Positions 1-55,499 of a stretch of DNA of 55,499 nucleotides are shown here, in pieces. The stretch comes from a virus. Its lineage: Duplodnaviria > Caudoviricetes. The stretch is from positions 1 through 55,499 of the IMG/VR virus record IMGVR_UViG_3300030207_002164, one strand, 5' to 3'. How positions within the stretch are numbered: position 1 is the stretch's first letter; every line of letters begins with the position of its first letter. Under the pieces are notes generated by a model. It was not told the origin of the DNA, did no database searches, and saw only the letters and a program-made list of their open reading frames with translations. The position numbers were made by a program, and so were the translations under genes.

Positions 1-1
1 C

Positions 2-61
2 TAAGTCATTCATTGTGAATGACGCAACTCCTGTTTGTGTTTTTGGTTTACGTTTATTCAT
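2..61 (-). CDS. 5' part of an early hypothetical protein (runs off the window)
   Basis: ATG at 61 overlaps the TAA of the upstream gene (TAATG coupling); open frame MNKRKPKTQTGVASFTMNDL to the window edge. Confidence 0.45.
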   Translation of the reverse strand, partial: MNKRKPKTQTGVASFTMNDL

Positions 62-333
62 TATCTCATATTTTGTGTGTTAATATCCCATTCGTCTAGT
101 ATGTCAAGCACTCTGTCGTGTACACATGGCGTGCCGTCATAGTCTACAAGTTCTTTGCCTTCAAACCATAACCCACCTTCTTCGTAATATAACATGCCAC
201 CTTCGTCTACATCGTATAACTCAAAGTGTCCGTACTCACGCTCTGTGTCTATGCTCACCTCTAATTGCATCTCTGCGTCCTTATCTAGTCTACCTATATC
301 TTGGGTAAATGTTATTCGTTTGTTGTATTTCAT
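61..333 (-). CDS. early hypothetical protein, acidic, 90 aa
   Basis: ORF track; ATGA-coupled to upstream gene; GGLWF..ELVDYDG-type motif seen in small phage proteins. Confidence 0.8.
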   Translation of the reverse strand: MKYNKRITFTQDIGRLDKDAEMQLEVSIDTEREYGHFELYDVDEGGMLYYEEGGLWFEGKELVDYDGTPCVHDRVLDILDEWDINTQNMR

Positions 334-518
334 ATCATTGTAATGTTTCCGTCCGTGTCTATGTAACCTGCATCGATCAGGGCTGATGCAGTTCGCCCGT
401 AGCTACCTTGTAGTTTCCACGCTTGACCACTACTGATTAGTTCAGCGAATAGTTCTAGCACTCCTGTGTCGTCTAAAAGACCACACTCGAATTGCATAAT
501 TTTGTCTACTAAATTCAT
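330..518 (-). CDS. small early protein with WxLQGxYGR motif (widespread phage family, function unknown)
   Basis: ORF track; motif AWKLQGSYGRTASALIDAGYI. Confidence 0.85.
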   Translation of the reverse strand: MNLVDKIMQFECGLLDDTGVLELFAELISSGQAWKLQGSYGRTASALIDAGYIDTDGNITMI

Positions 519-520
519 GA

Positions 521-619
521 TTAAAATTGTTCTTTTATTAGTTGTACTTTCTCTGTGTCTGTTAACTCATCGCTATCTAATATGTTGATTAGGTAGCACT
601 CAAATTCTTCTGTATTCAT
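521..619 (-). CDS. 32-aa early hypothetical protein (not in ORF track)
   Basis: MNTEEFECYLINILDSDELTDTEKVQLIKEQF; fills the gap, ATGA overlap with 616..873. Confidence 0.65.
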   Translation of the reverse strand: MNTEEFECYLINILDSDELTDTEKVQLIKEQF

Positions 620-873
620 GACGTTTGATTTAAGTATCTCTTCTTGATTGATGCGATGCGTTGCTCGTGGTCTCGGTAAAGCTCTTCGCATACCTTTCCG
701 TAATCATCACCCCTGTAGTCTCGGTAGTGTGATGCTAGTTCGTCCAACCACTCTGCCTCTGCTTGGTACTTTGATGAGTGGTATCTAGCGTCAATAATTT
801 GCTCCGCTAGTTGCTCTCGTGTGTAGTCTTGATTGACGATGTAGTCAATGCTTGATTGCTTGTATCTTTTCAT
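616..873 (-). CDS. early hypothetical protein, 85 aa
   Basis: ORF track; A-rich leader; co-oriented cluster. Confidence 0.8.
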   Translation of the reverse strand: MKRYKQSSIDYIVNQDYTREQLAEQIIDARYHSSKYQAEAEWLDELASHYRDYRGDDYGKVCEELYRDHEQRIASIKKRYLNQTS

Positions 874-891
874 GATGTATATTTTATTAGT

Positions 892-1134
892 TTATTCTTC
901 GTCATCTAAGTCTTTCCATTCTATGTCTGAACTACTCAACCTACCTTCGCAGTAGTCCACCGCCTCATCTAATGTGAGTAATGCTGTATGCCACCCACAA
1001 CTCATGCTATGTACTTCAAATTCACCATCTGAGTTTTTGTATAGTTCTTTTGTTGAGCGTAGTATTCCGTTAGAGAATACCACGTCTTTCATTTCGCCTG
1101 CCTTCATGGCAGTTAGTTGTTCTCGTGTACTCAT
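892..1134 (-). CDS. early hypothetical protein (start revised to MSTREQ)
   Basis: ATG at 1134 gives ATGA coupling with the stop of 1131..1370. Confidence 0.75.
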   Translation of the reverse strand: MSTREQLTAMKAGEMKDVVFSNGILRSTKELYKNSDGEFEVHSMSCGWHTALLTLDEAVDYCEGRLSSSDIEWKDLDDEE

Positions 1135-1370
1135 CGCTTTATTGCTTTTACTGATAAAATTTCTGTGTCGCATTGCTCAAGCTCTGCTTCGCCTAGCGTA
1201 TCCCATATCTCGTGGTATACGTCATCTTCAAAGCTCTTACCCTTTGTATCCCACTCAACTGTATTGCCTAGCGTTATTCTTTCAACGGCTGATGGCGATA
1301 GCTCGTCGGGTAAAGCTACCTCGATTGTGGTGGTGTATGTACGCACCACTTCTATTTCAAATGTTTTCAT
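1131..1370 (-). CDS. early hypothetical protein (start revised to MKTFEIEV)
   Basis: ATG at 1370 follows the AAACCAATAAAC leader and the stop of 1373..1498. Confidence 0.75.
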   Translation of the reverse strand: MKTFEIEVVRTYTTTIEVALPDELSPSAVERITLGNTVEWDTKGKSFEDDVYHEIWDTLGEAELEQCDTEILSVKAIKR

Positions 1371-1372
1371 GT

Positions 1373-1498
1373 TTATTGGTTTTTTGTCCATGTTTCGTAT
1401 GCAAAGTCTATTGCATCGTTGATTTCTATTGCCTCTTCACGAGTGATTGTGTACCCTTCCATGCGGTACACTTCGATAATGTTATCTATTACGTCCAT
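1373..1498 (-). CDS. 41-aa early hypothetical protein (not in ORF track)
   Basis: MDVIDNIIEVYRMEGYTITREEAIEINDAIDFAYETWTKNQ; first gene after the 1538-1569 promoter, double AAACCAA leader. Confidence 0.7.
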   Translation of the reverse strand: MDVIDNIIEVYRMEGYTITREEAIEINDAIDFAYETWTKNQ

Positions 1499-1537
1499 GA
1501 TGTATTAATTGGTTTTCGATTGGTTTGAATCGGTCTG

Positions 1538-1569
1538 CAAATATACAACAGACTTTTCCAAATTCCAAA
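1538..1569 (-). promoter_or_regulatory. Bacteroidota primary-sigma promoter (full -33/-7)
   Basis: Minus strand TTTG-N20-TATATTTG, matching TTTG-N19-21-TAnnTTTG, intergenic. Confidence 0.85.
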
Positions 1570-1592
1570 TTTATTTTTTAATAACGTAGTTA

Positions 1593-1928
1593 TTACTTGT
1601 ATCTATTGACTTTCTTAGCGTTCTCATCGTAGCAATTCCTCACCACCATACCCAACTGTTCAGCTGCATAGTTGATATGCCTAGATGTAGTAGGTGAGTG
1701 CCAGTCAGATACGACCAATGAACCTAGATTTTCTAGCCCCCATGCAACGTCAGTATCGTAGCTTTTAACGATGATTCGCCACCCATACGAGCCGTAATAC
1801 TCTTTGCGCACCGACAGATGCTGCTTGTACTTTGGCAAATCGATCTCGCGTGTATGTGGTACGCCCCACATGTATCCGTCATCACGATACATTTCGTAGT
1901 CGTGGTCTGCTCTTTCTAGTAATCCCAT
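1593..1928 (-). CDS. early hypothetical protein with SYxTxVA...SxTTxRH motif (widespread phage family)
   Basis: ORF track; KSYDTDVA...WHSPTTSRHIN. Confidence 0.85.
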   Translation of the reverse strand: MGLLERADHDYEMYRDDGYMWGVPHTREIDLPKYKQHLSVRKEYYGSYGWRIIVKSYDTDVAWGLENLGSLVVSDWHSPTTSRHINYAAEQLGMVVRNCYDENAKKVNRYK

Positions 1929-1930
1929 AT

Positions 1931-2074
1931 CTATTGGTATTTGTCAAGTTTAACATCGCTATATCCACGCACACTAAATTCGTTTGCAAGTTCAACGGCA
2001 TCGTCTAAGGTTAGTAGGTAGTCGTTTACTTCTGTACCGCCTACCCATACTGAGTATTTTCTTTCTGTATTCAT
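1931..2074 (-). CDS. 47-aa early hypothetical protein (not in ORF track)
   Basis: MNTERKYSVWVGGTEVNDYLLTLDDAVELANEFSVRGYSDVKLDKYQ; fills the gap exactly. Confidence 0.75.
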   Translation of the reverse strand: MNTERKYSVWVGGTEVNDYLLTLDDAVELANEFSVRGYSDVKLDKYQ

Positions 2075-2077
2075 TGG

Positions 2078-2221
2078 TTATTTGTTTTCTAGTTCAACAT
2101 TTTGGTAAGCATAGCACGCACCGTGCGCACCGCTTGAGCATGATGACATGCTGATGATTACAATAACGATTACTGCTATTGCGTAGGCACTCAAGCCCAT
2201 TGGTAGTAAATTATTTTTCAT
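2078..2221 (-). CDS. 47-aa predicted lipoprotein (not in ORF track)
   Basis: MKNNLLPMGLSAYAIAVIVIVIISMSS-CSSGAHGACYAYQNVELENK: hydrophobic h-region then lipobox-like MSS-C; AAACCAA leader. Confidence 0.75.
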   Translation of the reverse strand: MKNNLLPMGLSAYAIAVIVIVIISMSSCSSGAHGACYAYQNVELENK

Positions 2222-2240
2222 GTTTTATTGGTTTAATTTG

Positions 2241-2435
2241 TTAGAGATTCTTATGTTCATACATTGTCTTACAAACATATTCGTCAAACTCTTCTGCCAA
2301 GTATGCAATTGTGTCATCGTGTATGGCTACACTAAGTGTTTCCGTTACGTTGATGTATAACATACCCCCTAGCTCCTCGCTAGGTGTGTCGTGGTGTGCA
2401 TTAAGCACGAATGATGCTTTTTCTAATTGTGTCAT
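2241..2435 (-). CDS. early hypothetical protein, 64 aa
   Basis: ORF track; ATGA coupling. Confidence 0.75.
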   Translation of the reverse strand: MTQLEKASFVLNAHHDTPSEELGGMLYINVTETLSVAIHDDTIAYLAEEFDEYVCKTMYEHKNL

Positions 2436-2845
2436 AGTAATATTTCTTTTTGGTTTTTACAGTCGTAGATTGCGATTTCGCCACGTTTTTTTGCTATTTC
2501 CGTAGCTACGTCAAGGTTGTACAGATGTTGCACAAGGTCGAAGTATATCTGCCCTTCGTGTATCCATGTACCCACACCCAGTCCAGCAGAGTATGGGATA
2601 AGGTTGGGTTTGTGTTGGGGTAGTAGTATGTGATACTTATCCCATAGCTTTTTGAACGCTTTGAAGTGTGCGCTCACATCAGGGTATGCACTGCCGTCAA
2701 CCTCTGCGTACATAGTGGTTGGCTCAGTTACACCACCTACAATGTAACCTTCGGTTGGGTTGGTTATGCCATCTGCAAGGCTTGTATACCCACCGTCTAG
2801 TAGCGTGTTGATGTACGCTTGTCTGATTGTGTGGTCTTGTGTCAT
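2432..2845 (-). CDS. early protein with GxW...YxD...AIYD motif (possible distant SAM-lyase-like fold)
   Basis: ORF track; GGYT..PTEGYIVG and GVGTWIHEGQIYFD...RGEIAIYD; function is a guess. Confidence 0.75.
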   Translation of the reverse strand: MTQDHTIRQAYINTLLDGGYTSLADGITNPTEGYIVGGVTEPTTMYAEVDGSAYPDVSAHFKAFKKLWDKYHILLPQHKPNLIPYSAGLGVGTWIHEGQIYFDLVQHLYNLDVATEIAKKRGEIAIYDCKNQKEILL

Positions 2846-2991
2846 AGTGTTAATGCTTTAATGTAAGACTTGATTAGTTTCATGTAGCTGTAATCGTACA
2901 TGTAGGTAAGGTGCTTGATTTGCACATTCTTCGCAACGTGTATCTTCCTCCTGAGAAGATTAGCGATTCTGATTATGATAAATTTTTTCAT
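2842..2991 (-). CDS. 49-aa basic early protein (start revised to MKKFIII)
   Basis: ATG at 2991 directly follows the duplicated AAACCAA leader; ATGA coupling to 2432..2845. Confidence 0.6.
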   Translation of the reverse strand: MKKFIIIRIANLLRRKIHVAKNVQIKHLTYMYDYSYMKLIKSYIKALTL

Positions 2992-3334
2992 TGGTTTGAA
3001 AATATGTTTGGTTTGACATAGACTACCTTTAGGTAGTTTCGACCATTCAGGTCTCATCAGTATGCCTACCCTTCCTCGGACGTCCACCCAAGGTCATCGA
3101 ATAGTTTCTTGCCTCGCTCTACGCTTGGTTTACGGTACACCCTCATCGTCTTTGTGCTTGGCACATATTCGAACTTGGCTTCACCTTCGAACATCTCTGA
3201 CAGTCTACGACTGTAGTATTTTGCTTTTCTAGTGTTCCCATCTTTGATGGCTTGAGATAGACGTTGTACGAAGTACTCTGATTTTGGAAGTCTTTCCATG
3301 TGTAAAGGATTTTGGTTTGAAAAATGTTTGGTTT
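2991..3334. repeat. 23/24-nt direct repeat in leaders of two adjacent early genes
   Basis: TTGGTTTGAAAATATGTTTGGTTT (2991-3014) vs TTGGTTTGAAAAATGTTTGGTTT (3312-3334). Confidence 0.8.
3066..3299 (-). CDS. early hypothetical protein, 77 aa
   Basis: ORF track; double AAACCAA leader. Confidence 0.75.
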   Translation of the reverse strand: MERLPKSEYFVQRLSQAIKDGNTRKAKYYSRRLSEMFEGEAKFEYVPSTKTMRVYRKPSVERGKKLFDDLGWTSEEG

Positions 3335-3417
3335 AAGAGGGTTTGTATATATCTCTCTCTATATTCTATAGAGAGATATATACTAAACCTTCTAATAGCT
3401 CAGAGAGTTGAAACAGC

Positions 3418-3789
3418 TTATGCTGTTTGAGGCGCACCCTGCATAAGAGCTTTGCAGTATCTTACTGCATCATCAACTGAGTAGCCCATCGAACGAAGTT
3501 CGCTGAATTCAGGCAGCGTGTTCACCTCTGCAACCGACTCTGGAATGAAGTTTTCAGCTACCGACTGCTTTGCCTGAGACTCTTCGAGTCTCTGATTCTT
3601 TGGCCTGCGCTTAGAAGTCTTTGACTTTTTGCGCTTTGGCTTTGGCTTAACCTCTTCGAGGTTAGCAACTGCTTCAGTAAGCTCTTTTAAGAGCTTAACA
3701 GCAAGAGCCTTATGGCTCTTTGTCGGAGTGTACTTAGCTCTGTTGATTGCTTTCTTGCAATCTTTGATTGATTGGATAGAAATTTCCAT
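3418..3789 (-). CDS. Lys-rich first early protein, 123 aa, overprinted by hairpins
   Basis: ORF track; AAACCAA leader as in neighbours; basic central tract KPKPKRKKSKTSKRRPK. Confidence 0.65.
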   Translation of the reverse strand: MEISIQSIKDCKKAINRAKYTPTKSHKALAVKLLKELTEAVANLEEVKPKPKRKKSKTSKRRPKNQRLEESQAKQSVAENFIPESVAEVNTLPEFSELRSMGYSVDDAVRYCKALMQGAPQTA

Positions 3790-4433
3790 TGAAATTAGAT
3801 TTTGGTTTGGTGGCTGACTTCCAAAGCCACTTAGTAGTTAATTGAATTAAGAGAGAAGTCATAGACTTCCTTCTCTCTTAATTCTATAACTACAACTCTC
3901 TCCAACCTACGGAATCTTTGATTCTCAGTGCGTTGGCAATCAAGACTTGTACTCTTGCTTTAGCAAGATAGATTCTACTGATAATTGAATTGTCAATACA
4001 AAGATGTAATACTAAGCTACGCTTAGTATTAAAGCAATTACCAACAACAAATAAATGTCAATACTAAACCCCCTTATAGGGGGTAACTAGCTAGACTATT
4101 AGTCTAGGGGGGGTGATTGTCCCACTGCGTTGACTACCGATGTAAACTACAACCTAAACAAAAGCTACAAGTAGCTCAACGTAACACGCTGAACCCCAAG
4201 GGGTTAAATGTATACGCAAATCTAATCAAAGATTAGAGGGGGTAGGTCGGCAAAATGCGTTTCGGGTGCGACATGCTAGCGTTTTATATTATATATAATC
4301 CCCACCATATACATTTCTCGCCGTTTTTTCAAGGCGGCGCGGATCTGAATTGCGATGGTTACGCCACCTTTCCGTCCATAAACCATTGAGAAGCGGTAAA
4401 TTAGACCCATTTGCTTAAATTTATGCTTTACAC

Positions 4434-4464
4434 TTGACTTTTAAAAAAATATGTTATAACTTTG
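4434..4464 (+). promoter_or_regulatory. Bacteroidota promoter at start of rightward region
   Basis: TTG (4434-4436)-N20-TAACTTTG (4457-4464). Confidence 0.7.
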
Positions 4465-4558
4465 CTATCAAATAATATGCATTACAAAGCCAATCTAGAT
4501 GATTTTGGTGTTTGTACACAAGAAGCATTTAGAATGTTCAATACAGGATAGCTTTATC

Positions 4559-4687
4559 ATGATTGTAAAGAAAAAAGACGGGTATTATGTCGTATCCAAG
4601 AAAAAAAAGAACCTAGGCGGTCCCTATGGATCACGCCTTGCTGCTCTTAGAAGGCTAAGGCAGGTAGAATACTTCAAAAATAAGTAG
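4559..4687 (+). CDS. small basic phage protein, 42 aa (start revised)
   Basis: MIVKKKDGYYVVSKKKKNLGGPY...RLRQVEYFK pattern common in phage late regions. Confidence 0.7.
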   Translation: MIVKKKDGYYVVSKKKKNLGGPYGSRLAALRRLRQVEYFKNK

Positions 4688-4695
4688 TATATTTG
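4688..4695 (+). promoter_or_regulatory. -7 element TATATTTG (no clear -33)
   Basis: Consensus TAnnTTTG ending 3 nt before ATG 4699. Confidence 0.65.
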
Positions 4696-4698
4696 TAT

Positions 4699-5520
4699 AT
4701 GCCTAGAACAAAACGCAAAGACAAGAAGAACAAGAAGCGATATATTAGTGGGGGCTACATGAGTGTGGGCGATTTACTTCAAAAGGAAGGTATTGATCAA
4801 ACAACAACTAAATCTGAGTATCTTTCTATGGATAATTCACCTGGATTTTTGAATTTTGAAGAAAGGTATGCTCATATGCCAGGCAGTGAAGGTGGGTATA
4901 GTGCAAAAGAGTATAGAAAATTCAAAGACTTAGAACGCCAAGGCATCCCAGTTGATTCAGATAGATATGACTACCTCAAAACTGTGCATGACGAGAGAAC
5001 AAGAGCAACAGGGACTACCGCTTTAAACGTAGGTGCCATAGCTTTAGGTGCATATACTGGAAATACAGCTCTGATGCAGCAGGGTGTTACCAATATAGGT
5101 AATTACGCCATGGGTGAGATGGAGGAAACCAAAGCTGGAGGTCAAAACCCATATACAGGTGAGTATCTAGGTAGCGATCCCACTGGTCAAGAAATTCAGT
5201 TTGAAGAAGAGCTTGCTGGACAGTTAATGACATTTGTTCCTGCTATAGGCCAAGGCTCAGGCTCTACAAAATCGACAGAAACATCGCAGTCAGGCAATAT
5301 GGTTTATGGTCCAGCACCTTCAAAAACTACACGGCAGATTCAACAGGGTATTATACCCTCTGAAGCTACAACCGCATCAACTGGTAAGGGATCTTCCGTT
5401 AATACTCTTTTAAGTGCATTAAGTAGTCAAGGGACTTCATCGTCTAAACAAGGCAGTAGGTTGAGATACATACCCCGTAAATATGATTACATAAAAGGTA
5501 ATACCTTTGGCAAACAATAA
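4699..5520 (+). CDS. putative internal virion/cargo protein with basic N-terminus and YISGG motif
   Basis: ORF track (its TTG start lies inside the promoter element; ATG 4699 preferred); low-complexity S/T/G C-terminus. Confidence 0.75.
   Translation: MPRTKRKDKKNKKRYISGGYMSVGDLLQKEGIDQTTTKSEYLSMDNSPGFLNFEERYAHMPGSEGGYSAKEYRKFKDLERQGIPVDSDRYDYLKTVHDERTRATGTTALNVGAIALGAYTGNTALMQQGVTNIGNYAMGEMEETKAGGQNPYTGEYLGSDPTGQEIQFEEELAGQLMTFVPAIGQGSGSTKSTETSQSGNMVYGPAPSKTTRQIQQGIIPSEATTASTGKGSSVNTLLSALSSQGTSSSKQGSRLRYIPRKYDYIKGNTFGKQ
5502..5509 (+). promoter_or_regulatory. -7 element TACCTTTG
   Basis: Consensus match about 20 nt upstream of ATG 5529. Confidence 0.5.
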
Positions 5521-5528
5521 AAACAGTA

Positions 5529-5993
5529 ATGGCGACCCTAACAACAACCATAACAGAAGAGATAGTTCTTAACGGTAGAGACCGAGGATCTAGCAATGTA
5601 TTATCTATAGGTAGTGTAACGGAAGTATTGCACCGCATAGTAACGTGTCCTGCAAACGTAGACACTACAATTGCATCTTTTCAAGCTGCAGTTAATACTA
5701 GCGATGGCGCACTTGATCTAGATAACGTAAAGTACATTAGAGTAACAAACCTTGACTCAAGCAACCCTATAAATCTATCTTTGCAAATTGCGTTGGGTGA
5801 AGACGGTGCTGCAAATGCCTCTACTACTATACTTATAGCTGCAGGAAGGAGTTTTATTATGGGCTCACCTCACGATGGAATTGTTGTAGATGATGACGCA
5901 GCCACTATTGTTACAGGTTTAAATGATTTAGAAAGCTTATTAGTTGACCCATCAGCAAACAACGTATCTGTAGAGGTCTTTATCGCAAGTTAA
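5529..5993 (+). CDS. putative virion beta-sandwich protein, distant relative of the 22058-23684 paralogs
   Basis: MATLTTTITEEIVLNG start; YIRVTNLD motif resembles YIRN/YFKN/YIKN/YVKNLD. Confidence 0.8.
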   Translation: MATLTTTITEEIVLNGRDRGSSNVLSIGSVTEVLHRIVTCPANVDTTIASFQAAVNTSDGALDLDNVKYIRVTNLDSSNPINLSLQIALGEDGAANASTTILIAAGRSFIMGSPHDGIVVDDDAATIVTGLNDLESLLVDPSANNVSVEVFIAS

Positions 5994-6004
5994 AATATAT
6001 AATT

Positions 6005-6682
6005 ATGTTTATAAAAAAGAAAAATATGATGATGCGTGGCGACAAAATGAAAGCCATGATGAAATACCTCACAGGTGGTCAAGTAAAATTAGACAAAAAT
6101 AAAGACGGAAAGATCAGCGGAGCAGATTTTAAAATGATGATGGGTGGATCCAAGATGGGATACGCGAAGGGTGGTAAGACTGACCCTCCGAAACAAGGTA
6201 CTCCACCTGTAAGAACTTGGGATGAAGGTATGCACAAAGAATATATAGAGTACATTTTTGATCCAACACCTGAAAATAAGCCAGATTGGTATTTTGGAGA
6301 TATTGATATTGAAGGTAATCCAGTTGATACAACTGGGACATCGCTGCCTTATATTGGTCCTGGAGGAGCAGGATATAAAGAAGGAGATGAAGATATTTAC
6401 AGAAGGGCCACTGGTATAACACCGCAGCAAAGACCCGCTAAAGTACCAGTAGAGAAGATTGTAGGTAAAAAAGGCATGAGGATGAAGTACATGAAGGGTG
6501 GAGATATGAAGTATATGGGGGGTGGAGATATGAAGTATATGCAAGGTGGAGATATGGAGGCTGCAGCTATGCAAGGCCAACAAATGGAAGCACCGTCTCG
6601 TATGGATCAAATTAAAGAAATGATTATGAGCCTTAGTGACGACGAAAGAGCTATGGTTGCTCAACTTCTAAGCGAGCGTTGA
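6005..6682 (+). CDS. Met/Lys/Gly-rich putative internal virion protein with EF-hand-like loop and YxxGG repeats
   Basis: DKNKDGKISGADF; six (Y/M)xxGG motifs. Confidence 0.8.
   Translation: MFIKKKNMMMRGDKMKAMMKYLTGGQVKLDKNKDGKISGADFKMMMGGSKMGYAKGGKTDPPKQGTPPVRTWDEGMHKEYIEYIFDPTPENKPDWYFGDIDIEGNPVDTTGTSLPYIGPGGAGYKEGDEDIYRRATGITPQQRPAKVPVEKIVGKKGMRMKYMKGGDMKYMGGGDMKYMQGGDMEAAAMQGQQMEAPSRMDQIKEMIMSLSDDERAMVAQLLSER
6482..6553 (+). repeat. 3 x 24-nt in-frame tandem repeat (MKYMxGGD)
   Basis: ATGAAGTA(C/T)ATG-nnn-GGTGGAGAT three times. Confidence 0.9.
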
Positions 6683-6798
6683 GAAAAAAATATTTTAACA
6701 CAAAGAAAAAACGAAAAGATCCAGCAATAGAAGCTGAAAAAATAAGACTCAATAAAATTAAAAATGAAGCTAGAAGTAATAAGATTCAACAAAGGTGA
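6679..6798 (+). CDS. possible 39-aa basic protein (not in ORF track)
   Basis: TTG start overlapping upstream TGA; MRKKYFNTKKKRKDPAIEAEKIRLNKIK...; fills the gap. Confidence 0.4.
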   Translation: MRKKYFNTKKKRKDPAIEAEKIRLNKIKNEARSNKIQQR

Positions 6799-7285
6799 GG
6801 ATGCAACTAACGGCTTACTATTCGATATAACAGATGGACCGAGAAAATTTTTATGCTATACCCTCGAAGATGAAAGCCGCATTGAAAAAGTGTGGGGAGA
6901 AACTTGTATTCCTGAAGGAGAGTATCAAATCAACTTTAGAAAAGAAGGTGGATACCACACCAAGTACAGTAAAAGGTTTGCTGATATACATGTGGGTATG
7001 CTTGAGGTCTGTGACGTCCCTAATTTTAAATATATTCTTCTTCACTGTGGTAATACTGATGAGGACACTGCGGGATGCTTACTACTGGGTGACACGCAAG
7101 AAAACAACGACATCAAAACAAACGGTTTCATCGGTAAGTCGACGCAAGCGTACAAAAGGGTCTACCCGAAAATCGCCAAAGCGCTCGAAGAGGGTGAAGA
7201 AGTGATTATTACGTATAGAGATTTTGCAGAAAGTCTAATATTGCAACCAGCAGATATAACTGAATTTTTTGGAGGAGAAGCATAA
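6764..7285 (+). CDS. DUF5675-family protein (L,D-transpeptidase-like His/Cys; candidate endolysin)
   Basis: TLED...TCIPEGEY...ILLHCGNTDEDTAGCLLLG motif set. Confidence 0.85.
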   Translation: MKLEVIRFNKGEDATNGLLFDITDGPRKFLCYTLEDESRIEKVWGETCIPEGEYQINFRKEGGYHTKYSKRFADIHVGMLEVCDVPNFKYILLHCGNTDEDTAGCLLLGDTQENNDIKTNGFIGKSTQAYKRVYPKIAKALEEGEEVIITYRDFAESLILQPADITEFFGGEA

Positions 7286-7797
7286 TGCTAGGACTAGGAA
7301 CAAACATAACATATCAGTCACCAAAAAGCGCTATTAAATTAGCTTTGAATGCTTTAACAACTACGGATACTGATGATGAAAACGTAATGATTGCTTTTAC
7401 TGTGAGCGATTCTGACACTCAAGCGGCTTTGGTAAATGGTATAACTCAAGCAACTGGAGCTAAAGTAAACGGAACCTTTACGCTTACCGCAACAAATGTA
7501 ACGGCAGACCCAGATCTAGTGGGTACAGACACATTCAACGTGTTTCAATACAATGCAGCTACTACATTTATATTTTTTATATCTTTAGCAACAAGCAACA
7601 TAACAGTAAGCAGTGATAGTGACTATAAAGCCGTAGATCTAACCGCAGCTACATTCTTAAATTCTGGAGGCACGGATGCTGGTTTAGACGCAAGTGGTGC
7701 TGGAGAGATTTACAATTTTGAAGGTTTTTTATCTATACCAGGGTTTGAATCATCAGATTCAGTATCTACTAATAACATATCAATAGACGCAGCATAA
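7285..7797 (+). CDS. putative virion structural protein (MLGLG N-terminus)
   Basis: ORF track; TAATG coupling; T/A/D-rich beta composition. Confidence 0.75.
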   Translation: MLGLGTNITYQSPKSAIKLALNALTTTDTDDENVMIAFTVSDSDTQAALVNGITQATGAKVNGTFTLTATNVTADPDLVGTDTFNVFQYNAATTFIFFISLATSNITVSSDSDYKAVDLTAATFLNSGGTDAGLDASGAGEIYNFEGFLSIPGFESSDSVSTNNISIDAA

Positions 7798-8513
7798 TGG
7801 GGAAAGCAAAAGTAAGATTTGATTCATTTGCTCCAACAGCTTCTGCTGATGCAGCAATAGATGGTAGAGCATCAAAGGGTAGCGTAGGCAGTAGAACATG
7901 GGGTAACACCAATAGCGCAAAACGACCTGTTAATAAAGTAAGGGGTAGTAATGCTAAACTTGATGACATTATAACAACATCGTCATTTGACGGTAGTAAG
8001 TATTTAGACTTAAGCAGTGCTGAAGAGTTTGCCTATAATGAAGCTTGGATGTGGGTATTTGCTTTTGTAGATCTAGATAGTACTACTGATTGTATACTAG
8101 CTTATACCTCTGGGAGTAATGGGTATCTTGGTATTAAGGCTGGAGGAGCCGCTTTAGTGTATAAAGCTAATGACGCAAGAGCGTCAGAGTTTGATATAGC
8201 TATAAATAATACAAACAACAGTACTACATCTTATACTTTTGGCAATGATGTAGAAGTTCTTATTTTGTCAAAACCCGCAAGTTCTAATGTATTAGATTTT
8301 TATAATATAAACGGAGATTTTATCGCTCGTGACAGCAGTTCGGGTAATGGAAGTACTTTTAATTTAGAGAGAATAGGCGCTAACAGTTCTACCTCTACGG
8401 AGTTTGTTGGTGAGCTTATAGATGCTAGGTTCTATAATGGTAGCGATTGCCCTCCTATTACAGCTGCGTCTTTACAGGCTATAGGAAATAGATACAAGCA
8501 GTACATGAACTAA
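7797..8513 (+). CDS. putative virion protein with ConA/LamG-like lectin domain
   Basis: SFDGSKYL...IG...FVGELIDARFYN pattern typical of LamG-like domains. Confidence 0.7.
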   Translation: MGKAKVRFDSFAPTASADAAIDGRASKGSVGSRTWGNTNSAKRPVNKVRGSNAKLDDIITTSSFDGSKYLDLSSAEEFAYNEAWMWVFAFVDLDSTTDCILAYTSGSNGYLGIKAGGAALVYKANDARASEFDIAINNTNNSTTSYTFGNDVEVLILSKPASSNVLDFYNINGDFIARDSSSGNGSTFNLERIGANSSTSTEFVGELIDARFYNGSDCPPITAASLQAIGNRYKQYMN

Positions 8514-8932
8514 CTTTCTAGTTCTCTGTAAATCTTTTGTACTAATAATCTTGCTTTTTGAGTTAGAGCATATCTAACTCTATAGTTGTATTTAGTTTCG
8601 TCGCGAAACAAATGGTCTTCATATGTATCAGACGGTGTAAGCCTATCAAAGTGTTTATATATATATCCCTCTTTAACTAATGGGTATACTGTTCTTTCAG
8701 ACAGTTTCTTTTTACTAACACCATATTCTTTAGCAGCGTAATCTAACGTCCAGAACTCAAGATCGTAAGCCCAAAGCATGAACATTAATTCTTTTTGAAA
8801 CACATCTTGAGATTCTTGCGTTGATAAAAGAACACGTCTGAGATTCTTAAGGTAGTTTCTTTTTACGTATCTTTGATTTAATCTAGAAGATTCTCTAAAT
8901 AGTTTTTTCTTTTGTACTTTACTTTTAGGCAT
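8510..8932 (-). CDS. putative winged-helix DNA-binding protein (lone reverse gene in late region)
   Basis: ELMFMLWAYDLEFWT...LVKEGYI...YALTQKARLLV resembles a MarR-like wHTH; own -7 element upstream. Confidence 0.75.
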   Translation of the reverse strand: MPKSKVQKKKLFRESSRLNQRYVKRNYLKNLRRVLLSTQESQDVFQKELMFMLWAYDLEFWTLDYAAKEYGVSKKKLSERTVYPLVKEGYIYKHFDRLTPSDTYEDHLFRDETKYNYRVRYALTQKARLLVQKIYRELES

Positions 8933-8949
8933 TGAAATAAATTATTGAA

Positions 8950-8957
8950 CAAATATA
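8950..8957 (-). promoter_or_regulatory. -7 element TATATTTG driving the reverse wHTH gene
   Basis: CAAATATA on + strand; overlaps first base of ATG 8957 of the divergent gene. Confidence 0.65.
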
Positions 8958-9262
8958 TGGAAGAACAAGCTTTTTTCTTAGAAATACAACGATTATCCAT
9001 GGAAATGGACAAAGTAATTGACAAGTATGATATGAGAGATAGAGTTATCTCTATAATGGTTACTGGCCTTATAGATAGCAATATATTTGGAGATTCAAGA
9101 TTAAAAGCAATATATAGTTATAGTTTAGATTCACAAGAAGATTTAGAAAATATAATTAGTTTTATTGACAATACATGGTACGATGTAAGTGCAGATCAAT
9201 CAGAAAGGTACTATGATGATATTGATGATCTTTTAAGTGGGTTGGATATAGATTTAGAATAA
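8957..9262 (+). CDS. acidic hypothetical protein (start revised to ATG 8957)
   Basis: ORF track frame; MEEQAFF start. Confidence 0.75.
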   Translation: MEEQAFFLEIQRLSMEMDKVIDKYDMRDRVISIMVTGLIDSNIFGDSRLKAIYSYSLDSQEDLENIISFIDNTWYDVSADQSERYYDDIDDLLSGLDIDLE

Positions 9263-9268
9263 AATAAA

Positions 9269-9505
9269 ATGGACGGAGTTATTAGAAAAATTGTGGTCGG
9301 TAGAGACCCTAAAGATGGTATGGCATATTATGTAGGTATGAAAGCTGGTAGGGGAGAAGTTTGCGCTATAATATACGATGAAGCTTATCTTGTTAGATGG
9401 AGTAAAACTAGATACTTAGTATACTTACAAACTGAAGACTCACAAGTATTATGGAAGTCCATTGACGAGATGCCATGTATGATAGAATATGATTTAAACT
9501 TTTAA
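9269..9505 (+). CDS. hypothetical protein (IRKIxVGxDxK...MxYxVG family), upstream of GroES
   Basis: ORF track; A-rich leader. Confidence 0.8.
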   Translation: MDGVIRKIVVGRDPKDGMAYYVGMKAGRGEVCAIIYDEAYLVRWSKTRYLVYLQTEDSQVLWKSIDEMPCMIEYDLNF

Positions 9506-9507
9506 CA

Positions 9508-9672
9508 ATGGCAAAATCAAAAGGCTTAGGAGACTCAATAGAAAAAATAACTAAAGCAACAGGAATAAAGGCTTTGGTTGAAAAATACACTCGCCCTCGC
9601 GGTGGATGCGGTTGCGAGAAGAGAAAAGATAAATTAAATAAAATGTTCCCATATAAAAATGAAAACGTATGA
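9508..9672 (+). CDS. 54-aa GLGD...CGC protein (not in ORF track)
   Basis: MAKSKGLGDSIEKITKATGIKALVEKYTRPRGGCGCEKRKDKLNKMFPY, a recurrent phage small-protein motif. Confidence 0.85.
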   Translation: MAKSKGLGDSIEKITKATGIKALVEKYTRPRGGCGCEKRKDKLNKMFPYKNENV

Positions 9673-10255
9673 TTTATTTGTTGTCAAATTAGAAAGCACA
9701 ACAAAAGACACATTAGTTACAGACAGCGGTCTTGAGCTATATATAGACACTTCTTTTAATGAATTTGAGCACCGAACCACTGAAGGTCCAGTAGTGTGTG
9801 TTCCTTTTAAGTATGATACAGGGGTTGAAGTTGGAGACACATTGTATTTTCACCACCTGGTAGTTATGGGTGGAAATAACGATGGGCAGATATTTACAGA
9901 AGAAGACAATACCTACATAGTAAAGTACGATCCTAAGTTTGCGATAGCTAATCAAGCCATAGCATATAAAAGTCAAAAAGATGGTAAGATACGATGTCTT
10001 ACAGGGTGGTGTTTGTTAAAGCCTGTAGAGCAAGAAGAATTAAATCTTCACTCTGACATTATAGAGGTGGTAGACAATAGTGAAAAACTCCCAACAAAAG
10101 GAGAGGTGGCTTATTTATGTAAAGAAGGAGAGGAAATGGGGTTAGAGCCTGGCGATATTGTTGGGTTTAAAGAGAACAGAGATTACCGCCTAACCATAGA
10201 TGGTCAAGAATACTACCGCACACGTGCAGAAGATTTATACGGGGTCTATGTCTAA
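9659..10255 (+). CDS. groES: co-chaperonin GroES-like protein with two tandem GroES domains
   Basis: TDSGLEL..GPVVCVP..VEVGDTLYF and second unit WCLLKPVE..KGEVAY..LEPGDIVGF..IDGQEYYR. Confidence 0.8.
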   Translation: MKTYDLFVVKLESTTKDTLVTDSGLELYIDTSFNEFEHRTTEGPVVCVPFKYDTGVEVGDTLYFHHLVVMGGNNDGQIFTEEDNTYIVKYDPKFAIANQAIAYKSQKDGKIRCLTGWCLLKPVEQEELNLHSDIIEVVDNSEKLPTKGEVAYLCKEGEEMGLEPGDIVGFKENRDYRLTIDGQEYYRTRAEDLYGVYV

Positions 10256-10538
10256 GTCTAAATTCACAACAGTAGAGGCCGCACAAAGGCTTATGAATAG
10301 TATGGAGATCGCTATCAATAATATGATTGATGAGATCAAGAAGCCTGTTGACCCTGAAATAAACGGAAGCGCAAGAAAAGCAGAACTGCAATCTATAAAG
10401 CAGACAGCGACAGATGCTAAAGAACTTATTATTGAAAGACAGAGATTAGAGCAAATGATAAAAGACTTAAATGATAACGGATCCATAGAGCAATCTAAGG
10501 ATTATTCAGGTGGATTTGCGGAAAGATTTTCTAAGTAA
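10248..10538 (+). CDS. helical protein, candidate terminase small subunit (start revised)
   Basis: ATG 10248; coiled-coil; close to terL; function inferred from position only. Confidence 0.55.
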   Translation: MSKSKFTTVEAAQRLMNSMEIAINNMIDEIKKPVDPEINGSARKAELQSIKQTATDAKELIIERQRLEQMIKDLNDNGSIEQSKDYSGGFAERFSK

Positions 10539-10543
10539 CTTTG
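10536..10543 (+). promoter_or_regulatory. -7 element TAACTTTG
   Basis: Consensus match just before ATG 10548. Confidence 0.6.
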
Positions 10544-10547
10544 TCGT

Positions 10548-10787
10548 ATGCGTTTAAAAAAGAGAAACTATAAAGACGAGTATAAAAAGTTCCAATCTTC
10601 TGATGAGCAAAAGAAAAAAAGAGCTCTTAGAAATAAGAACAGAAGAAAGCTAACTAGAGGCGGTAAGGTTTCAAAGGGTGATGGAAAAGACATACACCAC
10701 AAAGGTAATAATCTTACTGTTGAACCAGCTTCAAAAAATAGAGGCAGAAAAGAAAAGTCTAGATTAAAAGGATCTAAACGTAAATAA
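10548..10787 (+). CDS. small basic HNH-like protein (T7 gp7.7-like)
   Basis: RNYKDEY...RNKNRR...GDGKDIHH...NL...SKNR. Confidence 0.75.
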   Translation: MRLKKRNYKDEYKKFQSSDEQKKKRALRNKNRRKLTRGGKVSKGDGKDIHHKGNNLTVEPASKNRGRKEKSRLKGSKRK

Positions 10788-10797
10788 ATTAAATAAA

Positions 10798-10983
10798 ATG
10801 GCTGACTATAAGTGCGAATGCAATGAACATGAATTAGAATGTTCTAATGTTGTTATTAGAATAATAGAAGGTAAGGCTACACACGACATTAAATGTCCTT
10901 GCGGTAAATATATGAAGCTGTCAAACCCGAAAACAGGCATTGCCTCTCTTGGAAGAATGGACAGGAATGGTAGTAGTTACTAA
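10798..10983 (+). CDS. zinc-ribbon protein (FmdB-like)
   Basis: YKCECNEH...IKCPCGKYM. Confidence 0.75.
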   Translation: MADYKCECNEHELECSNVVIRIIEGKATHDIKCPCGKYMKLSNPKTGIASLGRMDRNGSSY

Positions 10984-13103
10984 TGTCTGCATTACTAAAT
11001 CTAGAAGAATATGAGGACCCTGCTGTCAAGATTTGTCCCAACGGTACGGAAGGTGAGATTATTGAACTCGGTGGGTTACTCATTTGCCTTCCAAAAAGGC
11101 CGCCGAAGAAACAAATTTTCGGACATAAAGAATCAAACTCTATGCAAATGTGGAGAAGGGTATCTATGCCGAAGGAACTGTCTCGTGTTAAATCTATGGA
11201 TGAGTGGGCGGAAATGCCAAGGGAGTTCAGAGAGAGGTTTCGTCCATATATCGAGGAAGAGTTTAGGCGTAGGCGTGAGGGTTTTTGGTTTTATAACAAC
11301 GGTACAGCTACATATATTACGGGGCGGCATTACATGATGCTACAATGGACCAAGCTAGATATTGGTTATCCATACTTTCTTAACTTTCAACGTGAAATCT
11401 TTTTACACATGGCTGCATGCGAAGCTGATCCACGTTGCATTGGTCAGCTTTATACTAAGTGCCGTCGTTCTGGGTATACTAATATATGCTCTGCAGTGCT
11501 TGTTGACGAAGCCACACAAGTTAAAGACAAACTTATGGGTATACAGTCGAAAACTGGTAAGGACGCTCAAGAGAATATTTTCATGAAGAAAGTAGTTTAC
11601 ATGTTTAGAAACTACCCATTCTTCTTCAAACCTATACAAGATGGTACAACTAATCCACGTATGGAGTTAGCTTTTAGGGAGCCATCAAAGCGTATCACTA
11701 AAAAGAACAAAACATCGCAGACAGGTGAGGCGCTTAATACTGTTATAAACTGGAAAAACACAACTAACAACGCATACGATGGTGAAAAGCTACACATATT
11801 GTATTTAGATGAGGCAGGAAAATGGGAAAAACCTACAGACATAAGAGACGCTTGGAGGATTCAGAGGACTTGTTTGATCGTCGGGCGAAAAATAGTCGGA
11901 AAAGCACTCGTGGGAAGCACGGTAAATCCGATGGACAAAGGAGGAAGTCAGTACAAAGATTTATGGAAGGATTCGGATCCGACAGAGAGGAATGCGAATG
12001 GTAGAACCAGATCTGGTTTGTATAGGCTGTTTATACCAGCATACGACTCACTAGAAGGTTTTTTTGATATATACGGGAACCCAGTAATCAACAATCCAGA
12101 CTCAGATGTAATGGGGGTAGATGGAGAACCAGTAATCGTTGGGGCAAAAACTTATTTAAAGAATGAGAGAGAATCTTTAAAAGAAGATGCATCTGAATTA
12201 AATGAGGTTATAAGACAATTTCCATTTACAGAAGATGAAGCTTTTAGAGATAGTATTGAGGGGAGCTTATTTAACGTAGGTAAAATATATGAACAGATTC
12301 AGTACAATGATGAGCTGTTTCCAAACCCAGTTGTAGTTGGTAATTTTGTATGGAAAAACGGAGAAAAAGACACGGAGGTTTTGTTTAGGCCCGATCCTAA
12401 TGGAAGATTTAGAGTTGCTTGGATACCACCAGAAGGTGTGAGAAATCAAAAGTCAACAGATAGGGGTAAAAGAGTACCGCCTAACTCTCATATAGGTTGT
12501 GGAGGTGTCGACTCCTATGATCTTGATTCTACAGTTGATGGAAGGGGGTCTAAGGGTTCTTTACATTTATACAACAAATTTAACATGGAGTATCCTTCAA
12601 ACACTTTTGTCTTGGAGTATGCATCTCGTCCACCTCTTGCAAAAATCTTTTATGAGGATGTTCTTATGGCTGCAGTTTTTTATGGTTATCCTATATTAAT
12701 TGAAAACAACAAGTACGGTATAGCAAGATACTTTGAGTCAAGGGGTTATGATGGTTACTTAATGGATAGGCCTGAGCATTTAAAAGCTCCAAACTCAAAA
12801 GTCAATGTAAAAACTAAAGGCATACCCTCAAACTCTCAAGATGTAATTCAGTCTCACGCTCAATCTATTGAAGCTTACATACACGCGCACGTTGGTATAA
12901 ATAGAGATTCTGGTGAATATGGTAGTATGTATTTTAACAGAACTCTTGAAGATTGGATAGGTTTTAAAATAGATAATAGAACAAAATTTGACCTTACAAT
13001 AAGCTCTGGTTTGGCTCTTTTGGCTTCTCAAAAAACTAAACCAAAACAAAAAACTAACTTTGCTGAGAAGAAGTTTTTTAGGAGATATAATGTGATCGGT
13101 TGA
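10983..13103 (+). CDS. terL: terminase large subunit
   Basis: Walker A KCRRSGYT, Walker B LYLDEAGK, coupling GST, nuclease GGVDSYD and C-terminal FDLTISSG. Confidence 0.95.
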   Translation: MSALLNLEEYEDPAVKICPNGTEGEIIELGGLLICLPKRPPKKQIFGHKESNSMQMWRRVSMPKELSRVKSMDEWAEMPREFRERFRPYIEEEFRRRREGFWFYNNGTATYITGRHYMMLQWTKLDIGYPYFLNFQREIFLHMAACEADPRCIGQLYTKCRRSGYTNICSAVLVDEATQVKDKLMGIQSKTGKDAQENIFMKKVVYMFRNYPFFFKPIQDGTTNPRMELAFREPSKRITKKNKTSQTGEALNTVINWKNTTNNAYDGEKLHILYLDEAGKWEKPTDIRDAWRIQRTCLIVGRKIVGKALVGSTVNPMDKGGSQYKDLWKDSDPTERNANGRTRSGLYRLFIPAYDSLEGFFDIYGNPVINNPDSDVMGVDGEPVIVGAKTYLKNERESLKEDASELNEVIRQFPFTEDEAFRDSIEGSLFNVGKIYEQIQYNDELFPNPVVVGNFVWKNGEKDTEVLFRPDPNGRFRVAWIPPEGVRNQKSTDRGKRVPPNSHIGCGGVDSYDLDSTVDGRGSKGSLHLYNKFNMEYPSNTFVLEYASRPPLAKIFYEDVLMAAVFYGYPILIENNKYGIARYFESRGYDGYLMDRPEHLKAPNSKVNVKTKGIPSNSQDVIQSHAQSIEAYIHAHVGINRDSGEYGSMYFNRTLEDWIGFKIDNRTKFDLTISSGLALLASQKTKPKQKTNFAEKKFFRRYNVIG

Positions 13104-13108
13104 TTTAC

Positions 13109-13116
13109 TATATTTG
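13109..13116 (+). promoter_or_regulatory. -7 element TATATTTG upstream of portal
   Basis: Consensus match in terL-portal spacer. Confidence 0.7.
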
Positions 13117-13138
13117 CATAAAGTAATTATACTCAATA

Positions 13139-15574
13139 ATGATCAGCAATTCAAGTTATCGTAGTGGTGGTAAGTTTCCTGATCCTTTGGTATCAAAAGA
13201 TATTAAGGATGATGTGGCATACGGTTTAAAGTATGCGAAGGCAATAGAAAGTCAATGGAACGCTACTAATGAAGAAAATTCGCTGCAAGAGAAAAGAAGA
13301 AGAACTTTTGAAAGAAACAGGGATTATGCACAAGGGGTGCAAAACACAACAATCTATAAAAGACTTTTAACTTCTTTAGATCCAAATGCAGGAGATGGTA
13401 GTTTATTAAACCTTGACTACACGCCAGTTCCAATACTACCAAAATTTGTAAGAATTGTTGTAAATAAAATTTTATCAAGAAACCCTTATCCAAATTTAGA
13501 GGCAATAGATCCTCTTTCTTCCTCTGAAAAAGACAGAGAGAAAAATCGCTTGAGAATGCAGGTAGCGATGAAGGATGAGCTAAAGAAATTAAAACAAGAA
13601 ACTGGAGGTTTGGTTTTGGATAAAGATCCAGAATCTCTTCCAGACACGCTAGAGGAGGCTGAAATATTTTTAGAGACTAATGTGAAGACTGACGCAGAAA
13701 TATCTGCGCAGATTGCAACAGCAATGACTCTTTCTTGGAATAACTTTAATGACGGCACGTTCAGAAGATGCGTAAATGATCTTGCAGCTCTAGGCATGGC
13801 TGTTGTTAAAAGACATAATGATCCTAATTATGGCATAACAACAGAATATGTAGATCCCTGTAAGTTTATCCATAGCTACACAGAAGATCCTAATTTTGAC
13901 GACATAACTTACGCTGGTAGCATTAGAACAATACCTATTCAAGAGCTAAAAAGATTAGCTGGGGATCAGCTTACAGAGGAGGATTACAAAAAAATTGCTA
14001 AGAAAGCAAAAGGAAACAAGTCTGATGCTTATCAGTCAAACTATGATCCAGCAACAAAAAGAAGCGGTTATGGTTATGATGATCACACCGTTCAAATATT
14101 AGACTTTGAATTCTTATCTGTTGATTGTATGTTTTTTGAAGAAAAAACAAATAGACACGGAAACACAAACTTTTTTTATGAGGGGTATTCTTATAAAGAA
14201 AAGTTAAACAGCATGACTGAGCGTATTGCTCATAAGATGGATGTCACTACTGTTTATGAAGGTATGTACATTATGGGAACTGACTATGTTATCAACTACG
14301 GTCAGAAACACAATATTCCAAAAAATATTCACGACATAAGCAAAGCTAAACTTTCTTATTCTGTTGTTGCTACAAATATTGGTAAAATGATGCCTAAATC
14401 TATGGTAGATAGCTGCATAGGTTTTGCTGATATGCTTCAGATTACACACTTAAAGATACAGCAGGCTATTGCTAAAGCTAAGCCAGATGGGTTGATTATT
14501 GATATTGAAGGTCTTGAAGGTGTTGAAATAGGAAAAGGCGGTGAGTTACAGCCACTTGATCTTCATGATATATACGAGCAGACTGGTGTATTCTACTACA
14601 GAAGCAAGAATGCTGAGGGTGGATTCCAAAACCCACCTATACGTGAGATAGGAAACACTATACGTAATATTAATGAGCTTATTGCATTATACAATCACTA
14701 CCTAAGATTAATAAGAGATGCAACAGGTATTAATGAAGCCATGGACGCTTCCTCTCCAAAAGGTGAAGATCTTGTTGGAGTTAGAGAGCAAGCTATAGCT
14801 GCTGGAAACAATGCTATATATGATATTACAAACGCTTCTATGATTCTATACAAAAAGGTTTGCGAGGACGTTGTAAAGTGTTTACAGATTATACCTCCAG
14901 ACTCTACTTTAAGAACAATTTATGAAAATGCTATAGGTAAAGAGAACATGAAGGTTTTATCTTCTTTCTCTGATTTACCTATGTATAATTTTGGAGTGCA
15001 GGTTCATAAAGAAATGGAATCTGCAGAGAAGCAATACTTAGAGCAAAGTATACAAATAGCTTTGGGCCAGAAGGAGCTTGACCTTGAAGACGCTATGATG
15101 ATAAGAAGCATGAAAGATATCAATCAAGCTGAAAGACTTCTTGTAGTAAAAAGAAAGAAAAGGCAGAAAGAGCAGCAGCAGATGGCGCAGCAAAACTCTC
15201 AAATGCAGCAACAGCAAGCTCAGCAAACTGCACAGCAAGGCGCTCAACTTAAGCAGCAAGAAATGCAGCTGCAAGCTCAGCTTGATGCACAGCAAGTTCA
15301 AATTAAAGCACAGGCAGAAATACAAGTTGCTACGGCGCTTCATGAGTTACATAAAGAGATTGAAACTATTAAAGCTCAAGCAACTCTAGGATTCAAGACT
15401 GATGATCAAGAGTTCAAAGAAAAAATTGAAGTTTTGAAGGAAGATAGAAAAGACGATAGGCTTATGGTACAGACTGGTCAACAGAGAGCTCTGCAGAATG
15501 AAAGAATGAATATGCAATCGCCTCAACAAAATATTAATGCTGACGAACTAATTGATAACGCACTAAATAATTAA
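13139..15574 (+). CDS. portal protein
   Basis: 811 aa after terL; PVPILPKFV, RDATGINEAMD motifs; Gln-rich C-terminal coiled barrel typical of podovirus portals. Confidence 0.9.
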   Translation: MISNSSYRSGGKFPDPLVSKDIKDDVAYGLKYAKAIESQWNATNEENSLQEKRRRTFERNRDYAQGVQNTTIYKRLLTSLDPNAGDGSLLNLDYTPVPILPKFVRIVVNKILSRNPYPNLEAIDPLSSSEKDREKNRLRMQVAMKDELKKLKQETGGLVLDKDPESLPDTLEEAEIFLETNVKTDAEISAQIATAMTLSWNNFNDGTFRRCVNDLAALGMAVVKRHNDPNYGITTEYVDPCKFIHSYTEDPNFDDITYAGSIRTIPIQELKRLAGDQLTEEDYKKIAKKAKGNKSDAYQSNYDPATKRSGYGYDDHTVQILDFEFLSVDCMFFEEKTNRHGNTNFFYEGYSYKEKLNSMTERIAHKMDVTTVYEGMYIMGTDYVINYGQKHNIPKNIHDISKAKLSYSVVATNIGKMMPKSMVDSCIGFADMLQITHLKIQQAIAKAKPDGLIIDIEGLEGVEIGKGGELQPLDLHDIYEQTGVFYYRSKNAEGGFQNPPIREIGNTIRNINELIALYNHYLRLIRDATGINEAMDASSPKGEDLVGVREQAIAAGNNAIYDITNASMILYKKVCEDVVKCLQIIPPDSTLRTIYENAIGKENMKVLSSFSDLPMYNFGVQVHKEMESAEKQYLEQSIQIALGQKELDLEDAMMIRSMKDINQAERLLVVKRKKRQKEQQQMAQQNSQMQQQQAQQTAQQGAQLKQQEMQLQAQLDAQQVQIKAQAEIQVATALHELHKEIETIKAQATLGFKTDDQEFKEKIEVLKEDRKDDRLMVQTGQQRALQNERMNMQSPQQNINADELIDNALNN

Positions 15575-15576
15575 TA

Positions 15577-16017
15577 ATGGCTAACAATGTAAACTTAGAC
15601 ATATCAGATGAACTAGATATAACTTGTAGACAAGGTGACACATTTAGTTTAGGGTTGACTGTAAAAAATTCATCAGGGACTGCAATTGATATATCTGGTT
15701 ATGCATGGTATATGCAAATAAAAACAATTGGATCCTCTAAAAACCCTTCTGTGTTGATGACTGGTACTGGAAATACCAAAAACATAGGCGGTAGACAATT
15801 GCCAGGAACAAAAATTACCACTTCAGCAACATCTGCTGGGCTCCTTACTATTACAATTTCTTCTGAGGGTATGTCTGTTTTTCCAAAAGGAAATTATGAG
15901 TATGATATTCAGTTTAATACAAATGGAACAACACCTGTCTCAGGCACTGATACAACTTTATTAAGAGGTAGATTTGTTGTAAACTCTGATATTACAGAAA
16001 CTAATAGAGAAAGATAA
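15577..16017 (+). CDS. virion protein (BppU-N-like)
   Basis: DITCRQGDTFSL...IDISGY...YEYDIQ...LLRGRFVV. Confidence 0.7.
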   Translation: MANNVNLDISDELDITCRQGDTFSLGLTVKNSSGTAIDISGYAWYMQIKTIGSSKNPSVLMTGTGNTKNIGGRQLPGTKITTSATSAGLLTITISSEGMSVFPKGNYEYDIQFNTNGTTPVSGTDTTLLRGRFVVNSDITETNRER

Positions 16018-16154
16018 TGAGTGTTACTGTAAATAACACAGCAAGCTTTGTTGAGATCGTTGAACCGACTAGATACATAGTTGAGGTGGTTCCACCGACA
16101 TCTTATATAGTATTACATAATTCACCTACAACATATAATATAGACGTAACATGA
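16017..16154 (+). CDS. 45-aa beta-repeat protein (not in ORF track)
   Basis: MSVTVNNTASF-VEIVEPTRYI-VEVVPPTSYI-VLHNSPTTYN-IDVT; coupled at both ends (TAATG, ATGA). Confidence 0.7.
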   Translation: MSVTVNNTASFVEIVEPTRYIVEVVPPTSYIVLHNSPTTYNIDVT

Positions 16155-18640
16155 AGAATAAAAGTTATTTATTAGTCATTTTGTTTTGGCTGCTAACATT
16201 GTGTGTGTTAGGTCAACCTGGTAACGACAGTATACCGCCTCCTTGTTCTGGTGTTGAAAATCTACAAGGTCAGATTGATTGCTTTCCTTTTGCGCCTAAT
16301 CAAGGTCAACTACAGGTTATGTGGACTATACCTGAGCCTGGATGTAATCCAGTTGGATTCTACAGAGGTGATGACTTAGACGACCTACAGTTTGTGCCAT
16401 ACGGCCAGTGGTTTAATGGTAGTTTTTATGGTGGCGTTCCATCTTCACCTGTATCAAATGATGAGTACTATTTTATAGTAGAGTCTCCTGGTGAGGTTAT
16501 GGATACACTTGTGATTGAAAATCCAAATTGCGGTATTGGTTGCTTAGACCCAGTGGCATCTAACTACAATCCTTTTGCTGGTATAGAGAGTGAGTTTGGG
16601 GAGTCGTGTCAATATGGCGAAGTGTCAGAATGTGGTAATACATTCACACAAAAAGTCTATGTAAGTATAACTGCAGATACATATTCTCAGTGGGAAACGA
16701 GCTGGGAGATAGTTACTACGGACAGCATCCCCATAGTTCTTGCTAGCGAAGATATAGGTTTTTATCAAACAGAGGGATTAAATGTAACAACAGAATACTG
16801 TATACCTCTTGGAGCAGAGTTTACATTCAATATATACGACACATTTGGAGATGGACTTGCAGGATCTACAACGGGAGGATTTACAGATGGAGATGTTCTT
16901 GTATATACAGAGTGTGGTAATACTATATACAGCATACTACCTTTTGAGGGTCAGAATCCTGATTACGGATATGAAGCTGTTAGTGTACCTAACCTATTAA
17001 ACCCATGTCCCCCAGACAACCCTCCGTTTGGGTGCTTAGATCCAAACTACTTAGAGTTCAACTCTCTCGCTACAAACAACGATTCTAATCTATGCGTAAC
17101 TACTGCTATTCCAGGCTGCCTTAACGAGAACGCATTCAACTACGATCCAGAGGCAAATATCATGGATTACATTCCTGAGTGTGAATATACCCTTATGTTA
17201 TTTGACGGAGGAGGCGATGGATGGGACGGATCTTACTTAGGTGTTGTGCAGAACGGCGAACCTATTGGTGCGTTTACATGCACAGAAGAGCAAGTATTCT
17301 ATGATATAACAGTAAGCTCTCAAACACACGTAGAGTTTAAGTTTTACGAAGTTGAGTTTGGTAGTTTCTTTGGGGAGGGAGGTACAAGCACTGATGTATC
17401 ACAATGTGGATTTAAACTAATAAGCCCTAACGGTAATATAGTCTTTGAGAAGGGAACTAATCCTTGGTTAGATCCTATAGATCCTGACGAAGTATATACG
17501 CCTTACTTAAGATGCGGTAACTACTGCGAGCCTTACACATACGGATGTACAGACGAGGCTGCGCAGAACTATGATAGTGATGTTAACACAGAGGATGGTA
17601 GTTGTTACTACCAAGCTGGCTGTGCACAAGCTGGTTATTTAGAATATTACACGCAAGGATATGAAGCTGATTATGATGATGGTAGTTGTAATACTATTGC
17701 TGTGTTTGGATGTATGGATGAAGAAGCATTTAACTACAGCGCAGAAGCAAATGTAGATAACGAAGGCTGCATACCTGTAGTTCTAGGTTGTATGAATCCT
17801 CTAGCCTATAATTACTTACCATCTGCAAACGTCGATGACGATAGCTGCATACCTTACATATATGGATGTATGGACCCAGGTGCATATAACTACAACCCCA
17901 ATGCAAATATAGATGACGGAGAATGTGAGCCATTTATATATGGATGCACTGACAATACTATGTTTAATTATAACCCTGCTGCAAATGCCGAATACGACCC
18001 TACTAATTGTGAGCCTTATATCTATGGTTGCACCGATCCTAGCATGCTTAACTATAACTCATCCGCTAACACAGAAGATTTTAGCTGTATTCCTTACATT
18101 TACGGTTGTACTGATCCTACTGCCCTTAATTATGATGAGTTGGCTAATACAGACAACGGCTCGTGTATTGAAGTATTAGTCGACTGCATGGATCCTGATG
18201 CATTCAATTATAATGAGTTAGCTAACACTTCTGACGAAGAAGTTTGCTTATATGATGCAGGATGTATAGGTGGGCCTGGTGAGCCATACTGGCTTAACGA
18301 TGGTTGCTATGCTTGGATCATAGACATCGACCCATACTGCTGTGAGATTGCATGGGATGAAACGTGCGTAGATCTTTACTCGTACTGCGAGCAAGGTTGG
18401 CCGCAGGGAGTGCTAGAAACAACAAGAGATATAACCGTATATCCTAACCCTGCAAGCATGATCTTAAACGTGCAGGCCCCCGTAGGAGCTATTACAAGCT
18501 TATATAACGCATTTGGTCAGCTTGTAGTGGTTGGGACTACAGACAGTACAATAAATCTCTCACAGCTCTCTAATGGCGTGTATGAGGTTGTAATAGAATA
18601 TAATGGAATAATTATTAACAAGAAAATTATAAAATCATGA
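16151..18640 (+). CDS. Cys-rich repeat protein with signal peptide and C-terminal type IX secretion (type A) sorting domain
   Basis: Signal peptide ending VLG-Q; 12 GCxDxxAxNY-type repeats; CTD VYPNPAS...LYNAFGQLV...INLSQLSNGVYEVVI...KKIIKS. Confidence 0.9.
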   Translation: MKNKSYLLVILFWLLTLCVLGQPGNDSIPPPCSGVENLQGQIDCFPFAPNQGQLQVMWTIPEPGCNPVGFYRGDDLDDLQFVPYGQWFNGSFYGGVPSSPVSNDEYYFIVESPGEVMDTLVIENPNCGIGCLDPVASNYNPFAGIESEFGESCQYGEVSECGNTFTQKVYVSITADTYSQWETSWEIVTTDSIPIVLASEDIGFYQTEGLNVTTEYCIPLGAEFTFNIYDTFGDGLAGSTTGGFTDGDVLVYTECGNTIYSILPFEGQNPDYGYEAVSVPNLLNPCPPDNPPFGCLDPNYLEFNSLATNNDSNLCVTTAIPGCLNENAFNYDPEANIMDYIPECEYTLMLFDGGGDGWDGSYLGVVQNGEPIGAFTCTEEQVFYDITVSSQTHVEFKFYEVEFGSFFGEGGTSTDVSQCGFKLISPNGNIVFEKGTNPWLDPIDPDEVYTPYLRCGNYCEPYTYGCTDEAAQNYDSDVNTEDGSCYYQAGCAQAGYLEYYTQGYEADYDDGSCNTIAVFGCMDEEAFNYSAEANVDNEGCIPVVLGCMNPLAYNYLPSANVDDDSCIPYIYGCMDPGAYNYNPNANIDDGECEPFIYGCTDNTMFNYNPAANAEYDPTNCEPYIYGCTDPSMLNYNSSANTEDFSCIPYIYGCTDPTALNYDELANTDNGSCIEVLVDCMDPDAFNYNELANTSDEEVCLYDAGCIGGPGEPYWLNDGCYAWIIDIDPYCCEIAWDETCVDLYSYCEQGWPQGVLETTRDITVYPNPASMILNVQAPVGAITSLYNAFGQLVVVGTTDSTINLSQLSNGVYEVVIEYNGIIINKKIIKS

Positions 18641-18813
18641 AAGTAGATTGGATTAACAGCTGGAAAGCTGGAAACAAAAAAGAGAAATACCATTTTTCTC
18701 TTAGATTAGGAACTCTAGTTGTGTTTGAAATAAAAGCATGTTTTTTTTGTGACGGACTTTGTTCAAATCAAAAATTTAGATTTATGATACTCAACTTTGG
18801 ATTTCAATTCTAA
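18637..18813 (+). CDS. 58-aa amphipathic beta-strand protein (not in ORF track)
   Basis: MKVDWINSWKAGNKKEKYHFSLRLGTLVVFEIKACFFCDGLCSNQKFRFMILNFGFQF; coupled at both ends. Confidence 0.75.
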   Translation: MKVDWINSWKAGNKKEKYHFSLRLGTLVVFEIKACFFCDGLCSNQKFRFMILNFGFQF

Positions 18814-19886
18814 TGACACATAAAAAAGATTTAACTGTACTTGTCTATGCTATAATTATGATTGTAGCCTTTATTCTGGGCACAACTCTTGAGGCAAAAG
18901 GACAAACATTAAAGAAAACATTTAAGTACGCCACATTTTACACTGCATTTAGCGGTGGTAATTCTGTAGCTGACGATAACATATACTCCGTAACAAATGG
19001 CTTACAGACTAATGTTGTTGAAACTCCATTCGATTATTCTATTACAGCTGGTGTTCGTAAGATCGCTAGGTTTGGATATGAGAACAGGGCTAATGTATTC
19101 TACGACGGTACAGAAAAATCTTATAGTGATGCAGCAAACATTGGTAAAGTAAAAGGTTTTGAGTTTTTATTTGAAGCTGACTGGCGTAGACAGCAGGGCA
19201 GAAACTTCTTGGATCAGGATTACTTCTTGCGCTATGTAGCAAAAAACTGGATAGCAAAAGCAGAATATTTACAAGACGGTTTTGCAGATGTAGAATACTT
19301 TGAGGGTTCTGAGCGATTTAGACTTAATGTAAATGACCGCCTCAGTTTTAACATCGGTATGGCTCAGCGTATATCTGAGCCTTACGGGTATAACCCTTTA
19401 GAAGAATGGGTTTTATCAAACAATAACATCCACTATACCAGTCTTGCTCTACAAGAAGGTTATACTGTAGACGTACAAGGCGGTGAATACTTTGCGCCCG
19501 ATGGCACACTTGTAGCAAACAGCGTTGATGTATGGGAGCAGGTTATTATACCTCAAGTTATTGACGACTATGTAGCCAGGAAGAGAAGTGAGCTTCCGAG
19601 TGTATGGAACTATTCTTTAGTAGTTGGATATGATTATTACAAGTATTCTAAAGAGTTTTGGCTTCACAGCTGGGCCAGTGTAATGCCTTATCATCTTAAG
19701 ACTAATGATGAATTTTCTTATTTTGAAACCACCGAAGGGGGGCAATGGATAGATTACGGTGCAGGCCTTATCTTTGGATGGAGATTAAACAAGAGTCTTG
19801 GTGTATTCTTAGAGGGTAAATACAATAAGTATTGGAATCGAGAATGGCATGATTTCTCTGTCGGACTAAACTATGTGATATTGTAA
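18813..19886 (+). CDS. predicted outer-membrane beta-barrel protein
   Basis: Signal peptide ending AKG-Q; many aromatic-girdled amphipathic strands; terminal GLIFGWRLNKSLGVFLEGKY...DFSVGLNYVIL. Confidence 0.8.
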   Translation: MTHKKDLTVLVYAIIMIVAFILGTTLEAKGQTLKKTFKYATFYTAFSGGNSVADDNIYSVTNGLQTNVVETPFDYSITAGVRKIARFGYENRANVFYDGTEKSYSDAANIGKVKGFEFLFEADWRRQQGRNFLDQDYFLRYVAKNWIAKAEYLQDGFADVEYFEGSERFRLNVNDRLSFNIGMAQRISEPYGYNPLEEWVLSNNNIHYTSLALQEGYTVDVQGGEYFAPDGTLVANSVDVWEQVIIPQVIDDYVARKRSELPSVWNYSLVVGYDYYKYSKEFWLHSWASVMPYHLKTNDEFSYFETTEGGQWIDYGAGLIFGWRLNKSLGVFLEGKYNKYWNREWHDFSVGLNYVIL

Positions 19887-20170
19887 TGGCTAAACAAATT
19901 GGAGAAGATACTAAAGTAACCTTTGACCTTAAGACAATAGGTATGGGTGTAGCAGGGCTAGCAGCTCTTATAGGGATGTGGTTTACATTACAAGCTGACA
20001 TTGCTTTGGCTAAAGAATTACCAGAACCAGCAGATCCAGAGATTACACGCATGGAGTTTGATATGAAGGACCAGCTAGTACGTCAAACAATTATGACAAC
20101 TCAAGAAGATGTGTCAGAGCTAAAAGAAGATCTAGACCGCATCGAAGAAAAAATAGATAAACTGCAATGA
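19886..20170 (+). CDS. single-pass membrane protein with C-terminal coiled coil
   Basis: TM IGMGVAGLAALIGMWFTL; heptads VSELKEDLDRIEEKIDKLQ. Confidence 0.8.
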   Translation: MAKQIGEDTKVTFDLKTIGMGVAGLAALIGMWFTLQADIALAKELPEPADPEITRMEFDMKDQLVRQTIMTTQEDVSELKEDLDRIEEKIDKLQ

Positions 20171-20766
20171 GATTAGCTAAAAAATATAATCAAGGTGGTA
20201 AGCCTTTGACTCCATTCCAAAAAGCTTTTGCTAAAGCTAGAGACGAAGGCAAAGAAACTTTTATGTTTGAAGGAAAGCCATACACTACTAGAACAGAACA
20301 AGAAGAGTATTCTAAATATATTCAATCAGGAGGGCCTAGGAGTATAGATGATATATTTAATTCTCCAGAAGCTATAGCAGAAAGAAAGCAGAGAGAAGAG
20401 GATTATCGGTGGCTGACATCCATGGATAATCCAGCGAACTGGGCGACTGGGGCTATTCAACCAATGGAAGGTTTTAATGACCCTATATTTAATATTTTAC
20501 TAGGTGGTAGGATGCTTCAAAAGCCTGCACAGCAGGCCTTAAAAACAGCGTTAGGTCCTAAGTATAATCCATTAAACCCACAGTATAATCTTAATCGAGG
20601 TGCGCGAGGTCTTGGGCCTGAAAACATATATGAAAGACTTGCTGGAAAAGTTAGTAGATACGGTACTAGAGATTATGCTCCAGGTGCAGGACCAAGCCCA
20701 ACTGTCGTTAATAGAATTGCAGATTTTATTACCGATAATCTACCATCTTTTTTAAGATCACAATGA
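20167..20766 (+). CDS. putative internal virion protein (YNQGG tag, FxxAFxxAR..G..F...G..YTT domain)
   Basis: KKYNQGGK; FQKAFAKARDEGKETFMFEGKPYTTR. Confidence 0.75.
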   Translation: MRLAKKYNQGGKPLTPFQKAFAKARDEGKETFMFEGKPYTTRTEQEEYSKYIQSGGPRSIDDIFNSPEAIAERKQREEDYRWLTSMDNPANWATGAIQPMEGFNDPIFNILLGGRMLQKPAQQALKTALGPKYNPLNPQYNLNRGARGLGPENIYERLAGKVSRYGTRDYAPGAGPSPTVVNRIADFITDNLPSFLRSQ

Positions 20767-21101
20767 TGAGGTTATTTTACATATGTTTACTTGCAATGAT
20801 ATCTGTTGGTATGGGTATACCAGACTCAGGGGTTTGTGTTGTAGAATTCAACGCTAGCTTCAATGCAGCTAACAGTGTGGATTGGATTGACGATTTAAGT
20901 GACTGTAAAGGGAGAAGAGTAGATATAGCTGCCGAACCAGACTTGCAAAGAGAACACAAGATTGTTGTAGTACCTACTGTAATTGTATTTAATGACGGAG
21001 AAGAAGTAGAAAGATTTCAAGCCAACATTATGATGCAGCTTGAAGCTACGCAGGATGATGTGCAAGAAGCGGTTGATGAAATTATAATGAGTGACTTCTA
21101 A
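20763..21101 (+). CDS. exported thioredoxin-fold protein lacking CxxC
   Basis: Hydrophobic N-terminus; VVEFNASFN replaces DFxAxWC; VDI...IVVVPTVIVFNDGEEVERF is a thioredoxin C-terminal signature. Confidence 0.8.
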   Translation: MMRLFYICLLAMISVGMGIPDSGVCVVEFNASFNAANSVDWIDDLSDCKGRRVDIAAEPDLQREHKIVVVPTVIVFNDGEEVERFQANIMMQLEATQDDVQEAVDEIIMSDF

Positions 21102-21403
21102 TGCCTAAGGTTAAGAAAAGAAAAAATAAAATGCCTAAGAAGTTCTCCATTAAAAGTGGAGATAAATCTCCTTCTGGAGGTTTAACGGCTAAGGGTGTAA
21201 GACGTTATCGTGCAGCTAATCCAGGCAGTAAATTAAAGACTGCAGTTACTGAGTCTTCACCAAAAGGTAAGAGAGCTAAAAGAAGAAAGTCGTTTTGTAA
21301 GCGCATGTGTGGAATGAAGAAGAGAAGAACTAGCGCTAAAACAGCAAGAAATCCTAAATCAAGAATAAACAAGGCACTAAGAAAGTGGCGCTGTAGATGT
21401 TAA
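21101..21403 (+). CDS. very basic small virion-associated protein
   Basis: GGLTAKG...RRKSFCKRM.GM...SRINKALRKW motif. Confidence 0.8.
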   Translation: MPKVKKRKNKMPKKFSIKSGDKSPSGGLTAKGVRRYRAANPGSKLKTAVTESSPKGKRAKRRKSFCKRMCGMKKRRTSAKTARNPKSRINKALRKWRCRC

Positions 21404-21407
21404 TGAT

Positions 21408-21599
21408 ATGAAAGCTTTAAAACTAAAAAAAGGAAAAAAATTAACCATATCTAGCAAGACCGTTTCAGTTGATCCACCTAGCGGGTATCACTGGATGGAA
21501 GAAAGTGGTAGGTACTACTTGATGAAGGGCGATTATAAACCCCATCCAGGCGCTGTGCCTAAAGCTAAATTTAAAACTGCAAACCATGCCAAATCTTAA
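21408..21599 (+). CDS. small basic hypothetical protein
   Basis: ORF track; PPSGYHWM...YKPHPGA. Confidence 0.75.
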   Translation: MKALKLKKGKKLTISSKTVSVDPPSGYHWMEESGRYYLMKGDYKPHPGAVPKAKFKTANHAKS

Positions 21600-21759
21600 A
21601 AAGAAAAAAGAATTCAAGAAAGGTGGTACGACTAAAGATGCTTGCTACCACAAGGTAAAGGCACGTTATAAAAAGTGGCCTTCTGCTTATGCTTCAGGTG
21701 CTTTGGCTAAGTGTCGTAAAGTTGGTGCTGCTAACTGGGGTAATAAGAGTAAGAACTAA
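21586..21759 (+). CDS. 57-aa basic protein with WPSAYAS motif (not in ORF track)
   Basis: MPNLKKKKEFKKGGTTKDACYHKVKARYKKWPSAYASGALAKCRKVGAANWGNKSKN; TAATG coupling. Confidence 0.8.
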   Translation: MPNLKKKKEFKKGGTTKDACYHKVKARYKKWPSAYASGALAKCRKVGAANWGNKSKN

Positions 21760-22031
21760 TGCCTAGGGTTCGCAAAACTAAAAAAGGTTTAGCACTTAAA
21801 CGCTGGTTTAAAGAGAAGTGGAGAACCCCAAGAGGTAAAAAAAGATATAGCGGTAAAGACAGAACATTTAGACCTACAGTTCGTGTGTCAAAAGATACGC
21901 CTGCTACATGGTCTGAATTAAGCCCTTCAGAAAAAAGAAGGGCCGCTGCAGAAAAACGCACTAAAGGTAGGGTTTCTAGATATAGAAGGAAAAGAAAGGT
22001 TAAGGTGAAAAAAAACAAATCAGATAAATAA
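21759..22031 (+). CDS. basic protein with LKRWFKEKW motif (DUF5872-like)
   Basis: GLALKRWFKEKW...RPTVRVSKDTP.TWSEL. Confidence 0.8.
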   Translation: MPRVRKTKKGLALKRWFKEKWRTPRGKKRYSGKDRTFRPTVRVSKDTPATWSELSPSEKRRAAAEKRTKGRVSRYRRKRKVKVKKNKSDK

Positions 22032-22032
22032 G

Positions 22033-22040
22033 TATATTTG
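22033..22040 (+). promoter_or_regulatory. -7 element TATATTTG at head of capsid operon
   Basis: Consensus match 17 nt before ATG 22058. Confidence 0.7.
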
Positions 22041-22057
22041 CATAAATAACTATTAAA

Positions 22058-22465
22058 ATGGCTACAGCAACAATACGATTAACTAGCGATATAACAGGCG
22101 ACGCTCTTTCTGTAAACGAAACAGCTACATTGACAAAGGCTAACTCAGCAGACGATGGATTAGATCAATTCACTGGAGTGAACACTCTTTATTTTGAGTC
22201 TACGCAGAGTGACACAAATGTAGTAGCTGCTGCAGATTACGTGGACACAACAGTTGCGCATAAAGTATATATTAGAAATGCAAGCTCTAGCGGCTTTGTA
22301 ACAGTTGATATAGACTCTAGTGCAAATGAACCGCTTGGTAGATTATATCCAGGGGATTGGACTTTCTTTCCATATGACGGAACATTAGATGTTGACATTG
22401 ATACTAGCGCTGCTGGTATGACTGTAGAAGTAGCTGTTTTATCTCAAGCTGCAGTATCATCATAA
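22058..22465 (+). CDS. virion beta-sandwich protein, paralog 1
   Basis: KVYIRN...LGRLYPGDWTFFP. Confidence 0.85.
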   Translation: MATATIRLTSDITGDALSVNETATLTKANSADDGLDQFTGVNTLYFESTQSDTNVVAAADYVDTTVAHKVYIRNASSSGFVTVDIDSSANEPLGRLYPGDWTFFPYDGTLDVDIDTSAAGMTVEVAVLSQAAVSS

Positions 22466-22476
22466 TAATTTAAAAC

Positions 22477-22872
22477 ATGGCAACATCAGCAACATTAACA
22501 TTAGATGCATCGGAGTTCACAGGGGGAGCTGCTTTCTCAGTGGAAACAACTTTTCTTAAGGCTGGGACTAGCGATGATATTACTCAATTTACTGGCCTTT
22601 CTCGAAGAGAGGTTTCAGCCGCAACAAACGACATATCTATTGTAGCTGCATCAGAGTATGCTGATAATCAGGCTGGAAAATTGTATTTTAAAAATACATC
22701 AACAACAGCTGCTAGCACATACATCTTAATGGAGGTTGGCAGTAATGTAATTATTGGTAGATTATATCCAGGAGATTGGATGTTAATACCTGTAGATGGA
22801 ACGGAGGACATTAAGGCTTCTACCTCTGCGGCAGGAATGAGTTATGAATTTGGATTTTTCCACGAAGGTTAA
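22477..22872 (+). CDS. virion beta-sandwich protein, paralog 2
   Basis: KLYFKN...IGRLYPGDWMLIP. Confidence 0.85.
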   Translation: MATSATLTLDASEFTGGAAFSVETTFLKAGTSDDITQFTGLSRREVSAATNDISIVAASEYADNQAGKLYFKNTSTTAASTYILMEVGSNVIIGRLYPGDWMLIPVDGTEDIKASTSAAGMSYEFGFFHEG

Positions 22873-22878
22873 TATAAG

Positions 22879-23280
22879 ATGGCAACAATAACAGCAACAT
22901 TTAGTTTAGACAGCTCAGATTTAACAAGCGATCCTTTAACTCTTAGGACTTCAGCTATACTTACTAAAGCTGGAACTGTTGTTGGTATGACAGACGCAAC
23001 TGGTTTAGCAAGAAAAACTACAACCGCAACAGACACAATAACTTTGTTTGATGGTGCGGACTATACCGACAACATGGCGGGTAAGATATATATAAAGAAC
23101 TTATCTACAATTGCGTCAGAGTTTATAACTATTTTTATGAACTCGGAAAAAATTGGTAGGCTGTATGCAGGCGATTTTGCTTTTTTGCCTTATGCTGCTG
23201 ATGCAGATACAAACGATTTCAAATACGCTCCTAGCGTTAGCACATCTTTAACTGTTGAATACATATTAATACACGAATAA
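22879..23280 (+). CDS. virion beta-sandwich protein, paralog 3
   Basis: KIYIKN...IGRLYAGDFAFLP. Confidence 0.85.
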   Translation: MATITATFSLDSSDLTSDPLTLRTSAILTKAGTVVGMTDATGLARKTTTATDTITLFDGADYTDNMAGKIYIKNLSTIASEFITIFMNSEKIGRLYAGDFAFLPYAADADTNDFKYAPSVSTSLTVEYILIHE

Positions 23281-23684
23281 TGGCAAAAGTAAGATCAACA
23301 TTATCTTTATCTAGCTCAGACGTTTTATCGTCTAACTTAAATCTTACTGTGGGTTCATCCATAGATGCAGATTCTGGAAATCTTAGCAGAGCTAAAGTAT
23401 TAAAAACTGCTGTTCATAACGACGCATTAGTCGTTTACAAATCAAACGATAAATTAGAAGCTGCTTATCTATACGTTAAGAATTTAGACGAAGAAAAAAC
23501 TAAATACATTTATTTATATCAAGACACTGATAACGATGATGTTTTTGCTAAGATTGGTGGGGGTGAGTTTGCCTTTATACCAGTTGCAATAGACAAAACA
23601 ATAAAAGTTTATGCAACACGCATTGACACTATGGTTGAGTACGGTGTGTTTGGATTGGATAGCTCAGCAGTAACATTATCATAA
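23280..23684 (+). CDS. virion beta-sandwich protein, paralog 4
   Basis: YLYVKN...FAKIGGGEFAFIP. Confidence 0.85.
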   Translation: MAKVRSTLSLSSSDVLSSNLNLTVGSSIDADSGNLSRAKVLKTAVHNDALVVYKSNDKLEAAYLYVKNLDEEKTKYIYLYQDTDNDDVFAKIGGGEFAFIPVAIDKTIKVYATRIDTMVEYGVFGLDSSAVTLS

Positions 23685-23694
23685 TAAAAAAAAT

Positions 23695-24291
23695 ATGGCA
23701 ACATTATCAAATACAGGAATGTCAAATCAAATGGCATTTGGTCAATTAGGAAGTGCATTTTTAGATACAGACGCGGGAGTTTTAGTTCCCCCTAATGGAA
23801 TGGTTGTAGTGGCTATTCAGTGTTTAGGTGATACTGAGTTTGATATTCTTACTGCTGAAGATCCAGATACGTTTATAAACACAATATCAGCTTCGCATGC
23901 AACTGCAGCAGATACTGTTTCTACAGGAGTTACTGCAGGTACGTTTATAGATATGGATGGGGACGCTACAGCTGAGGTAGGTGACTCTATGTATTTATCA
24001 TCGACGGGTGCTTTTATAGCGAAAGTAAAAAGAGTAGGATTTGACTCATCAGGGGCTGCTGACGCTTCAGCAATAGAGCTTGACAGACCAGCCACAGTAA
24101 CTACCGCTGCTCATTCTTTTGCAAGTAATACTAAAGGTGGAGGCGGTCTCATTCTGGACACGAGTAATGTATTCCCAAAGGGTATGACAATTTACGGTAG
24201 ATGGACTTGTGTAAGCCTTTCAGGAGATCAAGAAAGTGACGGAGTTGTATGTTACTTTGGTCCCGCTAAAGCAGGCAGCACTACACTATAA
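23695..24291 (+). CDS. virion structural protein
   Basis: FGQLGS...FPKGMTIYGRWT...VCYFG. Confidence 0.8.
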   Translation: MATLSNTGMSNQMAFGQLGSAFLDTDAGVLVPPNGMVVVAIQCLGDTEFDILTAEDPDTFINTISASHATAADTVSTGVTAGTFIDMDGDATAEVGDSMYLSSTGAFIAKVKRVGFDSSGAADASAIELDRPATVTTAAHSFASNTKGGGGLILDTSNVFPKGMTIYGRWTCVSLSGDQESDGVVCYFGPAKAGSTTL

Positions 24292-24313
24292 TAGAAATTA
24301 ACAATTAAATATA

Positions 24314-25396
24314 ATGGAAGAAAATAAAGAATCAGTTGGTGGCTTCGAGGTATTCGACACACCAGAACAACTGTCTGCATCTATGCAGTCAGAACCACAA
24401 AACGAAACAACACAAGAGGCTCCACAACAGGAGTCTCAACCTATTCAAGAAACTTCTACTCCTGAGGTAGCTCCTCAAGTAGAATCACAACAGTCAGGTC
24501 AACAGCAAGAGTCTGCTATGCCTGATGATAATTACTCCGATGAACAAGTCGAAGGTGCGGTTTTAGAGTTTCTAAGCGAGAAGCTTGGAAGAGAAATTAC
24601 GTCTTTTGATGGTTTTTCAGAGGGTGAAGGCACAACACAAATTGACGAAAGAGTTGAGGCTATTGCCAGGTTTGTTAATGACACTGGCAGAAATCCTAAT
24701 GATTGGTTTGCTTACCAGCAGTTAAATCCGTCTGAGATGGACGACGTAACAGCAGTTAAGGTGCAAATAGCAACAGAAAATCCAGAACTCACAGCTCAAG
24801 AAGTGGAACTGCTTCTCAACAGCAAGTATAATATCAACGATGACTTAGCGTCAGAAGATGAAATTAATGTTGCTAAACTTCAGCTTAAAATGGAGGCTAA
24901 TAAAGCTAGAAAGAATATTGAGGGCTTGCGCTCTAAATATTTAGCTCCACAACCTCAAGCGGCTGAACCTCGCTCTTTTGTTAACGATGATTGGATTGCC
25001 GATATGTCTAACGAAGTAGATAATCTGGAAGGTCTAGAGTTTGATCTTTCTGGAGATAAAAAATTTACATTCGGTTTTGATGAAGCATACAAGAATCAGT
25101 TAAAGCAGAGCAACGCCAGCATAGAAACTTTTTTTGATGAATTTGTCAATGAAGACGGAAGCTGGGATTTTGATGCGCTTTCATCAACTATGGCTGTAAG
25201 AGACAATATTGATAAAATAGTTTCTTCAGCTTACACTCAAGGGCTCAGCGATGGGCAAAGAGGTATTGTTGATAAAGCTGCTAATATTTCAAACAAGTCA
25301 CCACAGATGGGAGATCAAAATCAATCATCACCTCTAGCCGATCAAGTAAAACAAATAATGAGAGGTACTAGAGATAAGGTGACATTTAATATTTAA
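24314..25396 (+). CDS. capsid scaffolding protein
   Basis: Acidic disordered N-terminus plus helical body, immediately upstream of MCP. Confidence 0.75.
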   Translation: MEENKESVGGFEVFDTPEQLSASMQSEPQNETTQEAPQQESQPIQETSTPEVAPQVESQQSGQQQESAMPDDNYSDEQVEGAVLEFLSEKLGREITSFDGFSEGEGTTQIDERVEAIARFVNDTGRNPNDWFAYQQLNPSEMDDVTAVKVQIATENPELTAQEVELLLNSKYNINDDLASEDEINVAKLQLKMEANKARKNIEGLRSKYLAPQPQAAEPRSFVNDDWIADMSNEVDNLEGLEFDLSGDKKFTFGFDEAYKNQLKQSNASIETFFDEFVNEDGSWDFDALSSTMAVRDNIDKIVSSAYTQGLSDGQRGIVDKAANISNKSPQMGDQNQSSPLADQVKQIMRGTRDKVTFNI

Positions 25397-25409
25397 AAAC
25401 TAAGAAAAA

Positions 25410-26822
25410 ATGGCTAGTATAGGAAGTACAAGAGGTACAGATCTACCAAATATTGATGCTACGTCGAATAGAGCATTTAGAATTTCTCCAGAGACGTACA
25501 CAACAGTAGACACTCTTATTAAAACTACAAAAGACCAGGTTATGCCTGACCTGGTTGAAACTTACGGTGAGCAAGGTATCACTGGTTTCTTAAAACTAAC
25601 AGGCGCTATCAATAGCGGAGGATCATCTGATCAGATTGACTGGTGGGAGATGGGTCGTCGTCACAAGACGTACACTTACGCTGTTGCTAACATTACAAAC
25701 AACACAACTAACATTGTTGTTGCAGCAGGTGATGACTCGTTCACTTCAAACGTAGAGGTAAACGATGTTATCATGGATAGCTCAACAGGAACTCGTTACA
25801 TTGTTCAAGCTGGTGGATTCTCAACTGGTGTTGCATCAAACGTAACAATGGTTCTTTTGAACGGTAACGCAGCAATTACTTCAGGAACTCACTACGACGC
25901 TGTAGGCGGAGAGTGGATCAAGCTTGGTAATATGTACGCTCAAGGAACAAATCAGCCTGTTGGATTTGACGATCCAGGTGTAATCCGTCGTTCTAACCCA
26001 TTCATGATCGTAAAAGATCGTTACGAGGTAAACGGATCACAAGCAACTAACATCGGTTGGGTAAATATCGGAGGCGGTGAATACCGTTGGTTCATGAAGG
26101 GTGAGCAGGAAGCTCGCGCTCGTTTTGAGGACCGTCGTGAGCTTATGATGCTATTTGGAGAGAAGCACAGCGGAACAGCTGGTACTGCTTTAGACAACGA
26201 TTTGGCTGGTTCTGAGGGTTACTTCTCAGCTATCGAAGATCGTGGTATTCAAGTAAGCAACGCTGCTTCTTCACCAATGGACACATTTGGTGAGTTTGAT
26301 GATATCATCCTTGAGTTAGATAAGCAAGGTGCACCTTCTGAGTACGCTATGTACTTAAACAGAAAGCAAGACTTAGCAATTGACGATATGTTAGCTATGG
26401 GTCTTTCTGGTGGTGTTACTACTGGTCTTCCAGGACAATTCGGAGCATTCAACAACGACGCAGACATGGCTGTAAAGCTTGGATTTAAGTCGTTTACTCG
26501 TGGTGGATACACTTTCCATAAGCACGATTGGAAGCTTCTTAACGATCCAACTCTTCTAGGTACATCTAACTTTATTCAGGGAGCTATGGTTCCTCTGTCT
26601 CAAGTAACAGATGCTCGTAGCGGAATGAAGGCGCCAGCTTTAGCTATGTACTATAAAGAAGCAAACGGATACAACCGTGAGATGGAGCACTGGGTAACAG
26701 GAAGTATCCTAGGTCACTACAACAATGGTGATGTAGGTTCTGACAATGCAGTATTCCACTACCGTTCAGAAATTGCTCTTTGTGTACGTGCTGCTAACCA
26801 ACACGTTGTAATTAAAGGTTAA
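25410..26822 (+). CDS. major capsid protein
   Basis: 470 aa after scaffold; strongly biased highly expressed codon usage (CGT, AAC, TTC); EGYFSAIEDRG, LGFKSFTRGGYTF motifs. Confidence 0.9.
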   Translation: MASIGSTRGTDLPNIDATSNRAFRISPETYTTVDTLIKTTKDQVMPDLVETYGEQGITGFLKLTGAINSGGSSDQIDWWEMGRRHKTYTYAVANITNNTTNIVVAAGDDSFTSNVEVNDVIMDSSTGTRYIVQAGGFSTGVASNVTMVLLNGNAAITSGTHYDAVGGEWIKLGNMYAQGTNQPVGFDDPGVIRRSNPFMIVKDRYEVNGSQATNIGWVNIGGGEYRWFMKGEQEARARFEDRRELMMLFGEKHSGTAGTALDNDLAGSEGYFSAIEDRGIQVSNAASSPMDTFGEFDDIILELDKQGAPSEYAMYLNRKQDLAIDDMLAMGLSGGVTTGLPGQFGAFNNDADMAVKLGFKSFTRGGYTFHKHDWKLLNDPTLLGTSNFIQGAMVPLSQVTDARSGMKAPALAMYYKEANGYNREMEHWVTGSILGHYNNGDVGSDNAVFHYRSEIALCVRAANQHVVIKG

Positions 26823-26862
26823 TATTAACTAGGTAATGTACCTATAAAAGATAGATAATATT

Positions 26863-27204
26863 ATGGAAAAATTTATGTTTTTTGCGAACAGTACGAGTGA
26901 CGCAATCTGTGTTCCTGCAAGAAAGCTTGTAGAAATGGAGGTTGACGGTGACGGCGAGTCACTTGACCTTAGATTCGATGCGCGAGTTGGTAGTACGTCA
27001 ACACCTTTCGCTAATGTACGTAACGAAGTAGAAGCAGACTTAGTGATTACTGACAACAAAGGTAAAGAGGTTATTAAATCTCTAGCTAATGAAATCAGAA
27101 AAGGTAAGGAACCTTTCATTGTAGTTGCTGATGATAACGTAGGCACATATGCTCACGTTAATATCACTGCTCTTGCAACGTCTACTCTTGACACAATCGG
27201 TTAA
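26863..27204 (+). CDS. capsid accessory protein (stand-alone shared N-domain)
   Basis: KFMFF...ICVP...KGKEVIKSLANEI...IVVADD. Confidence 0.8.
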   Translation: MEKFMFFANSTSDAICVPARKLVEMEVDGDGESLDLRFDARVGSTSTPFANVRNEVEADLVITDNKGKEVIKSLANEIRKGKEPFIVVADDNVGTYAHVNITALATSTLDTIG

Positions 27205-27216
27205 TAATTAGAAAAT

Positions 27217-28149
27217 ATGGATACAAGTAAAAAATTCTTATATATAAATCCAGACGATACGGCTGGTGAGGTAGATGGTTCAAGACTTATCCCTGTTTCT
27301 AGTATAGAAATGATGGGTATGGGTGACGCTACAAGTTTGGAGATAGCTTACAAAGACGCTGGAAGCGGTGATATTAGCGTAGTTGATATTACTGTTGCTT
27401 CAGGTAAAGGTAAAGAGGTTATGCAGGCTATTGTTGAAGACATTAACTTCAGCAAGCAAAGCATTATTGTTGTTGCTGATAAAAGTAACGATGAGAAGTG
27501 TAGCCCGCATATCGACCTTAGCACAGCACCAGTATTAATTGAAGGCGGTAACAATACTGCGTACTTTGGGTCACTTCAGGTTAGTGATGGAAGTTTTACA
27601 CTTTCAAATAGTGAATCGGGAGTAGCTAGTATTAAAGACTTCGATGGTGTCGCTGTGGCGAGTGTGAGTACAGATGGCATAGGTGTATCGGTTACAGGAA
27701 CTTCAACTTCTTCAACTAGAAATGAAGGTTTTGGTTACAGAAAGCAGGTGCTTGAGATTGGTTCTGGTAATGATAATAATGAGCTGACGCTTGGCCTTGG
27801 AGATAGTGGAGCCGTTATTTACGTTACTCCAACGAATGCTTTAAATATCAAGTTGCCAGCAGTGGGAACTCAGGTAGGTTGGTTTTGTGATTTCATCATT
27901 GCAGAAAATGTTAACAAAGCGTTTACTATTCAAACAAACGGTCAAGACGGCAATGACAACATTACTTTATTTAGTAATGCTTCTGATGCTGTTTCGGCTG
28001 ACGTTGGTGGTACAGATCACGATATTTTGACGTTTACTAATGCTTTAGCTGGATCTAGAATTGAGCTAATAAATTGCGTTGGTGGTGATGCTGAAAGATG
28101 GCACGCATACGTAAGAAGTATGAATACTGTTGATGCGTCAATCGCCTAA
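27217..28149 (+). CDS. capsid accessory/fibre protein (shared N-domain plus fibre tip)
   Basis: KFLYI...LIPV...KGKEVMQAIVEDI...IVVADK, then DSG...IKLPAVG...G..C.F beta tip domain. Confidence 0.8.
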   Translation: MDTSKKFLYINPDDTAGEVDGSRLIPVSSIEMMGMGDATSLEIAYKDAGSGDISVVDITVASGKGKEVMQAIVEDINFSKQSIIVVADKSNDEKCSPHIDLSTAPVLIEGGNNTAYFGSLQVSDGSFTLSNSESGVASIKDFDGVAVASVSTDGIGVSVTGTSTSSTRNEGFGYRKQVLEIGSGNDNNELTLGLGDSGAVIYVTPTNALNIKLPAVGTQVGWFCDFIIAENVNKAFTIQTNGQDGNDNITLFSNASDAVSADVGGTDHDILTFTNALAGSRIELINCVGGDAERWHAYVRSMNTVDASIA

Positions 28150-28162
28150 TAACTAATACGTG

Positions 28163-28181
28163 AAAGGGCTTCGGCCCTTTT
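28163..28181 (+). terminator. intrinsic terminator with cUUCGg tetraloop
   Basis: AAAGGGC-TTCG-GCCCTTT followed by T; short U tract. Confidence 0.75.
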
Positions 28182-28221
28182 GCATTTAACTTTTTAATAA
28201 CGAAAATAATTTTTAGAAATA

Positions 28222-28704
28222 ATGAATGAATTAATTCTCTCAAAGCTTGACGCAAATGAGGTGAGAGCAAACAAAGGAGTTGTGTCTGTTGCTGAAACAA
28301 GCGCATCTTTTGTAGCATCTTCTGATGCAATTACTTCAGGGCCTATGTTAATCCCAGCTAACGCTGTTATCTTGGATTGCTACGCTGTTGTAAAAACTGC
28401 CCTTGCTTATGCTACGGCTACTCTTGGAACTCGTTTTGGAACTGCTGCTAGTGGTGCTCAAATCGTTGCTCTTGATGCTGACGGACTTGTTGGTTCGTCT
28501 ACATCATTGGCTGCTGGTAAAGGTAACTGTACTGATGCAGAAAGAAACACTTCTTTAGGTGGCGCTGCTGCTGTAGTTGTTGTTGCTGACGCTGCTTACT
28601 CAGCTGATCAAAGAGCAATCTACGGTGAGGTAAAAGCTTCTACTGGAGCTTTCACTGCAGGTGAAGTTTACTTTGCTGTTGAGTACATGGTACTTGGCGA
28701 TTAA
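28222..28704 (+). CDS. capsid decoration-like protein
   Basis: IPANAVILD...FTAGEVYFAVEY; Ala-rich; highly expressed codon usage. Confidence 0.8.
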   Translation: MNELILSKLDANEVRANKGVVSVAETSASFVASSDAITSGPMLIPANAVILDCYAVVKTALAYATATLGTRFGTAASGAQIVALDADGLVGSSTSLAAGKGNCTDAERNTSLGGAAAVVVVADAAYSADQRAIYGEVKASTGAFTAGEVYFAVEYMVLGD

Positions 28705-28722
28705 TTAAGCTGAAACTTAATG

Positions 28723-28750
28723 AGAAAGGCCCTTCTGGGGCCTTTTTCTT
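28723..28750 (+). terminator. intrinsic terminator
   Basis: AAAGGCCC-loop-GGGCCTTT followed by TTCTTT. Confidence 0.85.
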
Positions 28751-28755
28751 TGTCG

Positions 28756-28763
28756 TATATTTG
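28756..28763 (+). promoter_or_regulatory. -7 element TATATTTG restarting transcription after terminator
   Basis: Consensus match. Confidence 0.7.
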
Positions 28764-28779
28764 TGTGTAATTTAGTAGA

Positions 28780-30102
28780 ATGAAATTTTTCAAGTTTATT
28801 AGGGAAAACGTAACACCAGGCAGCGTAACCGCTTCTGATACGGGAGTTGGAATAAGCGTAGTTGCTATTCCAGCACAAAACGTGTCTCTAATTAGTGCCT
28901 CTACTGGTAAAGTAAAAATTGTATTTAAAGACAGCAGCATCTATGATGATATACAGTTGTTTGAAAACACAGCTATTGAAAAAACTAGCGTAGACATATC
29001 ATGTAGAAGCGGTGACGAAATATCTTTGATATCAGATATAATTAATTTTATAGGATCTGAGCAAAAAAATAAACAGATTGTTTTTAACAGTGTTCAAGGA
29101 ACATCTACATTTCAAAGAGCTGTTGTTGATTCTAAAGACGATGTATCAATATCTATTAAAGAAAGCCCAATTAATGTAGAGACTGGAGAGAAAGCTCAGG
29201 GCTCAGAAGAAAAAAAATATCAAAACAGCATTGGAGAAATTAACTTTGGACGAGAAGAAAACCTTCCGTCTTTTGACTTAAACCATCAAGGCTTAGTTGA
29301 CTTTGCTGACGGCGCAACGATTACCACTTGGATAAATTCAGGAACTTCTGGATCAACTTACAATACGCCTAGATTAGGTAGTACAACTCCAACATGTGAG
29401 GATGATCCAGCTACTAGCGGAATTAGAACCAAATCTGTTCGTATACAGAATACAGATGCATTTAATGTGCCTGCATATACAGCAAAGGGAGATTATACTA
29501 TTTATTGCGTTTTTGGAGAATATACTGGAGATTTTGGCTATTCTAATCCAATAGTTTTATACGGGGATGAAGCTGGTGAAACTATAGGGTTTGGAGGCAA
29601 CCATCCAGAAGTAGCTGACTTTAATGAAGCTAGCTTAGGAAAAGCAAGAAAGAAGTATTCATTTAGTGTAAGGCACGACGGAAGATTAGGTGTTCCAGCG
29701 AGCACACAAACAGACACAAAAGAAAACGGAACTACACCTTTTAAGTGGCCGAACTATTTAGAAGCCAATGGATCAATAGATGATATGGGCGGTCCAGATG
29801 TGTTTATCATAAGAAGAGATTTGAATAGCAATATGTACCTCCATAACAGAGATGGAGATCTTGTTGCATTTATTAAGGGTAAAACAATTACCGACGATAA
29901 AACTTTTACTACTAAAACTAACGGACTAACAGACGGTGATTTGCTTATAGAAAACATAGGTACTGTAAAAGATTTCACAACAGCCGCTAGCATTGTTTTT
30001 GCTGGACATTTGGCTAGATTTGGAGTTATAGAAAGAGATATAGGTACTTCAGCTTCGGCTACGTTAGCTAAAGACCTTTTTAATTTATACAAAGTAATTT
30101 AA
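28780..30102 (+). CDS. virion protein: shared accessory N-domain plus ConA/LamG-like domain
   Basis: KFFKF...VAIPA N-terminus; WINSG...YTIYCVF...IENIG...FAGHLARFGVI. Confidence 0.75.
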   Translation: MKFFKFIRENVTPGSVTASDTGVGISVVAIPAQNVSLISASTGKVKIVFKDSSIYDDIQLFENTAIEKTSVDISCRSGDEISLISDIINFIGSEQKNKQIVFNSVQGTSTFQRAVVDSKDDVSISIKESPINVETGEKAQGSEEKKYQNSIGEINFGREENLPSFDLNHQGLVDFADGATITTWINSGTSGSTYNTPRLGSTTPTCEDDPATSGIRTKSVRIQNTDAFNVPAYTAKGDYTIYCVFGEYTGDFGYSNPIVLYGDEAGETIGFGGNHPEVADFNEASLGKARKKYSFSVRHDGRLGVPASTQTDTKENGTTPFKWPNYLEANGSIDDMGGPDVFIIRRDLNSNMYLHNRDGDLVAFIKGKTITDDKTFTTKTNGLTDGDLLIENIGTVKDFTTAASIVFAGHLARFGVIERDIGTSASATLAKDLFNLYKVI

Positions 30103-30108
30103 TTTAAT

Positions 30109-30957
30109 ATGTCAGAGACAAAAAGAAGGACAGCTGGGCGTCCAAAACCCCAGCAACAAACAGAAACACCTGTACAAGAGGCGGTAACAGCACCGACTCC
30201 TGCACCGAAGAAAAAAACTGTTATTAGGCGTAGAGAGCAAATGAATCAAAACGCAGAGTACGAAATACCATCAAGGTCTGGTGTAGTGTATATGCTTCCT
30301 CAAAAGGGAGTTACAGTATACGATCCAGAACAAGACACTGTAAGAGAGTTGAGGTATTGTCCAAATGAACCATCTGTATGGGCTGATGAGCAAGGAAGTA
30401 AAGCTCTTAAGCAAACTGTAGCCTTTCAAGAAGGTAGATTGTTCGTACCAAAAGACAAGCCAAATTTAAGAATGTTTATGGATTTACACCCTATGAACAT
30501 AGCTAACGGTGGTAAGCTATTTAGATTGGTGGATAAGCAAAAAGACGCTCAAGACAAGCTAAAGAGAGAGTTTGTAACGTCAGAAGCTATTGTTATGGTT
30601 AGGGATAAAGACATTAATGAGCTGCTGCCAATTGCGTTATATTTTGGTGTAGATATCAATAGACCAGTATCAGAAATAAGGTACGATCTTTTAAATATAG
30701 CTAAGAAGAATCCTAAAGATTTTATTGAATCATTTGATTCACCTCAAGTTCAAGTTAGATCGGTAATTCAACAAGCCAAAGACTATCAAATCGTTAACAT
30801 CAAGAAAGATGGTTGTTATTGGTTTGACTCAAACGGACTAATTGTATCGGTCCCAGTGGGACAGGAAGGTATGGACGTTATGGTAAGATTCTGCTTAACA
30901 GAAAAAGGAGCTTCAGTTTTATCTTCACTAGAGGAAAAACTAAGCAAACTAGCATAA
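30109..30957 (+). CDS. hypothetical morphogenesis protein
   Basis: RELRYCPNEPSVWADEQ...FQEGRLFVPK; position between capsid and tail genes. Confidence 0.8.
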   Translation: MSETKRRTAGRPKPQQQTETPVQEAVTAPTPAPKKKTVIRRREQMNQNAEYEIPSRSGVVYMLPQKGVTVYDPEQDTVRELRYCPNEPSVWADEQGSKALKQTVAFQEGRLFVPKDKPNLRMFMDLHPMNIANGGKLFRLVDKQKDAQDKLKREFVTSEAIVMVRDKDINELLPIALYFGVDINRPVSEIRYDLLNIAKKNPKDFIESFDSPQVQVRSVIQQAKDYQIVNIKKDGCYWFDSNGLIVSVPVGQEGMDVMVRFCLTEKGASVLSSLEEKLSKLA

Positions 30958-30977
30958 ACGAAACACTCAGGACGGAG

Positions 30978-31006
30978 AGAGCCGCTTTTAGGGCGGCTTT
31001 TTCTTT
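30978..31006 (+). terminator. intrinsic terminator
   Basis: AGCCGC-loop-GCGGCT followed by TTTTCTTT. Confidence 0.8.
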
Positions 31007-31009
31007 TTG

Positions 31010-31017
31010 TATATTTG
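31010..31017 (+). promoter_or_regulatory. -7 element TATATTTG at head of tail operon
   Basis: Consensus match just before ATG 31022. Confidence 0.7.
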
Positions 31018-31021
31018 CTAT

Positions 31022-31759
31022 ATGATAGGCGTTATAGAAGTATACAACTACCTTAAAGACTACTGCAACAAAGACCAGAAGGGTTTTGTTACGCCAGAAG
31101 TTTTCAATTCGTTTGCAGCTTTAGCTCAACAGCAAGTATATAATTCAATGTTTGCATCTATGGGTGAAGCTTTGAATATGAGGAGAAAGGGTGTGGATCC
31201 AGCAAGAGAAAAATCTTTTGTTAGGCAGCTAGAAGAAGACATGGCATACTATACAAAAAGAGAGCTATTAGAAAACTCTGATTCATCAGAAGATAGTATG
31301 TTATTTGATAAACCGAGAGATTTGTCTAAAATATCCTCAATAAGTCTTACTGATAGGGAAAGAACATCGGTTGAGGTGTTACTTAATCCTGAAAAAGCTG
31401 ATAGAATATTAAGCAGTAATCTATCCACCCCTACTAAATCATTTCCAGTCGCTTTGATTGGAGATAAGATAGAATTGTTTCCTTCAGTTATAAGCTCTAT
31501 TTATTTAACATATTACAGACAACCAAGATCTGTTTTTGCAACAAGCACTGTTGGTGGCGGTCAAATGGGTGATATAGACTCAATGTCTACGCCTACATAC
31601 GCTGCAAATCAGTTTGGTGGTATTGAAATTGCAATACCTATAAATTGCAGAAACTTTGATCTACCAGAACATTACAAAAGCAAACTAACTTATGAGATGG
31701 CAAAGCTTATTGGTATTAGCTTACGTGATGATTTTTTAATAAATAAAACAGCCTCGTAA
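31022..31759 (+). CDS. head-tail adaptor / tail ring protein (start revised)
   Basis: NKDQKGFVTPEVFN..A...YYRQP...FDLPEH pattern; the track's TTG start overlaps the promoter. Confidence 0.75.
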   Translation: MIGVIEVYNYLKDYCNKDQKGFVTPEVFNSFAALAQQQVYNSMFASMGEALNMRRKGVDPAREKSFVRQLEEDMAYYTKRELLENSDSSEDSMLFDKPRDLSKISSISLTDRERTSVEVLLNPEKADRILSSNLSTPTKSFPVALIGDKIELFPSVISSIYLTYYRQPRSVFATSTVGGGQMGDIDSMSTPTYAANQFGGIEIAIPINCRNFDLPEHYKSKLTYEMAKLIGISLRDDFLINKTAS

Positions 31760-32649
31760 TGGCATACAACGACGTTTCCTCTTCAGGCATGAATTACGTG
31801 CCGCTACGACAAGTTATAGATGATTATATTATCACAATAGATAATGATGATTACGTTAGCTCGGCTTCAGATGTAATGATTCGTAATATAGCGCTTAGAG
31901 GTATTCGTGAGTTTGGATTTGATATTACGTCAAGAGTGAAATCAATTAAGCTGGATGTAAACACAACCAACAATACAGTTGCTTTGCCTGACGATTTTGT
32001 TGACCTTTTAAAAATTGGAACAGTAGGATCTGATGGATTATTAAGAGTTTTAGGTCAGAACAAAAACTTGAATCAATCAAGAAGAATTACGCAAGTAGAC
32101 TCTGATGGTGATGGCGTTGTAGATACAGATACAACTTCAAAGGTGGACAGCGCCCAGGGACCGCTTCACATACACGACAACTTAATACTAGACAGAGAGG
32201 ACGACAAAACAAACACTAATGTTAGTTCAGGCGTTTCTGACGAGTATGATTTTTATATTTTTGAAAACTATGCTTATCAGGGAGGTTTAGGAAGACTTTA
32301 TGGAACTGGAGGCGGTCATATGCAGGGGGAGTATAGGATTAATTTAGATCAAAACAGAATAGAGGTTGATACCTCTAATGATGTTGCAGAGGTCGTTCTT
32401 GAATATATATCTGACGAGGCTAGATCTACTAACCCAGTCATTCATGTGTATGCAGAGGAAGCTCTTAGGACATACATATACTACAAGTTATGTGAAAGAA
32501 AATCAACAGTACCTGCTAATGAAAAAGCTAGAGCTAGATCTGAATATTACAACGAAAGAAGAAAGGCAAAGGCAAGACTAAGTAACTTCTCTAAAGAGGA
32601 GGCTCTTAAGACAATACGTAAAAACTTTAAGTTAGCACCTAAATACTAA
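31759..32649 (+). CDS. tail ring / adaptor protein
   Basis: RGIREFGFD...LPDDFVD...VLEYISD...AEEAL..YI.Y. Confidence 0.75.
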   Translation: MAYNDVSSSGMNYVPLRQVIDDYIITIDNDDYVSSASDVMIRNIALRGIREFGFDITSRVKSIKLDVNTTNNTVALPDDFVDLLKIGTVGSDGLLRVLGQNKNLNQSRRITQVDSDGDGVVDTDTTSKVDSAQGPLHIHDNLILDREDDKTNTNVSSGVSDEYDFYIFENYAYQGGLGRLYGTGGGHMQGEYRINLDQNRIEVDTSNDVAEVVLEYISDEARSTNPVIHVYAEEALRTYIYYKLCERKSTVPANEKARARSEYYNERRKAKARLSNFSKEEALKTIRKNFKLAPKY

Positions 32650-35600
32650 TGGCAGTAAATAAAATAAGACCAAGAAAGATAAATTCTGCTGCAGATTCTA
32701 GGCTCAGAAAATCTGACGAAATGTTAGATGCTGTAAACTTAGTAGCTACACATGATTTTAGAGATTCTGGGGATACTACAGAAGGTAATGATTCTAGCGG
32801 CAACGCTGGTGTTTTAAAGCCGTGTAGAGGTAACGGATTTGTTCCCCCACATACAGACGTCATAGATGGGGTTCCAAATGATTTAGAAAAAAGAGTTTTA
32901 GGTAGCGTAACTGACCATGAAGCAAATGTTGTTTATTTGTTTTTGTGGTGTGAAGAAGCTAAATATCAAGGTGTTTATGCATATGATCCCACAGGATATC
33001 TACCTGGATCAACAGAAAACTTTGATGGGTATAGAAAAGTATACACATCTCAGCAGTTTAATTTTGTGTCTGATTCTTTTATTAAAGGGGATATAGTTAG
33101 AATTGAGAACAAATACTTTTATTCTTTAAATAATATTAATAGAGCTTTATTTAATTCAAGGTCTGATAAAAGAGGCACTAGCCTTGAAACGATAAGTGAT
33201 GATAATTTAGCAGATCACTTGACTCAAATATATGATACTCAACCTATTATATATTTTACTGACAACATAAATGAGCCTCGAAAAATACATCCATTTAGAG
33301 CTCTTGTAGAAAACCATAATAATTACGATTTAGTAGACGTAAAAGACTTTATTACGGCTTGCCCTAAAACCCCATTATACCCTATAACTGCTAAATTTGA
33401 AACAGATCCAACGGATCCTACATCTTCTTTTGAAGGCATATCTGGATTTCAGTTTGCATACCAGCATATTTACAAGGGTGGCGAAGAGAGCGCTTTATCT
33501 ACGTTTTCTGACATTGTGGTTCCAAATGCATACTACCAGCAAGGCGCAAATGAGACTGCTGATTTAAGCGTAAACAACAAATGCGTACTTACAATACCTC
33601 ACAGAAATCAATATTTTGAGAATGTTTTTAACGAGGATACAGCATCTGTAGAATCGGTTTTGAGCGCAGAAGTGTATGGAAGAACTAAAGAAATAAACAA
33701 AATAAGAATACTCTCTAGAATGGGTAATGAGGGTGCTTGGATTACTGTTGAAGAAATAGATGTTCCTGCTGATGGTTTATTATACGGTGAAGACATAACG
33801 TATGATTTTTATAATAGGCAGGTTTTTGCTGGGTTTAACAAAAACGATGCAATAAAACAATTCGACAACATACCTCAAAAAGCAGAGGGTCAAGCGGTCG
33901 TTTCTGACAGACTTATGTATTCTAATTACGTAGAAGGATACGATAATGTAGATGTTAAAGCAAGAGTAAGAGTAAGATATCATGATAGGCCTGAAGATTT
34001 TATTGATCAAGAGATAAAAGTAACACCAACAATAAAACATGTGGCAGACCATGCAGGATACGGGTCTTACGCAGGGGGAGCTGCTGGAAGAAAAGAAAAA
34101 ACAGTAGGTTATCACATTGATACACAAGGTTTACCGCCTACTATAACAGAAAATGGAACAGTGGATCTTTTTATCACTGTATCTCCTCACAGAAACTGGC
34201 ATATATACAACACAAAAAACAGTTTTCACGGATCTAGACATTTATCTTTAGATCTTGGGGAAGAGATTACTCCTTCACAAGACTTAAGTGTTGTAGAAGG
34301 CGGTGAGGTATTACTCGACACCGCCACATCAGTAGTGGGTCCAGAAACATGGGGCTTAAAACAAACAGAAGCAGAGGCTAGAGGCGGATCTGGTTTTAAC
34401 GACAGAATGGATAAGTTTTTTGGGGCAAACAACGGTGTTTCTGTTGGTGAGCTTGGAGATTTTACATGGAATACAGTTAGCAGTCAACACGACTTTTTAA
34501 ACGGGCGTTCCTGTAAGGCTGTATTTGGTACATCAGCAGCAAACCCTCTTATATTAAGAGGACAACCGCTTTCGTTTTTTGTTACGCTACAAGCAACACA
34601 AGATATTAACGAAGCACAAAATGCTATTAGGAATGCTTTGATAGCTTCTTTAACAGATCAAAGTTTAGAAGTTGGTGACAACACGGGAAGCTTTTTAATC
34701 GTTAATCTTCAAAGAGATTTTTCTTATGTTATCAATGAGGGTTTGCCTGGGGGTGATATAGAAACAGATGCAGGGGAGTCTATAGAATCTCCATTTAGAA
34801 TACCTGTTTTATCTGGATCAGACAGTAGAAAACACTTAATATGTGCTGTTGGAAATGGAGATATAATTAACGAATCGTCTAGCGAATATTCCTTAACGCA
34901 TCAGAGCCCTTGCGGTTATTTTATTGTAAATAAAGCAAATGTAACATTTGGTTTAAGGAATGCTGGTAATGGTTTTATGCATCTTAGGATTAAAGATGTG
35001 TCTAACGTAGACATACAAACATGCATTCCTTTTATGAATGCAGAAAGACTTGACAGTGGGGCTGATGATAATAACTCGTTAAACTATGTTGAACCTCAGC
35101 AAAGCCCACAAAGTGATTCCGATAAATGGGGATTGAGGGATGCTACGATGTGGAGTTTAGATGAACTTATTGTAGATTCTTGGTACTGCTATTCAAAAGA
35201 GTTTATGCAATCTGGAAACTTTAACCCAAGAATATACACACCTACGCCGACAGACTTTCCTAGGTATATGAATGGAGAAGGTGGTGGGAGTTATAGCTGG
35301 GGAGATCTTAATCCAGAGTGTACTAATAACGGTCAAGGTAAAAATTCTGCTATTGTAAGCATAAGCGCATTTAACAACTTATTCTACACACCAGAGAACT
35401 GGGAGTACAGGTATGAAGGAGATGGATTGGGACAAGGTGGGTGGAAAGATGCGTGGCATATTCCGTTTCAAAGAGCTGTAGACCATATGGCTCTGACTGG
35501 AGATAATGCTGGAACTTTTCAGGCTCCATCAAATACAGAAAACAATGGGAGGATGAGAATAATGGGTTATCTAAATGGTAACTATGACGATATATATGAT

Positions 35601-38600
35601 ACTGATTATGGTTACTCTATGGTGGATGGAGCTATAGGACCTGGATCAAGCAGAGGCGGGCAAGAGGCTATTCACGCTTATGCTAATATAGTATATTCAG
35701 GAGCGGGAACTTACAAGCCTGGTAGTGTTACTGGAGAGGTAATTTTTGCTGGTAGGATAGGCCCTAGGGGGCACTTTATAGGTGCAATGACAAAAAATGT
35801 AAATGCTGGCGATGAAACTCCTTATGCAAAATTCTCAAAACAACAGCTTTTGCCTTTATTTGGTGGAGGCTTTTTAGCAGAAGACGGTTTTCAATATTCT
35901 AATAAAACACAAAACGCAGACTACAGCGATTTAGACGGATATAATTACACATATAGAAGTAAAATATTAGAAACAGGTCAAATTCAGGACGCTTTAGACG
36001 CTCTTGAGGCATACTCTCTAAACGAAGCCATATACAACCCTTCGGCTAAATATCATGGAGATCCTAACAGCCTTGCTAGCGAAAATGATGCTGAACTTGA
36101 TTTATTTACAATAAGCACTTTACAGACTGCGGAAATAAGAATTGATTCTCTAGAAGCTCAAGTTTATTCACCTGACGAAGTAATTGCAGGCGGAAGATCG
36201 TTTAAAACAAGAGCTACTCATGCTTTTGGTGTCGTATATTACGACGAAAGAGGTCGAAGCGGCAATGTAAACCCTATAATATTTCAGCAAGTTGCTCAAG
36301 GTAGCGAACCTTTTGTTAGTAAAAATTCTGAAGGTGTTTATGTAAAAGGATATTCTGATGAAGAAAGATCAGAAAAGGGCAGGGTGTCTATGGAAATAGA
36401 ATTACTTAATGACCCTCCAGAGTGGGCTCACCATTATCAAATAGTTTATGCTGGAAACGTAACAAAGGGTAATTTTATACAGTATAGCACAGGAGGTGCA
36501 TTTATTACAAACTTTGCTGAGTCTAATTTTCCTGATGCGTTTATGCCGCCAGAAGATTTGCGAAGCACCAACATATATGTATCTTTAAATTACCTACAAC
36601 ATAATAAAGATGTATCGTATGCCGAAGCATTTGGTGCAGTATCTCCACTAGGAAATAAAGACTTGTACATTTACAAACCTGGAGATAAGCTTAGGGTGTT
36701 AGCATACTACGATACTCCTGGACAGAGACAATGGCCTCACCAGTATGAATTTGACGTTCTTGGTCAGGTAGAATTACCAGCTGTAAAAGACGACAATGAG
36801 TTATATAGAGCGTTTCAAGACAACCTAGACGCAGGACCGCTTATGGCAGATGTTAGAACTGGTCAGTTTTTAATATTAAAGAATAACCCAAAAGCTGTAG
36901 GGTTTAGCTATAATGAAGTTAAGCAAGCTCAGAATTTAGAGACAACGAACTTTCACAATTGGAACAATATATGTACCGTAGAGATATATTCTCCTTCAAA
37001 AATTGCAGACTTAGAGGAAAAATTCTACTATGAAATAGGCGCTGTATTTGATATACTCAAAGATGAGAACGGTAATGTATATCATAAATCTAACCCTGTT
37101 GAAATTAGCAGAGGTGATGTTTGGTTTAGAACCACAGCTTTAGCAGTCCCAGAGTTTGAAGAGGTAGCTGAACTGGACGGTGGAGACCCTAATCCTAACT
37201 TTGAGATGTATAAAAACTTAATACTGTTTAATACAGATCAAGAAAACGACCAAGGTAAGAGTACGCCTAGATTCAAAAACTACTATGTAGAATCTATGAC
37301 TTTTAATGATACGTTTGCTGGAAATGATGTGTTAGGTATAGGTAAGCCTAAAGTTATAAGGTCAGACGAGGGTCAGATTAGAAAAAGAGCTTCTGTTATA
37401 TATTCTGATAAACATATATTTAACAGAAATAATATTAAGTTTCCTTCATTTAATGGTAGTATTGGTAATTTTAAAGACCTACCAAATGAGTATGGAGCTA
37501 TAAATTATATACAAAACAATTACGACTCTCTTCTGTGTATACAGGAAAACAAATCAAGTTTATCTCCAGTAGAAAGAAACATCATATCTGATGCTGGGAA
37601 AAATGAAAGCTTAGTTACAACAAGCGACATAATTGGAGTTCAAGCATTTTTTGCAGGTGAGTACGGTGCAGACAACAACCCTGAGTCTGTTGTTAGAACA
37701 GAGGCTGCTACGTATTTTGCTAGTAAATCAAAGAGTGAGGTATATAGGTTGACGTCAGAAGGAATACAAATCATATCTGAAGAGGGTATGAAGTCGTATT
37801 TCTACAGAATTTTTGAAGAAGCTAAAAGGCTACAGGCTGAAGGCGGTGGTAAAATTTACATACCAGGAGGGTATGACCCTCTTAAGGATGAGTTTTTAAT
37901 TACGATTTCAAATCTACCATATATAGCAACCACTGGTGTTCATGAATACGATCAACCTCAAGACGGTGAGCTTATACCAGACCCCGTAGATCTTGAAGAT
38001 CCTACAGAACCTATCGTTGGGTGTATGGATCCTGCAGCAGAAAACTATGATCCTGACGCAACAATACCATGTAGACCAGACGCAGAAACAGGCGTAGATT
38101 GCTGTAAATACCCTGAAGAAGGTTGTGCGGATCCAGTGGCTACTAACTACAACCCACTAGCAGAGCAGTCTTGTGCAGACTGCTGTGTGTACTTCGATCC
38201 TTGTTCTTTTGATGAGTTTTCTGAAAATCCAGACGGAAGCGTTACTCCATCAGACATATTATACATATGGGAGGAGGTTATCCCTCAGTTAACGCCTGAA
38301 GAAATTCAATTACTTGGTTGGGATTTTGCTTGGGTAAATCCAGAAACATTCAGTCACAATGGGTTAGGCATGCCTCCTGAAGACAGTTACAACGTATATA
38401 CTGGAGGTCCAGTAGGTACAGAAATGGGTGTACCTTGGGACTTTCAGCAAGGGGTAGCGGGAAGTCCGTTTGGCACATTCGCTAGCGCTTACAACTTTGC
38501 TCTAGCTGTTTATGCTGGGGCAAGCGGTTATAACGTAGGACCTTGGACGTCAAACACAAAAAATTGTCCAGATACACCAATTATTGCTCCAGGTGACGAT

Positions 38601-39794
38601 ACAACTCAGCCGATATTTAATCCTTGTGATTACCCTAGACTTCTTGATGAGGATGGAAACTTAACTACATTCTCAGTACTTCAAGCTGTAACAGTACAAA
38701 CTGAAGATGGAGGGTACATAGTTGACGAATCTCTAGTGCCTGATGAAGTAACATTTAATCAGTTAATGGCTCTAGCTTTACAGGGTAATGTATCTTGTGT
38801 AGAAACTGGTTACGAAGAACCTGAAGTAGGTATAGACGGGGAGGACTATGACTATCCTTTTAACATTTGTAACTACTTGAACCCAGAAACAAATACTATT
38901 GATATTGCATATAGCGCACCTTTATTTAATTTAGATGCTGCTGCAAACGGGTGGGATTTAGAGTATGTAGAAATATTTAGTCAATACGTTGGGCTAAGCG
39001 GTTCTGAGATTGGCTGTACAGATCCTACTATTGGATTGGATGACGATGTTATAGTTGATGACGATGATGGATTCTCTGAAGATGAGTTAAATGACTTTGA
39101 AGATGCTGATCCGCCGCCACCGCCGCCAGAACTTCCATTTTGGAATCCTTGCACTGTAGAAGAGTGGATAAATCCTGATGGATCTATTTCTGTGTTAGCT
39201 GCTTTAGATTTGCTAGGCGAGGGTGTTGAAGGAATACCAGGTCTACCAGAGGGTTATACCGAACAAAATGTTATAGATATAGTTCTTGGATATGCAACAG
39301 GAGGGTGTCCAATACCAGATGTACTAGAACCGCTTCCGTACACAGGTAGTCTGTGTGATTATAATCTTGGATCACCTCAAAATCCATCAGCTATAACAAA
39401 CGATAGCCTTCTATTTCATTTTAACCAGGTTATAAGTCAAATATCTGATGGAAGCATAACTCTAGCTGAGTCGACATACCTATTCCCTGATTTAAATAAT
39501 GACGGGGGTGTTGGAACTGCTGACTTACAGATATTGTTGTCAAATGAAATTCAATCTCAGCTACCAATAGACTGTGAGTATATAGTAGATCCAGATGATG
39601 AAGATGTTAATATAACTGAGCCTACAGTAAGGAGCACTTACAGCGGACCTCAATTCATCCCGTCAACACCAGCTCAAAGCGTTCAATCAAGTAATAACAA
39701 CGAAACTACTACTCTAAATAAAGTTGCTATAAAGAGCAAAACAAAAGAAACAAGATCTAAATTAAGATCTCATAAAAGAAAATATAGATATTAA
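32649..39794 (+). CDS. tail nozzle/stabilisation protein (P22 gp10-like) N-part with large insertions and a Cys-repeat/dockerin-like C-terminal extension
   Basis: YFTDNINEPRKI, FQFAYQ, DRLMYSNYVEGYD, FGVVYYDERGR, GEYGADNNPES, GGYDPLKDEFLIT; then GCMDP repeats and PDLNNDGGVGTADLQILLS. Confidence 0.8.
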   Translation: MAVNKIRPRKINSAADSRLRKSDEMLDAVNLVATHDFRDSGDTTEGNDSSGNAGVLKPCRGNGFVPPHTDVIDGVPNDLEKRVLGSVTDHEANVVYLFLWCEEAKYQGVYAYDPTGYLPGSTENFDGYRKVYTSQQFNFVSDSFIKGDIVRIENKYFYSLNNINRALFNSRSDKRGTSLETISDDNLADHLTQIYDTQPIIYFTDNINEPRKIHPFRALVENHNNYDLVDVKDFITACPKTPLYPITAKFETDPTDPTSSFEGISGFQFAYQHIYKGGEESALSTFSDIVVPNAYYQQGANETADLSVNNKCVLTIPHRNQYFENVFNEDTASVESVLSAEVYGRTKEINKIRILSRMGNEGAWITVEEIDVPADGLLYGEDITYDFYNRQVFAGFNKNDAIKQFDNIPQKAEGQAVVSDRLMYSNYVEGYDNVDVKARVRVRYHDRPEDFIDQEIKVTPTIKHVADHAGYGSYAGGAAGRKEKTVGYHIDTQGLPPTITENGTVDLFITVSPHRNWHIYNTKNSFHGSRHLSLDLGEEITPSQDLSVVEGGEVLLDTATSVVGPETWGLKQTEAEARGGSGFNDRMDKFFGANNGVSVGELGDFTWNTVSSQHDFLNGRSCKAVFGTSAANPLILRGQPLSFFVTLQATQDINEAQNAIRNALIASLTDQSLEVGDNTGSFLIVNLQRDFSYVINEGLPGGDIETDAGESIESPFRIPVLSGSDSRKHLICAVGNGDIINESSSEYSLTHQSPCGYFIVNKANVTFGLRNAGNGFMHLRIKDVSNVDIQTCIPFMNAERLDSGADDNNSLNYVEPQQSPQSDSDKWGLRDATMWSLDELIVDSWYCYSKEFMQSGNFNPRIYTPTPTDFPRYMNGEGGGSYSWGDLNPECTNNGQGKNSAIVSISAFNNLFYTPENWEYRYEGDGLGQGGWKDAWHIPFQRAVDHMALTGDNAGTFQAPSNTENNGRMRIMGYLNGNYDDIYDTDYGYSMVDGAIGPGSSRGGQEAIHAYANIVYSGAGTYKPGSVTGEVIFAGRIGPRGHFIGAMTKNVNAGDETPYAKFSKQQLLPLFGGGFLAEDGFQYSNKTQNADYSDLDGYNYTYRSKILETGQIQDALDALEAYSLNEAIYNPSAKYHGDPNSLASENDAELDLFTISTLQTAEIRIDSLEAQVYSPDEVIAGGRSFKTRATHAFGVVYYDERGRSGNVNPIIFQQVAQGSEPFVSKNSEGVYVKGYSDEERSEKGRVSMEIELLNDPPEWAHHYQIVYAGNVTKGNFIQYSTGGAFITNFAESNFPDAFMPPEDLRSTNIYVSLNYLQHNKDVSYAEAFGAVSPLGNKDLYIYKPGDKLRVLAYYDTPGQRQWPHQYEFDVLGQVELPAVKDDNELYRAFQDNLDAGPLMADVRTGQFLILKNNPKAVGFSYNEVKQAQNLETTNFHNWNNICTVEIYSPSKIADLEEKFYYEIGAVFDILKDENGNVYHKSNPVEISRGDVWFRTTALAVPEFEEVAELDGGDPNPNFEMYKNLILFNTDQENDQGKSTPRFKNYYVESMTFNDTFAGNDVLGIGKPKVIRSDEGQIRKRASVIYSDKHIFNRNNIKFPSFNGSIGNFKDLPNEYGAINYIQNNYDSLLCIQENKSSLSPVERNIISDAGKNESLVTTSDIIGVQAFFAGEYGADNNPESVVRTEAATYFASKSKSEVYRLTSEGIQIISEEGMKSYFYRIFEEAKRLQAEGGGKIYIPGGYDPLKDEFLITISNLPYIATTGVHEYDQPQDGELIPDPVDLEDPTEPIVGCMDPAAENYDPDATIPCRPDAETGVDCCKYPEEGCADPVATNYNPLAEQSCADCCVYFDPCSFDEFSENPDGSVTPSDILYIWEEVIPQLTPEEIQLLGWDFAWVNPETFSHNGLGMPPEDSYNVYTGGPVGTEMGVPWDFQQGVAGSPFGTFASAYNFALAVYAGASGYNVGPWTSNTKNCPDTPIIAPGDDTTQPIFNPCDYPRLLDEDGNLTTFSVLQAVTVQTEDGGYIVDESLVPDEVTFNQLMALALQGNVSCVETGYEEPEVGIDGEDYDYPFNICNYLNPETNTIDIAYSAPLFNLDAAANGWDLEYVEIFSQYVGLSGSEIGCTDPTIGLDDDVIVDDDDGFSEDELNDFEDADPPPPPPELPFWNPCTVEEWINPDGSISVLAALDLLGEGVEGIPGLPEGYTEQNVIDIVLGYATGGCPIPDVLEPLPYTGSLCDYNLGSPQNPSAITNDSLLFHFNQVISQISDGSITLAESTYLFPDLNNDGGVGTADLQILLSNEIQSQLPIDCEYIVDPDDEDVNITEPTVRSTYSGPQFIPSTPAQSVQSSNNNETTTLNKVAIKSKTKETRSKLRSHKRKYRY

Positions 39795-39796
39795 TT

Positions 39797-40849
39797 ATGC
39801 ACGGTAAAACAATAGCTTTTGACAATAGAGCTAAGTTCTGGAAGACCAGATACAGCTTTGTACCTACGTGCTATGCGTATGTAGATAAAAAATTTATGTC
39901 TTGCAGGAGCACAACAAATTCAGATCTTTTATGGAGGCATGATCTCAAGTTAAGACCATTTAACAATTTTTATGACACTCAATATAAATCGTCCCTAAAA
40001 GCTAGTTTTAATGATAACTTATCTGTAAATAAGCTATATAAAAGTTTGTCTTTAGAAGGCACAGAAAATTTATCTGGGGGTCAGTCAAGGTTTCTTGCTA
40101 ATAGCACATCTCAACCTGCTCAGATGAGAGATGCCGTTGTTGGAAGATTAGAAGAAAAAGGCGGTATATTGTATGCGCCGCTGGGGAGGGGCACAAAAAC
40201 AACAAATAGCAACCTTAATGCAATAGGAGTTGCTAGATCTATTACACCTCTATTTGAAACTCGTGCATCGACTCAACAGGAACTTTTATCTATTATCTCT
40301 ACAGGTGAACTTATATACGGTTATAATTACGATCTAAAAAAGTTTTTTTTAGAGGTGGATTTTTTCACGCATAACTTTATGTCTTCTAACACATTTAAGA
40401 TAATATTTGGAGGGGCTAATGGCTTTTTAGGGGAAACAACTGACAATGTATCAAATGGCTCCTACAACAACACAACCGCCTATTATTTAAACAGCACATT
40501 AGTTAGCCCATCTGGCGTTTCAAAAGCTACTATTGATGGTAGAAACGGTATTATCGTTGATTTAGAATATGAACAAACTTCTGAAATAATGTTAGATATT
40601 TTACAGGGGCAAATAGATCTTTATTTTGATCTTGGTAATAATCTTTCTGACGACCTAAGCGGTAGATTTTCTGCTGGTAGTCCTGCCGTAGTGTACATGT
40701 TAACTCCAAACAAAATTAATGGGGCAGATCCAAAAGGTCAATATGCAGACTTAGAGTTAGATTTGGGTGTAAGCGGAACAGAAGATTTTGAGCTAGATCA
40801 AATAAATTTAAACTATGAACCAACTAGGTTGGACCACGGAAGCAATTAA
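39797..40849 (+). CDS. C-terminal moiety of the tail nozzle protein as a separate gene
   Basis: Starts KTIAFD...WKTRYSFVP; FND..SVNKLYKSLSLEG, KGQYA...FEL..IN motifs resemble nozzle C-termini. Confidence 0.65.
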   Translation: MHGKTIAFDNRAKFWKTRYSFVPTCYAYVDKKFMSCRSTTNSDLLWRHDLKLRPFNNFYDTQYKSSLKASFNDNLSVNKLYKSLSLEGTENLSGGQSRFLANSTSQPAQMRDAVVGRLEEKGGILYAPLGRGTKTTNSNLNAIGVARSITPLFETRASTQQELLSIISTGELIYGYNYDLKKFFLEVDFFTHNFMSSNTFKIIFGGANGFLGETTDNVSNGSYNNTTAYYLNSTLVSPSGVSKATIDGRNGIIVDLEYEQTSEIMLDILQGQIDLYFDLGNNLSDDLSGRFSAGSPAVVYMLTPNKINGADPKGQYADLELDLGVSGTEDFELDQINLNYEPTRLDHGSN

Positions 40850-40854
40850 TTTAG

Positions 40855-40862
40855 TAAATTTG
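40855..40862 (+). promoter_or_regulatory. -7 element TAAATTTG at head of ejection-protein operon
   Basis: Consensus match before ATG 40870. Confidence 0.65.
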
Positions 40863-40869
40863 CAGTAGT

Positions 40870-42132
40870 ATGGCAGCAAGAGATATATTAAAACTCCTTA
40901 ATAACAGGAGAAATAGGGGTGAAAAGGTGAAGTCTTTTCAGCCTGGCGGCAGAATAGAATACGTGGGTGATGTTCCTGGTCTTTCACCAGACTTTGTTCA
41001 AGCTTTTGCAGACTATTTAAATACTCCTGTCGAGGATAGGCCAGATCCAGGAAATTCAGGAATTGGCGGTAGTTACGTGTATTATGAAAATCCAGAGGAC
41101 GCATATCAAGCAGCTGTAGAGTCTCTTACGACGCAAATAACTGGGGGCGCACCGCAGCTTTACGGAACTGAAAACATTTCAGATGCGGATTTAAGAGGTT
41201 CGGTAACAACTCAGTCAATTCTTAAAGACTTAGGGATAGAAGAGTATAAGGACTATGAAGCACCAGTAGTCACTGATGTTATTGATACAACTGGAGCTGA
41301 GGGCGGAGCTGGAAGTGGTTCTGGTGTCAAAAACACTAATTTTGTAGACCCCACAAAAGGCACACAGGAGGTAGAGTACGAAGTGGGTACAATGGGTGAT
41401 ATTGGGAGCATACTTAAAGGTGCTTCTTTAATTGGTGATATCGGTAGTTTAATTACAGCGGGAGATAGACAAGAAGAAACCGTTAAAGCCTTTGAGGACG
41501 CTGCTGACGTAGCTGGAGATCCTAGCGTAGTAGATCCTTCAGCAAGAAATTTAGCTTACTTACAGGCGAGAGGTGATGATAGTGAAAGAGCGTCTACGTT
41601 AGCTACGCTTATACAGCAGGGAGTAAATCCAGCTCAGGCTGCACAAATTATTCAAAAACAAAAAGACGCTGCTTTAACTCAACTCATTAATGCGGAACAA
41701 TCGTATCAGCAGCAAGTTTTTACAGCCAAAGAAAGAGGTAGACAAAGAAGACTGCAGTTTGATATGATGGCTACACAAGCTGGACTACCTATAGACTACT
41801 GGGGTCAAGCTGGTCAAATTGTAAGTAAAGCTGGGGACTTAGCTCTTGGTCTTGAAGGACTTTATAATCCAGCTCCTGAAGTAAAAACAGACAAAAAAGC
41901 TCAGGGAGGTACTTTTAAGACTGGCGGTGCTTTTTCTCATGAAACTAACCCTCTTACACTTGTAACAAAAGATGGTGAGATAGCTAAGGATACAAAAGGT
42001 AGAACAATGGAATTAACTGGACAGGAGTATGTTGTGCCAGAAAACAAAGTAGATGCAATACAGAGCCTACCTCCAGACGAAGCTTTGAAAGCTTACAATA
42101 GAATGTTTAATGAATTTGATAAACAAGCGTAA
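40870..42132 (+). CDS. internal virion (ejection) protein
   Basis: Gln/Ala helical stretch; FQPGG and AQGG tags; FSHETNP...ELTGQEYVVP C-domain. Confidence 0.75.
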   Translation: MAARDILKLLNNRRNRGEKVKSFQPGGRIEYVGDVPGLSPDFVQAFADYLNTPVEDRPDPGNSGIGGSYVYYENPEDAYQAAVESLTTQITGGAPQLYGTENISDADLRGSVTTQSILKDLGIEEYKDYEAPVVTDVIDTTGAEGGAGSGSGVKNTNFVDPTKGTQEVEYEVGTMGDIGSILKGASLIGDIGSLITAGDRQEETVKAFEDAADVAGDPSVVDPSARNLAYLQARGDDSERASTLATLIQQGVNPAQAAQIIQKQKDAALTQLINAEQSYQQQVFTAKERGRQRRLQFDMMATQAGLPIDYWGQAGQIVSKAGDLALGLEGLYNPAPEVKTDKKAQGGTFKTGGAFSHETNPLTLVTKDGEIAKDTKGRTMELTGQEYVVPENKVDAIQSLPPDEALKAYNRMFNEFDKQA

Positions 42133-45100
42133 TGTCTGAACAAGGATTTACAGCCTCTTTAACTGCGTTAGCTAATCAAAAGCGTGCAGCGCTTTTACAA
42201 GAGCGAACTAGGTTACAGAATGAAGAAAACTCTAGAGCTCAAGCTATAAACGAGTTGTCTGGGTTTAATGCAGCGAGTATAACAAACCCGCATATGAGAG
42301 CTGCGTTTGAGCAGCAAATAAGAGACGTTCAAGACTACATTAGTGGTGTAGGAGAATATGAAGGTCAAGAGTATGATGTTGTAGGATTTGCTAGAAACTT
42401 AAGAAAGATTACAAATTCATACAACAGTATGATAGGTCATAATAATGAAGATGTAAAGAACGGAAGGTCGACGCTTCTTACTAGCGCAACCACTTCAGCT
42501 GAGGACTCTAGAATGAGCGAAATGGGTGGTATTGGTACAGGTAAAAGAATTTACAGTAACAATAGCTTAACGACTCTTGAAAACGCTGATCAATACCATA
42601 ATAATTACTTTGAGCCAGTTATGGAGAACGGTAAGTATGTGTATGACGAAAACGGTGGGCTTATGGGGAGAGAGGTTTTATTAGATGAAAACGATAAACC
42701 TGTGATTGACCCTGAAACAGGAGAGTTTAGGTATGATTCTGAGGTTAAGAGTATATACGAAATGCATGCTTACGCTAATGCATCAAATTATTCTGGGGAA
42801 ACAATAGAAGCTGATTTACCAAGTATTATGGATATCGCTCAAAGCGATCCTGCAAAAAATAGATTAACTTTTATCAAAAGCACTTACGATTCACAAGATT
42901 ACGCAAGAATAGGTACTAACCCAGAAGATATTCACAGAGATGCGGTGGGGCGACTATTTGAAGACTGGTGGACAACGGACTCACCCATGGCTAAAGATTG
43001 GAGGGAGTCAATTTTATTTGACACTCTTAAAAGAGCTGGGCAGGGTACGTTTGAGCTAAGCGAAGAAGATCAACTGAAATTTATTAACGGAGAAGAGTTA
43101 AGCGTTGCTGGCCAGGCAGAGCTTGATAATATTAGAAATTTTGCTGAAAACATATACTACAACGAGAGTTACTCAACGCCTCAGATTAAAGGCGACGACG
43201 GTGGCGGCGGCGGTGGCGATGATCAGGACGCAATATTTAATACCTCTTTATTCAGAACTGTAAATACTTCAACTTACAACCCAGATACAAGAAGGTTTGA
43301 TATTGGAGAGGGAGGCGCTCAAAGAGACATGAGAGGTCTTGTGAACACTATTGAGGTTACAGGATCAAATGTGGAGGGACTGCCTGCTGGAGCGCAAGGC
43401 TATACAATACAGAATATTGGTGTTAACCCTATGAACACAGAAAATCCAGGAGCTATGTTTGCAACAATTGCTATTGAAGTGCCTGTAACAGACGATGACA
43501 ACCCTCTTGGCTTAGACATAGGTGAGAACGGAACAGTTATACAATATGTTGATGTGCAAGTAGGTCCAAATATGGGTGGTCTTGGTGAAGAGATATTTAA
43601 CACTCTGGGAACTGGTGACAATTTAGTTTATCAGAATTACTTACTTGAACAAAGAAATGCAGCTTTACCTTCAGATCCTGATGAGTTTGCAGCATTCGAA
43701 GAAACTATGGAGTTAATCGAGGCTGATAGAGCTATAGTTGAAAGGTCTACTCAAGGAGCAAACCTATATTCTGCAGCTCTAGATGATATACCTGGATACG
43801 CAGAAGGCGGTACTTTGAGGGGGGACATTCAAGAGAGACTGAACGATCATACAGCTTATACTGGAGACAATGAGGAATACAGAGAACTAGGACTTACTGT
43901 ATCTGAGGTAGCTCAACAAGAAATATACGACAACTTTACCGAAGACAATTACATGGATGTGTATGGGGCTGGTATAGGCGATAGTTTCAAAGGTTTGTTT
44001 ACTCTTGGAGGAATAAGCCCTCAAGATGTTAATAAAGATGCAAAACAAGATTATAACCAAATCAAAAATGTATTACCAAACCCTGTAGAAGACGCTAAGA
44101 GAAGAAAAACAGAAGGTGATGCAGAAGCAAGAAGAGAAGAAGTAGCAGAAGAAAGACGCCAAGAGCAGAGAGATGAACGACGAGAAGAGGAAGATAGAGC
44201 AGAGGAATTAAAAAATAGAAGGATACAGAGAAGACAAGAAACTAGAGATCTTCAAGATGAATTAGGATATCAAGATGCAGAATCATATGCTGTGGACCCT
44301 GAAACAGGAGAAAGAATTTATGAATTTGAAGGCCCTGAAGGAGAAGATGAAATATTCCAATTGCTTATAAATAACCCTATTGATAGCAGAGCTGGTAGAT
44401 ATTTCAAAGAGCTTCAAAGAAGAGCTGATGGCGAAGAGCCAAGAAAGGTTACTTACTCATCCGAGGATGGAGTACTAACTATCGAAGGTGAAGAAAAAAC
44501 TGAACCTGATGGAGGTATCGCACAATGGGAAACAGAGATAATAGTTCCTAGCGGATATAACAACCCAGATAAGACTCTCAAAACACAAGCTTTTGATCGC
44601 TATGTTGAAATGTTTGAGATTCTTGGACACCCATTCCCTGAGGCTGCTGCAGCGCAAGGTGCTGTTGAGTCTAACTGGGGTAGCCAGATGCCTAACAACA
44701 ACTTCTTTGGTATGAAAGCTGGAAGCGCAAACAAAACACAAAAAGCACTGAGGGAGGCTGGAGTTGACTTTACTATAGACTATATACGAACTGAAGAGGT
44801 TGTTGATGCTGCAACTCTTAAAAGGCTTGAAAAGAAACACGGAAACTTATTAATAAATAAAGGGAAGGATACAACAGATCCAACCAAAACTAGAGTATCA
44901 ATTCCTGGAGAACCATTCCTAGTGTTCGCTACACCAGAAGACGGTTTTAAAGGGTATATGGCGTTTATAAAACAAAACTTCCCGAAAGCCCTAAAAGCTA
45001 AAACTGGTAAAGCATACTTAGAAGCATTGCAAGATGGAGGATATGCTACTGCTACAAACTATGTTTCAGGAATTATAGCTAGAGCTGAATCAGCTGACAG

Positions 45101-45173
45101 AAGTATAGATCCTGACGCAGACGCTGTAGCGGAAACAGAGGTGGAGGAAGATTCAACAACAGAAGAAATATAA
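42132..45173 (+). CDS. internal virion protein with C-terminal GH73 (FlgJ-like glucosaminidase) domain
   Basis: AAAQGAVESNWG...NNFFGMKA...FATPEDGF..Y...LQDGGYATATNY. Confidence 0.85.
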   Translation: MSEQGFTASLTALANQKRAALLQERTRLQNEENSRAQAINELSGFNAASITNPHMRAAFEQQIRDVQDYISGVGEYEGQEYDVVGFARNLRKITNSYNSMIGHNNEDVKNGRSTLLTSATTSAEDSRMSEMGGIGTGKRIYSNNSLTTLENADQYHNNYFEPVMENGKYVYDENGGLMGREVLLDENDKPVIDPETGEFRYDSEVKSIYEMHAYANASNYSGETIEADLPSIMDIAQSDPAKNRLTFIKSTYDSQDYARIGTNPEDIHRDAVGRLFEDWWTTDSPMAKDWRESILFDTLKRAGQGTFELSEEDQLKFINGEELSVAGQAELDNIRNFAENIYYNESYSTPQIKGDDGGGGGGDDQDAIFNTSLFRTVNTSTYNPDTRRFDIGEGGAQRDMRGLVNTIEVTGSNVEGLPAGAQGYTIQNIGVNPMNTENPGAMFATIAIEVPVTDDDNPLGLDIGENGTVIQYVDVQVGPNMGGLGEEIFNTLGTGDNLVYQNYLLEQRNAALPSDPDEFAAFEETMELIEADRAIVERSTQGANLYSAALDDIPGYAEGGTLRGDIQERLNDHTAYTGDNEEYRELGLTVSEVAQQEIYDNFTEDNYMDVYGAGIGDSFKGLFTLGGISPQDVNKDAKQDYNQIKNVLPNPVEDAKRRKTEGDAEARREEVAEERRQEQRDERREEEDRAEELKNRRIQRRQETRDLQDELGYQDAESYAVDPETGERIYEFEGPEGEDEIFQLLINNPIDSRAGRYFKELQRRADGEEPRKVTYSSEDGVLTIEGEEKTEPDGGIAQWETEIIVPSGYNNPDKTLKTQAFDRYVEMFEILGHPFPEAAAAQGAVESNWGSQMPNNNFFGMKAGSANKTQKALREAGVDFTIDYIRTEEVVDAATLKRLEKKHGNLLINKGKDTTDPTKTRVSIPGEPFLVFATPEDGFKGYMAFIKQNFPKALKAKTGKAYLEALQDGGYATATNYVSGIIARAESADRSIDPDADAVAETEVEEDSTTEEI

Positions 45174-45176
45174 CCT

Positions 45177-48100
45177 ATGGCAAACGGATTTGACCCAAAC
45201 GACCCTACACAACTAACAAGGGGTAATGAGGGGCAGCCGCAAGGCGGTGCTCCACAGTCTAGATTTTTTGAACTAAATCCAGACCTAGCTGCTAGCTTAA
45301 ATCAGGTAACTATGGACCCTGAAGAGCTGGCTAAGATGGAGAATGAAAAAAGACAAGCAGACTTTGATGTAATAGATAGAGCTTTTGATCTTGGATGGGA
45401 TGCTGATAAGATCGTAGGTATGATGAGTACTTGGGACGGTTACAATGAGGCTGACGTAAGGGCTACGATGTATGCTAAGTATGAAATAGATGCTGCTGCT
45501 TTTGAAGAAGAACAAGAAAGACAAAGAAAGCAAAGAGATAAAAGAGAAGCAGAGAAAGCAGAAAGGGATAGAAAGTGGACCGAATCTTTAGAAGACTTTG
45601 AGGAGGTAGATTGGTATGGCCACTGGGAAGACGGTGAGGCTGCTACATCACAAGCTCCGTGGTGGCTTCAAGCTATGGGTATAGAAAGCGTCCCATGGGT
45701 AGAGAGCTCACATACAGGACTTCATTGGTATAATATAGGATCTGGTTACGACTGGGAGCAGTCTATGAGAGATGCTGGTTATGATGACGAACAAATAGAT
45801 GCTGTTCGTCAATTCAACCCAATGAGTATGGCAAACAGAAGTGAAGGCGCTATACAAACAGCACAGGGTATTCAGGGGGCTACTGCTCAGCATATAACAG
45901 TACAAAAACTACAACACTCTCTTGCCGAAGATTATAACAATTCGGCTATAGCTTACGGCCTTCTTAAACATCTAACGGATGGAAATATGGAGGATGCTGA
46001 TGAGCTATTAGCGATGATGAAAGAGGATGGCACTTTAAATCCAATATTTGATGATTATGATTTATCTGATCCAGCTACTGTTGAGGGATTAAAGACTATG
46101 GCTGTAAGGATGCAGGACAATAGCGATAATAGAGCTAGAGAAAAAATGACACAGCTCTCTGCTGCTTATGGCGATATGGGTATAGAATATAACCTAAATC
46201 CAGAAAGCGACGTAGATTTACATAACGCTCTTTTAGAGGCTAGCAAGTTTAAATCTAGAGCTGACGAATATAATCAAGGTTTACAGGAGTTTTTAAGAAT
46301 ATCCAAAGAAGCAGAATTTGATTATAACATTCTTTACGAGTCTTGGGGAGGTGGAGCTTTTGGAAATGCAGCTGCAAAAACTCAGGAAGTTATTGGCGGT
46401 TGGGTAGAAAACTTAGAGGGTAGCTTTAGAGGGCTTCAGGCTCTTTACTACGATGGCGTTTTGGATGAAAGAAAAGCTGAGTATTACGGCAAAAAAGCTC
46501 AAAAGATTCAGTCGTATAGATCTGCATTTAACTCTGCTAGAAATAAAGCGCAGTTTGCGGACAACCCAGAAGTTAGAAATATGGGGTTGTGGGAAAGTAT
46601 AACGAGTGATAAAGCCTCTTGGGGTGATGCTGGTGTAAAAGCTTTAAATACCTTTGGAGAGGTGTTGCCAGACGTAGTTATAGCTGCTGTGACTATGGGT
46701 AGAGGTAGCCTAATTAAGCAAGCTGGAAAAGAAGCTTTAGAGGAGGCTGGCGGTATGGCTGTAAAAAAGTTTAGTAGTAGATACTTCGGAACTCAAGCCA
46801 GGAAAGACGCAACTAAGCAAATCATGACTGGTCAGCTAATGACAAAAGGAACTGCTGGTTTCTTTGGCTTGAGAAGTGCTGGTAGTACATACGCTTCAGT
46901 TAGAGATAGAAAAGATATGAGCTACGGTCAGAAGTTGTTTTTATCCACTGTAGTAGGTGGAGCAGAGGCGGTCATGTCAAGTATATTTGTTGGAGCTGAA
47001 AAGTTGGGTATGCAGGGTATACGTAACGCTATGACAGGTGTTGGTAGCTCTGAAGCTAGAAAGACAGCCATGAGACAGGCGCTTAGAGGTTTGAGAAAAA
47101 GAGATATATGGGCTAAAGCTGGTAAATCAATAGGAGCTGAATGGTTAGAAGAGGCCTCTATTGAGGCTGTTGATCAAGCCACAAGGTATCTTATTGATTG
47201 GTCTAACGGTAGGCAGCCAGAGCCTATTGATTATTATGCTATTATGGATGCTGGGCTTGGCGGTCTTTTAGGGGCTGTACCAGGATCTACATTTGGGGCT
47301 GCCACAAGTCATATGGCGCACAGCAAAATACAAAACTCTAGAACAATAATTTTAGCTGAGCTTGACAAAATTGACGATAGAATAAGAAACTCTTCTGATC
47401 CAACCACACAGACAAACCTTAGAAAGAAAAGAGCTAGATTATTTAAAATGCTAGCATTGACCGATTCTCAAGGGGCAAAAGAATATGATAAACTTACTGA
47501 AGCTGAGTTAAAAGAGGTTAACGCAATAAACAGAGAGCTTGCTCAGATAAAAGATGAAATAGATGTAGAGAAGGATGCTGAGACAAGAAAAAAATTAGAG
47601 GAGAGATTTGGCAATCTATATGAGAGAAAACTTGATATAGAGCAAGGGGCAAAAGAAAGACCTTCTGTGCCTAGAGCTAGTGTAGATCAAGACGCTGAGG
47701 GTAATGATGTTAATTCTCAGCAGAACGATATGACTGATCAAACTAGGAGGGCTCACGAGAATATGCCTGAAGCAGATCATGATAATGATTTTACGACAAG
47801 CGGACAAAGAATATCATCTTTAAAGTCTAAAGTTTACTCTGCATTTAGAACAATAAGTAGAAATGCTTTGGGTAAGCCAGGCACGGATAGGGACGGTCAA
47901 GATGTAAAAACTAAAAAACAAAAAACAACTAAAGGAGCTCAAACAAAAGCAATAAACGCATTAAAAGCGTTAGGATATACAGATGTTCAGGCTAAGCGTA
48001 TTGTAAACGAGCTTACACAAGTAGAAAACGAATTAGCCAGACTTGAGGGGACCGCTTTAAATGAAGCAGGTATTCAAAAGCTTGACGCCCTTAAAAAGCG

Positions 48101-51100
48101 TAAGCAGAGATTGCTAAACATGGTTGGAGTTCAAGAGGCTGCTCAACAGTCTTCTCCAGAAGCTGAAGCTCAAGCTGATGCTGAAACTGAGACTCAAGAA
48201 AGGGGCGCACCAATAGAAGATAATTCTGTTGATGTAGATTTAGACGAAGGTATTGACTTTAATGCTAACTGGATCGGAGGCGGTCCTGGTAAGATACCTC
48301 TTGTTGTTGCTTCACAGATACAAAGAATGATGAAAGCCTTTGGTAAGGCTTTAAAGGCTGGAGGTATAAGAGTTAAGATTCACTTAACTCAAGAGTCATT
48401 TGATTTAGCTACAGGCAAGAAGGGGTCTAAAGGTTTTTACGATACTTCAGGTAGGGTTATACATCTTAACCCAAACTCTAGTAAAGCTGATGTTCAAGAA
48501 GAATTTGGACACTCTGCGTTTAGGTTCTTAGTAAATTCAGACCCTGCAATAAGAAATGTATTATACAACGATCTTCTTAAACTAGCTGGCAATCCAAAAA
48601 CAAAAGCTGACGGAACTGTAGATACATCTGAGTTTATTGATAGAAATCCAGAAACAGGCAAGCCTAGATGGAAGATAGATAGGAGGCAGATACAATCTAT
48701 GAATCCAGTACTAAGACTTCTTATTGAGCAAGATGTAACGTATTCGGATTACTCTACAGAGAACAGAATGGAGGAGGCTGTAATGACTGCTCTAACTGCA
48801 TACTCTAGAAATCCAAAGCCATTCAACGAAACAAAGGGGTTTGTAAAACGTATAGTTTCTAGTATAAATAGAGCATTAAGAAAAGCTGGATTTAAAGGTA
48901 ACTTCCTTTCAACGCAAGACGGCTTTTTATCTTTTGCTGATAAGTTTGCTTTAGCTACATCTGGACTATCAACAGATATTGAGGGTAGTTTAGATCCAAA
49001 GCAGGACATAACTAAAACCGACTCTGAAAAACAAGAAGAAGCAAAGGTAGAAGAAACTACAACTGAAGAGGCGCCAGCTGAGGAAGCTGCACCAGAAGTT
49101 GAAGAAGCACAACCTACGGAGGTAGAAGAAAAAAGAGCTGATGAGTCTCCTGAACAATTCCAACAAAGACTAGAAAGGGAGGCTGATGAATTGCTTGGAG
49201 CTGAAACTGAAGAACAAAGACTGCAGAGAGAATTTGAAGAGGAAATGACTGGGACTTCTGGGCTTGAAGCTAGAAGAATAGATATAGAAGATTCTGTTGA
49301 GCCTAACTTGTCTGGAGCTGAAATAGTTTTTGAATACACTGGCTACATGCCAATGAGGAGTGGTTTAGACAAACCATTTTACGGAACAAGAAGAGTTAAA
49401 GTTAATGACTATACTCATTTTAGAAACTTATACGCAAAACTTACAGGTAACGGAGATGCTCCTGCAAGAATGGAGGTTAAGTATTACATCAGAGACGGCG
49501 TAAAATATAATGTGACAAATGAAACACCTGGGTTCCCACCAAAGCCGACGACAGACTATAGGGGTAACAGGAGAAAGATGTCAGTTCCGTATTTAAAGAA
49601 TCCAAGAGAACTTACTTTAGCAGCTAGAATGAGAGCTTCTAACTTACAGAAGGAACTAAGAGATCAAATGCGATTACTAAGAGATGAGGTGATGGATTTG
49701 GTACAAAATAATGACAAGAACTTAAGAAGCTATGTTCAATCTGACGACTTTAACCCTCTGTATGTAAGTTCTTTAGATAGGCCTTTTGGGGCTCAAAGTG
49801 AATCAGAGGTTTTAGAGCAGATAGAGGGCATGGCTATAGCCAAGAAAAACATACAAGCTTTATTAGATTCAGACATATCAGAGCAAGATCTTGCAGCCCT
49901 TAAAGGCAATAGCTGGGGTATAAGCAAAACAAAGCACCCATCTATATTTAATATGAGTGGATTAACTCCATTCTCTCAGTCTGGCATTGGAAGCAGCGTT
50001 GGTGATGGCAAGCCTCAGAACTTGGACGGCATGGAATCTAGAAAAGTTGATATAGAGCTTGGTACAGACATACCTGTTGGAGACATGAAGGCTGATATAG
50101 ACGGACTAAACGGTATAGTTTCTGGGTTTGACAGAACAGGAAACTTCTCTGGCGTAAGCGGTCTCTTTGGTAAGACCATGGAGGTTGCTGGTAAAACGTA
50201 TGGAGTCATAACAGCACACAGAGGGGCAAGGGAAGCAAGATATAAATTTGATTCTTTAGCAAAACAGGTTAGAGACACAATAAGAGAGAAGAATCTTAAA
50301 GACGGAGATACTGGCTTTGTCTACCACATGGTGACTCTTTTGAGCCCTAAATCTAGCTTAGGTAATCCAGCGGTATTTTCTTCATTAGTGCAAAGATTAG
50401 TTAACGATGGAGACTCTGCATCTGCAATAAGGTCTTTGAATACTGCTTTAAATTCTAAATCTGTAAATACCAGGGTTAGAACCGCACTGTTTGATTACGC
50501 AACAACAAAAAATTTATCAAACCTTCAGAATGCCGTATCTGTCCAAGGGCGTATTAACATTCAAAACGACACTCAGCTAGACGAGATTGTGACTGCTTTA
50601 ACTGAAATAGATGGTAATATTGGTTTGGAGTTAGGTTTTAAAGCTAGAACTGAAGTAATAAAAAAGCTTTACCCAGAACAAACAAAAACCAACGAATCAA
50701 CTGAATCTTTGTTAGAAGATTTTCATGATCCAGTTTGGGCTGATACCAATATACAATCAACCGAAGTCGTTGCGTATACTAAAATTCCATTTGTGGTAGA
50801 CTCAAAGTCTCCTACTGGATTTACTGGATTTAAAACTGGATACATTGAAGGAGATGCTTTTGCTGGAGTTATAAGAACAGACGGCACTGCTGGTGAAATA
50901 GAATTAAAGCTGCCTGGAAACTCTAAAGGGGAAATGGTTATTCCTTTGGTTTCTGAGATAATGCCAGATCTTAGCATAAGGACTGATAAAACAAAAAAGA
51001 AGAGAATATCAGACGATCCAGACACGGGTGAGCGTAGGTTTTTGGATAAACCTATTAGAAAACCTATATCTGAATTAGAAGGACAAGAAGCTGTAAAAGC

Positions 51101-53879
51101 CACCGAGGAGCTAGGAAGAATTAGCGCAATAAAAGGTAAGGTGACGTTTGACAATGTAAACGACTTTGAGTCTAGATCTGTTAACATTGAAGGCCTAGAG
51201 TCTAGAGATGGTATGACAGATGTTCAAAATGATGAGGGTCAAACATGGCAGGTAAGGGAGAAGACCTGGTTCCAGCAATGGAGAGGTAAGTGGCTACGTA
51301 GGCTAGCGGACAAGTATTACGATGTCATGGGGTTACAATCTGACATTGAAAAAGCTAAAGGTATGTCAGTGAAAGAGTCTCAGGACTTTAAGATGGCTGA
51401 AGAAAGAATGTATGGTAAAGCTGCTTTTGACCTTGACAAACTAGAAACCAAAACCAAGAAGATAACCGCTTTGATGAAAAAGCTGGGGTTAAATCAGGGA
51501 GAGATAACAGATTACTTATACGCACTGCATGCTAAAGAACGTAACGCACTAATAAAAGAGCGTGACGGTAAAGAAAATGGTAGCGGTATGACTGACGCTG
51601 AAGCTGATGCTATACTTAATGGACTTACCGATCAGCAGAAGTCAAACATGAATCAGGTTGTTGATATATTAAGAGAAATACAGCAGGATACTAGAAACAC
51701 AATGGTTGAGCTAGGTCTTGAAACTCAAGAGACTATAGACAGATTTGAAGGTCAGTTTGATAATTACGTACCTCTTGGAGGTATAGCTACTGATGAGATG
51801 GGTTCTGACGGTGCATTCTATCCAACAGGCGGTGCTGGTATGTCTATTCAAGGGGCTACATACAAGAGAGCAGCTGGACGTAAGAGCAAGGCTGAAAATC
51901 TAGTAGCTCAAATTATATCTCAGAATGCATCAATGCATATTCAGGGTAGAACAAATGAAGCTTTGAATTCTTTATATGAGTTGGTGCTAAACAACCCTAA
52001 TGAGGGAGTATGGAGTATAGTAGATAAAGCTAATTACGGAGATGCACACGTAGTTCCAGTAAGAGTTAAAGGTGAGCAGAAATACATAAGATTCAAGGAT
52101 TCAAGTTATGCTGAGACCCTCAAAGGCATGAGCGTTCCAAGAACTTCAGCTCTTGTAAAAATACTTAGAGCCCCAGCTAACCTACTGAGAAGATCTTTTA
52201 CAACTCTCAATCCTGAATTCATAATATCAAACTTTTCAAGAGATATACAGTCAGCTATATTTAATGCTATGGCTGAATCAGACATTGAAGGAGGTTTACT
52301 ACTAGGTACTAATGCATTCAAGGACATTATGAAGAACGTAGGACCGTCTCTTAAGAGTTTGCTTAAAGTAAATAACCCAGCAGCCCTTGGTAAATTATTC
52401 AAAGAGAATCCTCTTATAGAAAAGTATTATGAAGAGTTCCAGGAAGATGGAGGTAAAACTGGATGGGGGTACGCTAAGTCTTTACAAGAAATTGCAGCAG
52501 AGATAGAATCAGAAACTGGAGAAAAATCTACAGCTCAAAATATTTGGGGTAAGGTTGAAAACTTTGCAGAGGGTATAGAAGGTGTAAACGATGCGTTTGA
52601 AAATAGTATAAGATTGTCAACGTATATAGCGGCGAGAGAAAACGGAGTTACCAGAGCTAAAGCAGCTCAGCTTGCAAAAAATGTAACTGTAAACTTTAAT
52701 AAACACGGAGAGTACGGGCAAGCTCTTAACGCTGTTTACTTATTCTTTAACGCCTCTATACAGGGTACAATGAGGTTAGGTAGGTCTTTACTAGGATCTA
52801 AACCTGCTAGACCTGACGGAATTAAAGAAAGCTGGATGAAGCGTAGAACTAATGCTCAAAAGATAGCGTCAGGGTTAGTTGTCTTTAACGGTATGTTAAC
52901 TCTTATTGCTAGAGCTATGTCTGGTGAAGACGAAGATGGTGTTTTATTCTACGACAAAATACCAGACTACGTAAAGGAAAGAAACATGATCCTAATGGTT
53001 GATGAGAAAAACTACATTAAGATTCCTATGCCATACGGATTTAATATATTTGCAAATCTAGGTAGTGCTGCTGTTGATGTGGCGGAAGGAGGTAAAGAGA
53101 TAGACGAGGCTATGTTATTCTTAGGCAACTCGTTTATGGGTGCGTTCTCGCCAGTTAGCTTTGGTCAATCAAAAGATTTATTTACATCAGTTGGTAAAGG
53201 CGTTACACCTACAGTGTTGAGGCCTTTAGTAGAAATAATGACTAATGAAACATACTTTGGAGGGCCTGTATATGCTGAACAATCACCATATTCTGCAGCT
53301 AAACCAGAATCTTCTATGTCGTTTAGGTCGCCTAGAGCTATGCAGCAGTTCTTCTCATGGGTGAATGAATCTACAGGAGGGTCTAAAGATGTTCCTGGAA
53401 GTATTGATATAAACCCAGATAAATTCTGGCACATATTTGACTACTATTTAGGAGGGGCTGGTCAGTTTGTTACAAGAAGTATGGAGACTACATACAAAAT
53501 GGGGCAGAAACTATTTGTAGACGATAAAATAGAAGTTCAGTTTAATGACTTGCCAATGATACGTAGGATGTATGGGGAGCCATCTAAGTATTACGACATG
53601 GAAAAGTTTAGAGAAAACGAAGCGGTGGTGACTAGATTGCTGAGAGAATACAAGGGTGACGAAAGATCTGAAGATCTTGATAGATACAAAGGTCTACGCC
53701 CACTAAGTCAAAAATTAAAACAATATCAAAAGCTGCTTAAAAAAATAAGACAGGCAAAGCGAGAAGCAAAGCAAATAACAAATTATGCGGAGAGATCTGT
53801 AAGAATTCAAGAACTACAAGATGCAGAAAGAAGAGTTGTAATGGATTTTAACAGGCTTTACGAAAAATACAGAGACTAA
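45177..53879 (+). CDS. 2900-aa large polyvalent internal virion protein with variant zincin (EExxH) and C-terminal LPD38-like domain
   Basis: KGFYD...IHLN...QEEFGH...RMEEAV; NPEFIISNFSRD, TVNFNKHG..LYLFFNASIQG-type and YDKIPDYVKERN..IKIPMPYGF motifs. Confidence 0.85.
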   Translation: MANGFDPNDPTQLTRGNEGQPQGGAPQSRFFELNPDLAASLNQVTMDPEELAKMENEKRQADFDVIDRAFDLGWDADKIVGMMSTWDGYNEADVRATMYAKYEIDAAAFEEEQERQRKQRDKREAEKAERDRKWTESLEDFEEVDWYGHWEDGEAATSQAPWWLQAMGIESVPWVESSHTGLHWYNIGSGYDWEQSMRDAGYDDEQIDAVRQFNPMSMANRSEGAIQTAQGIQGATAQHITVQKLQHSLAEDYNNSAIAYGLLKHLTDGNMEDADELLAMMKEDGTLNPIFDDYDLSDPATVEGLKTMAVRMQDNSDNRAREKMTQLSAAYGDMGIEYNLNPESDVDLHNALLEASKFKSRADEYNQGLQEFLRISKEAEFDYNILYESWGGGAFGNAAAKTQEVIGGWVENLEGSFRGLQALYYDGVLDERKAEYYGKKAQKIQSYRSAFNSARNKAQFADNPEVRNMGLWESITSDKASWGDAGVKALNTFGEVLPDVVIAAVTMGRGSLIKQAGKEALEEAGGMAVKKFSSRYFGTQARKDATKQIMTGQLMTKGTAGFFGLRSAGSTYASVRDRKDMSYGQKLFLSTVVGGAEAVMSSIFVGAEKLGMQGIRNAMTGVGSSEARKTAMRQALRGLRKRDIWAKAGKSIGAEWLEEASIEAVDQATRYLIDWSNGRQPEPIDYYAIMDAGLGGLLGAVPGSTFGAATSHMAHSKIQNSRTIILAELDKIDDRIRNSSDPTTQTNLRKKRARLFKMLALTDSQGAKEYDKLTEAELKEVNAINRELAQIKDEIDVEKDAETRKKLEERFGNLYERKLDIEQGAKERPSVPRASVDQDAEGNDVNSQQNDMTDQTRRAHENMPEADHDNDFTTSGQRISSLKSKVYSAFRTISRNALGKPGTDRDGQDVKTKKQKTTKGAQTKAINALKALGYTDVQAKRIVNELTQVENELARLEGTALNEAGIQKLDALKKRKQRLLNMVGVQEAAQQSSPEAEAQADAETETQERGAPIEDNSVDVDLDEGIDFNANWIGGGPGKIPLVVASQIQRMMKAFGKALKAGGIRVKIHLTQESFDLATGKKGSKGFYDTSGRVIHLNPNSSKADVQEEFGHSAFRFLVNSDPAIRNVLYNDLLKLAGNPKTKADGTVDTSEFIDRNPETGKPRWKIDRRQIQSMNPVLRLLIEQDVTYSDYSTENRMEEAVMTALTAYSRNPKPFNETKGFVKRIVSSINRALRKAGFKGNFLSTQDGFLSFADKFALATSGLSTDIEGSLDPKQDITKTDSEKQEEAKVEETTTEEAPAEEAAPEVEEAQPTEVEEKRADESPEQFQQRLEREADELLGAETEEQRLQREFEEEMTGTSGLEARRIDIEDSVEPNLSGAEIVFEYTGYMPMRSGLDKPFYGTRRVKVNDYTHFRNLYAKLTGNGDAPARMEVKYYIRDGVKYNVTNETPGFPPKPTTDYRGNRRKMSVPYLKNPRELTLAARMRASNLQKELRDQMRLLRDEVMDLVQNNDKNLRSYVQSDDFNPLYVSSLDRPFGAQSESEVLEQIEGMAIAKKNIQALLDSDISEQDLAALKGNSWGISKTKHPSIFNMSGLTPFSQSGIGSSVGDGKPQNLDGMESRKVDIELGTDIPVGDMKADIDGLNGIVSGFDRTGNFSGVSGLFGKTMEVAGKTYGVITAHRGAREARYKFDSLAKQVRDTIREKNLKDGDTGFVYHMVTLLSPKSSLGNPAVFSSLVQRLVNDGDSASAIRSLNTALNSKSVNTRVRTALFDYATTKNLSNLQNAVSVQGRINIQNDTQLDEIVTALTEIDGNIGLELGFKARTEVIKKLYPEQTKTNESTESLLEDFHDPVWADTNIQSTEVVAYTKIPFVVDSKSPTGFTGFKTGYIEGDAFAGVIRTDGTAGEIELKLPGNSKGEMVIPLVSEIMPDLSIRTDKTKKKRISDDPDTGERRFLDKPIRKPISELEGQEAVKATEELGRISAIKGKVTFDNVNDFESRSVNIEGLESRDGMTDVQNDEGQTWQVREKTWFQQWRGKWLRRLADKYYDVMGLQSDIEKAKGMSVKESQDFKMAEERMYGKAAFDLDKLETKTKKITALMKKLGLNQGEITDYLYALHAKERNALIKERDGKENGSGMTDAEADAILNGLTDQQKSNMNQVVDILREIQQDTRNTMVELGLETQETIDRFEGQFDNYVPLGGIATDEMGSDGAFYPTGGAGMSIQGATYKRAAGRKSKAENLVAQIISQNASMHIQGRTNEALNSLYELVLNNPNEGVWSIVDKANYGDAHVVPVRVKGEQKYIRFKDSSYAETLKGMSVPRTSALVKILRAPANLLRRSFTTLNPEFIISNFSRDIQSAIFNAMAESDIEGGLLLGTNAFKDIMKNVGPSLKSLLKVNNPAALGKLFKENPLIEKYYEEFQEDGGKTGWGYAKSLQEIAAEIESETGEKSTAQNIWGKVENFAEGIEGVNDAFENSIRLSTYIAARENGVTRAKAAQLAKNVTVNFNKHGEYGQALNAVYLFFNASIQGTMRLGRSLLGSKPARPDGIKESWMKRRTNAQKIASGLVVFNGMLTLIARAMSGEDEDGVLFYDKIPDYVKERNMILMVDEKNYIKIPMPYGFNIFANLGSAAVDVAEGGKEIDEAMLFLGNSFMGAFSPVSFGQSKDLFTSVGKGVTPTVLRPLVEIMTNETYFGGPVYAEQSPYSAAKPESSMSFRSPRAMQQFFSWVNESTGGSKDVPGSIDINPDKFWHIFDYYLGGAGQFVTRSMETTYKMGQKLFVDDKIEVQFNDLPMIRRMYGEPSKYYDMEKFRENEAVVTRLLREYKGDERSEDLDRYKGLRPLSQKLKQYQKLLKKIRQAKREAKQITNYAERSVRIQELQDAERRVVMDFNRLYEKYRD

Positions 53880-54316
53880 TGAGTAAGAAAAAAATTAAAG
53901 ACACCAAGCTTGGATCTTGGTTAGCAGAAAAAGCACCACAAGTATTAGGTGTAGTAGGAGACCTTCTACCAGATAGCGGTGGACTGGGCGTTGTGAAAAA
54001 TCTAATTGACAGTGATGATAGTGTTGACTCAGAAGAAGCTCAACGTGTGATCGACGCAGAGGTTAGGTTTCAGGAAAATGTAACAGAGCGCTGGAAGGCT
54101 GACATGGGCAGCGATGTTAAGCTGGCTAAACTTATACGCCCTGTTACACTTATATGCCTGATGGCTATGTTTATGATCACCATGATGATAGACAGCATGG
54201 ACAATGTTGCATTCAACGTGAAGGACTCATACGTCTCTCTGCTTGAGTTGCTTATGCTTACAGCCTTTGGTGCGTACTTTGCAGGGCGTACCATCGAGAA
54301 GAAGTCAAGTAAGTAA
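53879..54316 (+). CDS. holin (GTA/3TM-like)
   Basis: TERWKADMGSD..LAKLIRP + TM ... FGAYFAGRTIEK. Confidence 0.85.
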   Translation: MSKKKIKDTKLGSWLAEKAPQVLGVVGDLLPDSGGLGVVKNLIDSDDSVDSEEAQRVIDAEVRFQENVTERWKADMGSDVKLAKLIRPVTLICLMAMFMITMMIDSMDNVAFNVKDSYVSLLELLMLTAFGAYFAGRTIEKKSSK

Positions 54317-55498
54317 TTATCTTACTGGGCATGCACCGCTTGCGCAGTCATCTATCTCTATGTCTTCCATTTTGATTTCATGAAGAGAGGTGATTGGCGT
54401 GCATTGCTTCTTTAATTTGTTGTATGTCTTTTTGTCAATCTCTTCTAGTGGAGCTTGATCAAAACCATGGTCGTTATGAAGCAAGAAAGAAACAGATTTT
54501 ACGTTTACGTAATTATCGCGTAACCACGCTTTAATTGCGTCTAATTCTTCTTTCCTATAGTAAACGGTCACTGACACCGAGTTATCGCTCCATTCGGCCT
54601 GTAATCGCTTTATAACCTCTAGTTGATCTACTGCTGACATATCAGCTGCAAACATGGTTCCTTTTGGAAACTTGCATGGGAACTCCACAACAACTGTTGA
54701 GTGGTCCTCTGTGCCGTCAAAGTTTCTCACATATTCTATGCGAAAGCCATTCTTTCTGCACACGCTGACCAACTCGCTATTAGCAGACATTCGTATTCTC
54801 CTAATGTAATGTTCTGAGTATCCAGGGTGTGCTCCTGGTGTAACGCCAGCAAGTAAACTAAGCGTTCCAGATGGTTTAACTGTTGTAAGTTTAATAGATG
54901 TAGGGAATCCTGCGTCCCTAGAGTAAATTCTGTCATATTCACGTAGGTAAATGTAGCAACTTTCGAGCCAACTGCGTTGCTCCTCTGTTGCCTGTAAATA
55001 ACCTGTCACACCTATACCCATTCTCATGTGTCTGTGGACAATATCTTCTGTCTCTTTGACAGCACACTTGATAGACAGGCTATGTTTGTTGATGCGGTAC
55101 AGGTAGACAGCTACCTTCTTAAGTTCTTTTTCTGACTCTATGTTCGGTAGATATATCTCAGCTAGACAGCATGTCTCAAATGGAGCAAGAGATTGTTCCG
55201 CACACGGATTGTAACCCATCACATCTGGATCAGGGTATTGCATTTCACCTGTTCTACCCATGCGCCTTGATGCTTCTAGGTTGATTAGACCGTAAGGTTC
55301 TCCGTTACCTTCATAGCCACCCCAAAACTCATCAGGTAGTTGATCTATATCATCACACACCACTGAGTTGTTAGACATTGCTCTCCAGTTAGGGATACCG
55401 CCTAGGTCCCAACGCTTTGCGCGTAGATAGTCAAGATCGTCGTGATCTCCTAGAGCAATCTGAGCTGAACGTCTCACGTTTCCAGCTACAACTATCTT
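54317..55498 (-). CDS. nrdJ: class II (adenosylcobalamin) ribonucleotide reductase, monomeric RTPR type; 5' end outside window
   Basis: Frame open to window edge (KIVVAGNVRRSA); NPCAEQSL, TTVKPSGTLSLL, C-terminal CASGACP. Confidence 0.95.
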   Translation of the reverse strand, partial: KIVVAGNVRRSAQIALGDHDDLDYLRAKRWDLGGIPNWRAMSNNSVVCDDIDQLPDEFWGGYEGNGEPYGLINLEASRRMGRTGEMQYPDPDVMGYNPCAEQSLAPFETCCLAEIYLPNIESEKELKKVAVYLYRINKHSLSIKCAVKETEDIVHRHMRMGIGVTGYLQATEEQRSWLESCYIYLREYDRIYSRDAGFPTSIKLTTVKPSGTLSLLAGVTPGAHPGYSEHYIRRIRMSANSELVSVCRKNGFRIEYVRNFDGTEDHSTVVVEFPCKFPKGTMFAADMSAVDQLEVIKRLQAEWSDNSVSVTVYYRKEELDAIKAWLRDNYVNVKSVSFLLHNDHGFDQAPLEEIDKKTYNKLKKQCTPITSLHEIKMEDIEIDDCASGACPVR

Positions 55499-55499
55499 G

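Follow-up and report, generated by a model that had tools for sequence, protein, structure and literature searches.

Single DNA mini-hairpins are already known at a few initiation sites, namely the N4 promoters, the G4 origin and RSF1010 ssiA. The telomeres of Streptomyces linear replicons carry several packed palindromes (about seven) with C·G-closed GNA-type triloops, which fold one single-stranded tail and stand at physical 3' ends capped by terminal protein. Palindromes are likewise tied to DNA entry or genome ends in the T5 injection stop and the T7 terminal repeat; the T7 repeat has two hairpins only, a 7-bp C·G-closed TTC hairpin and CCCCC-ATA-GGGGG, and the annotated T5 injection-stop region holds 5 (at least 7 bp) or 11 (at least 6 bp) hairpins per 1.2 kb, with one sequence reused three times. 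Physiological superhelicity is sufficient to extrude the hairpins of the N4 promoters, which have 5-7 bp and a sheared G:A loop, and of their two strands only the weak-loop one is melted by SSB (PMC4496689). Similarly, it is reported that DNA mini-hairpins bind SSB poorly, that d(GCGAAGC) melts at 76.5 °C compared to 39 °C for r(GCGAAAGC), that RSF1010 ssiA contains a CCGAAGG mini-hairpin, and that GNA/GNNA mini-hairpins exclude SSB and mark priming at the G4/St-1/alpha3 complementary-strand origins and at RSF1010 ssiA/ssiB (PMC13037366). Finally, TIGR stem-loop arrays, which are found in phages, are variable in sequence and consistently palindromic (PMC12045711).

Here, a mini-hairpin array is described in a marine Bacteroidota phage and its relatives, in which about 20-30 perfect tiny stems lie within ~1.3 kb where the early genes begin; this large, strand-polar array is without close precedent, and no description of such an array was found in the open-access literature. 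Compared to the Streptomyces telomeres, it is internal as far as the assemblies show, has more hairpins and is partly coding. Its likeness to the N4 early promoters lies in stem and loop geometry, the C·G closing pair and the early-region location, and would extend to extrusion and SSB strand discrimination as described for N4 (PMC4496689). However, N4 has three promoters with shared conserved bases, whereas the 20-30 hairpins here have unrelated stems, and the first 8 kb of N4 reach at most 6 (at least 7 bp) or 9 (at least 6 bp) hairpins per 1.2 kb, compared to 13 and 19 in the sequence studied here. The G4/St-1/alpha3/RSF1010 origins, in turn, have one to three non-coding hairpins of defined sequence, in contrast to a dense 1.3-kb array that is largely genic; a further likeness to such primase origins is that relatives of this phage also encode a primase-helicase (G002, together with a DnaA_C protein).

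The window, that is, the whole 55,499-nt stretch of DNA that was analysed (IMG/VR record IMGVR_UViG_3300030207_002164), was scanned for perfect hairpins, and 13 of the 34 with a stem of at least 7 bp and a loop of 2-5 fall in 3022-4237. In 1000 dinucleotide shuffles, the corresponding number was 0.34 (maximum 4). For perfect stems of at least 6 bp with loops of 2-8, the count is 19 compared to 2.1 +/- 1.5 in the shuffles (maximum 7), and for stems of at least 5 bp with loops of 2-5 it is 28 compared to 5.0 (maximum 15). Sliding windows of 1216 bp over the 55.5 kb contain 3.4 hairpins on average (sd 2.8). Thus, the array stands far above both the shuffles and the genome background, and the impression of the first-pass annotation that the window holds nothing comparable elsewhere is borne out, the runner-up outside the array having 9 hairpins. 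In addition, the single-stranded DNA fold gives z = -6.7 for the plus strand of 3790-4330 and z = -11.6 for the minus strand of 3000-3800. All 23 inverted repeats that had been listed lie where they had been placed, including the 5-bp stems at 3490-3502, 3615-27 and 3912-24, and their stems indeed have no common sequence. As hairpins, these 23 are present, but 3503-12 is a palindrome that lacks a loop, and the loop of 3810-30 measures 9 nt. The location at a divergence point is also correct, with ORFs on the minus strand up to 3789 and on the plus strand from 4499. Rfam and tRNA scans gave no match above threshold, and a search for direct repeats or iterons in 2800-4700 found short two-copy families only. 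Terminator-like sites number 9 compared to 1.6 expected; intrinsic termination was rejected as the role of the array, most hairpins being without a T-run and inside ORFs, although single hairpins, e.g., 3345-83 between two genes, may still terminate transcription. The coordinates of the features are collected in Table 1.

Table 1. Coordinates in the window of the hairpins, genes and conserved sites at the array locus.
Feature	Coordinates	Strand	Details
Left (coding) array half	3022..3796	minus	Defined by hairpin coordinates, shuffles, loop polarity and DNA fold
Left-half hairpins, first part	3022-37, 3200-14, 3345-83, 3411-28, 3453-69, 3490-3502		3345-83 intergenic, perfect core 3354-76
Left-half hairpins, second part	3576-92, 3615-27, 3648-64, 3678-97, 3703-20, 3745-62, 3781-96		
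First early gene, 123 aa	3418..3789	minus	10 homologues
Second early ORF, 77 aa	3066..3299	minus	Carries hairpin 3200-14; homologous ORF in L136
Third small ORF, putative	2842..3087	minus	ATG at 3057 gives 71 aa; carries hairpin 3022-37
Central long palindrome, ATA loop	3844..3884	none	Arms 15-17 bp, nested GAAGTC-ATA-GACTTC
Right (non-coding) array half	3912..4237	none	Defined by coordinates, shuffles and DNA fold
Right-half hairpins	3912-24, 3953-68, 4007-31, 4068-84, 4091-4107, 4163-76, 4192-4205, 4221-37		
Near-palindromic operator-like block	3979..3999	none	Invariant in the window, L001 and L002
G-run, then conserved box 1, ATTGTCCCAC (4116-4125)	4107..4125	plus	Single occurrence in the window
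Second G-run, variable hairpin around CGTTTCGG, AT-rich stretch, box 2	4238..4305	plus	
Conserved box 2, TATATAATCCCCAC	4292-4305	plus	Followed by a T-run; array ends here
Rightward promoter-like site, conserved (TTGAC ... TAACTTTG)	4434..4464	plus	Precedes the plus-strand late block

The array is not an intergenic field: some two thirds of it falls within conserved early genes that encode proteins. The first early protein has 10 homologues with 27-79% identity and 17 invariant columns, and in its layout two helices form a conserved N-terminal domain, followed by a basic linker and a C-terminal domain that is small and helical; searches of Pfam, PHROG, PDB sequences and Foldseek gave no match, that is, no known family or fold. 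The coding nature of 3022-3789 is absent from the first-pass annotation. In the window, the first early gene contains 6 hairpins of at least 6 bp compared to 1.3 after codon shuffling. In the 10 homologues, 106 hairpins are found, compared to 15.0 on average and never more than 29 over 500 synonymous codon shuffles, and therefore selection acts at the nucleotide level; the left-half hairpins are written into genuine genes through codon choice. The loops fall in codon phases 0, 1 and 2 in 36, 8 and 31 cases, and thus they are not phase-locked. In one relative (L068), the array at the same position overlies a different gene.

In the pooled hairpins (n = 307), stems of 6, 7 and 8 bp occur 113, 135 and 46 times, triloops account for 181, and 187 are closed by 5'C-G3' and 92 by T-A; the T-A-closed cases mostly have 2-nt loops, and these are readable as C·G-closed tetraloops. 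The commonest loop is TTC (n = 62), and in the left half C·G-closed TTC leads the triloop classes (n = 45). Since TTC on the plus strand is GAA on the sense strand, the array displays the defining feature of a DNA mini-hairpin, a 5'C...G3' pair closing a G-N-A loop on one strand, and most left-half hairpins have the stable GNA/GAA loop version on the minus (sense) strand; the earlier reading of cGAAg and cGTAg loops on that strand was correct. On the plus strand of the left half, TNC loops outnumber GNA loops 65 to 9 (12 arrays pooled), and C·G- or T·A-closed TTC outnumbers C·G-closed GAA 59 to 2, whereas base composition would give a TTC:GAA ratio of about 1.7. On the plus strand of the right half, the pooled counts are 15 GNA versus 5 TNC and 27 versus 5 for purine-rich loops, but these numbers are small, come mainly from one subgroup and could partly reflect the A-richness of that strand, and the window's own right-half loops are mixed (ATA, TTT, TAC, TAT, ATT, AAA). 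The polarity switches near the first early start codon, strongly to the left and weakly to the right. Only 21 hairpins with a single mismatch occur in 9 arrays, including 3 with G·T and 2 with A·C, so that no G·U excess exists, and stem extension by wobble pairs was not seen. In general, the C·G-closed GNA triloops and the near-pure Watson-Crick stems without wobble excess fit the DNA mini-hairpin rather than RNA, consistent with PMC13037366 and with the chemistry that had been proposed at first.

This bears on an RNA-level function, in which the hairpins would fold the early mRNA and its leader, shielding them from host RNases or RNA-guided defence or tuning translation. A stable loop version on the sense strand of early genes is what one would most simply expect of an RNA element, and the observed sense-strand polarity is equally predicted by such a function. 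In addition, the hairpins cover 15-47% of the length of the first early gene, and TTAC loops on the plus strand (n = 15) become, in the coding half, GUAA in the transcript, which is a GNRA loop. However, triloops dominate instead of the tetraloops that are stable in RNA, G·U pairs are practically absent, the GAA mini-hairpin is much less stable as RNA (PMC13037366), and the hairpins extend upstream of the first gene, where leftward transcription is unable to cover all of them. We consider an RNA-level function unlikely, while giving it some weight.

The same loops speak to the question of whether the locus is a field of N4-like hairpin promoters, as had been suggested, where an injected RNA polymerase would use extruded single-stranded DNA. 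The geometric part of this suggestion stands, as the array has the 5-7 bp stems and 3-nt loops of sheared G:A type that characterise N4 promoters. Only in the non-coding right half (15 versus 5) do purine-centred loops lie on the strand that leftward early transcription would use as template; in the coding half, the stable GNA loop is on the non-template strand, which is the opposite of N4, whose sequence reads TTC/TCC on the coding strand. The phage does encode giant virion-type proteins, and the crAss-like polymerase gp66 is reported to use single-stranded DNA only and to have early promoters with no shared motif (bioRxiv 10.1101/2020.03.07.982082). On the other hand, no virion polymerase was found in this phage: the C-terminal third of the 2900-aa protein is of DarB type, for the 2381-aa protein a similarity to crAss muzzle proteins (score 0.87) provides no more than a lead, and PF00940 has no match in five genomes (G000-G004), with control genomes likewise unmatched. 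The motif D[FY]DxD is absent from both proteins, and DxDxD is absent from the 2381-aa protein and occurs twice in the 2900-aa protein, as DHDND at 867 and DVDLD at 1019. Moreover, the hairpins have no conserved bases and, apart from G-runs, no common flanking triplet, the first 12 kb of the crAss-like phage phi14:2 has no such array (AT-rich background palindromes only), and 20-30 promoters within one gene are implausible. Such a promoter field is very unlikely.

An array is present at the same position in at least 11 related IMG/VR phage contigs (L136, L122, L001, L002, L109, L033, L027, L025, L100, L037 and L068), upstream of the same conserved motif. In the first five of these, 11.7-19.3 hairpins per kb occur in the array compared to 0.9-1.7 in the flanks, and relatives reach 22 hairpins of at least 7 bp per 1.2 kb. 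By comparing the window with L001 and L002, compensatory stem changes were identified at 3912, 3953, 4007, 4068, 4091 and 4221, and right-half compensatory changes were also found against L136. The covariation score is 0.159 compared to 0.124 in shuffled data (reached by 0 of 500 shuffles) and 0.05-0.11 in slid controls, in a MAFFT alignment in which only 63.5% of cells pair; the number of further pair types does not exceed the shuffles (42 versus 44.7, with 413 of 500 reaching the observed value), and template-switch mutagenesis could imitate compensatory change. In short, position and pairing are kept in related genomes while stem sequences differ, which supports the first-pass view of a structure element as opposed to a set of operators. 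Beyond this group, the more distant cultured relatives MW202828.1 and Flavobacterium phage elemoA have no array, and since they replicate without it, the array does not represent a core origin. No GenBank phage matched 2400-6400 in blastn. The public runs examined all consist of contigs from DNA metagenomes, sampled in marine, seawater or estuary settings.

The manner in which the hairpins change could also point to a functionless by-product, formed where an often single-stranded region gains palindromes that template-switch repair then perfects. The perfect pairing with very few intermediates is consistent with this, as are the loop inversions between the close relatives L001 and L002 (AAA/TTT, TT/AA) and the turnover of hairpins, the -155 hairpin of the relatives being missing in the window, which has one at -129 instead. 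However, the C·G-closed GAA loop and its strand polarity require selection, the hairpins are maintained against coding constraints, and the position and density of the array are kept in relatives in which the flanking gene 4693-5520 shows only 33-38% protein identity and the first early protein is 27-40% identical to that of the window. A by-product without function is thus hardly probable.

The same loop inversions would fit extruded cruciforms that are bound or cut by a structure-specific protein, which organises the region or makes breaks for recombination-dependent replication. The protein could be a junction resolvase, a host HU-like protein or the first early protein, the last of which is basic, helical and encoded under the array. 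One relative (G002) has a PDDEXK exonuclease and a weak T7 endonuclease I-like match (E 4.5e-4, below the Pfam cut-off). On the other hand, this endonuclease match is below threshold, the first early protein belongs to no known DNA-binding family or fold, and a symmetric cruciform role leaves the strong loop polarity unexplained, so we regard a cruciform target as improbable. The same relative also encodes a DnaB-type primase-helicase and a protein with a DnaA C-terminal HTH, and no polymerase was seen among its ten scanned early proteins. A giant DarB-like LPD38 protein is present in G000-G003 and G005 and absent in G004, which bears the array, as well as in two array-less genomes; the array and the LPD38 protein are therefore not strictly linked.

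Tandem palindromes of varying sequence in phage genomes also recall TIGR arrays, which are variable palindromes in phages as well (PMC12045711). In such an array, stem-loop guide RNAs with variable palindromes between dual spacers would be used by a Tas (Nop-domain) protein. The gaps between right-half hairpins do cluster, 44 of 75 being 25-50 nt, but those of the left half are irregular (median 20 nt, 60 of 174 under 15 nt). The Tas Nop-domain protein, dual 8-12-nt spacers, box C/D and non-coding RNA gene that TIGR arrays need were not found here: the Nop family PF01798 has no match at E<=1 in 5 genomes whereas 5 control genomes matched, none of the scanned flanking proteins matches Tas/Nop (Tas proteins being remote homologues, a sequence search can miss them), no box C/D-like flanks were seen around the hairpins, the sequences between hairpins are conserved blocks instead of spacers, and the left half is a conserved protein-coding gene. 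A TIGR-type array has next to no likelihood.

The central palindrome is directly upstream of the first early start codon, and its position and loop are kept in all arrays, while its arms show compensatory changes and indels. To its right, a non-coding control region of ~0.45 kb under the array reaches a unique conserved box pair. Half-sites GTCAATAC, related to the operator-like block, occur at 4056 and 4535 (repeat families D8, D11 and D18). Boxes 1 and 2 are each unique in their genome; box 2 is invariant in 12 arrays, 11 of which were, however, found by searching with the box 2 motif. With one copy in the window, the conserved 14-mer was ruled out as a repeated phage promoter. The rightward promoter-like site matches what we take to be the Bacteroidota -33/-7 promoter consensus.

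Since the 1.6 kb upstream of the motif include the ends of 14 related contigs, and the array is 0-3.4 kb from the contig end in four relatives that are 98-100% complete, the locus might be thought to mark a genome end, whether as first-injected DNA, an injection stop, a packaging site or a terminal repeat with folding single-stranded tails. The two T7 terminal-repeat hairpins of the same type and the moderately palindrome-rich T5 injection-stop region would be precedents. However, the array is single-copy in the complete relatives, for which IMG/VR records no end repeats, and among public Logan contigs from 4 runs, the assembled contigs of one (X1) tile across it as 2788-3329, 3300-3583 and 3575-6795. 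The contig break points are not homologous, ranging from -4.5 kb to +1.1 kb. The contig ends of G002 fall within tandem paralogues of 84% identity, and strain indels are frequent in the early region; these repeats and indels therefore explain the assembly breaks, and the clustered contig ends were dismissed as evidence of a genome end. Logan contig depth differences are unusable as a sign of a terminal repeat because several strains are summed. The earlier proposal of a genome end or packaging site thus finds no support in the public contigs or the complete relatives, and we consider it quite improbable.

Based on the results presented above, our tentative preference is that the array is a strand-opening element for early transcription and/or replication priming, beside the unique conserved box pair. 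What would act is a clade-specific, strand-polar set of ~7-bp Watson-Crick stems with C·G-closed GAA/GNA triloops, overlying ~0.8-1.3 kb at the beginning of the leftward early operon and the non-coding control region. When supercoiling after entry, early transcription or origin unwinding underwinds or opens the duplex, the sense strand, which is non-template and equally lagging-template, would snap into stable mini-hairpins resistant to SSB and nucleases. The complementary strand would be left single-stranded and usable as template, since it has only the weak TTC-loop versions. With the sense strand in hairpins and the template free, the start of the early region would be held open, which may serve early transcription and/or replication priming via an R-loop or primase. 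The array, its conservation, the nucleotide-level selection, the DNA-type loop chemistry and the strand polarity are demonstrated, whereas hairpin formation in vivo, the opening process and the initiated event are inferred. It should be added that, with an origin at the boxes, the right-half polarity of the L109 group would be wrong for a leftward fork. An origin and a protective shield, both among the roles proposed at first, are further candidates. A bolder and rather unlikely form of the proposal is self-opening DNA, in which the sense strand of the supercoiled region zips away in the cell and exposes ~1 kb of template, so that structure alone would start transcription or replication.

A conserved array inside coding sequence would show that DNA secondary structure can be a selected large-scale feature of double-stranded DNA phages. 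It would also show that DNA structure can constrain protein evolution, a constraint that, if true, is strong enough to shape the encoded amino-acid sequence, and that strand opening can be encoded by structure alone. The array would further be a defined, easily cloned object for studying cruciform extrusion, SSB discrimination and R-loop or priming mechanisms. Finally, it may account for how infection starts in a widespread group of marine Bacteroidota phages.

The inverted repeats that the first-pass annotation had listed at 3022-4237 are all present in the window, and their density exceeds both dinucleotide shuffles and the genome background. Counting perfect hairpins with stems of at least 6 bp and loops of 2-8 nt, 19 are found in 3022-4237, compared to 2.1 in dinucleotide shuffles (maximum 7, n=1000); with stems of at least 7 bp and loops of 2-5 nt, the array holds 13 of the window's 34, compared to 0.34 in shuffles (maximum 4). 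Elsewhere in the window, the mean is 3.4 hairpins per sliding window and the maximum is 9. Folding as single-stranded DNA gives z = -6.7 for 3790-4330 (plus strand) and z = -11.6 for 3000-3800 (minus strand). By comparison with the 13 (at least 7 bp) and 19 (at least 6 bp) hairpins of the window, the N4 early region reaches a maximum of 6 and 9 per 1.2 kb, and the T5 injection-stop region has 5 and 11; the first 1.4 kb of N4 contains 9 hairpins of at least 6 bp. The T7 terminal repeat (L161) carries two mini-hairpins in the style of the array (26-38 and 66-82, copies at 39803-39859), one of which is a 7-bp C·G-closed TTC triloop.

Relatives were retrieved through the first late gene and two conserved non-coding motifs. 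In each of 11 related phage contigs (L136, L122, L001, L002, L109, L033, L027, L025, L100, L037 and L068), 9-22 hairpins of at least 7 bp occupy the 1.2-1.5 kb directly upstream of the motif TATATAATCCCCAC; since this motif served as the query for these arrays, its invariance is partly by construction. In the first five, hairpins of at least 6 bp number 11.7-19.3 per kb in the array versus 0.9-1.7 in the flanks; L143, L003 and the L004 group have weaker arrays, with 5-9 per kb. No array was found in the more distant cultured relatives MW202828.1 and elemoA, where at most 7 hairpins occur per 1.2 kb and at other genome positions, or in the first 12 kb of the crAss-like phage phi14:2.

The compensatory changes that the first-pass annotation had looked to in relatives were found. 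Between the window and L001/L002, two-arm changes restore pairing at 3912, 3953, 4007, 4068, 4091 and 4221, and in the long central palindrome (3844-3884), the ATA loop is retained and the arms differ by paired changes and indels. The covariation score is 0.159 versus 0.124 in shuffles (0/500 reach it; slid controls 0.05-0.11); it was computed from 7 sequences aligned with MAFFT, and the count is blurred by register shifts, with only 63.5% of cells pairing; in the same alignment, the number of further pair types was not above shuffles. The L109 group has unrelated stems at fixed offsets from the motif, e.g. -70, and hairpins also turn over, in that the -155 hairpin of relatives is missing in the window, which has a -129 hairpin instead. 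At offsets -69 and about -785, L001 and L002 share the same stems with inverted loops (AAA vs TTT and TT vs AA), as palindrome-mediated loop inversion would produce. In L136, L122, L143 and L003, the central hairpins give way to a G+C-rich segment that lies between the first early gene and the operator-like block and contains repeats of GCATGAC-like units; it could serve as an alternative module for regulation or initiation.

A TIGR stem-loop array, a system described in PMC12045711, is hardly conceivable here: the Nop domain had no match in five genomes, with control genomes matched, the gaps between hairpins are irregular, box motifs were not seen, and about half to two thirds of the array lies in coding sequence. 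The first early gene (3418-3789) is a real gene: ten homologues are 27-79% identical to it, and 17 columns are invariant among them, within an N-terminal domain of some 50 residues that precedes a basic linker. The structure predicted for its product (mean pLDDT 75.5) has a helical hairpin joined through a linker to a small helical domain, and no family or fold match was found in Pfam, PHROG, PDB sequence or Foldseek searches. The ten homologues contain 106 hairpins of at least 6 bp; when synonymous codons are shuffled gene by gene, 15.0 remain on average (maximum 29, 500 trials); hairpins cover 15-47% of the first early genes, and triloops start in codon phases 0/1/2 in 36/8/31 cases. In L068, a different, acidic protein is encoded at this position by an equally hairpin-rich gene, and therefore the hairpins are tied to position, not protein. 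A TTTGGTTTG-rich repeated cassette (families D2 and D3; 2985-3020, 3293-3340 and 3783-3810) lies directly upstream (minus strand) of every small early start codon and could be a translation signal, a promoter signal or a shuffling cassette.

The loop types favour DNA over RNA, and one strand over the other. Among 307 hairpins pooled from 12 arrays (two array pairs are closely related and the counts non-independent), 181 have triloops, 187 are closed by 5'C-G3' and 92 by T-A, the latter mostly formal 2-nt loops equivalent to C·G-closed tetraloops, and the most frequent loop is TTC (62). On the plus strand of the left, coding half, TNC triloops outnumber GNA by 65 to 9, and C·G- or T·A-closed TTC outnumbers C·G-closed GAA by 59 to 2, against a TTC:GAA ratio of about 1.7 expected by calculation from base composition; the early genes thus have the stable C-GAA-G form on their sense strand. 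The plus-strand bias is reversed in the right, non-coding half (GNA 15 vs TNC 5; all-purine 27 vs all-pyrimidine 5), a reversal that is less marked, owes most to the L109 group and is not apparent in the window taken alone. On neither strand do wobble pairs lengthen the stems, and one-mismatch hairpins are rare, with 21 in 9 arrays, of which only 3 are G·T and 2 A·C. According to PMC13037366, d(GCGAAGC) melts at 76.5 C, compared to 39 C for r(GCGAAAGC), mini-hairpins of this type resist nucleases and bind SSB poorly, and natural cases include G4-type origins, RSF1010 ssiA and N4 promoters. A role of the hairpins at the RNA level predicts the same sense-strand polarity and for this reason ranks as the main rival; we consider it unlikely. 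Intrinsic terminators are disfavoured as a general account: terminator-like sites number 9 versus 1.6 expected, but most hairpins lack a T-run and lie inside ORFs.

The N4-type hairpin promoters suggested in the first-pass annotation hold for geometry, which is the same in the array, but not for polarity: N4 has TTC/TCC on the coding strand and the purine loop on the template strand, the reverse of the array's coding half, and no conserved promoter bases are common to the array hairpins. No RNA polymerase was found in motif and similarity searches of the two giant proteins, or with PF00940 in the genomes G000-G004, where controls were also without a match. We regard an N4-type promoter field as scarcely likely.

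Features around the array and in the rest of the window
Feature	Position	Strand	Remarks
Operator-like block	3979-3999		near-palindromic; invariant in window, L001 and L002
Conserved non-coding block	array's right edge		in order: G-run and box 1; second G-run; variable hairpin; AT-rich stretch with TATATAATCCCCAC; T-run
Box 1	4116-4125		ATTGTCCCAC
Box 2	4292-4305		TATATAATCCCCAC; inside AT-rich stretch
Promoter-like site	4434-4464	rightward	TTGAC...TAACTTTG
GroES-like co-chaperonin gene	9659-10255	+	precedes terminase
Large terminase gene	10983-13103
Portal gene	13139-15574
2381-aa virion protein	32649-39794	+	crAss 'muzzle'-like by language-model features, score 0.87, lead only
2900-aa protein	45177-53879	+	LPD38 domain
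Ribonucleotide reductase gene	54317-55498	-	truncated by contig end

Minus-strand small ORFs reach 3789, and the plus-strand late block begins at about 4499. Boxes 1 and 2 each occur once in the window and once in the complete relative G002, and the promoter-like site is of what we take to be the Bacteroidota -33/-7 type. The non-coding stretch 4240-4560 is 75-87% identical in L136, L143, L133, L122, L001, L002, L003 and the L004 group; the adjoining late protein (4693-5520) is only 33-38% identical in L001-L007. For an intergenic block, such conservation is unusually strong. The early operon of G002 begins at the array, runs for about 18 kb and encodes a BT4734_N/DnaB_C primase-helicase, a DnaA C-terminal HTH protein, a PDDEXK nuclease and, by a sub-threshold match, an endonuclease I-like protein; a scan of ten G002 early proteins revealed no DNA polymerase.

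Many related contigs stop close to the array, where a genome end had been proposed. However, among the Logan contigs compared (4 runs), those in X1 tile across the array, four complete relatives have a single array copy and no end repeats, the G002 contig ends fall in 84%-identical tandem paralogues, and strain indels are abundant in the early region. On this contig evidence, a genome end here is very improbable, and the contig breaks are taken as assembly effects. Near both G002 contig ends (L170 1-1600; L173), several 80-360-nt segments are repeated at 80-90% identity; a related element of about 80 nt, found with the L037 array as query, occurs close to the 46-aa acidic early ORF of L037, and the segments may be paralogues of this gene family. 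In contigs from four marine metagenome runs, window 1-2500 has many variants, with alternative forms in which entire small ORFs are missing (e.g. 55-330, 894-1142 and 1898-2218); the early region is strain-hypervariable.

The window, a whole IMG/VR-type virus record of 55.5 kb, is 86% complete (CheckV) and also encodes virion proteins. Crassvirales records are weak matches of its terminase, which, with the features of the 2381-aa protein, suggests a distant crAss-like podophage lineage of about 60-65 kb. By terminase, the closest GenBank relatives are MW202828.1 (50% identity) and Flavobacterium phages elemoA/E (42%). The C-terminal ~900 aa of the 2900-aa protein resemble DarB-like antirestriction proteins (P1-type, Bcep22, Stx, Vibrio and Ralstonia phages), with no assignment for the N-terminal 2000 aa; giant LPD38 proteins are present in G000-G003 and G005 and absent from G004, MW202828.1 and elemoA. 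A CHU_C type IX secretion domain was found in one relative.

That initiation sites can carry single mini-hairpins is established; for a conserved, polar array of 20-30 running through genes, no description was found in the open literature. Over nearly the whole first kilobase of the early operon, the sense strand is able to fold into mini-hairpins of unusual stability; the template strand over the array has weak hairpins only. In N4 (PMC4496689), physiological superhelicity suffices for short hairpins with a G:A loop to extrude, and SSB melts the weak strand only. By analogy, we tentatively propose, as a possible reading, that the array would trap the sense strand as hairpins, leaving the template strand open, and that the open template would promote early transcription and/or replication priming, via an R-loop or primase, beside the box pair; both hairpin formation in vivo and the process that would use the hairpins are inferred. 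For type III CRISPR adaptation, non-template DNA that forms hairpins at early phage genes has been put forward as a preferred substrate (PMC8860593 and PMC13575424), which would be a cost to note for a strand-opening array.

Follow-up and report, generated by a model that had tools for sequence, protein, structure and literature searches.

[quoted passage not shown] Signal peptides of Bacteroidota are described as carrying Gln at +1 (Q-rule). The solved T9SS C-terminal sorting domains (CTDs) are reported to be compact Ig-like beta-sandwiches of 3+4 strands (PMC11285876). Phage-encoded T9SS cargo has already been published: in the variable genes of 'Cryophage' (Bellas et al. 2020, PMC7468147) and in gut phages, as ORFs with T9SS sorting domains close to the head module (de Jonge et al. 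2019, PMC6949934). Type B substrates are reported to be linked genetically to cognate PorP/SprF barrels and to depend on or bind them; named pairs are SprB-SprF and PG1035-PorP (Gorasia 2022, PMC9143113; Paillat 2025, PMC12618676). Two-component spanins (lambda Rz/Rz1; Kongari et al. 2018, PMC6139136) are described as an inner-membrane protein with a periplasmic coiled-coil-like part and an outer-membrane partner.

The window, meaning the whole analysed stretch of 55,499 nucleotides (IMGVR_UViG_3300030207_002164), is an IMG/VR virus record (CheckV 86%) with terminase, portal, virion protein and holin genes. Its source is a marine phage that has not been cultured; among cultured phages, its closest relatives infect Flavobacteriaceae. 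A T9SS cargo gene was found at 16151..18640 (all features given in the form start..end lie on the + strand); the ORF is whole, begins with ATG and encodes 829 aa. The cargo is a modular, very acidic, disulfide-rich phage protein in a virus-only module and ends in a type A CTD. The module comprises four genes: the cargo, an outer-membrane beta-barrel (o357), a bitopic coiled-coil protein (o94) and an exported thioredoxin fold lacking CxxC (o112). In contrast to known type A cargo, this protein is phage-encoded, its body has no enzymatic or named domain and its barrel partner is virus-only.

The CTD lies at 18437..18631 (aa 763–827 of 829), at the extreme C-terminus. PF18962 (Por_Secre_tail, Pfam) matched aa 763–827 with 34.9 bits (cut-off 27), and TIGR04183 (NCBIfam) matched with 34.2 bits (cut-off 23), small margins of 8–12 bits over the curated cut-offs. 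A six-frame search of the whole record gave exactly one CTD match (18437–18631, 39.8 bits). Among NCBIfam models at E<=1, only type A-related ones were listed and the type B CTD (TIGR04131-type) was not matched. AF2 placed seven strands at aa 762–828 (pLDDT about 80–86). The best Foldseek match was 8glk_D, the CTD of NucA as bound in the F. johnsoniae translocon (TM 0.76, rmsd 2.5, 30% identity), which was also matched by hmmsearch against the PDB (E 1.1e-6). The VIA Z values were 9.2 for the RgpB CTD (rmsd 1.7), 8.8 for NucA, 8.6 for PorZ, 8.4 for RemA and 8.2 for FspA, and the superposition on solved CTDs of proven substrates had an rmsd of 1.7–2.5 A. By two curated HMMs and a predicted fold, the domain at the end of the cargo is a genuine T9SS sorting domain of type A. 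The first-pass annotation had placed such a domain from about 18430 and had proposed the Por_Secre_tail search as a check; run as proposed, the search bore it out.

The predicted Sec signal peptide covers 16151..16213 (aa 1–21), with the cleavage placed before Gln22 according to the Q-rule, as read from the sequence. A hydrophobic run followed directly by Gln, which is a pattern only, was present in 51 of 60 unique family members and in 2 of 32 other ORFs of the window. By eye, the only other ORFs of the window with a signal-peptide-like N-terminus were the adjoining o357 and o112, plus o94 with its membrane helix; the pattern of a hydrophobic run plus Gln, which is stricter, also flagged an ORF at 28780–30102. 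Members of the cargo family contain 30–59 Cys per protein (median 39). A predicted export signal of the Bacteroidota Gln+1 type, which the first-pass annotation had also read here, is supported for the cargo.

Between these two signals, the cargo consists of beta domains and Cys-bracketed repeats. It contains 124 D+E, 12 K+R and 43 Cys. An FN3-like N-terminal beta domain (16232..16537, aa 28–129; AF2 strands, pLDDT about 55–70) is followed by an isolated Cys-bracketed repeat (16538..16609, aa 130–153; motif matches). The FN3-like domain is confined to one cargo sub-lineage, and relatives with near-identical barrels have another domain in its place. Acidic beta domain A (ETSW...YDTFGDGLAGS; 16631..17020, aa 161–290; AF2 pLDDT about 70–82) carries YDTFGDG at about aa 229, with D230, G233, D234 and G235 invariant in the alignment of homologues. 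It has no Pfam family and matches bacterial proteins in part. Repeats 2–3 (17030..17182, aa 294–344; motif matches) are the region of the cargo matched most frequently in bacterial genomes. Acidic beta domain B (17186..17524, aa 346–458; AF2 pLDDT about 75–80) carries FDGGGDGWDG at about aa 350; its weak VIA match to the Ca-dependent CBM 2xhh (Z 6.9) is within noise. A tandem array of nine Cys-bracketed repeats of ~26 aa (17543..18262, aa 465–704; motif matches, pLDDT <50) leads to a Cys-rich C-terminal module (CYAW..DPYCC..WD..C..Y.YC; 18263..18406, aa 705–752). In its DPYCC..WD..C part (aa 725–746), C730, C731, W735, D736, C739 and C746 are invariant across 16 homologues. This module is 39–62% identical even among distant cargos.

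The strict repeat motif GC.[DN]..[AM].N[YF] had nine matches in the cargo, and a relaxed version had ten (aa 131, 323, 466, 521, 547, 573, 599, 627, 653 and 679). The total reaches 12 with two degenerate copies (about aa 295 and 491) that were read directly off the translation. With TRF, no tandem repeat was found at the DNA level in the array; because the repeats cannot be detected as DNA tandem repeats, they appear to be old and maintained at the protein level. The AF2 model of the body was poor (overall pLDDT 51.5, repeats <50), and the whole model gave body matches at noise level only in Foldseek and VIA (FN3 Z about 7, CBM Z 6.9). Neither the ESM Atlas (no named neighbour above lead level) nor the PDB searched by sequence nor Pfam (no passing domain in 61 relatives) assigned the body to a family. 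The first-pass annotation had described 12 Cys-paired repeats, nine of them in tandem, two acidic beta domains, a DPYCC module and no catalytic motif. All of these were recovered, as beta-rich AF2 regions (pLDDT about 70–80) in the case of the acidic domains. No enzymatic domain or catalytic family was found in Pfam or NCBIfam for the cargo, nor in Pfam for 61 relatives, in line with the non-enzymatic protein proposed there.

The gene is that of a phage, as had been claimed, since it stands in a virus record among phage genes and has viral relatives. Cargo relatives were encoded at 57 IMG/VR loci, against one substantial bacterial match. A total of 363 cargo homologues at E<=0.001 were found among 5,236 candidates, and PF18962 was present on nearly all of the 120 homologues among the matches listed. 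In a set of 61 related cargos, the CTD was confirmed by Pfam in 52; nine had no Pfam CTD match, and seven were sub-threshold. The N-terminal half of the cargo is mosaic while the neighbouring genes stay conserved, and the cargo is the fast-evolving, domain-shuffled first gene of the module. A chimeric assembly or host contamination was rejected, as the same gene order occurs in dozens of independent viral contigs. Error-free contigs of run X1 over parts of the region (e.g. 12000–16281 and 21660–25918) further disfavour a chimera. All terminase relatives were phages of Flavobacterium, Cellulophaga, Tenacibaculum or Maribacter, bar one record with no named host, and a T9SS-bearing host is consistent with them. 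Only one bacterial MAG carried related modules, and PorP/SprF genes were present in 11 of 13 genomes of its order.

Overlapping stop and start codons chain the cargo into the late operon that runs from portal to capsid; the gene is translated together with late structural genes and is not a free-standing moron. A sigma-70 promoter and terminator scan, in which Bacteroidota promoters are not modelled, gave no excess over shuffles (19 vs 22.1 and 3 vs 3.8). A 45-aa ORF (16017..16154) bridges the upstream gene o146 and the cargo, its start overlapping the o146 stop and its stop overlapping the cargo start. It may not be a gene, because it is conserved in only one of 160 loci; it shows that there is no free intergenic space upstream of the cargo. 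A 58-aa ORF (18637..18813) overlaps both the cargo and the barrel; it had tblastn matches in 47 of 160 loci, with 59–68% identity among the matches listed (8). Contigs from one marine metatranscriptome library covered parts of the cargo, the barrel, o94 and o112, a weak hint of transcription since these are contigs only and DNA carry-over is possible. No contig of RNA run X21 fell on the stretch, which is not proof of absence. No tRNAs were found in a tRNA scan.

Directly downstream of these ORFs lies the rest of the module. The gene o357 (18813..19886) encodes a putative exported outer-membrane beta-barrel of 357 aa, with a signal peptide, a conserved C-terminal NYxIF and a predicted fold (AF2 pLDDT 72.5). 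Its top Foldseek matches were all outer-membrane barrels, and the VIA Z values were 14.5 for the EstA barrel, 13.7 for KdgM, 13.5 for Tsx and 13.4 for NanC. It has no Pfam family at E<=0.01 and no NCBIfam family. The fold class is that of known phage outer-membrane barrels (BFVD porin, OmpC, autotransporter beta-domain; Phage_OMP PF24653), but BFVD contains a single close neighbour, a protein with no name and 23% identity. In the ESM Atlas, no named neighbour was above lead level; Phage_OMP was among the nearest named clusters (0.94, a lead only). The family spans at least 3,809 clusters of proteins and occurs on at least 585 stretches in IMG/VR, and it was found in none of 401 bacterial genomes, positive control included. 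The gene o94 (19886..20170) encodes a bitopic membrane protein whose C-terminal part is acidic and coiled-coil-like, a topology read from the sequence; the mean column identity of its alignment was 69%. The gene o112 (20763..21101) encodes a protein with thioredoxin HMM matches below the cut-offs (Pfam, NCBIfam). Its CxxC is replaced by N..N; across 19 homologues, A31, N34, N37 and the P71-T72 loop were invariant, with no conserved Cys pair and no CxxC. It is predicted to be a redox-dead exported thioredoxin fold. Between o94 and o112, this window has a specific insertion, o199 (20167..20766), with no match in 160 loci and no PHROG, Pfam, NCBIfam or PADLOC family.

The module is kept together in viruses. 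The first-pass annotation had missed this setting, along with the translational tie to late genes, the lysis genes beside the set in many relatives and the earlier publications on phage T9SS cargo. A CTD cargo adjoined the barrel on the same strand in 74 of 80 barrel-anchored viral loci, with frequent stop/start overlap, and five of the six loci with no cargo beside the barrel were truncated. One locus (L136) was considered as a cargo-less trio, being the only barrel locus that has a long flank upstream but no cargo; it cannot show one because it ends right after o94. Both o94 and o112 were present in 68 of 73 loci. A tblastn search of 50,697 GenBank phage records gave no match for the barrel or o94 and matched the cargo in five records, by its repeats only. 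None of seven module or neighbour proteins matched a defence family in PADLOC. A literature search that covered few subscription journals found no paper describing the cargo–barrel–coiled-coil–thioredoxin set.

The published phage cargos of Bellas et al. and de Jonge et al. likewise have type A sorting domains and hypervariable or mosaic genes, and the cluster 2 cargos of de Jonge et al. stand beside the head section, as here (PMC6949934). In contrast, the Cryophage cargos are described as an endoglucanase, a GH39 and a PA14 protein (PMC7468147), while this family is Cys-repeat, acidic and Pfam-dark. Moreover, the conserved trio of barrel, coiled coil and dead thioredoxin is tied to this cargo and is not mentioned in main-text passages of PMC7468147 and PMC6949934.

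The best explanation as a whole, which we hold with moderate confidence, covers the identity of the cargo, its export by the T9SS and a surface role at the release stage. By analogy with established type A cargo, the protein would be exported by Sec late in infection, cleaved before Gln22, and oxidised and folded in the periplasm. The CTD would be recognised, and the cargo would pass through the host T9SS translocon to the PorV shuttle. The CTD would then be removed and the cargo either released or fixed on the cell surface. The function is the least certain step: the cargo may bind to or coat the infected cell and its debris at release, as a non-enzymatic protein. By occupying or shielding structures on the surface, jointly with the envelope trio or beside it, it could limit superinfection and keep progeny from being lost on debris. 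The Cys repeats, which the cargo has in part in common with virion tail proteins and which also occur in large bacterial proteins in 65 of 401 genomes, may be binding modules, and the mosaic N-terminal half beside conserved neighbouring genes also speaks for a binding character. Holin or endolysin genes close to the set in relatives (see below) point to a link with the release stage.

Alternatively, the four genes may form a lysis device in which the trio bridges the envelope and opens the outer membrane as the last step of lysis, the job of spanins, with the cargo as a working part or a passenger. We consider this unlikely, even though the trio proteins are placed in the inner membrane, the periplasm and the outer membrane, and the set often stands beside holin or endolysin genes in relatives. 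A holin or endolysin was found within 3.2 kb in 8 of 10 diverse loci, and a holin within 3.5 kb in 17 of 58. The holin adjoins the cargo start in L092 and L118, also adjoins the cargo in L006, L008 and L071, and lies 116 nt upstream of it in L104; in L137, an endolysin follows the cargo. Holins 96–97% identical to that of this window stand directly upstream of cargos 88–89% identical to this one. A lysis role accounts for this adjacency no less well than does a coat or mask role. Moreover, no convincing spanin was annotated in the window, where the only candidate was a phrog_20969 match (E 2.5e-5; ORF 28222–28704). However, a late-operon gene neighbourhood is weak evidence of function, and the module directly follows the holin in relatives but not in this window. 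Here the set is outside the lysis cassette: it lies behind the portal, as in 19 of 58 loci, and 34 kb from the holin-like gene (53879..54316; phrog_3427, E 1.6e-22). The outer-membrane partner is also a 357-aa beta-barrel, not the small lipoprotein with a lipobox Cys of the o-spanins; o357 has 0 Cys, hence is no lipoprotein, and o112 has no conserved lipobox. By eye, o94 may fit the i-spanin architecture, in which an N-in bitopic membrane protein carries a periplasmic coiled coil, but its periplasmic part is only about 55 residues long and it matched no PHROG spanin family. In addition, spanins lack the thioredoxin-fold and T9SS cargo genes, and a secreted surface protein of 829 aa has no obvious part in membrane fusion.

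The barrel may also be a dedicated cargo shuttle or anchor supplied by the phage, which takes the cargo from the translocon and keeps it at the cell surface, just as the PorP/SprF-like barrels of the host serve the type B cargos genetically linked to them. We judge this improbable as well. As in the type B pairs (PMC9143113, PMC12618676), the cargo gene stands directly beside an outer-membrane barrel gene, which follows the same logic of a dedicated carrier or anchor, and the adjacency is near-obligate (see above). The divergence of the barrel tracked that of the cargo CTD (Spearman 0.62) and of the Cys-rich module (0.50), not that of the repeat array (0.25) or the N-terminal half (0.17). After removal of the o94/o112 background, the values were 0.52 for the CTD and 0.52 for the Cys-rich module vs 0.18 for the repeat array and 0.19 for the N-terminal half. 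However, physical adjacency confounds the correlation of barrel and CTD, and the pairs lack independence. The CTD is of type A and matched no type B model at E<=1. Unlike the type B barrels, o357 has no PorP/SprF homology: it did not match PF11751 in Pfam, it had no such signal in NCBIfam, and hhalign of its profile against 14 genuine PorP/SprF proteins gave a probability of 5.2%. It also lacks Cys, whereas SprF is described with a twin-Cys tail. Finally, the cargo relatives L047 and L048 have no barrel within 10 kb.

A broader proposal joins these elements, and it is quite doubtful. The cargo and the trio would form a single apparatus, built by the phage across all four envelope layers and active at release. 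In the virus-only barrel, a type A CTD would have its first dedicated partner other than PorV, and the barrel would dock a shuffled, LPS-independent binding fibre onto the dying cell. The trio would couple docking to the opening of the outer membrane, a Bacteroidota-specific replacement of spanins that also shields debris from progeny phage.

It is very improbable that the cargo belongs to the virion as a fibre or decoration protein and is assembled in the cytoplasm, with a borrowed Ig-like sandwich as its CTD and a non-working signal peptide. The gene does lie inside the head and structural operon, and the same repeats occur in virion proteins. The 2,381-aa virion structural protein of this phage (32649..39794; phrog_14478) has two copies of the motif (aa 1792 and 1826) and aligned to the cargo by blastp with 46% identity over 50 aa (E 2.5e-4); this sharing rests on two short repeat copies and could reflect a generic spacer. 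Similar repeats were found in a virion structural protein of Synechococcus phage S-CAM3 and in giant ORFs of the crAss-muzzle type. The resemblance of the FN3-like domain to FN3 domains, including those of the lambda and T1 tail-tip proteins, was at noise level (VIA Z 7.0–7.6). Against a virion protein stand the Q-rule signal peptide kept across the family, the 43 Cys in paired repeats, and neighbours that are an outer-membrane barrel and an exported thioredoxin fold. The cargo also matched no PHROG virion family, the cultured relative elemoE has no such gene between its portal and capsid genes, and the giant virion ORFs that share the repeats had no Por_Secre_tail match at E<=0.001. T9SS clogging had been one option in the first-pass annotation, beside an adhesin or decoy. 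That the cargo jams or saturates the T9SS and stops gliding or host secretion is hardly credible: only its valid CTD and its large, disulfide-rich build speak for this, while nothing sets it apart from ordinary large T9SS cargos, its diverse, shuffled bodies argue for selection on extracellular interaction and not on plugging, and it is made late, when little is gained by stopping motility.

Flavobacteriia with a T9SS are major degraders of marine algal organic matter. The barrel family comprises thousands of clusters, and therefore a large share of the phages of these bacteria appear to send a protein set of their own into the host envelope and through the host secretion system. If the cargo is displayed on the surface, infected cells would change on the outside before bursting, perhaps also in stickiness or phage susceptibility. 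Should the set be a lysis device, it would make up for the absence of recognisable spanins from the window. The phage CTD, if validated, would be a handy secretion tag. The module is an abundant, unstudied interface between phage and host.

The first-pass annotation had proposed a phage gene that uses the host type IX secretion system (T9SS). The open reading frame (ORF) listing placed this gene, the candidate T9SS substrate (the cargo), at 16151–18640 on the plus strand (829 aa), as annotated. The product contains 43 cysteines, and acidic residues outnumber basic ones (124 D+E versus 12 K+R). The 12 Cys-bracketed repeats of ~26 aa reported earlier were recovered: a strict motif matched nine and a relaxed motif ten, and the total of 12 includes two degenerate copies taken from the translation. 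Nine repeats stand in tandem over aa 465–704. They were not visible as DNA tandem repeats, which marks them as old copies that selection has maintained at the protein level. Both beta domains with a GDG motif, as well as the DPYCC module, exist in the cargo and are conserved, and Pfam and NCBIfam scans detected no enzymatic family, in agreement with the annotation.

The C-terminal sorting domain (CTD) was likewise confirmed. It fitted the Por_Secre_tail HMM (PF18962) with 34.9 bits versus a curated cut-off of 27 (aa 763–827, nt 18437–18631) and was also assigned to type A by TIGR04183 (34.2 bits versus a cut-off of 23). In a six-frame search, it was the sole sorting domain of this kind in the whole record (39.8 bits). 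The AlphaFold2 model of the cargo, built on a 16-sequence alignment, had an overall pLDDT of just 51.5, with the CTD as the best region (~80–86). Foldseek against the PDB gave a single match at E<0.001, namely, 8glk chain D, the translocon-bound CTD of NucA from F. johnsoniae (TM 0.76, rmsd 2.5 Å, 30% identity); the next matches were the CTDs of FspA, RgpB, PorZ and mirolase. A Foldseek-independent structure search (VIA) found the CTDs of RgpB (Z 9.2 at rmsd 1.7), NucA (8.8), PorZ (8.6), RemA (8.4) and FspA (8.2). CTDs were the sole matches in a profile search of the PDB sequences (8glk chain D: E 1.1e-6). Judged by the modelled fold too, the sorting domain of the cargo is genuine.

The N-terminus of the cargo fits the Q-rule as described for signal peptides of Bacteroidota. 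The predicted signal peptide with Gln at +1 was supported by the family: a hydrophobic run followed by Gln was found in 51 of 60 unique members versus two of 32 other ORFs of the window. Of the nine members missing the pattern, four show it by eye, two are cut at the end of the locus and three have a long basic N-terminal extension.

That the gene is phage-encoded was also upheld, as IMG/VR lists the window as a virus record (CheckV completeness 86%). PHROGs identified the terminase large subunit (10983–13103), the portal (13139–15574), a holin (53879–54316) and several virion structural proteins. The holin is directly followed by a minus-strand ribonucleotide reductase gene. Upstream of the terminase, a 198-aa ORF (9659–10255, plus strand) was matched from end to end by a phage 'co-chaperonin GroES' PHROG (E 9.5e-41); it is about twice as long as a normal GroES. 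Terminase relatives were found in 87 records (42–50% identical among the matches listed), and the hosts of these phages were Flavobacterium (68), Cellulophaga (15), Tenacibaculum (2) and Maribacter (1), with one record having no host name. All four genera are T9SS-bearing Flavobacteriaceae.

In Flavobacterium phage elemoE, structural and capsid genes directly follow the portal gene; hence, the ~8.7 kb from portal to scaffold/capsid in the window can be regarded as an accessory island. From terminase to capsid, the plus-strand ORFs are separated by gaps of ≤40 nt, with many ATGA/TAATG overlaps, and two small bridging ORFs flank the cargo, one on each side. The cargo gene does not stand alone as a moron. 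A scan found no excess of promoters or terminators. Co-expression of the cargo with the late structural genes would be the straightforward reading.

When the window genes were mapped onto the loci of cargo relatives, three further genes were found to travel with the cargo. The first (o357, 18813–19886) encodes a protein that carries a signal peptide and, at its C-terminus, a conserved NYxIF. Its model is an outer-membrane beta-barrel (pLDDT 72.5), its top Foldseek matches were outer-membrane barrels throughout, and VIA matched it to the EstA translocator (Z 14.5), KdgM (13.7), Tsx (13.5) and NanC (13.4). The second (o94, 19886–20170) is very conserved and combines a single membrane helix with a C-terminal part that is acidic and heptad-like. 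The third (o112, 20763–21101) is a predicted exported thioredoxin fold with an invariant N..N in place of CxxC.

At E≤0.001, 363 of 5,236 candidates were cargo relatives; nearly all of the 120 listed carried PF18962, and some relatives had MAM domains. Relatives of the cargo were encoded in 57 IMG/VR loci. The scan of the bacterial genome collection, which detects close relatives only, gave one substantial cargo match, a 4,047-aa ORF of a Flavobacteriales MAG (35% over aa 130–724). A search of IMG/VR with the barrel found at least 585 stretches with relatives, and the best 80 were kept. A CTD-bearing ORF was present in 74 of these 80 loci, almost always ending at the barrel start; five of the other six have <700 nt upstream, and the sixth (L136) ends just after o94. 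Among 61 complete upstream ORFs, 52 had a Pfam CTD match at E≤0.001 (45 at or above the cut-off and seven below), nine had none, and no further Pfam domain above cut-off was found in any of them. Where the downstream flank of the barrel was 1.5 kb or longer (73 loci), both o94 and o112 were present in 68. As a side observation, three loci (L088, L094 and L097) have two tandem CTD-bearing ORFs upstream of the barrel, e.g. 5679–7766 and 7763–8998 in L088.

Scoring of 8,000 candidates assigned at least 3,809 clusters to the barrel family, and none of the best 120 barrel relatives listed had a Pfam domain. The family was not found in 401 sampled genomes of the class of the Flavobacteriales MAG (positive control on the phage record: E 7.7e-187), and neither the barrel nor o94 had a match among 50,697 GenBank phage records.

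Several small ORFs accompany these genes. A 58-aa ORF (18637–18813, plus strand) with the C-terminal end NFGFQF spans the gap between cargo and barrel and overlaps both (ATGA/TAATG); tblastn matched it in 47 of 160 loci, with 59–68% identity in the eight matches listed. In lineages other than that of the window, the barrel start directly abuts the cargo stop. Between o94 and o112, with stop/start overlaps, lies o199 (199 aa, 20167–20766, plus strand). None of the 160 loci encodes a relative, and PHROGs, Pfam, NCBIfam and PADLOC assigned it to no family; the trio is otherwise conserved, and this insertion is specific to the window. Downstream lies a gene for a stand-alone DUF6321 protein (21101–21403, plus strand, 63.6 bits), which matches the C-termini of many PHROG families that differ widely in length. 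Behind it, three short and very basic ORFs (21408–22031; 63, 57 and 90 aa) are kept in 32, 11 and 7 of the 160 loci. Between the module (cargo and trio) and the scaffold/capsid genes, four tandem paralogous ORFs (22058–23684, plus strand) of 131–135 aa, starting MAT/MAK and 26–41% identical to each other, belong to no family and have related copies in other loci.

Within the module, it is the cargo that varies. The 60 unique cargos contained 30–59 cysteines and 5–15 repeats, with a median acidic/basic ratio of 8.6. In one relative (L063), the barrel was 96% identical to that of the window, and the cargo was 70% identical over the last 284 aa only and ~34% elsewhere. The repeat arrays of L015 and L024 were 82% and 76% identical to that of the window, and their beta domains were unlike (80–85% versus 27–32%). 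Among close relatives, the CTD was the least conserved part of the cargo (64–84%), in line with a tag that is removed; the other domains were 90–98% identical, except for the signal peptide/N-terminal segment (72–91%). The correlation between barrel divergence and cargo divergence (53 loci, 1,378 non-independent pairs) was 0.62 for the CTD, 0.50 for the Cys-rich module, 0.25 for the array and 0.17 for the N-terminal half. Since the CTD and the Cys-rich module abut the barrel gene, plain linkage explains this as well as co-evolution.

In 65 of 401 bacterial genomes, proteins of various sizes partially matched a single repeat or a single beta domain. Repeats of the cargo type were also found in a virion structural protein of Synechococcus phage S-CAM3, in giant ORFs of two loci (L053 and L056) that have a crAss muzzle domain but lack a CTD match, and in the window's own 2,381-aa virion protein (two repeats, 46% over 50 aa, E 2.5e-4). 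The modules of the cargo body are not phage inventions. The 2,381-aa ORF (32649–39794, plus strand, 30 cysteines) is one of two giants in the virion module; the other (45177–53879, plus strand, 2,900 aa) contains LPD38, and its last ~900 aa matched phrog_14770 and phrog_616. Between them, a 350-aa ORF (39797–40849) has a crAss muzzle C-terminal domain (29.1 bits).

In the window's lineage, the whole module lies within the head operon. According to PHROGs searches of 125 flanking ORFs, a holin or endolysin was ≤3.2 kb away in eight of ten diverse loci, and none was found within this distance in L025 and L122. The holin abuts the cargo in L092 and L118, is 116 nt upstream in L104 and is separated by one ORF in L099; in L137, an endolysin directly follows the cargo. 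Three close relatives (L006, L008 and L071) have holins 96–97% identical to that of the window directly upstream of cargos 88–89% identical to the window's. As the module follows the holin there and the portal in the window, with near-identical genes, the four-gene module has changed its place as a unit among very close relatives. Upstream neighbours were counted in 58 loci (the 80 barrel-anchored loci minus 16 with a short upstream flank and six lacking a CTD ORF): portal/o146 (an ORF upstream of the cargo), as in the window, in 19, a holin within 1.2 kb in 12, a holin within 3.5 kb in five, and other or unrecognised genes in 22. Together, these counts mean that the link to lysis genes is frequent, not universal. 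The module is not a two-component spanin as summarised by Kongari 2018 (PMC6139136), because its outer-membrane partner is a Cys-free barrel and not a lipoprotein. That the whole module helps to open the outer membrane is a live alternative.

The barrel was not recognisable as a member of PorP/SprF: it had no Pfam or NCBIfam match, and hhalign gave a probability of 5.2% when the comparison was with a profile built from 14 genuine PorP/SprF proteins, taken from genomes of which 11 of 13 carry PF11751. The CTD of the cargo is type A, not type B. According to Paillat et al. 2025 (PMC12618676; see also Gorasia 2022, PMC9143113), PorV handles all type A CTDs, whereas type B cargos are linked to shuttles of the PorP/SprF kind. 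The barrel may be a phage-supplied anchor for the cargo, which is also a live alternative. The anchor and the outer-membrane opening roles are not mutually exclusive.

The window, whole or in part, was found in 12 studies (20 listed runs), and the label of every run is marine or seawater metagenome; the best-matching run may be the source sample of the window. Contigs of a metatranscriptome library (X20) cover the cargo at 16785–17065 and 17381–17529, as well as parts of the barrel, o94, o112, portal and scaffold. This library stems from the same sample as a DNA run (X7), and the evidence consists of contigs only; DNA carry-over is possible. A second RNA library had no contig on the window. 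The data are compatible with transcription of the module in the sea and are not proof of it.

Phage-encoded T9SS cargo has been published before (Bellas et al. 2020, PMC7468147), gut phages have been described to encode proteins with T9SS sorting domains upstream of their head section (de Jonge et al. 2019, PMC6949934), and P. gingivalis phages to encode proteins with Q-rule signal peptides (Matrishin et al. 2023). Our literature search found no paper on the cargo family or its trio; supplements of published papers might list more such genes. The cargo family and its trio are real and abundant; phage T9SS cargo as such is already known.

The window carries, in a late operon and within a conserved, virus-only envelope module, a phage gene whose predicted exported product bears a valid type A T9SS tag. 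By analogy with the established T9SS pathway, the cargo would be exported by Sec, cleaved before Gln22, oxidised in the periplasm and passed through the translocon to PorV. It would then be released, or attached to the surface after removal of the CTD. The role of the cargo is the least certain step. We favour a non-enzymatic binding or coat protein that would be displayed or shed at the release stage. This reading draws on four points: the Pfam-dark body uses binding-type modules common to virion tail and bacterial surface proteins, the cargo is shuffled as receptor-binding proteins are, it is probably made late, and that of relatives is located among lysis genes.

Follow-up and report, generated by a model that had tools for sequence, protein, structure and literature searches.

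A trio of genes, encoding a putative outer-membrane beta-barrel, a membrane-anchored coiled-coil protein and a thioredoxin-fold protein that appears to have lost its redox site, forms the conserved core of a gene block carried by an uncultured marine phage, and a T9SS cargo gene is its usual, optional companion. The block is best explained as a mobile cassette of late genes, seen on phage-like contigs alone, whose products go to the host envelope, and it may give phages a novel means of opening or remodelling the surface of the host.

Layout and authenticity of the locus

The window, by which we mean the whole 55,499-nt stretch analysed (IMGVR_UViG_3300030207_002164), comes from an uncultured marine phage contig whose genome completeness is 86% by CheckV estimate (~14% missing). 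Six overlapping genes, all on the + strand, occupy positions 16151-21101, flanked by a portal gene on one side and by scaffold and capsid genes on the other. The features are as follows.

13139-15574, portal gene, 28-32% identity to portals of Flavobacterium, Cellulophaga and Tenacibaculum phages
16017-16154, +, 45-aa ORF joining g146 to the cassette through a TAATG overlap at the start and an ATGA overlap at the end
16151-18640, +, g829 (829 aa), predicted T9SS type-A cargo
18637-18813, +, g58 (58 aa), small conserved protein
18813-19886, +, g357 (357 aa), putative outer-membrane beta-barrel
19886-20170, +, g94 (94 aa), bitopic membrane protein
20167-20766, +, g199 (199 aa), insertion between g94 and g112
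20763-21101, +, g112 (112 aa), predicted exported thioredoxin-fold protein without redox site
21101-21403, +, g100, basic DUF6321 protein (E 2.6e-17), overlap-coupled to g112
24314-25396, scaffold gene
25410-26822, major capsid gene (phrog_13704, E 7.6e-112)
53879-54316, +, g145, putative holin, outside the cassette in this window

Each junction inside the six-gene block is an ATGA (-4) or TAATG (-1) overlap. A sequence-only reading of this DNA had singled out six coupled genes between portal and capsid; the coupling and the position hold, but the run is not special to these six, as it belongs to a chain of nine consecutive overlaps leading from g146 through the 45-aa ORF and g829 to g112 and on to g100. 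The same reading had assigned envelope-targeting features to g829, g357, g94 and g112, and these are borne out by CTD and thioredoxin profiles and by our own hydropathy scans, a heuristic used in place of SignalP or DeepTMHMM for all signal-peptide and TM calls given here; the scans detected neither a signal peptide nor a TM segment in g58 or g199. The portal relatives, the CTD and the Gln rule of the signal peptides (see below) together point to a Bacteroidota host. RNA-library contigs map to g829, g357, g357/g94 and g112, a weak hint that the cassette genes are transcribed.

It is exceedingly improbable that the block is a host-derived misassembly, or that virion structural proteins have been mistaken for exported ones. 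Some homologues of the N-terminal region of g829 do lie on possibly cellular contigs as long as 230 kb. Against this reading, contigs of X1 and X4, which come from two other studies, span the cassette junctions with zero differences (portal/g146/g829, then g94/g199/g112, then g112/g100), and seven runs from 3 studies contain half or more of the sampled words. A search of 185,579 species genomes found the barrel in just 5 contigs, every one of them from a MAG; they are read as misbinned phage because they carry five unrelated taxon labels, one of them an archaeon. The signal peptides of the cassette proteins differ in sequence yet are always present.

The cargo and the putative barrel

By its sequence features g829 is a type-A T9SS cargo, with export via the host T9SS predicted. 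It starts with a signal peptide (aa 1-21, Gln at +1, by our scan) and ends in a CTD at aa 763-828 (nt 18437-18634), the sole CTD of the window (39.8 bits in a six-frame search), which scores 34.9 bits against Por_Secre_tail (PF18962, cut-off 27) and 34.2 bits against TIGR04183 (cut-off 23), the latter a check that the earlier reading had proposed and that it passes. The protein also carries two GDG-motif domains and 43 Cys, with ~12 two-Cys repeats of ~26 aa each, and a conserved 6-Cys module just ahead of the CTD (aa 710-753, nt 18278-18409). Outside this module the cargo varies more than any other cassette protein (median identity 40-41%). PF18962 is matched by 78 of the 90 C-termini encoded upstream of the barrel, and Gln follows the h-region, by our own heuristic, in all 61 cargos having a hydrophobic N-terminus. 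Residues 22-460 of g829 have 398 homologue clusters, most with a CTD, and these homologues are CTD proteins of 950-1450 aa, some with MAM domains.

Directly downstream of g58 lies g357, the putative outer-membrane beta-barrel, whose family is undescribed and confined to phages. It is beta-rich, with an 18.7% aromatic composition, 15 alternating-hydrophobic segments, 0 Cys in the mature protein and a signal peptide with an invariant Gln31. Its nearest named Atlas clusters are all outer-membrane barrels (0.93-0.94), which we take as a lead only. By the same heuristic, all 89 barrels have a Gln after the h-region, against a chance expectation of ~38% (arithmetic from 3.9% Gln); the Gln pattern of barrel and cargo fits the Bacteroidetes Q rule for signal peptides as given in the available text of PMC10367356. 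The barrel family is large, with 3,638 or more clusters at 90% identity, is seen only on phage-like contigs and has no member among GenBank phages; g357 itself has no Pfam match (E<=0.1, PF24653 included) and no PDB match.

Two known T9SS partners were considered and rejected. PorP/SprF (PF11751) gave no match to g357 at E<=0.1 or in a six-frame search, the hhalign probability against 6 G001 proteins was 1.3% (with a shallow profile), and g357 has 0 Cys whereas a C-terminal Cys is invariant in the PorP/SprF proteins of G001; in SprF, according to the portion of PMC12635249 at hand, the C-tail cysteines form disulfide bonds with GldK. For PorV (PF19572) there was no Pfam hit, and the hhalign probability against 5 PorV proteins was 0.3%. 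G001 also shows the gene order of a type-B cargo gene followed by a PorP/SprF gene.

The coiled-coil and thioredoxin-fold proteins

Among the cassette proteins g94 is the most conserved (mean column identity 83%). One Gly/Ala-rich, highly conserved TM segment (residues 17-35) is followed by a Pro-rich linker and then by a ~43-aa heptad-patterned helix, with L/I/V/M at 8 of 12 a/d positions; K/R residues number 2.4 ahead of the TM segment and 0.9 behind it, and the topology is probably N-in/C-out. The protein has no Cys, its predicted periplasmic part is only ~58 aa, and its L157 homologue bears an N-terminal extension. By architecture alone, i.e. N-terminal TM, N-in charge bias and heptad pattern, g94 classes as an i-spanin; searches of PHROG, Pfam and NCBIfam matched no spanin or holin family.

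The third member, g112, combines an N-terminal hydrophobic segment with a predicted thioredoxin fold. Its profile finds 174 thioredoxin sequences in the PDB at E<=1 (best E 5.9e-7), while the single sequence stays under the cut-offs of PF00085 (18.5 vs 23.5 bits) and TIGR01068 (21.6 vs 96.8). The CxxC motif is absent: FNAxFNxxN aligns to FWAxWCGPC, with FNAAN at the position of WCGPC, and all 42 sequences have N30, N34 and N37, both former Cys positions being Asn. The protein retains the cis-Pro loop (VVVPT) and ends in an invariant Phe. A hydrophobic N-terminus is present in 83 of 91 thioredoxin-like relatives, and only 8 of these 83 follow the Gln rule; this is far below the chance expectation and the 100% of barrel and cargo, and it suggests that the signal of g112 has a different fate from theirs.

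A conserved trio with a co-varying cargo

Relatives of the barrel turned up in 487 of 495 candidate viral stretches, those of the thioredoxin in 189 of 197, and the cassette genes co-occur, with their order kept, across hundreds of viral contigs. Of the loci drawn from 94 distinct barrel genes, 90 have sufficient flank, and in 89 of these the barrel is followed by the TM protein and the thioredoxin. A CTD cargo lies upstream of the barrel in 67 of 74 distinct loci, and its presence divides by barrel subfamily: 67 of 68 for barrels of >=45% identity, 0 of 6 for a divergent subfamily. The cargo is absent within 10 kb of the trio in 6 distinct loci and also in the distant L157. The unit is thus smaller than the six genes first proposed: the core is the trio, usually but not always accompanied by the cargo, while g58 is found in some relatives and g199 in none of 149 loci. 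The earlier proposal would have fallen had its genes not co-occurred in other phages or had the block been misassembled; because the genes do co-occur and independent assemblies agree in joining the block to phage genes, neither objection stands.

The cassette occupies two principal sites, after the portal gene in 34 of 62 loci and beside a holin-like gene in 22, and other genes are inserted between its members in some loci. Lineages that share the trio can be far apart: terminase identity is ~22% in 3 holin-side loci, and in L069 and L080 the terminases are 21-24% identical, yet g94 is 73-79% identical. The thioredoxin-like domain occurs in only 4 longer proteins, each a one-off, and recurrent fusions were not seen. 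In L055 the order is holin-like gene, DUF2272 (a possible endolysin, in L055 only), cargo, barrel, TM protein and thioredoxin, and in L108 the barrel directly follows the holin-like gene. Median identities in the holin-side loci are 79% for the holin-like protein, 78% for g94, 71% for the thioredoxin and 66% for the barrel, so that the core is about as conserved as the holin-like protein, as against 35% for the C-terminus of the giant protein.

In the window itself, the cassette lies ~33 kb from g145, which is 33-47% identical to proteins annotated as holin and scores 18.3 bits (E 0.0035) against PF11351, under the 24.8 cut-off. With the internal hydrophobic segments of the giant protein set aside, the only late-operon proteins with a signal peptide or TM segment are g829, g357, g94, g112 and g145. 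No endolysin was identified in the window, and a crude regex recovered no lipobox ORF of >=35 aa after a longest-first overlap filter, which would remove any o-spanin nested in a different reading frame inside a longer gene.

Resemblance to known systems

In the two-component spanins of lambda, Rz/Rz1, a type-II inner-membrane coiled-coil protein is encoded beside its outer-membrane partner. The g94 gene likewise sits beside the gene for a candidate outer-membrane partner, and the pair can adjoin a holin-like gene; the partner, however, is a putative barrel rather than a lipoprotein, a third, predicted periplasmic component is present, and g94 is short, has no Cys and matches no spanin family, in a cassette far from the holin of this window. 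Redox-inactive thioredoxin-fold domains that keep the cis-Pro loop and have lost CxxC are known from PDI (b/b') and calsequestrin, whereas g112 is stand-alone, predicted to be exported and phage-only, with Asn at the Cys positions and a C-terminal Phe. Operons of type-B cargo and PorP/SprF also place the cargo gene directly before a co-expressed outer-membrane barrel partner, and some add a third, envelope-anchoring PorE-like gene. The phage cassette differs in that its cargo CTD is type A, its barrel is unrelated by Pfam and hhalign and has no C-tail cysteines, its genes are phage-borne, and it adds a TM coiled coil and a dead thioredoxin, both conserved above the barrel.

Phage-encoded outer-membrane barrels have precedents. 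Lom of lambda is one; its gene, like bor of the same phage, is a moron in the late operon. The part of bioRxiv 10.64898/2026.10.24.761521 that was available describes beta-barrel outer-membrane proteins of huge phages and an OMP-like family of cyanophages; such barrels are also Sec-exported from late or accessory regions, sometimes from virion-assembly loci. In contrast to these, g357 has no Pfam match, belongs to a fixed multi-gene cassette and is carried by phages of 55-65 kb. T9SS-CTD genes lie beside head genes of gut Bacteroidota phages (PMC6949934), and 'Cryophage' carries variable T9SS type-A cargo genes (PMC7468147); as far as the accessible text of these reports goes, they concern cargo genes alone, whereas the present cargo is linked with a conserved trio and varies together with the barrel subfamily. 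Given these T9SS-CTD and OMP precedents, the lambda morons included, the earlier view that Sec-exported products in a morphogenesis operon are unexpected was overstated.

Possible functions of the cassette

It is tempting to propose, tentatively and short of calling it probable, that a trans-envelope assembly with the cargo docked on its barrel serves the outer-membrane step of lysis. Here g94 would have its anchor in the inner membrane and its helix in the periplasm, while g112 would be located in the periplasm, possibly via an uncleaved anchor, and g357 would insert into the outer membrane, the three together forming an envelope-spanning assembly that substitutes for spanins in lysis and progeny release, with a barrel in place of the lipoprotein; the cargo, exported by the host T9SS, would then dock on the barrel as a surface-acting accessory. 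The holin-like neighbour in 22 of 62 loci, the i-spanin-like g94, the near-absence of other signal-peptide or TM proteins from the late operon and the similar conservation of core and holin-like protein argue for this proposal, whereas the lack of a spanin or holin family match for g94, its short periplasmic part, the distance from g145 in a window where no endolysin was identified and a holin call below cut-off argue against it, as does a large, variable, adhesin-like T9SS cargo with no obvious job in lysis. Spanins usually evolve fast, so the conservation of g94 counts against it too, and the late-operon end is a common moron site, so that holin adjacency may be incidental. A bolder form, which we consider unlikely, would make the trio a new phage-built trans-envelope machine that replaces spanins in abundant marine Bacteroidota phages and is usually coupled to hijack of the T9SS: the trio would be assembled through the host Sec and Bam pathways, and the hijacked T9SS would put a variable phage adhesin on the barrel. 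If true, lysis and surface remodelling would run from one movable cassette.

The main rival, in our estimate somewhat unlikely, makes the cargo itself the effector, an adhesin or carbohydrate-binding protein displayed on the cell surface, with the barrel as its dedicated outer-membrane anchor or shuttle; receptor masking, a block to superinfection, keeping progeny off debris or cell-particle sticking could be its role. The thioredoxin-fold protein and g94 would then aid the folding or delivery of a Cys-rich cargo in the periplasm, for which the b' domain of PDI, a redox-dead thioredoxin fold acting as chaperone, is a precedent. The dependence of cargo presence on barrel subfamily, the conserved 6-Cys module in an otherwise highly variable cargo, and the long CTD-bearing, in part MAM-containing homologues of its N-terminal region all suit such display. 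The order of cargo then barrel mirrors that of type-B cargo and its PorP/SprF shuttle in the consulted part of PMC12618676, and exclusion or competition was proposed for variable phage T9SS cargo by Bellas et al. (PMC7468147, available text). Yet the trio persists without cargo in the loci noted above, a type-A CTD uses host PorV, reportedly in excess or recycled (PMC12618676, same portion), and the Cys-free barrel shows no relation to PorP/SprF or PorV in the profile comparisons. None of 8 proteins searched against PADLOC matched a family at E<=0.01. A role in lysis timing, modelled on the architecture of T4 holin T and antiholin RI, is improbable: g94 would be a one-TM holin or holin partner, g112 a periplasmic regulator on an uncleaved, releasable anchor, and the barrel would sense or relay outer-membrane events. 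The topology and conserved Gly/Ala-rich TM segment of g94, the rarity of the Gln rule in g112 relatives and the holin-like neighbour are consistent with this; the likeness to T4, however, is one of architecture with no sequence relation, a holin candidate (g145) is already present, and the link between barrel and cargo is left unexplained. Equally doubtful is that the genes are linked accessory morons with separate functions and no joint system, as the comings and goings of g199 and g58, the foreign genes between members and the lack of recurrent fusions might suggest; the constancy of the trio order across divergent lineages and two genome positions, and the overlapping start and stop codons, speak against it.

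Minor genes

The small g58, which has an optional 4-Cys loop, is present at 61 of 149 loci as 33 unique variants that differ by in-frame indels. In contigs of X1 and X4 g199 recurs at 0 differences; although it is unique to this contig among the loci compared, and PHROG, Pfam and NCBIfam searches gave it no family, it is present in other studies' assemblies of the same junction. A DUF6321 gene of the g100 type also follows the thioredoxin gene in L108.

Genomic setting of the cassette

The 55.5-kb IMG/VR viral record is approximately 86% complete by estimate, with about 14% of the genome missing, and its terminase and portal share 28–32% identity with those of Flavobacterium, Cellulophaga and Tenacibaculum podophages. 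In two annotated relatives, scaffold-like and capsid genes directly follow the portal gene; in the window, approximately 8.7 kb separates the portal from the scaffold and capsid gene, and the cassette makes up the first 5 kb of this extra stretch. The landmarks are as follows.

10983-13103, terminase
13139-15574, portal
16017-16154, 45-aa ORF, a link in the overlap chain between g146 and the cassette
24314-25396, scaffold
25410-26822, capsid gene
53879-54316, + strand, g145, putative GTA 3TM-type holin (145 aa), directly after a 2,900-aa giant protein

A sequence-only reading of this DNA had described a block of six overlapping genes, four of whose products are aimed at the host envelope. Six + strand ORFs (g829, g58, g357, g94, g199 and g112, numbered by length in amino acids) do fill 16151-21101, with ATGA or TAATG at all junctions. 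The overlap run is real, but it is longer than that reading stated, leading from the neighbour ORF g146 through the 45-aa ORF and the cassette to g100. A consensus scan, outside whose coverage Bacteroidota promoters lie, found no promoter-like or terminator-like sites at the cassette borders beyond chance (41 vs 39.9 expected and 11 vs 7.4 expected in the promoter and terminator scan, respectively). Given the overlap chain from g146 to g100 and the lack of a promoter or terminator signal at the borders, the block forms an internal part of the late operon.

The same reading had allowed that the block might be a host-derived misassembly; this is contradicted by zero-difference contigs from sequencing runs X1 and X4, which bridge the portal/g146/g829, g94/g199/g112 and g112/g100/g63 junctions. 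Seven runs, drawn from three studies, each contain half or more of the words sampled from 16151-21101, and one of these runs may derive from the source sample. Contigs from an RNA library of X7's sample lie on g829, g357, the g357/g94 junction, g112, and the portal and scaffold genes, and because DNA carry-over is possible these give a weak hint only of cassette transcription. Stretches of the window that no RNA-library contig covers, and runs with a small share of the words, were left out of consideration as evidence.

Proteins of the cassette

Signal peptides and transmembrane segments of all cassette proteins were called with our own hydropathy-based heuristics. The assignment of g829 as a T9SS cargo stands: its C-terminal Por_Secre_tail/TIGR04183 domain (CTD) scores above both curated cut-offs, and a signal peptide is predicted by heuristic. 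The protein contains 43 cysteines, in approximately 12 two-Cys repeats of 26 aa. Neither g829 nor any of 10 other cargos examined carries an enzyme domain; in 10/10 of the latter the CTD alone is found at a significant or near-significant level, plus a weak X25 match in one (L101). The sole match of g829 in a PDB sequence search is weak (E 0.14) and lies over the CTD, to a lipase chain, and an Atlas search with residues 22-460 returned only scores <0.8. The same residues have 398 homologue clusters, mostly CTD proteins of 950-1450 aa; some include MAM domains, and the contigs of these homologues reach 230 kb. Among 90 unique C-termini encoded upstream of barrels, 78 match PF18962, and a six-Cys module is conserved in the cargos immediately N-terminal to the CTD. 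Across 201 genomes of the class of G001, a Sphingobacteriales MAG, the cargo region gave weak partial matches only, in 14, and the best of these is probably a misbinned phage contig itself. Within g829, at nt 17690-18290, metagenome contigs break and many joints skip 53-379 bases of the two-Cys repeat array, which suggests repeat-number variation or high microdiversity.

The second large product, g357, is a putative outer-membrane barrel. It has a signal peptide by our heuristic, a Cys-free mature part that is 18.7% aromatic, and 15 alternating-hydrophobic segments over the alignment; as a lead only, the named Atlas clusters nearest to it are all outer-membrane barrels. Pfam, PHROG, NCBIfam and PDB sequence searches with g357 returned no match, nor did Pfam match the barrel part of 10 divergent relatives, one of which (P0198) carries an FGE-sulfatase domain on another part of the protein. 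Two T9SS components were ruled out as identities for g357: PorP/SprF by the absence of an HMM match, an hhalign value of 1.3% and the lack of Cys, and PorV by the absence of an HMM match and an hhalign value of 0.3%. The family comprises at least 3,638 clusters at 90% identity from marine metagenomes (8,000 candidates scored) and 422 representatives at 50% identity, and none of its members has a name, a Pfam domain or a cultured example.

The g94 protein has one TM segment (residues 17-35; K/R 2.4 before vs 0.9 after), followed by a Pro-rich linker and a 43-aa helix with a heptad pattern; it matches no spanin or holin family of PHROG, Pfam or NCBIfam. As proposed from the sequence, g112 is a thioredoxin-fold protein without the redox site, and is predicted to be exported. 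A search with its profile finds PDB thioredoxins (E 5.9e-7), both active-site Cys are replaced by invariant Asn, the cis-Pro loop is retained, and an N-terminal hydrophobic segment is present. Recurrent fusions of the thioredoxin-like domain were not found, only 4 one-off proteins with unrelated domains. Of the remaining genes, g58 encodes a genuine small protein that lacks an export signal and has a four-Cys loop in some versions, and g199 matches no family and has no relative among 149 loci.

In 89/89 barrels and 61/61 cargos, vs 8/83 thioredoxins, the N-terminal hydrophobic region is followed by a Gln, the chance expectation being approximately 38% as computed from 3.9% Gln. The barrels and cargos therefore fit the Bacteroidetes Q rule, described in the available text of its source as a Gln feature seen in the substrates of signal peptidase I (PMC10367356). 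Because Gln occurs in so few of the thioredoxins, sequence comparison suggests that their signal is handled differently from those of the barrel and cargo, perhaps as an uncleaved anchor. The Gln rule combined with the CTD provides a sequence marker for host prediction, whichever function the cassette serves. Marine Bacteroidota, a group that breaks down much algal polysaccharide, are the apparent hosts of the carrier phages.

A conserved unit at two genomic sites

Recurrence of the gene set in other phages, on which the sequence-only reading depended, is borne out in 487 of 495 candidate viral stretches for barrel relatives and 189 of 197 for thioredoxin relatives. The loci analysed are those of the best 80 barrel relatives and the best 80 thioredoxin relatives; after collapsing, they hold 94 barrel genes that are distinct. 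The TM protein and thioredoxin are encoded downstream of the barrel at 89 of 90 distinct loci with sufficient flank, and a g829-like gene lies directly upstream at 67 of 74. Although the counts are not phylogenetically independent, the cargo is upstream of 67/68 barrels at least 45% identical to the window's vs 0/6 barrels of the divergent subfamily; the exception, L083, has its cargo downstream, within the same cassette.

On the evidence of gene order, the cassette moves between two sites in related genomes. At 34 of the 62 distinct loci with 8 kb or more of upstream sequence it follows the portal, as in the window, and at 22 it lies beside a g145 homologue; no locus shows both arrangements and 6 show neither. 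Two loci illustrate the holin-side setting: L055 reads giant protein, holin-like, DUF2272, cargo, barrel, TM protein, thioredoxin, and L108 reads giant protein, holin-like, barrel, TM protein, thioredoxin, DUF6321, ribonucleotide reductase (RNR) gene, the last 87% identical to the window's. The cassette is carried, too, by lineages with a terminase identity of only 21-24%. Median identities to the window at portal-side loci (n = 40) are 86% for g94, 82% for the barrel, 76% for the thioredoxin and 41% for the cargo, with 67% for the portal and 65% for the capsid. At holin-side loci (n = 33) they are 78% for g94, 71% for the thioredoxin, 66% for the barrel and 40% for the cargo, and the holin-like protein (79%) is far better kept than the giant protein's C-terminus (35%).

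GenBank phages yielded no match to the DNA block, the barrel, the thioredoxin or g94, and a search of 185,579 species genomes recovered five matching MAG contigs only, whose labels name five unrelated taxa, including an archaeon. These phage-like, cassette-bearing GTDB contigs (L153-L157, labelled Parvibaculum, Nitrosopelagicus, Sphingobacteriales, Rickettsiales and Pelagibacter) are probably misbinned phage contigs. L157 carries a distant cargo-free trio of barrel, TM protein and thioredoxin-like gene, the last without a signal peptide; its barrel likewise has Gln after the signal peptide.

Possible functions

The data show the targeting features, the synteny, the mobility, the link between barrel and cargo and the frequent holin-like neighbour; we propose in addition that the trio would span the envelope and the cargo would dock on the putative barrel. 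Lysis, at its outer-membrane step, is the role that we tentatively favour, because a heuristic scan of the late operon found a signal peptide or TM segment only in the four cassette products and g145 (barring internal hydrophobic segments of the giant protein) and found no lipobox ORF, because g94 is built like an i-spanin, and because the cassette often occupies the position expected of spanin genes. The holin assignment of g145 is itself putative, with a match to PF11351 (E 0.0035) below the cut-off and 33-47% identity to annotated holins. Set against lysis are the 33 kb that separate the window's cassette from g145, the short periplasmic part of g94, the very high sequence conservation, and a large adhesin-like cargo without a clear lysis job. 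The main rival, which we consider somewhat less likely, would be a display system modelled on the pairs of type-B cargo and PorP/SprF shuttle described in the available text of PMC12618676; the existence of cargo-free trios argues against it. Were the trio a spanin substitute, it would fill a gap in phages of Gram-negative hosts that lack a findable spanin; were it a display system, phages would exploit the T9SS with a partner of their own. Under either reading, three new protein families gain a testable job. A PADLOC search with 8 proteins matched no family at E<=0.01.

The sequence-only reading had known no described equivalent. The combination of genes was indeed not found in the portions of the literature searched, and related families may be listed in the supplements to Bellas et al. 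and to the preprint on huge-phage OMPs. The separate parts are already described: phage T9SS cargo in the accessible text of PMC7468147 and PMC6949934, and phage outer-membrane proteins in that of bioRxiv 10.64898/2026.10.24.761521.

In G001 (L158-L163), a gene whose product has a type-B-CTD-like end immediately precedes at least four of the six PorP/SprF genes, in agreement with the published cargo-then-shuttle order.

Other genes of the window and related loci

A DUF5675 protein (E 3.3e-27; phrog_1501) at 6764-7285 (+), with a faint Tlde1-domain match (E 0.046), may, as a guess, act on the cell wall or be a candidate endolysin; L080 has a copy with 60% identity, 1.8 kb downstream of its cassette. 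Assignment of DUF2272 as a wall enzyme is likewise a guess. The window also encodes a GroES-like co-chaperonin at 9659-10255 (+; phrog_13932, E 9.5e-41) and, at the contig end, a ribonucleotide reductase fragment at 54317-55477 (-; PF02867, E 6e-12). A series of small, very basic proteins at 21101-22031 (+) matches DUF6321 (E 2.6e-17) and DUF5872 (E 4.8e-12). In some loci (L118, L061, L082) a basic ORF is continuous and in frame with the cargo ORF, so that the signal peptide becomes internal, reflecting a fusion or else a start codon inside the longer ORF. Four tandem paralogues of 131-135 aa, without a family or export signal, occupy 22058-23684 (+) and are followed by a 198-aa protein at 23695-24291. 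Two copies of these paralogues separate the TM protein from the thioredoxin within the L083 cassette, and in L058 and L117 a weak copy comes after the thioredoxin.
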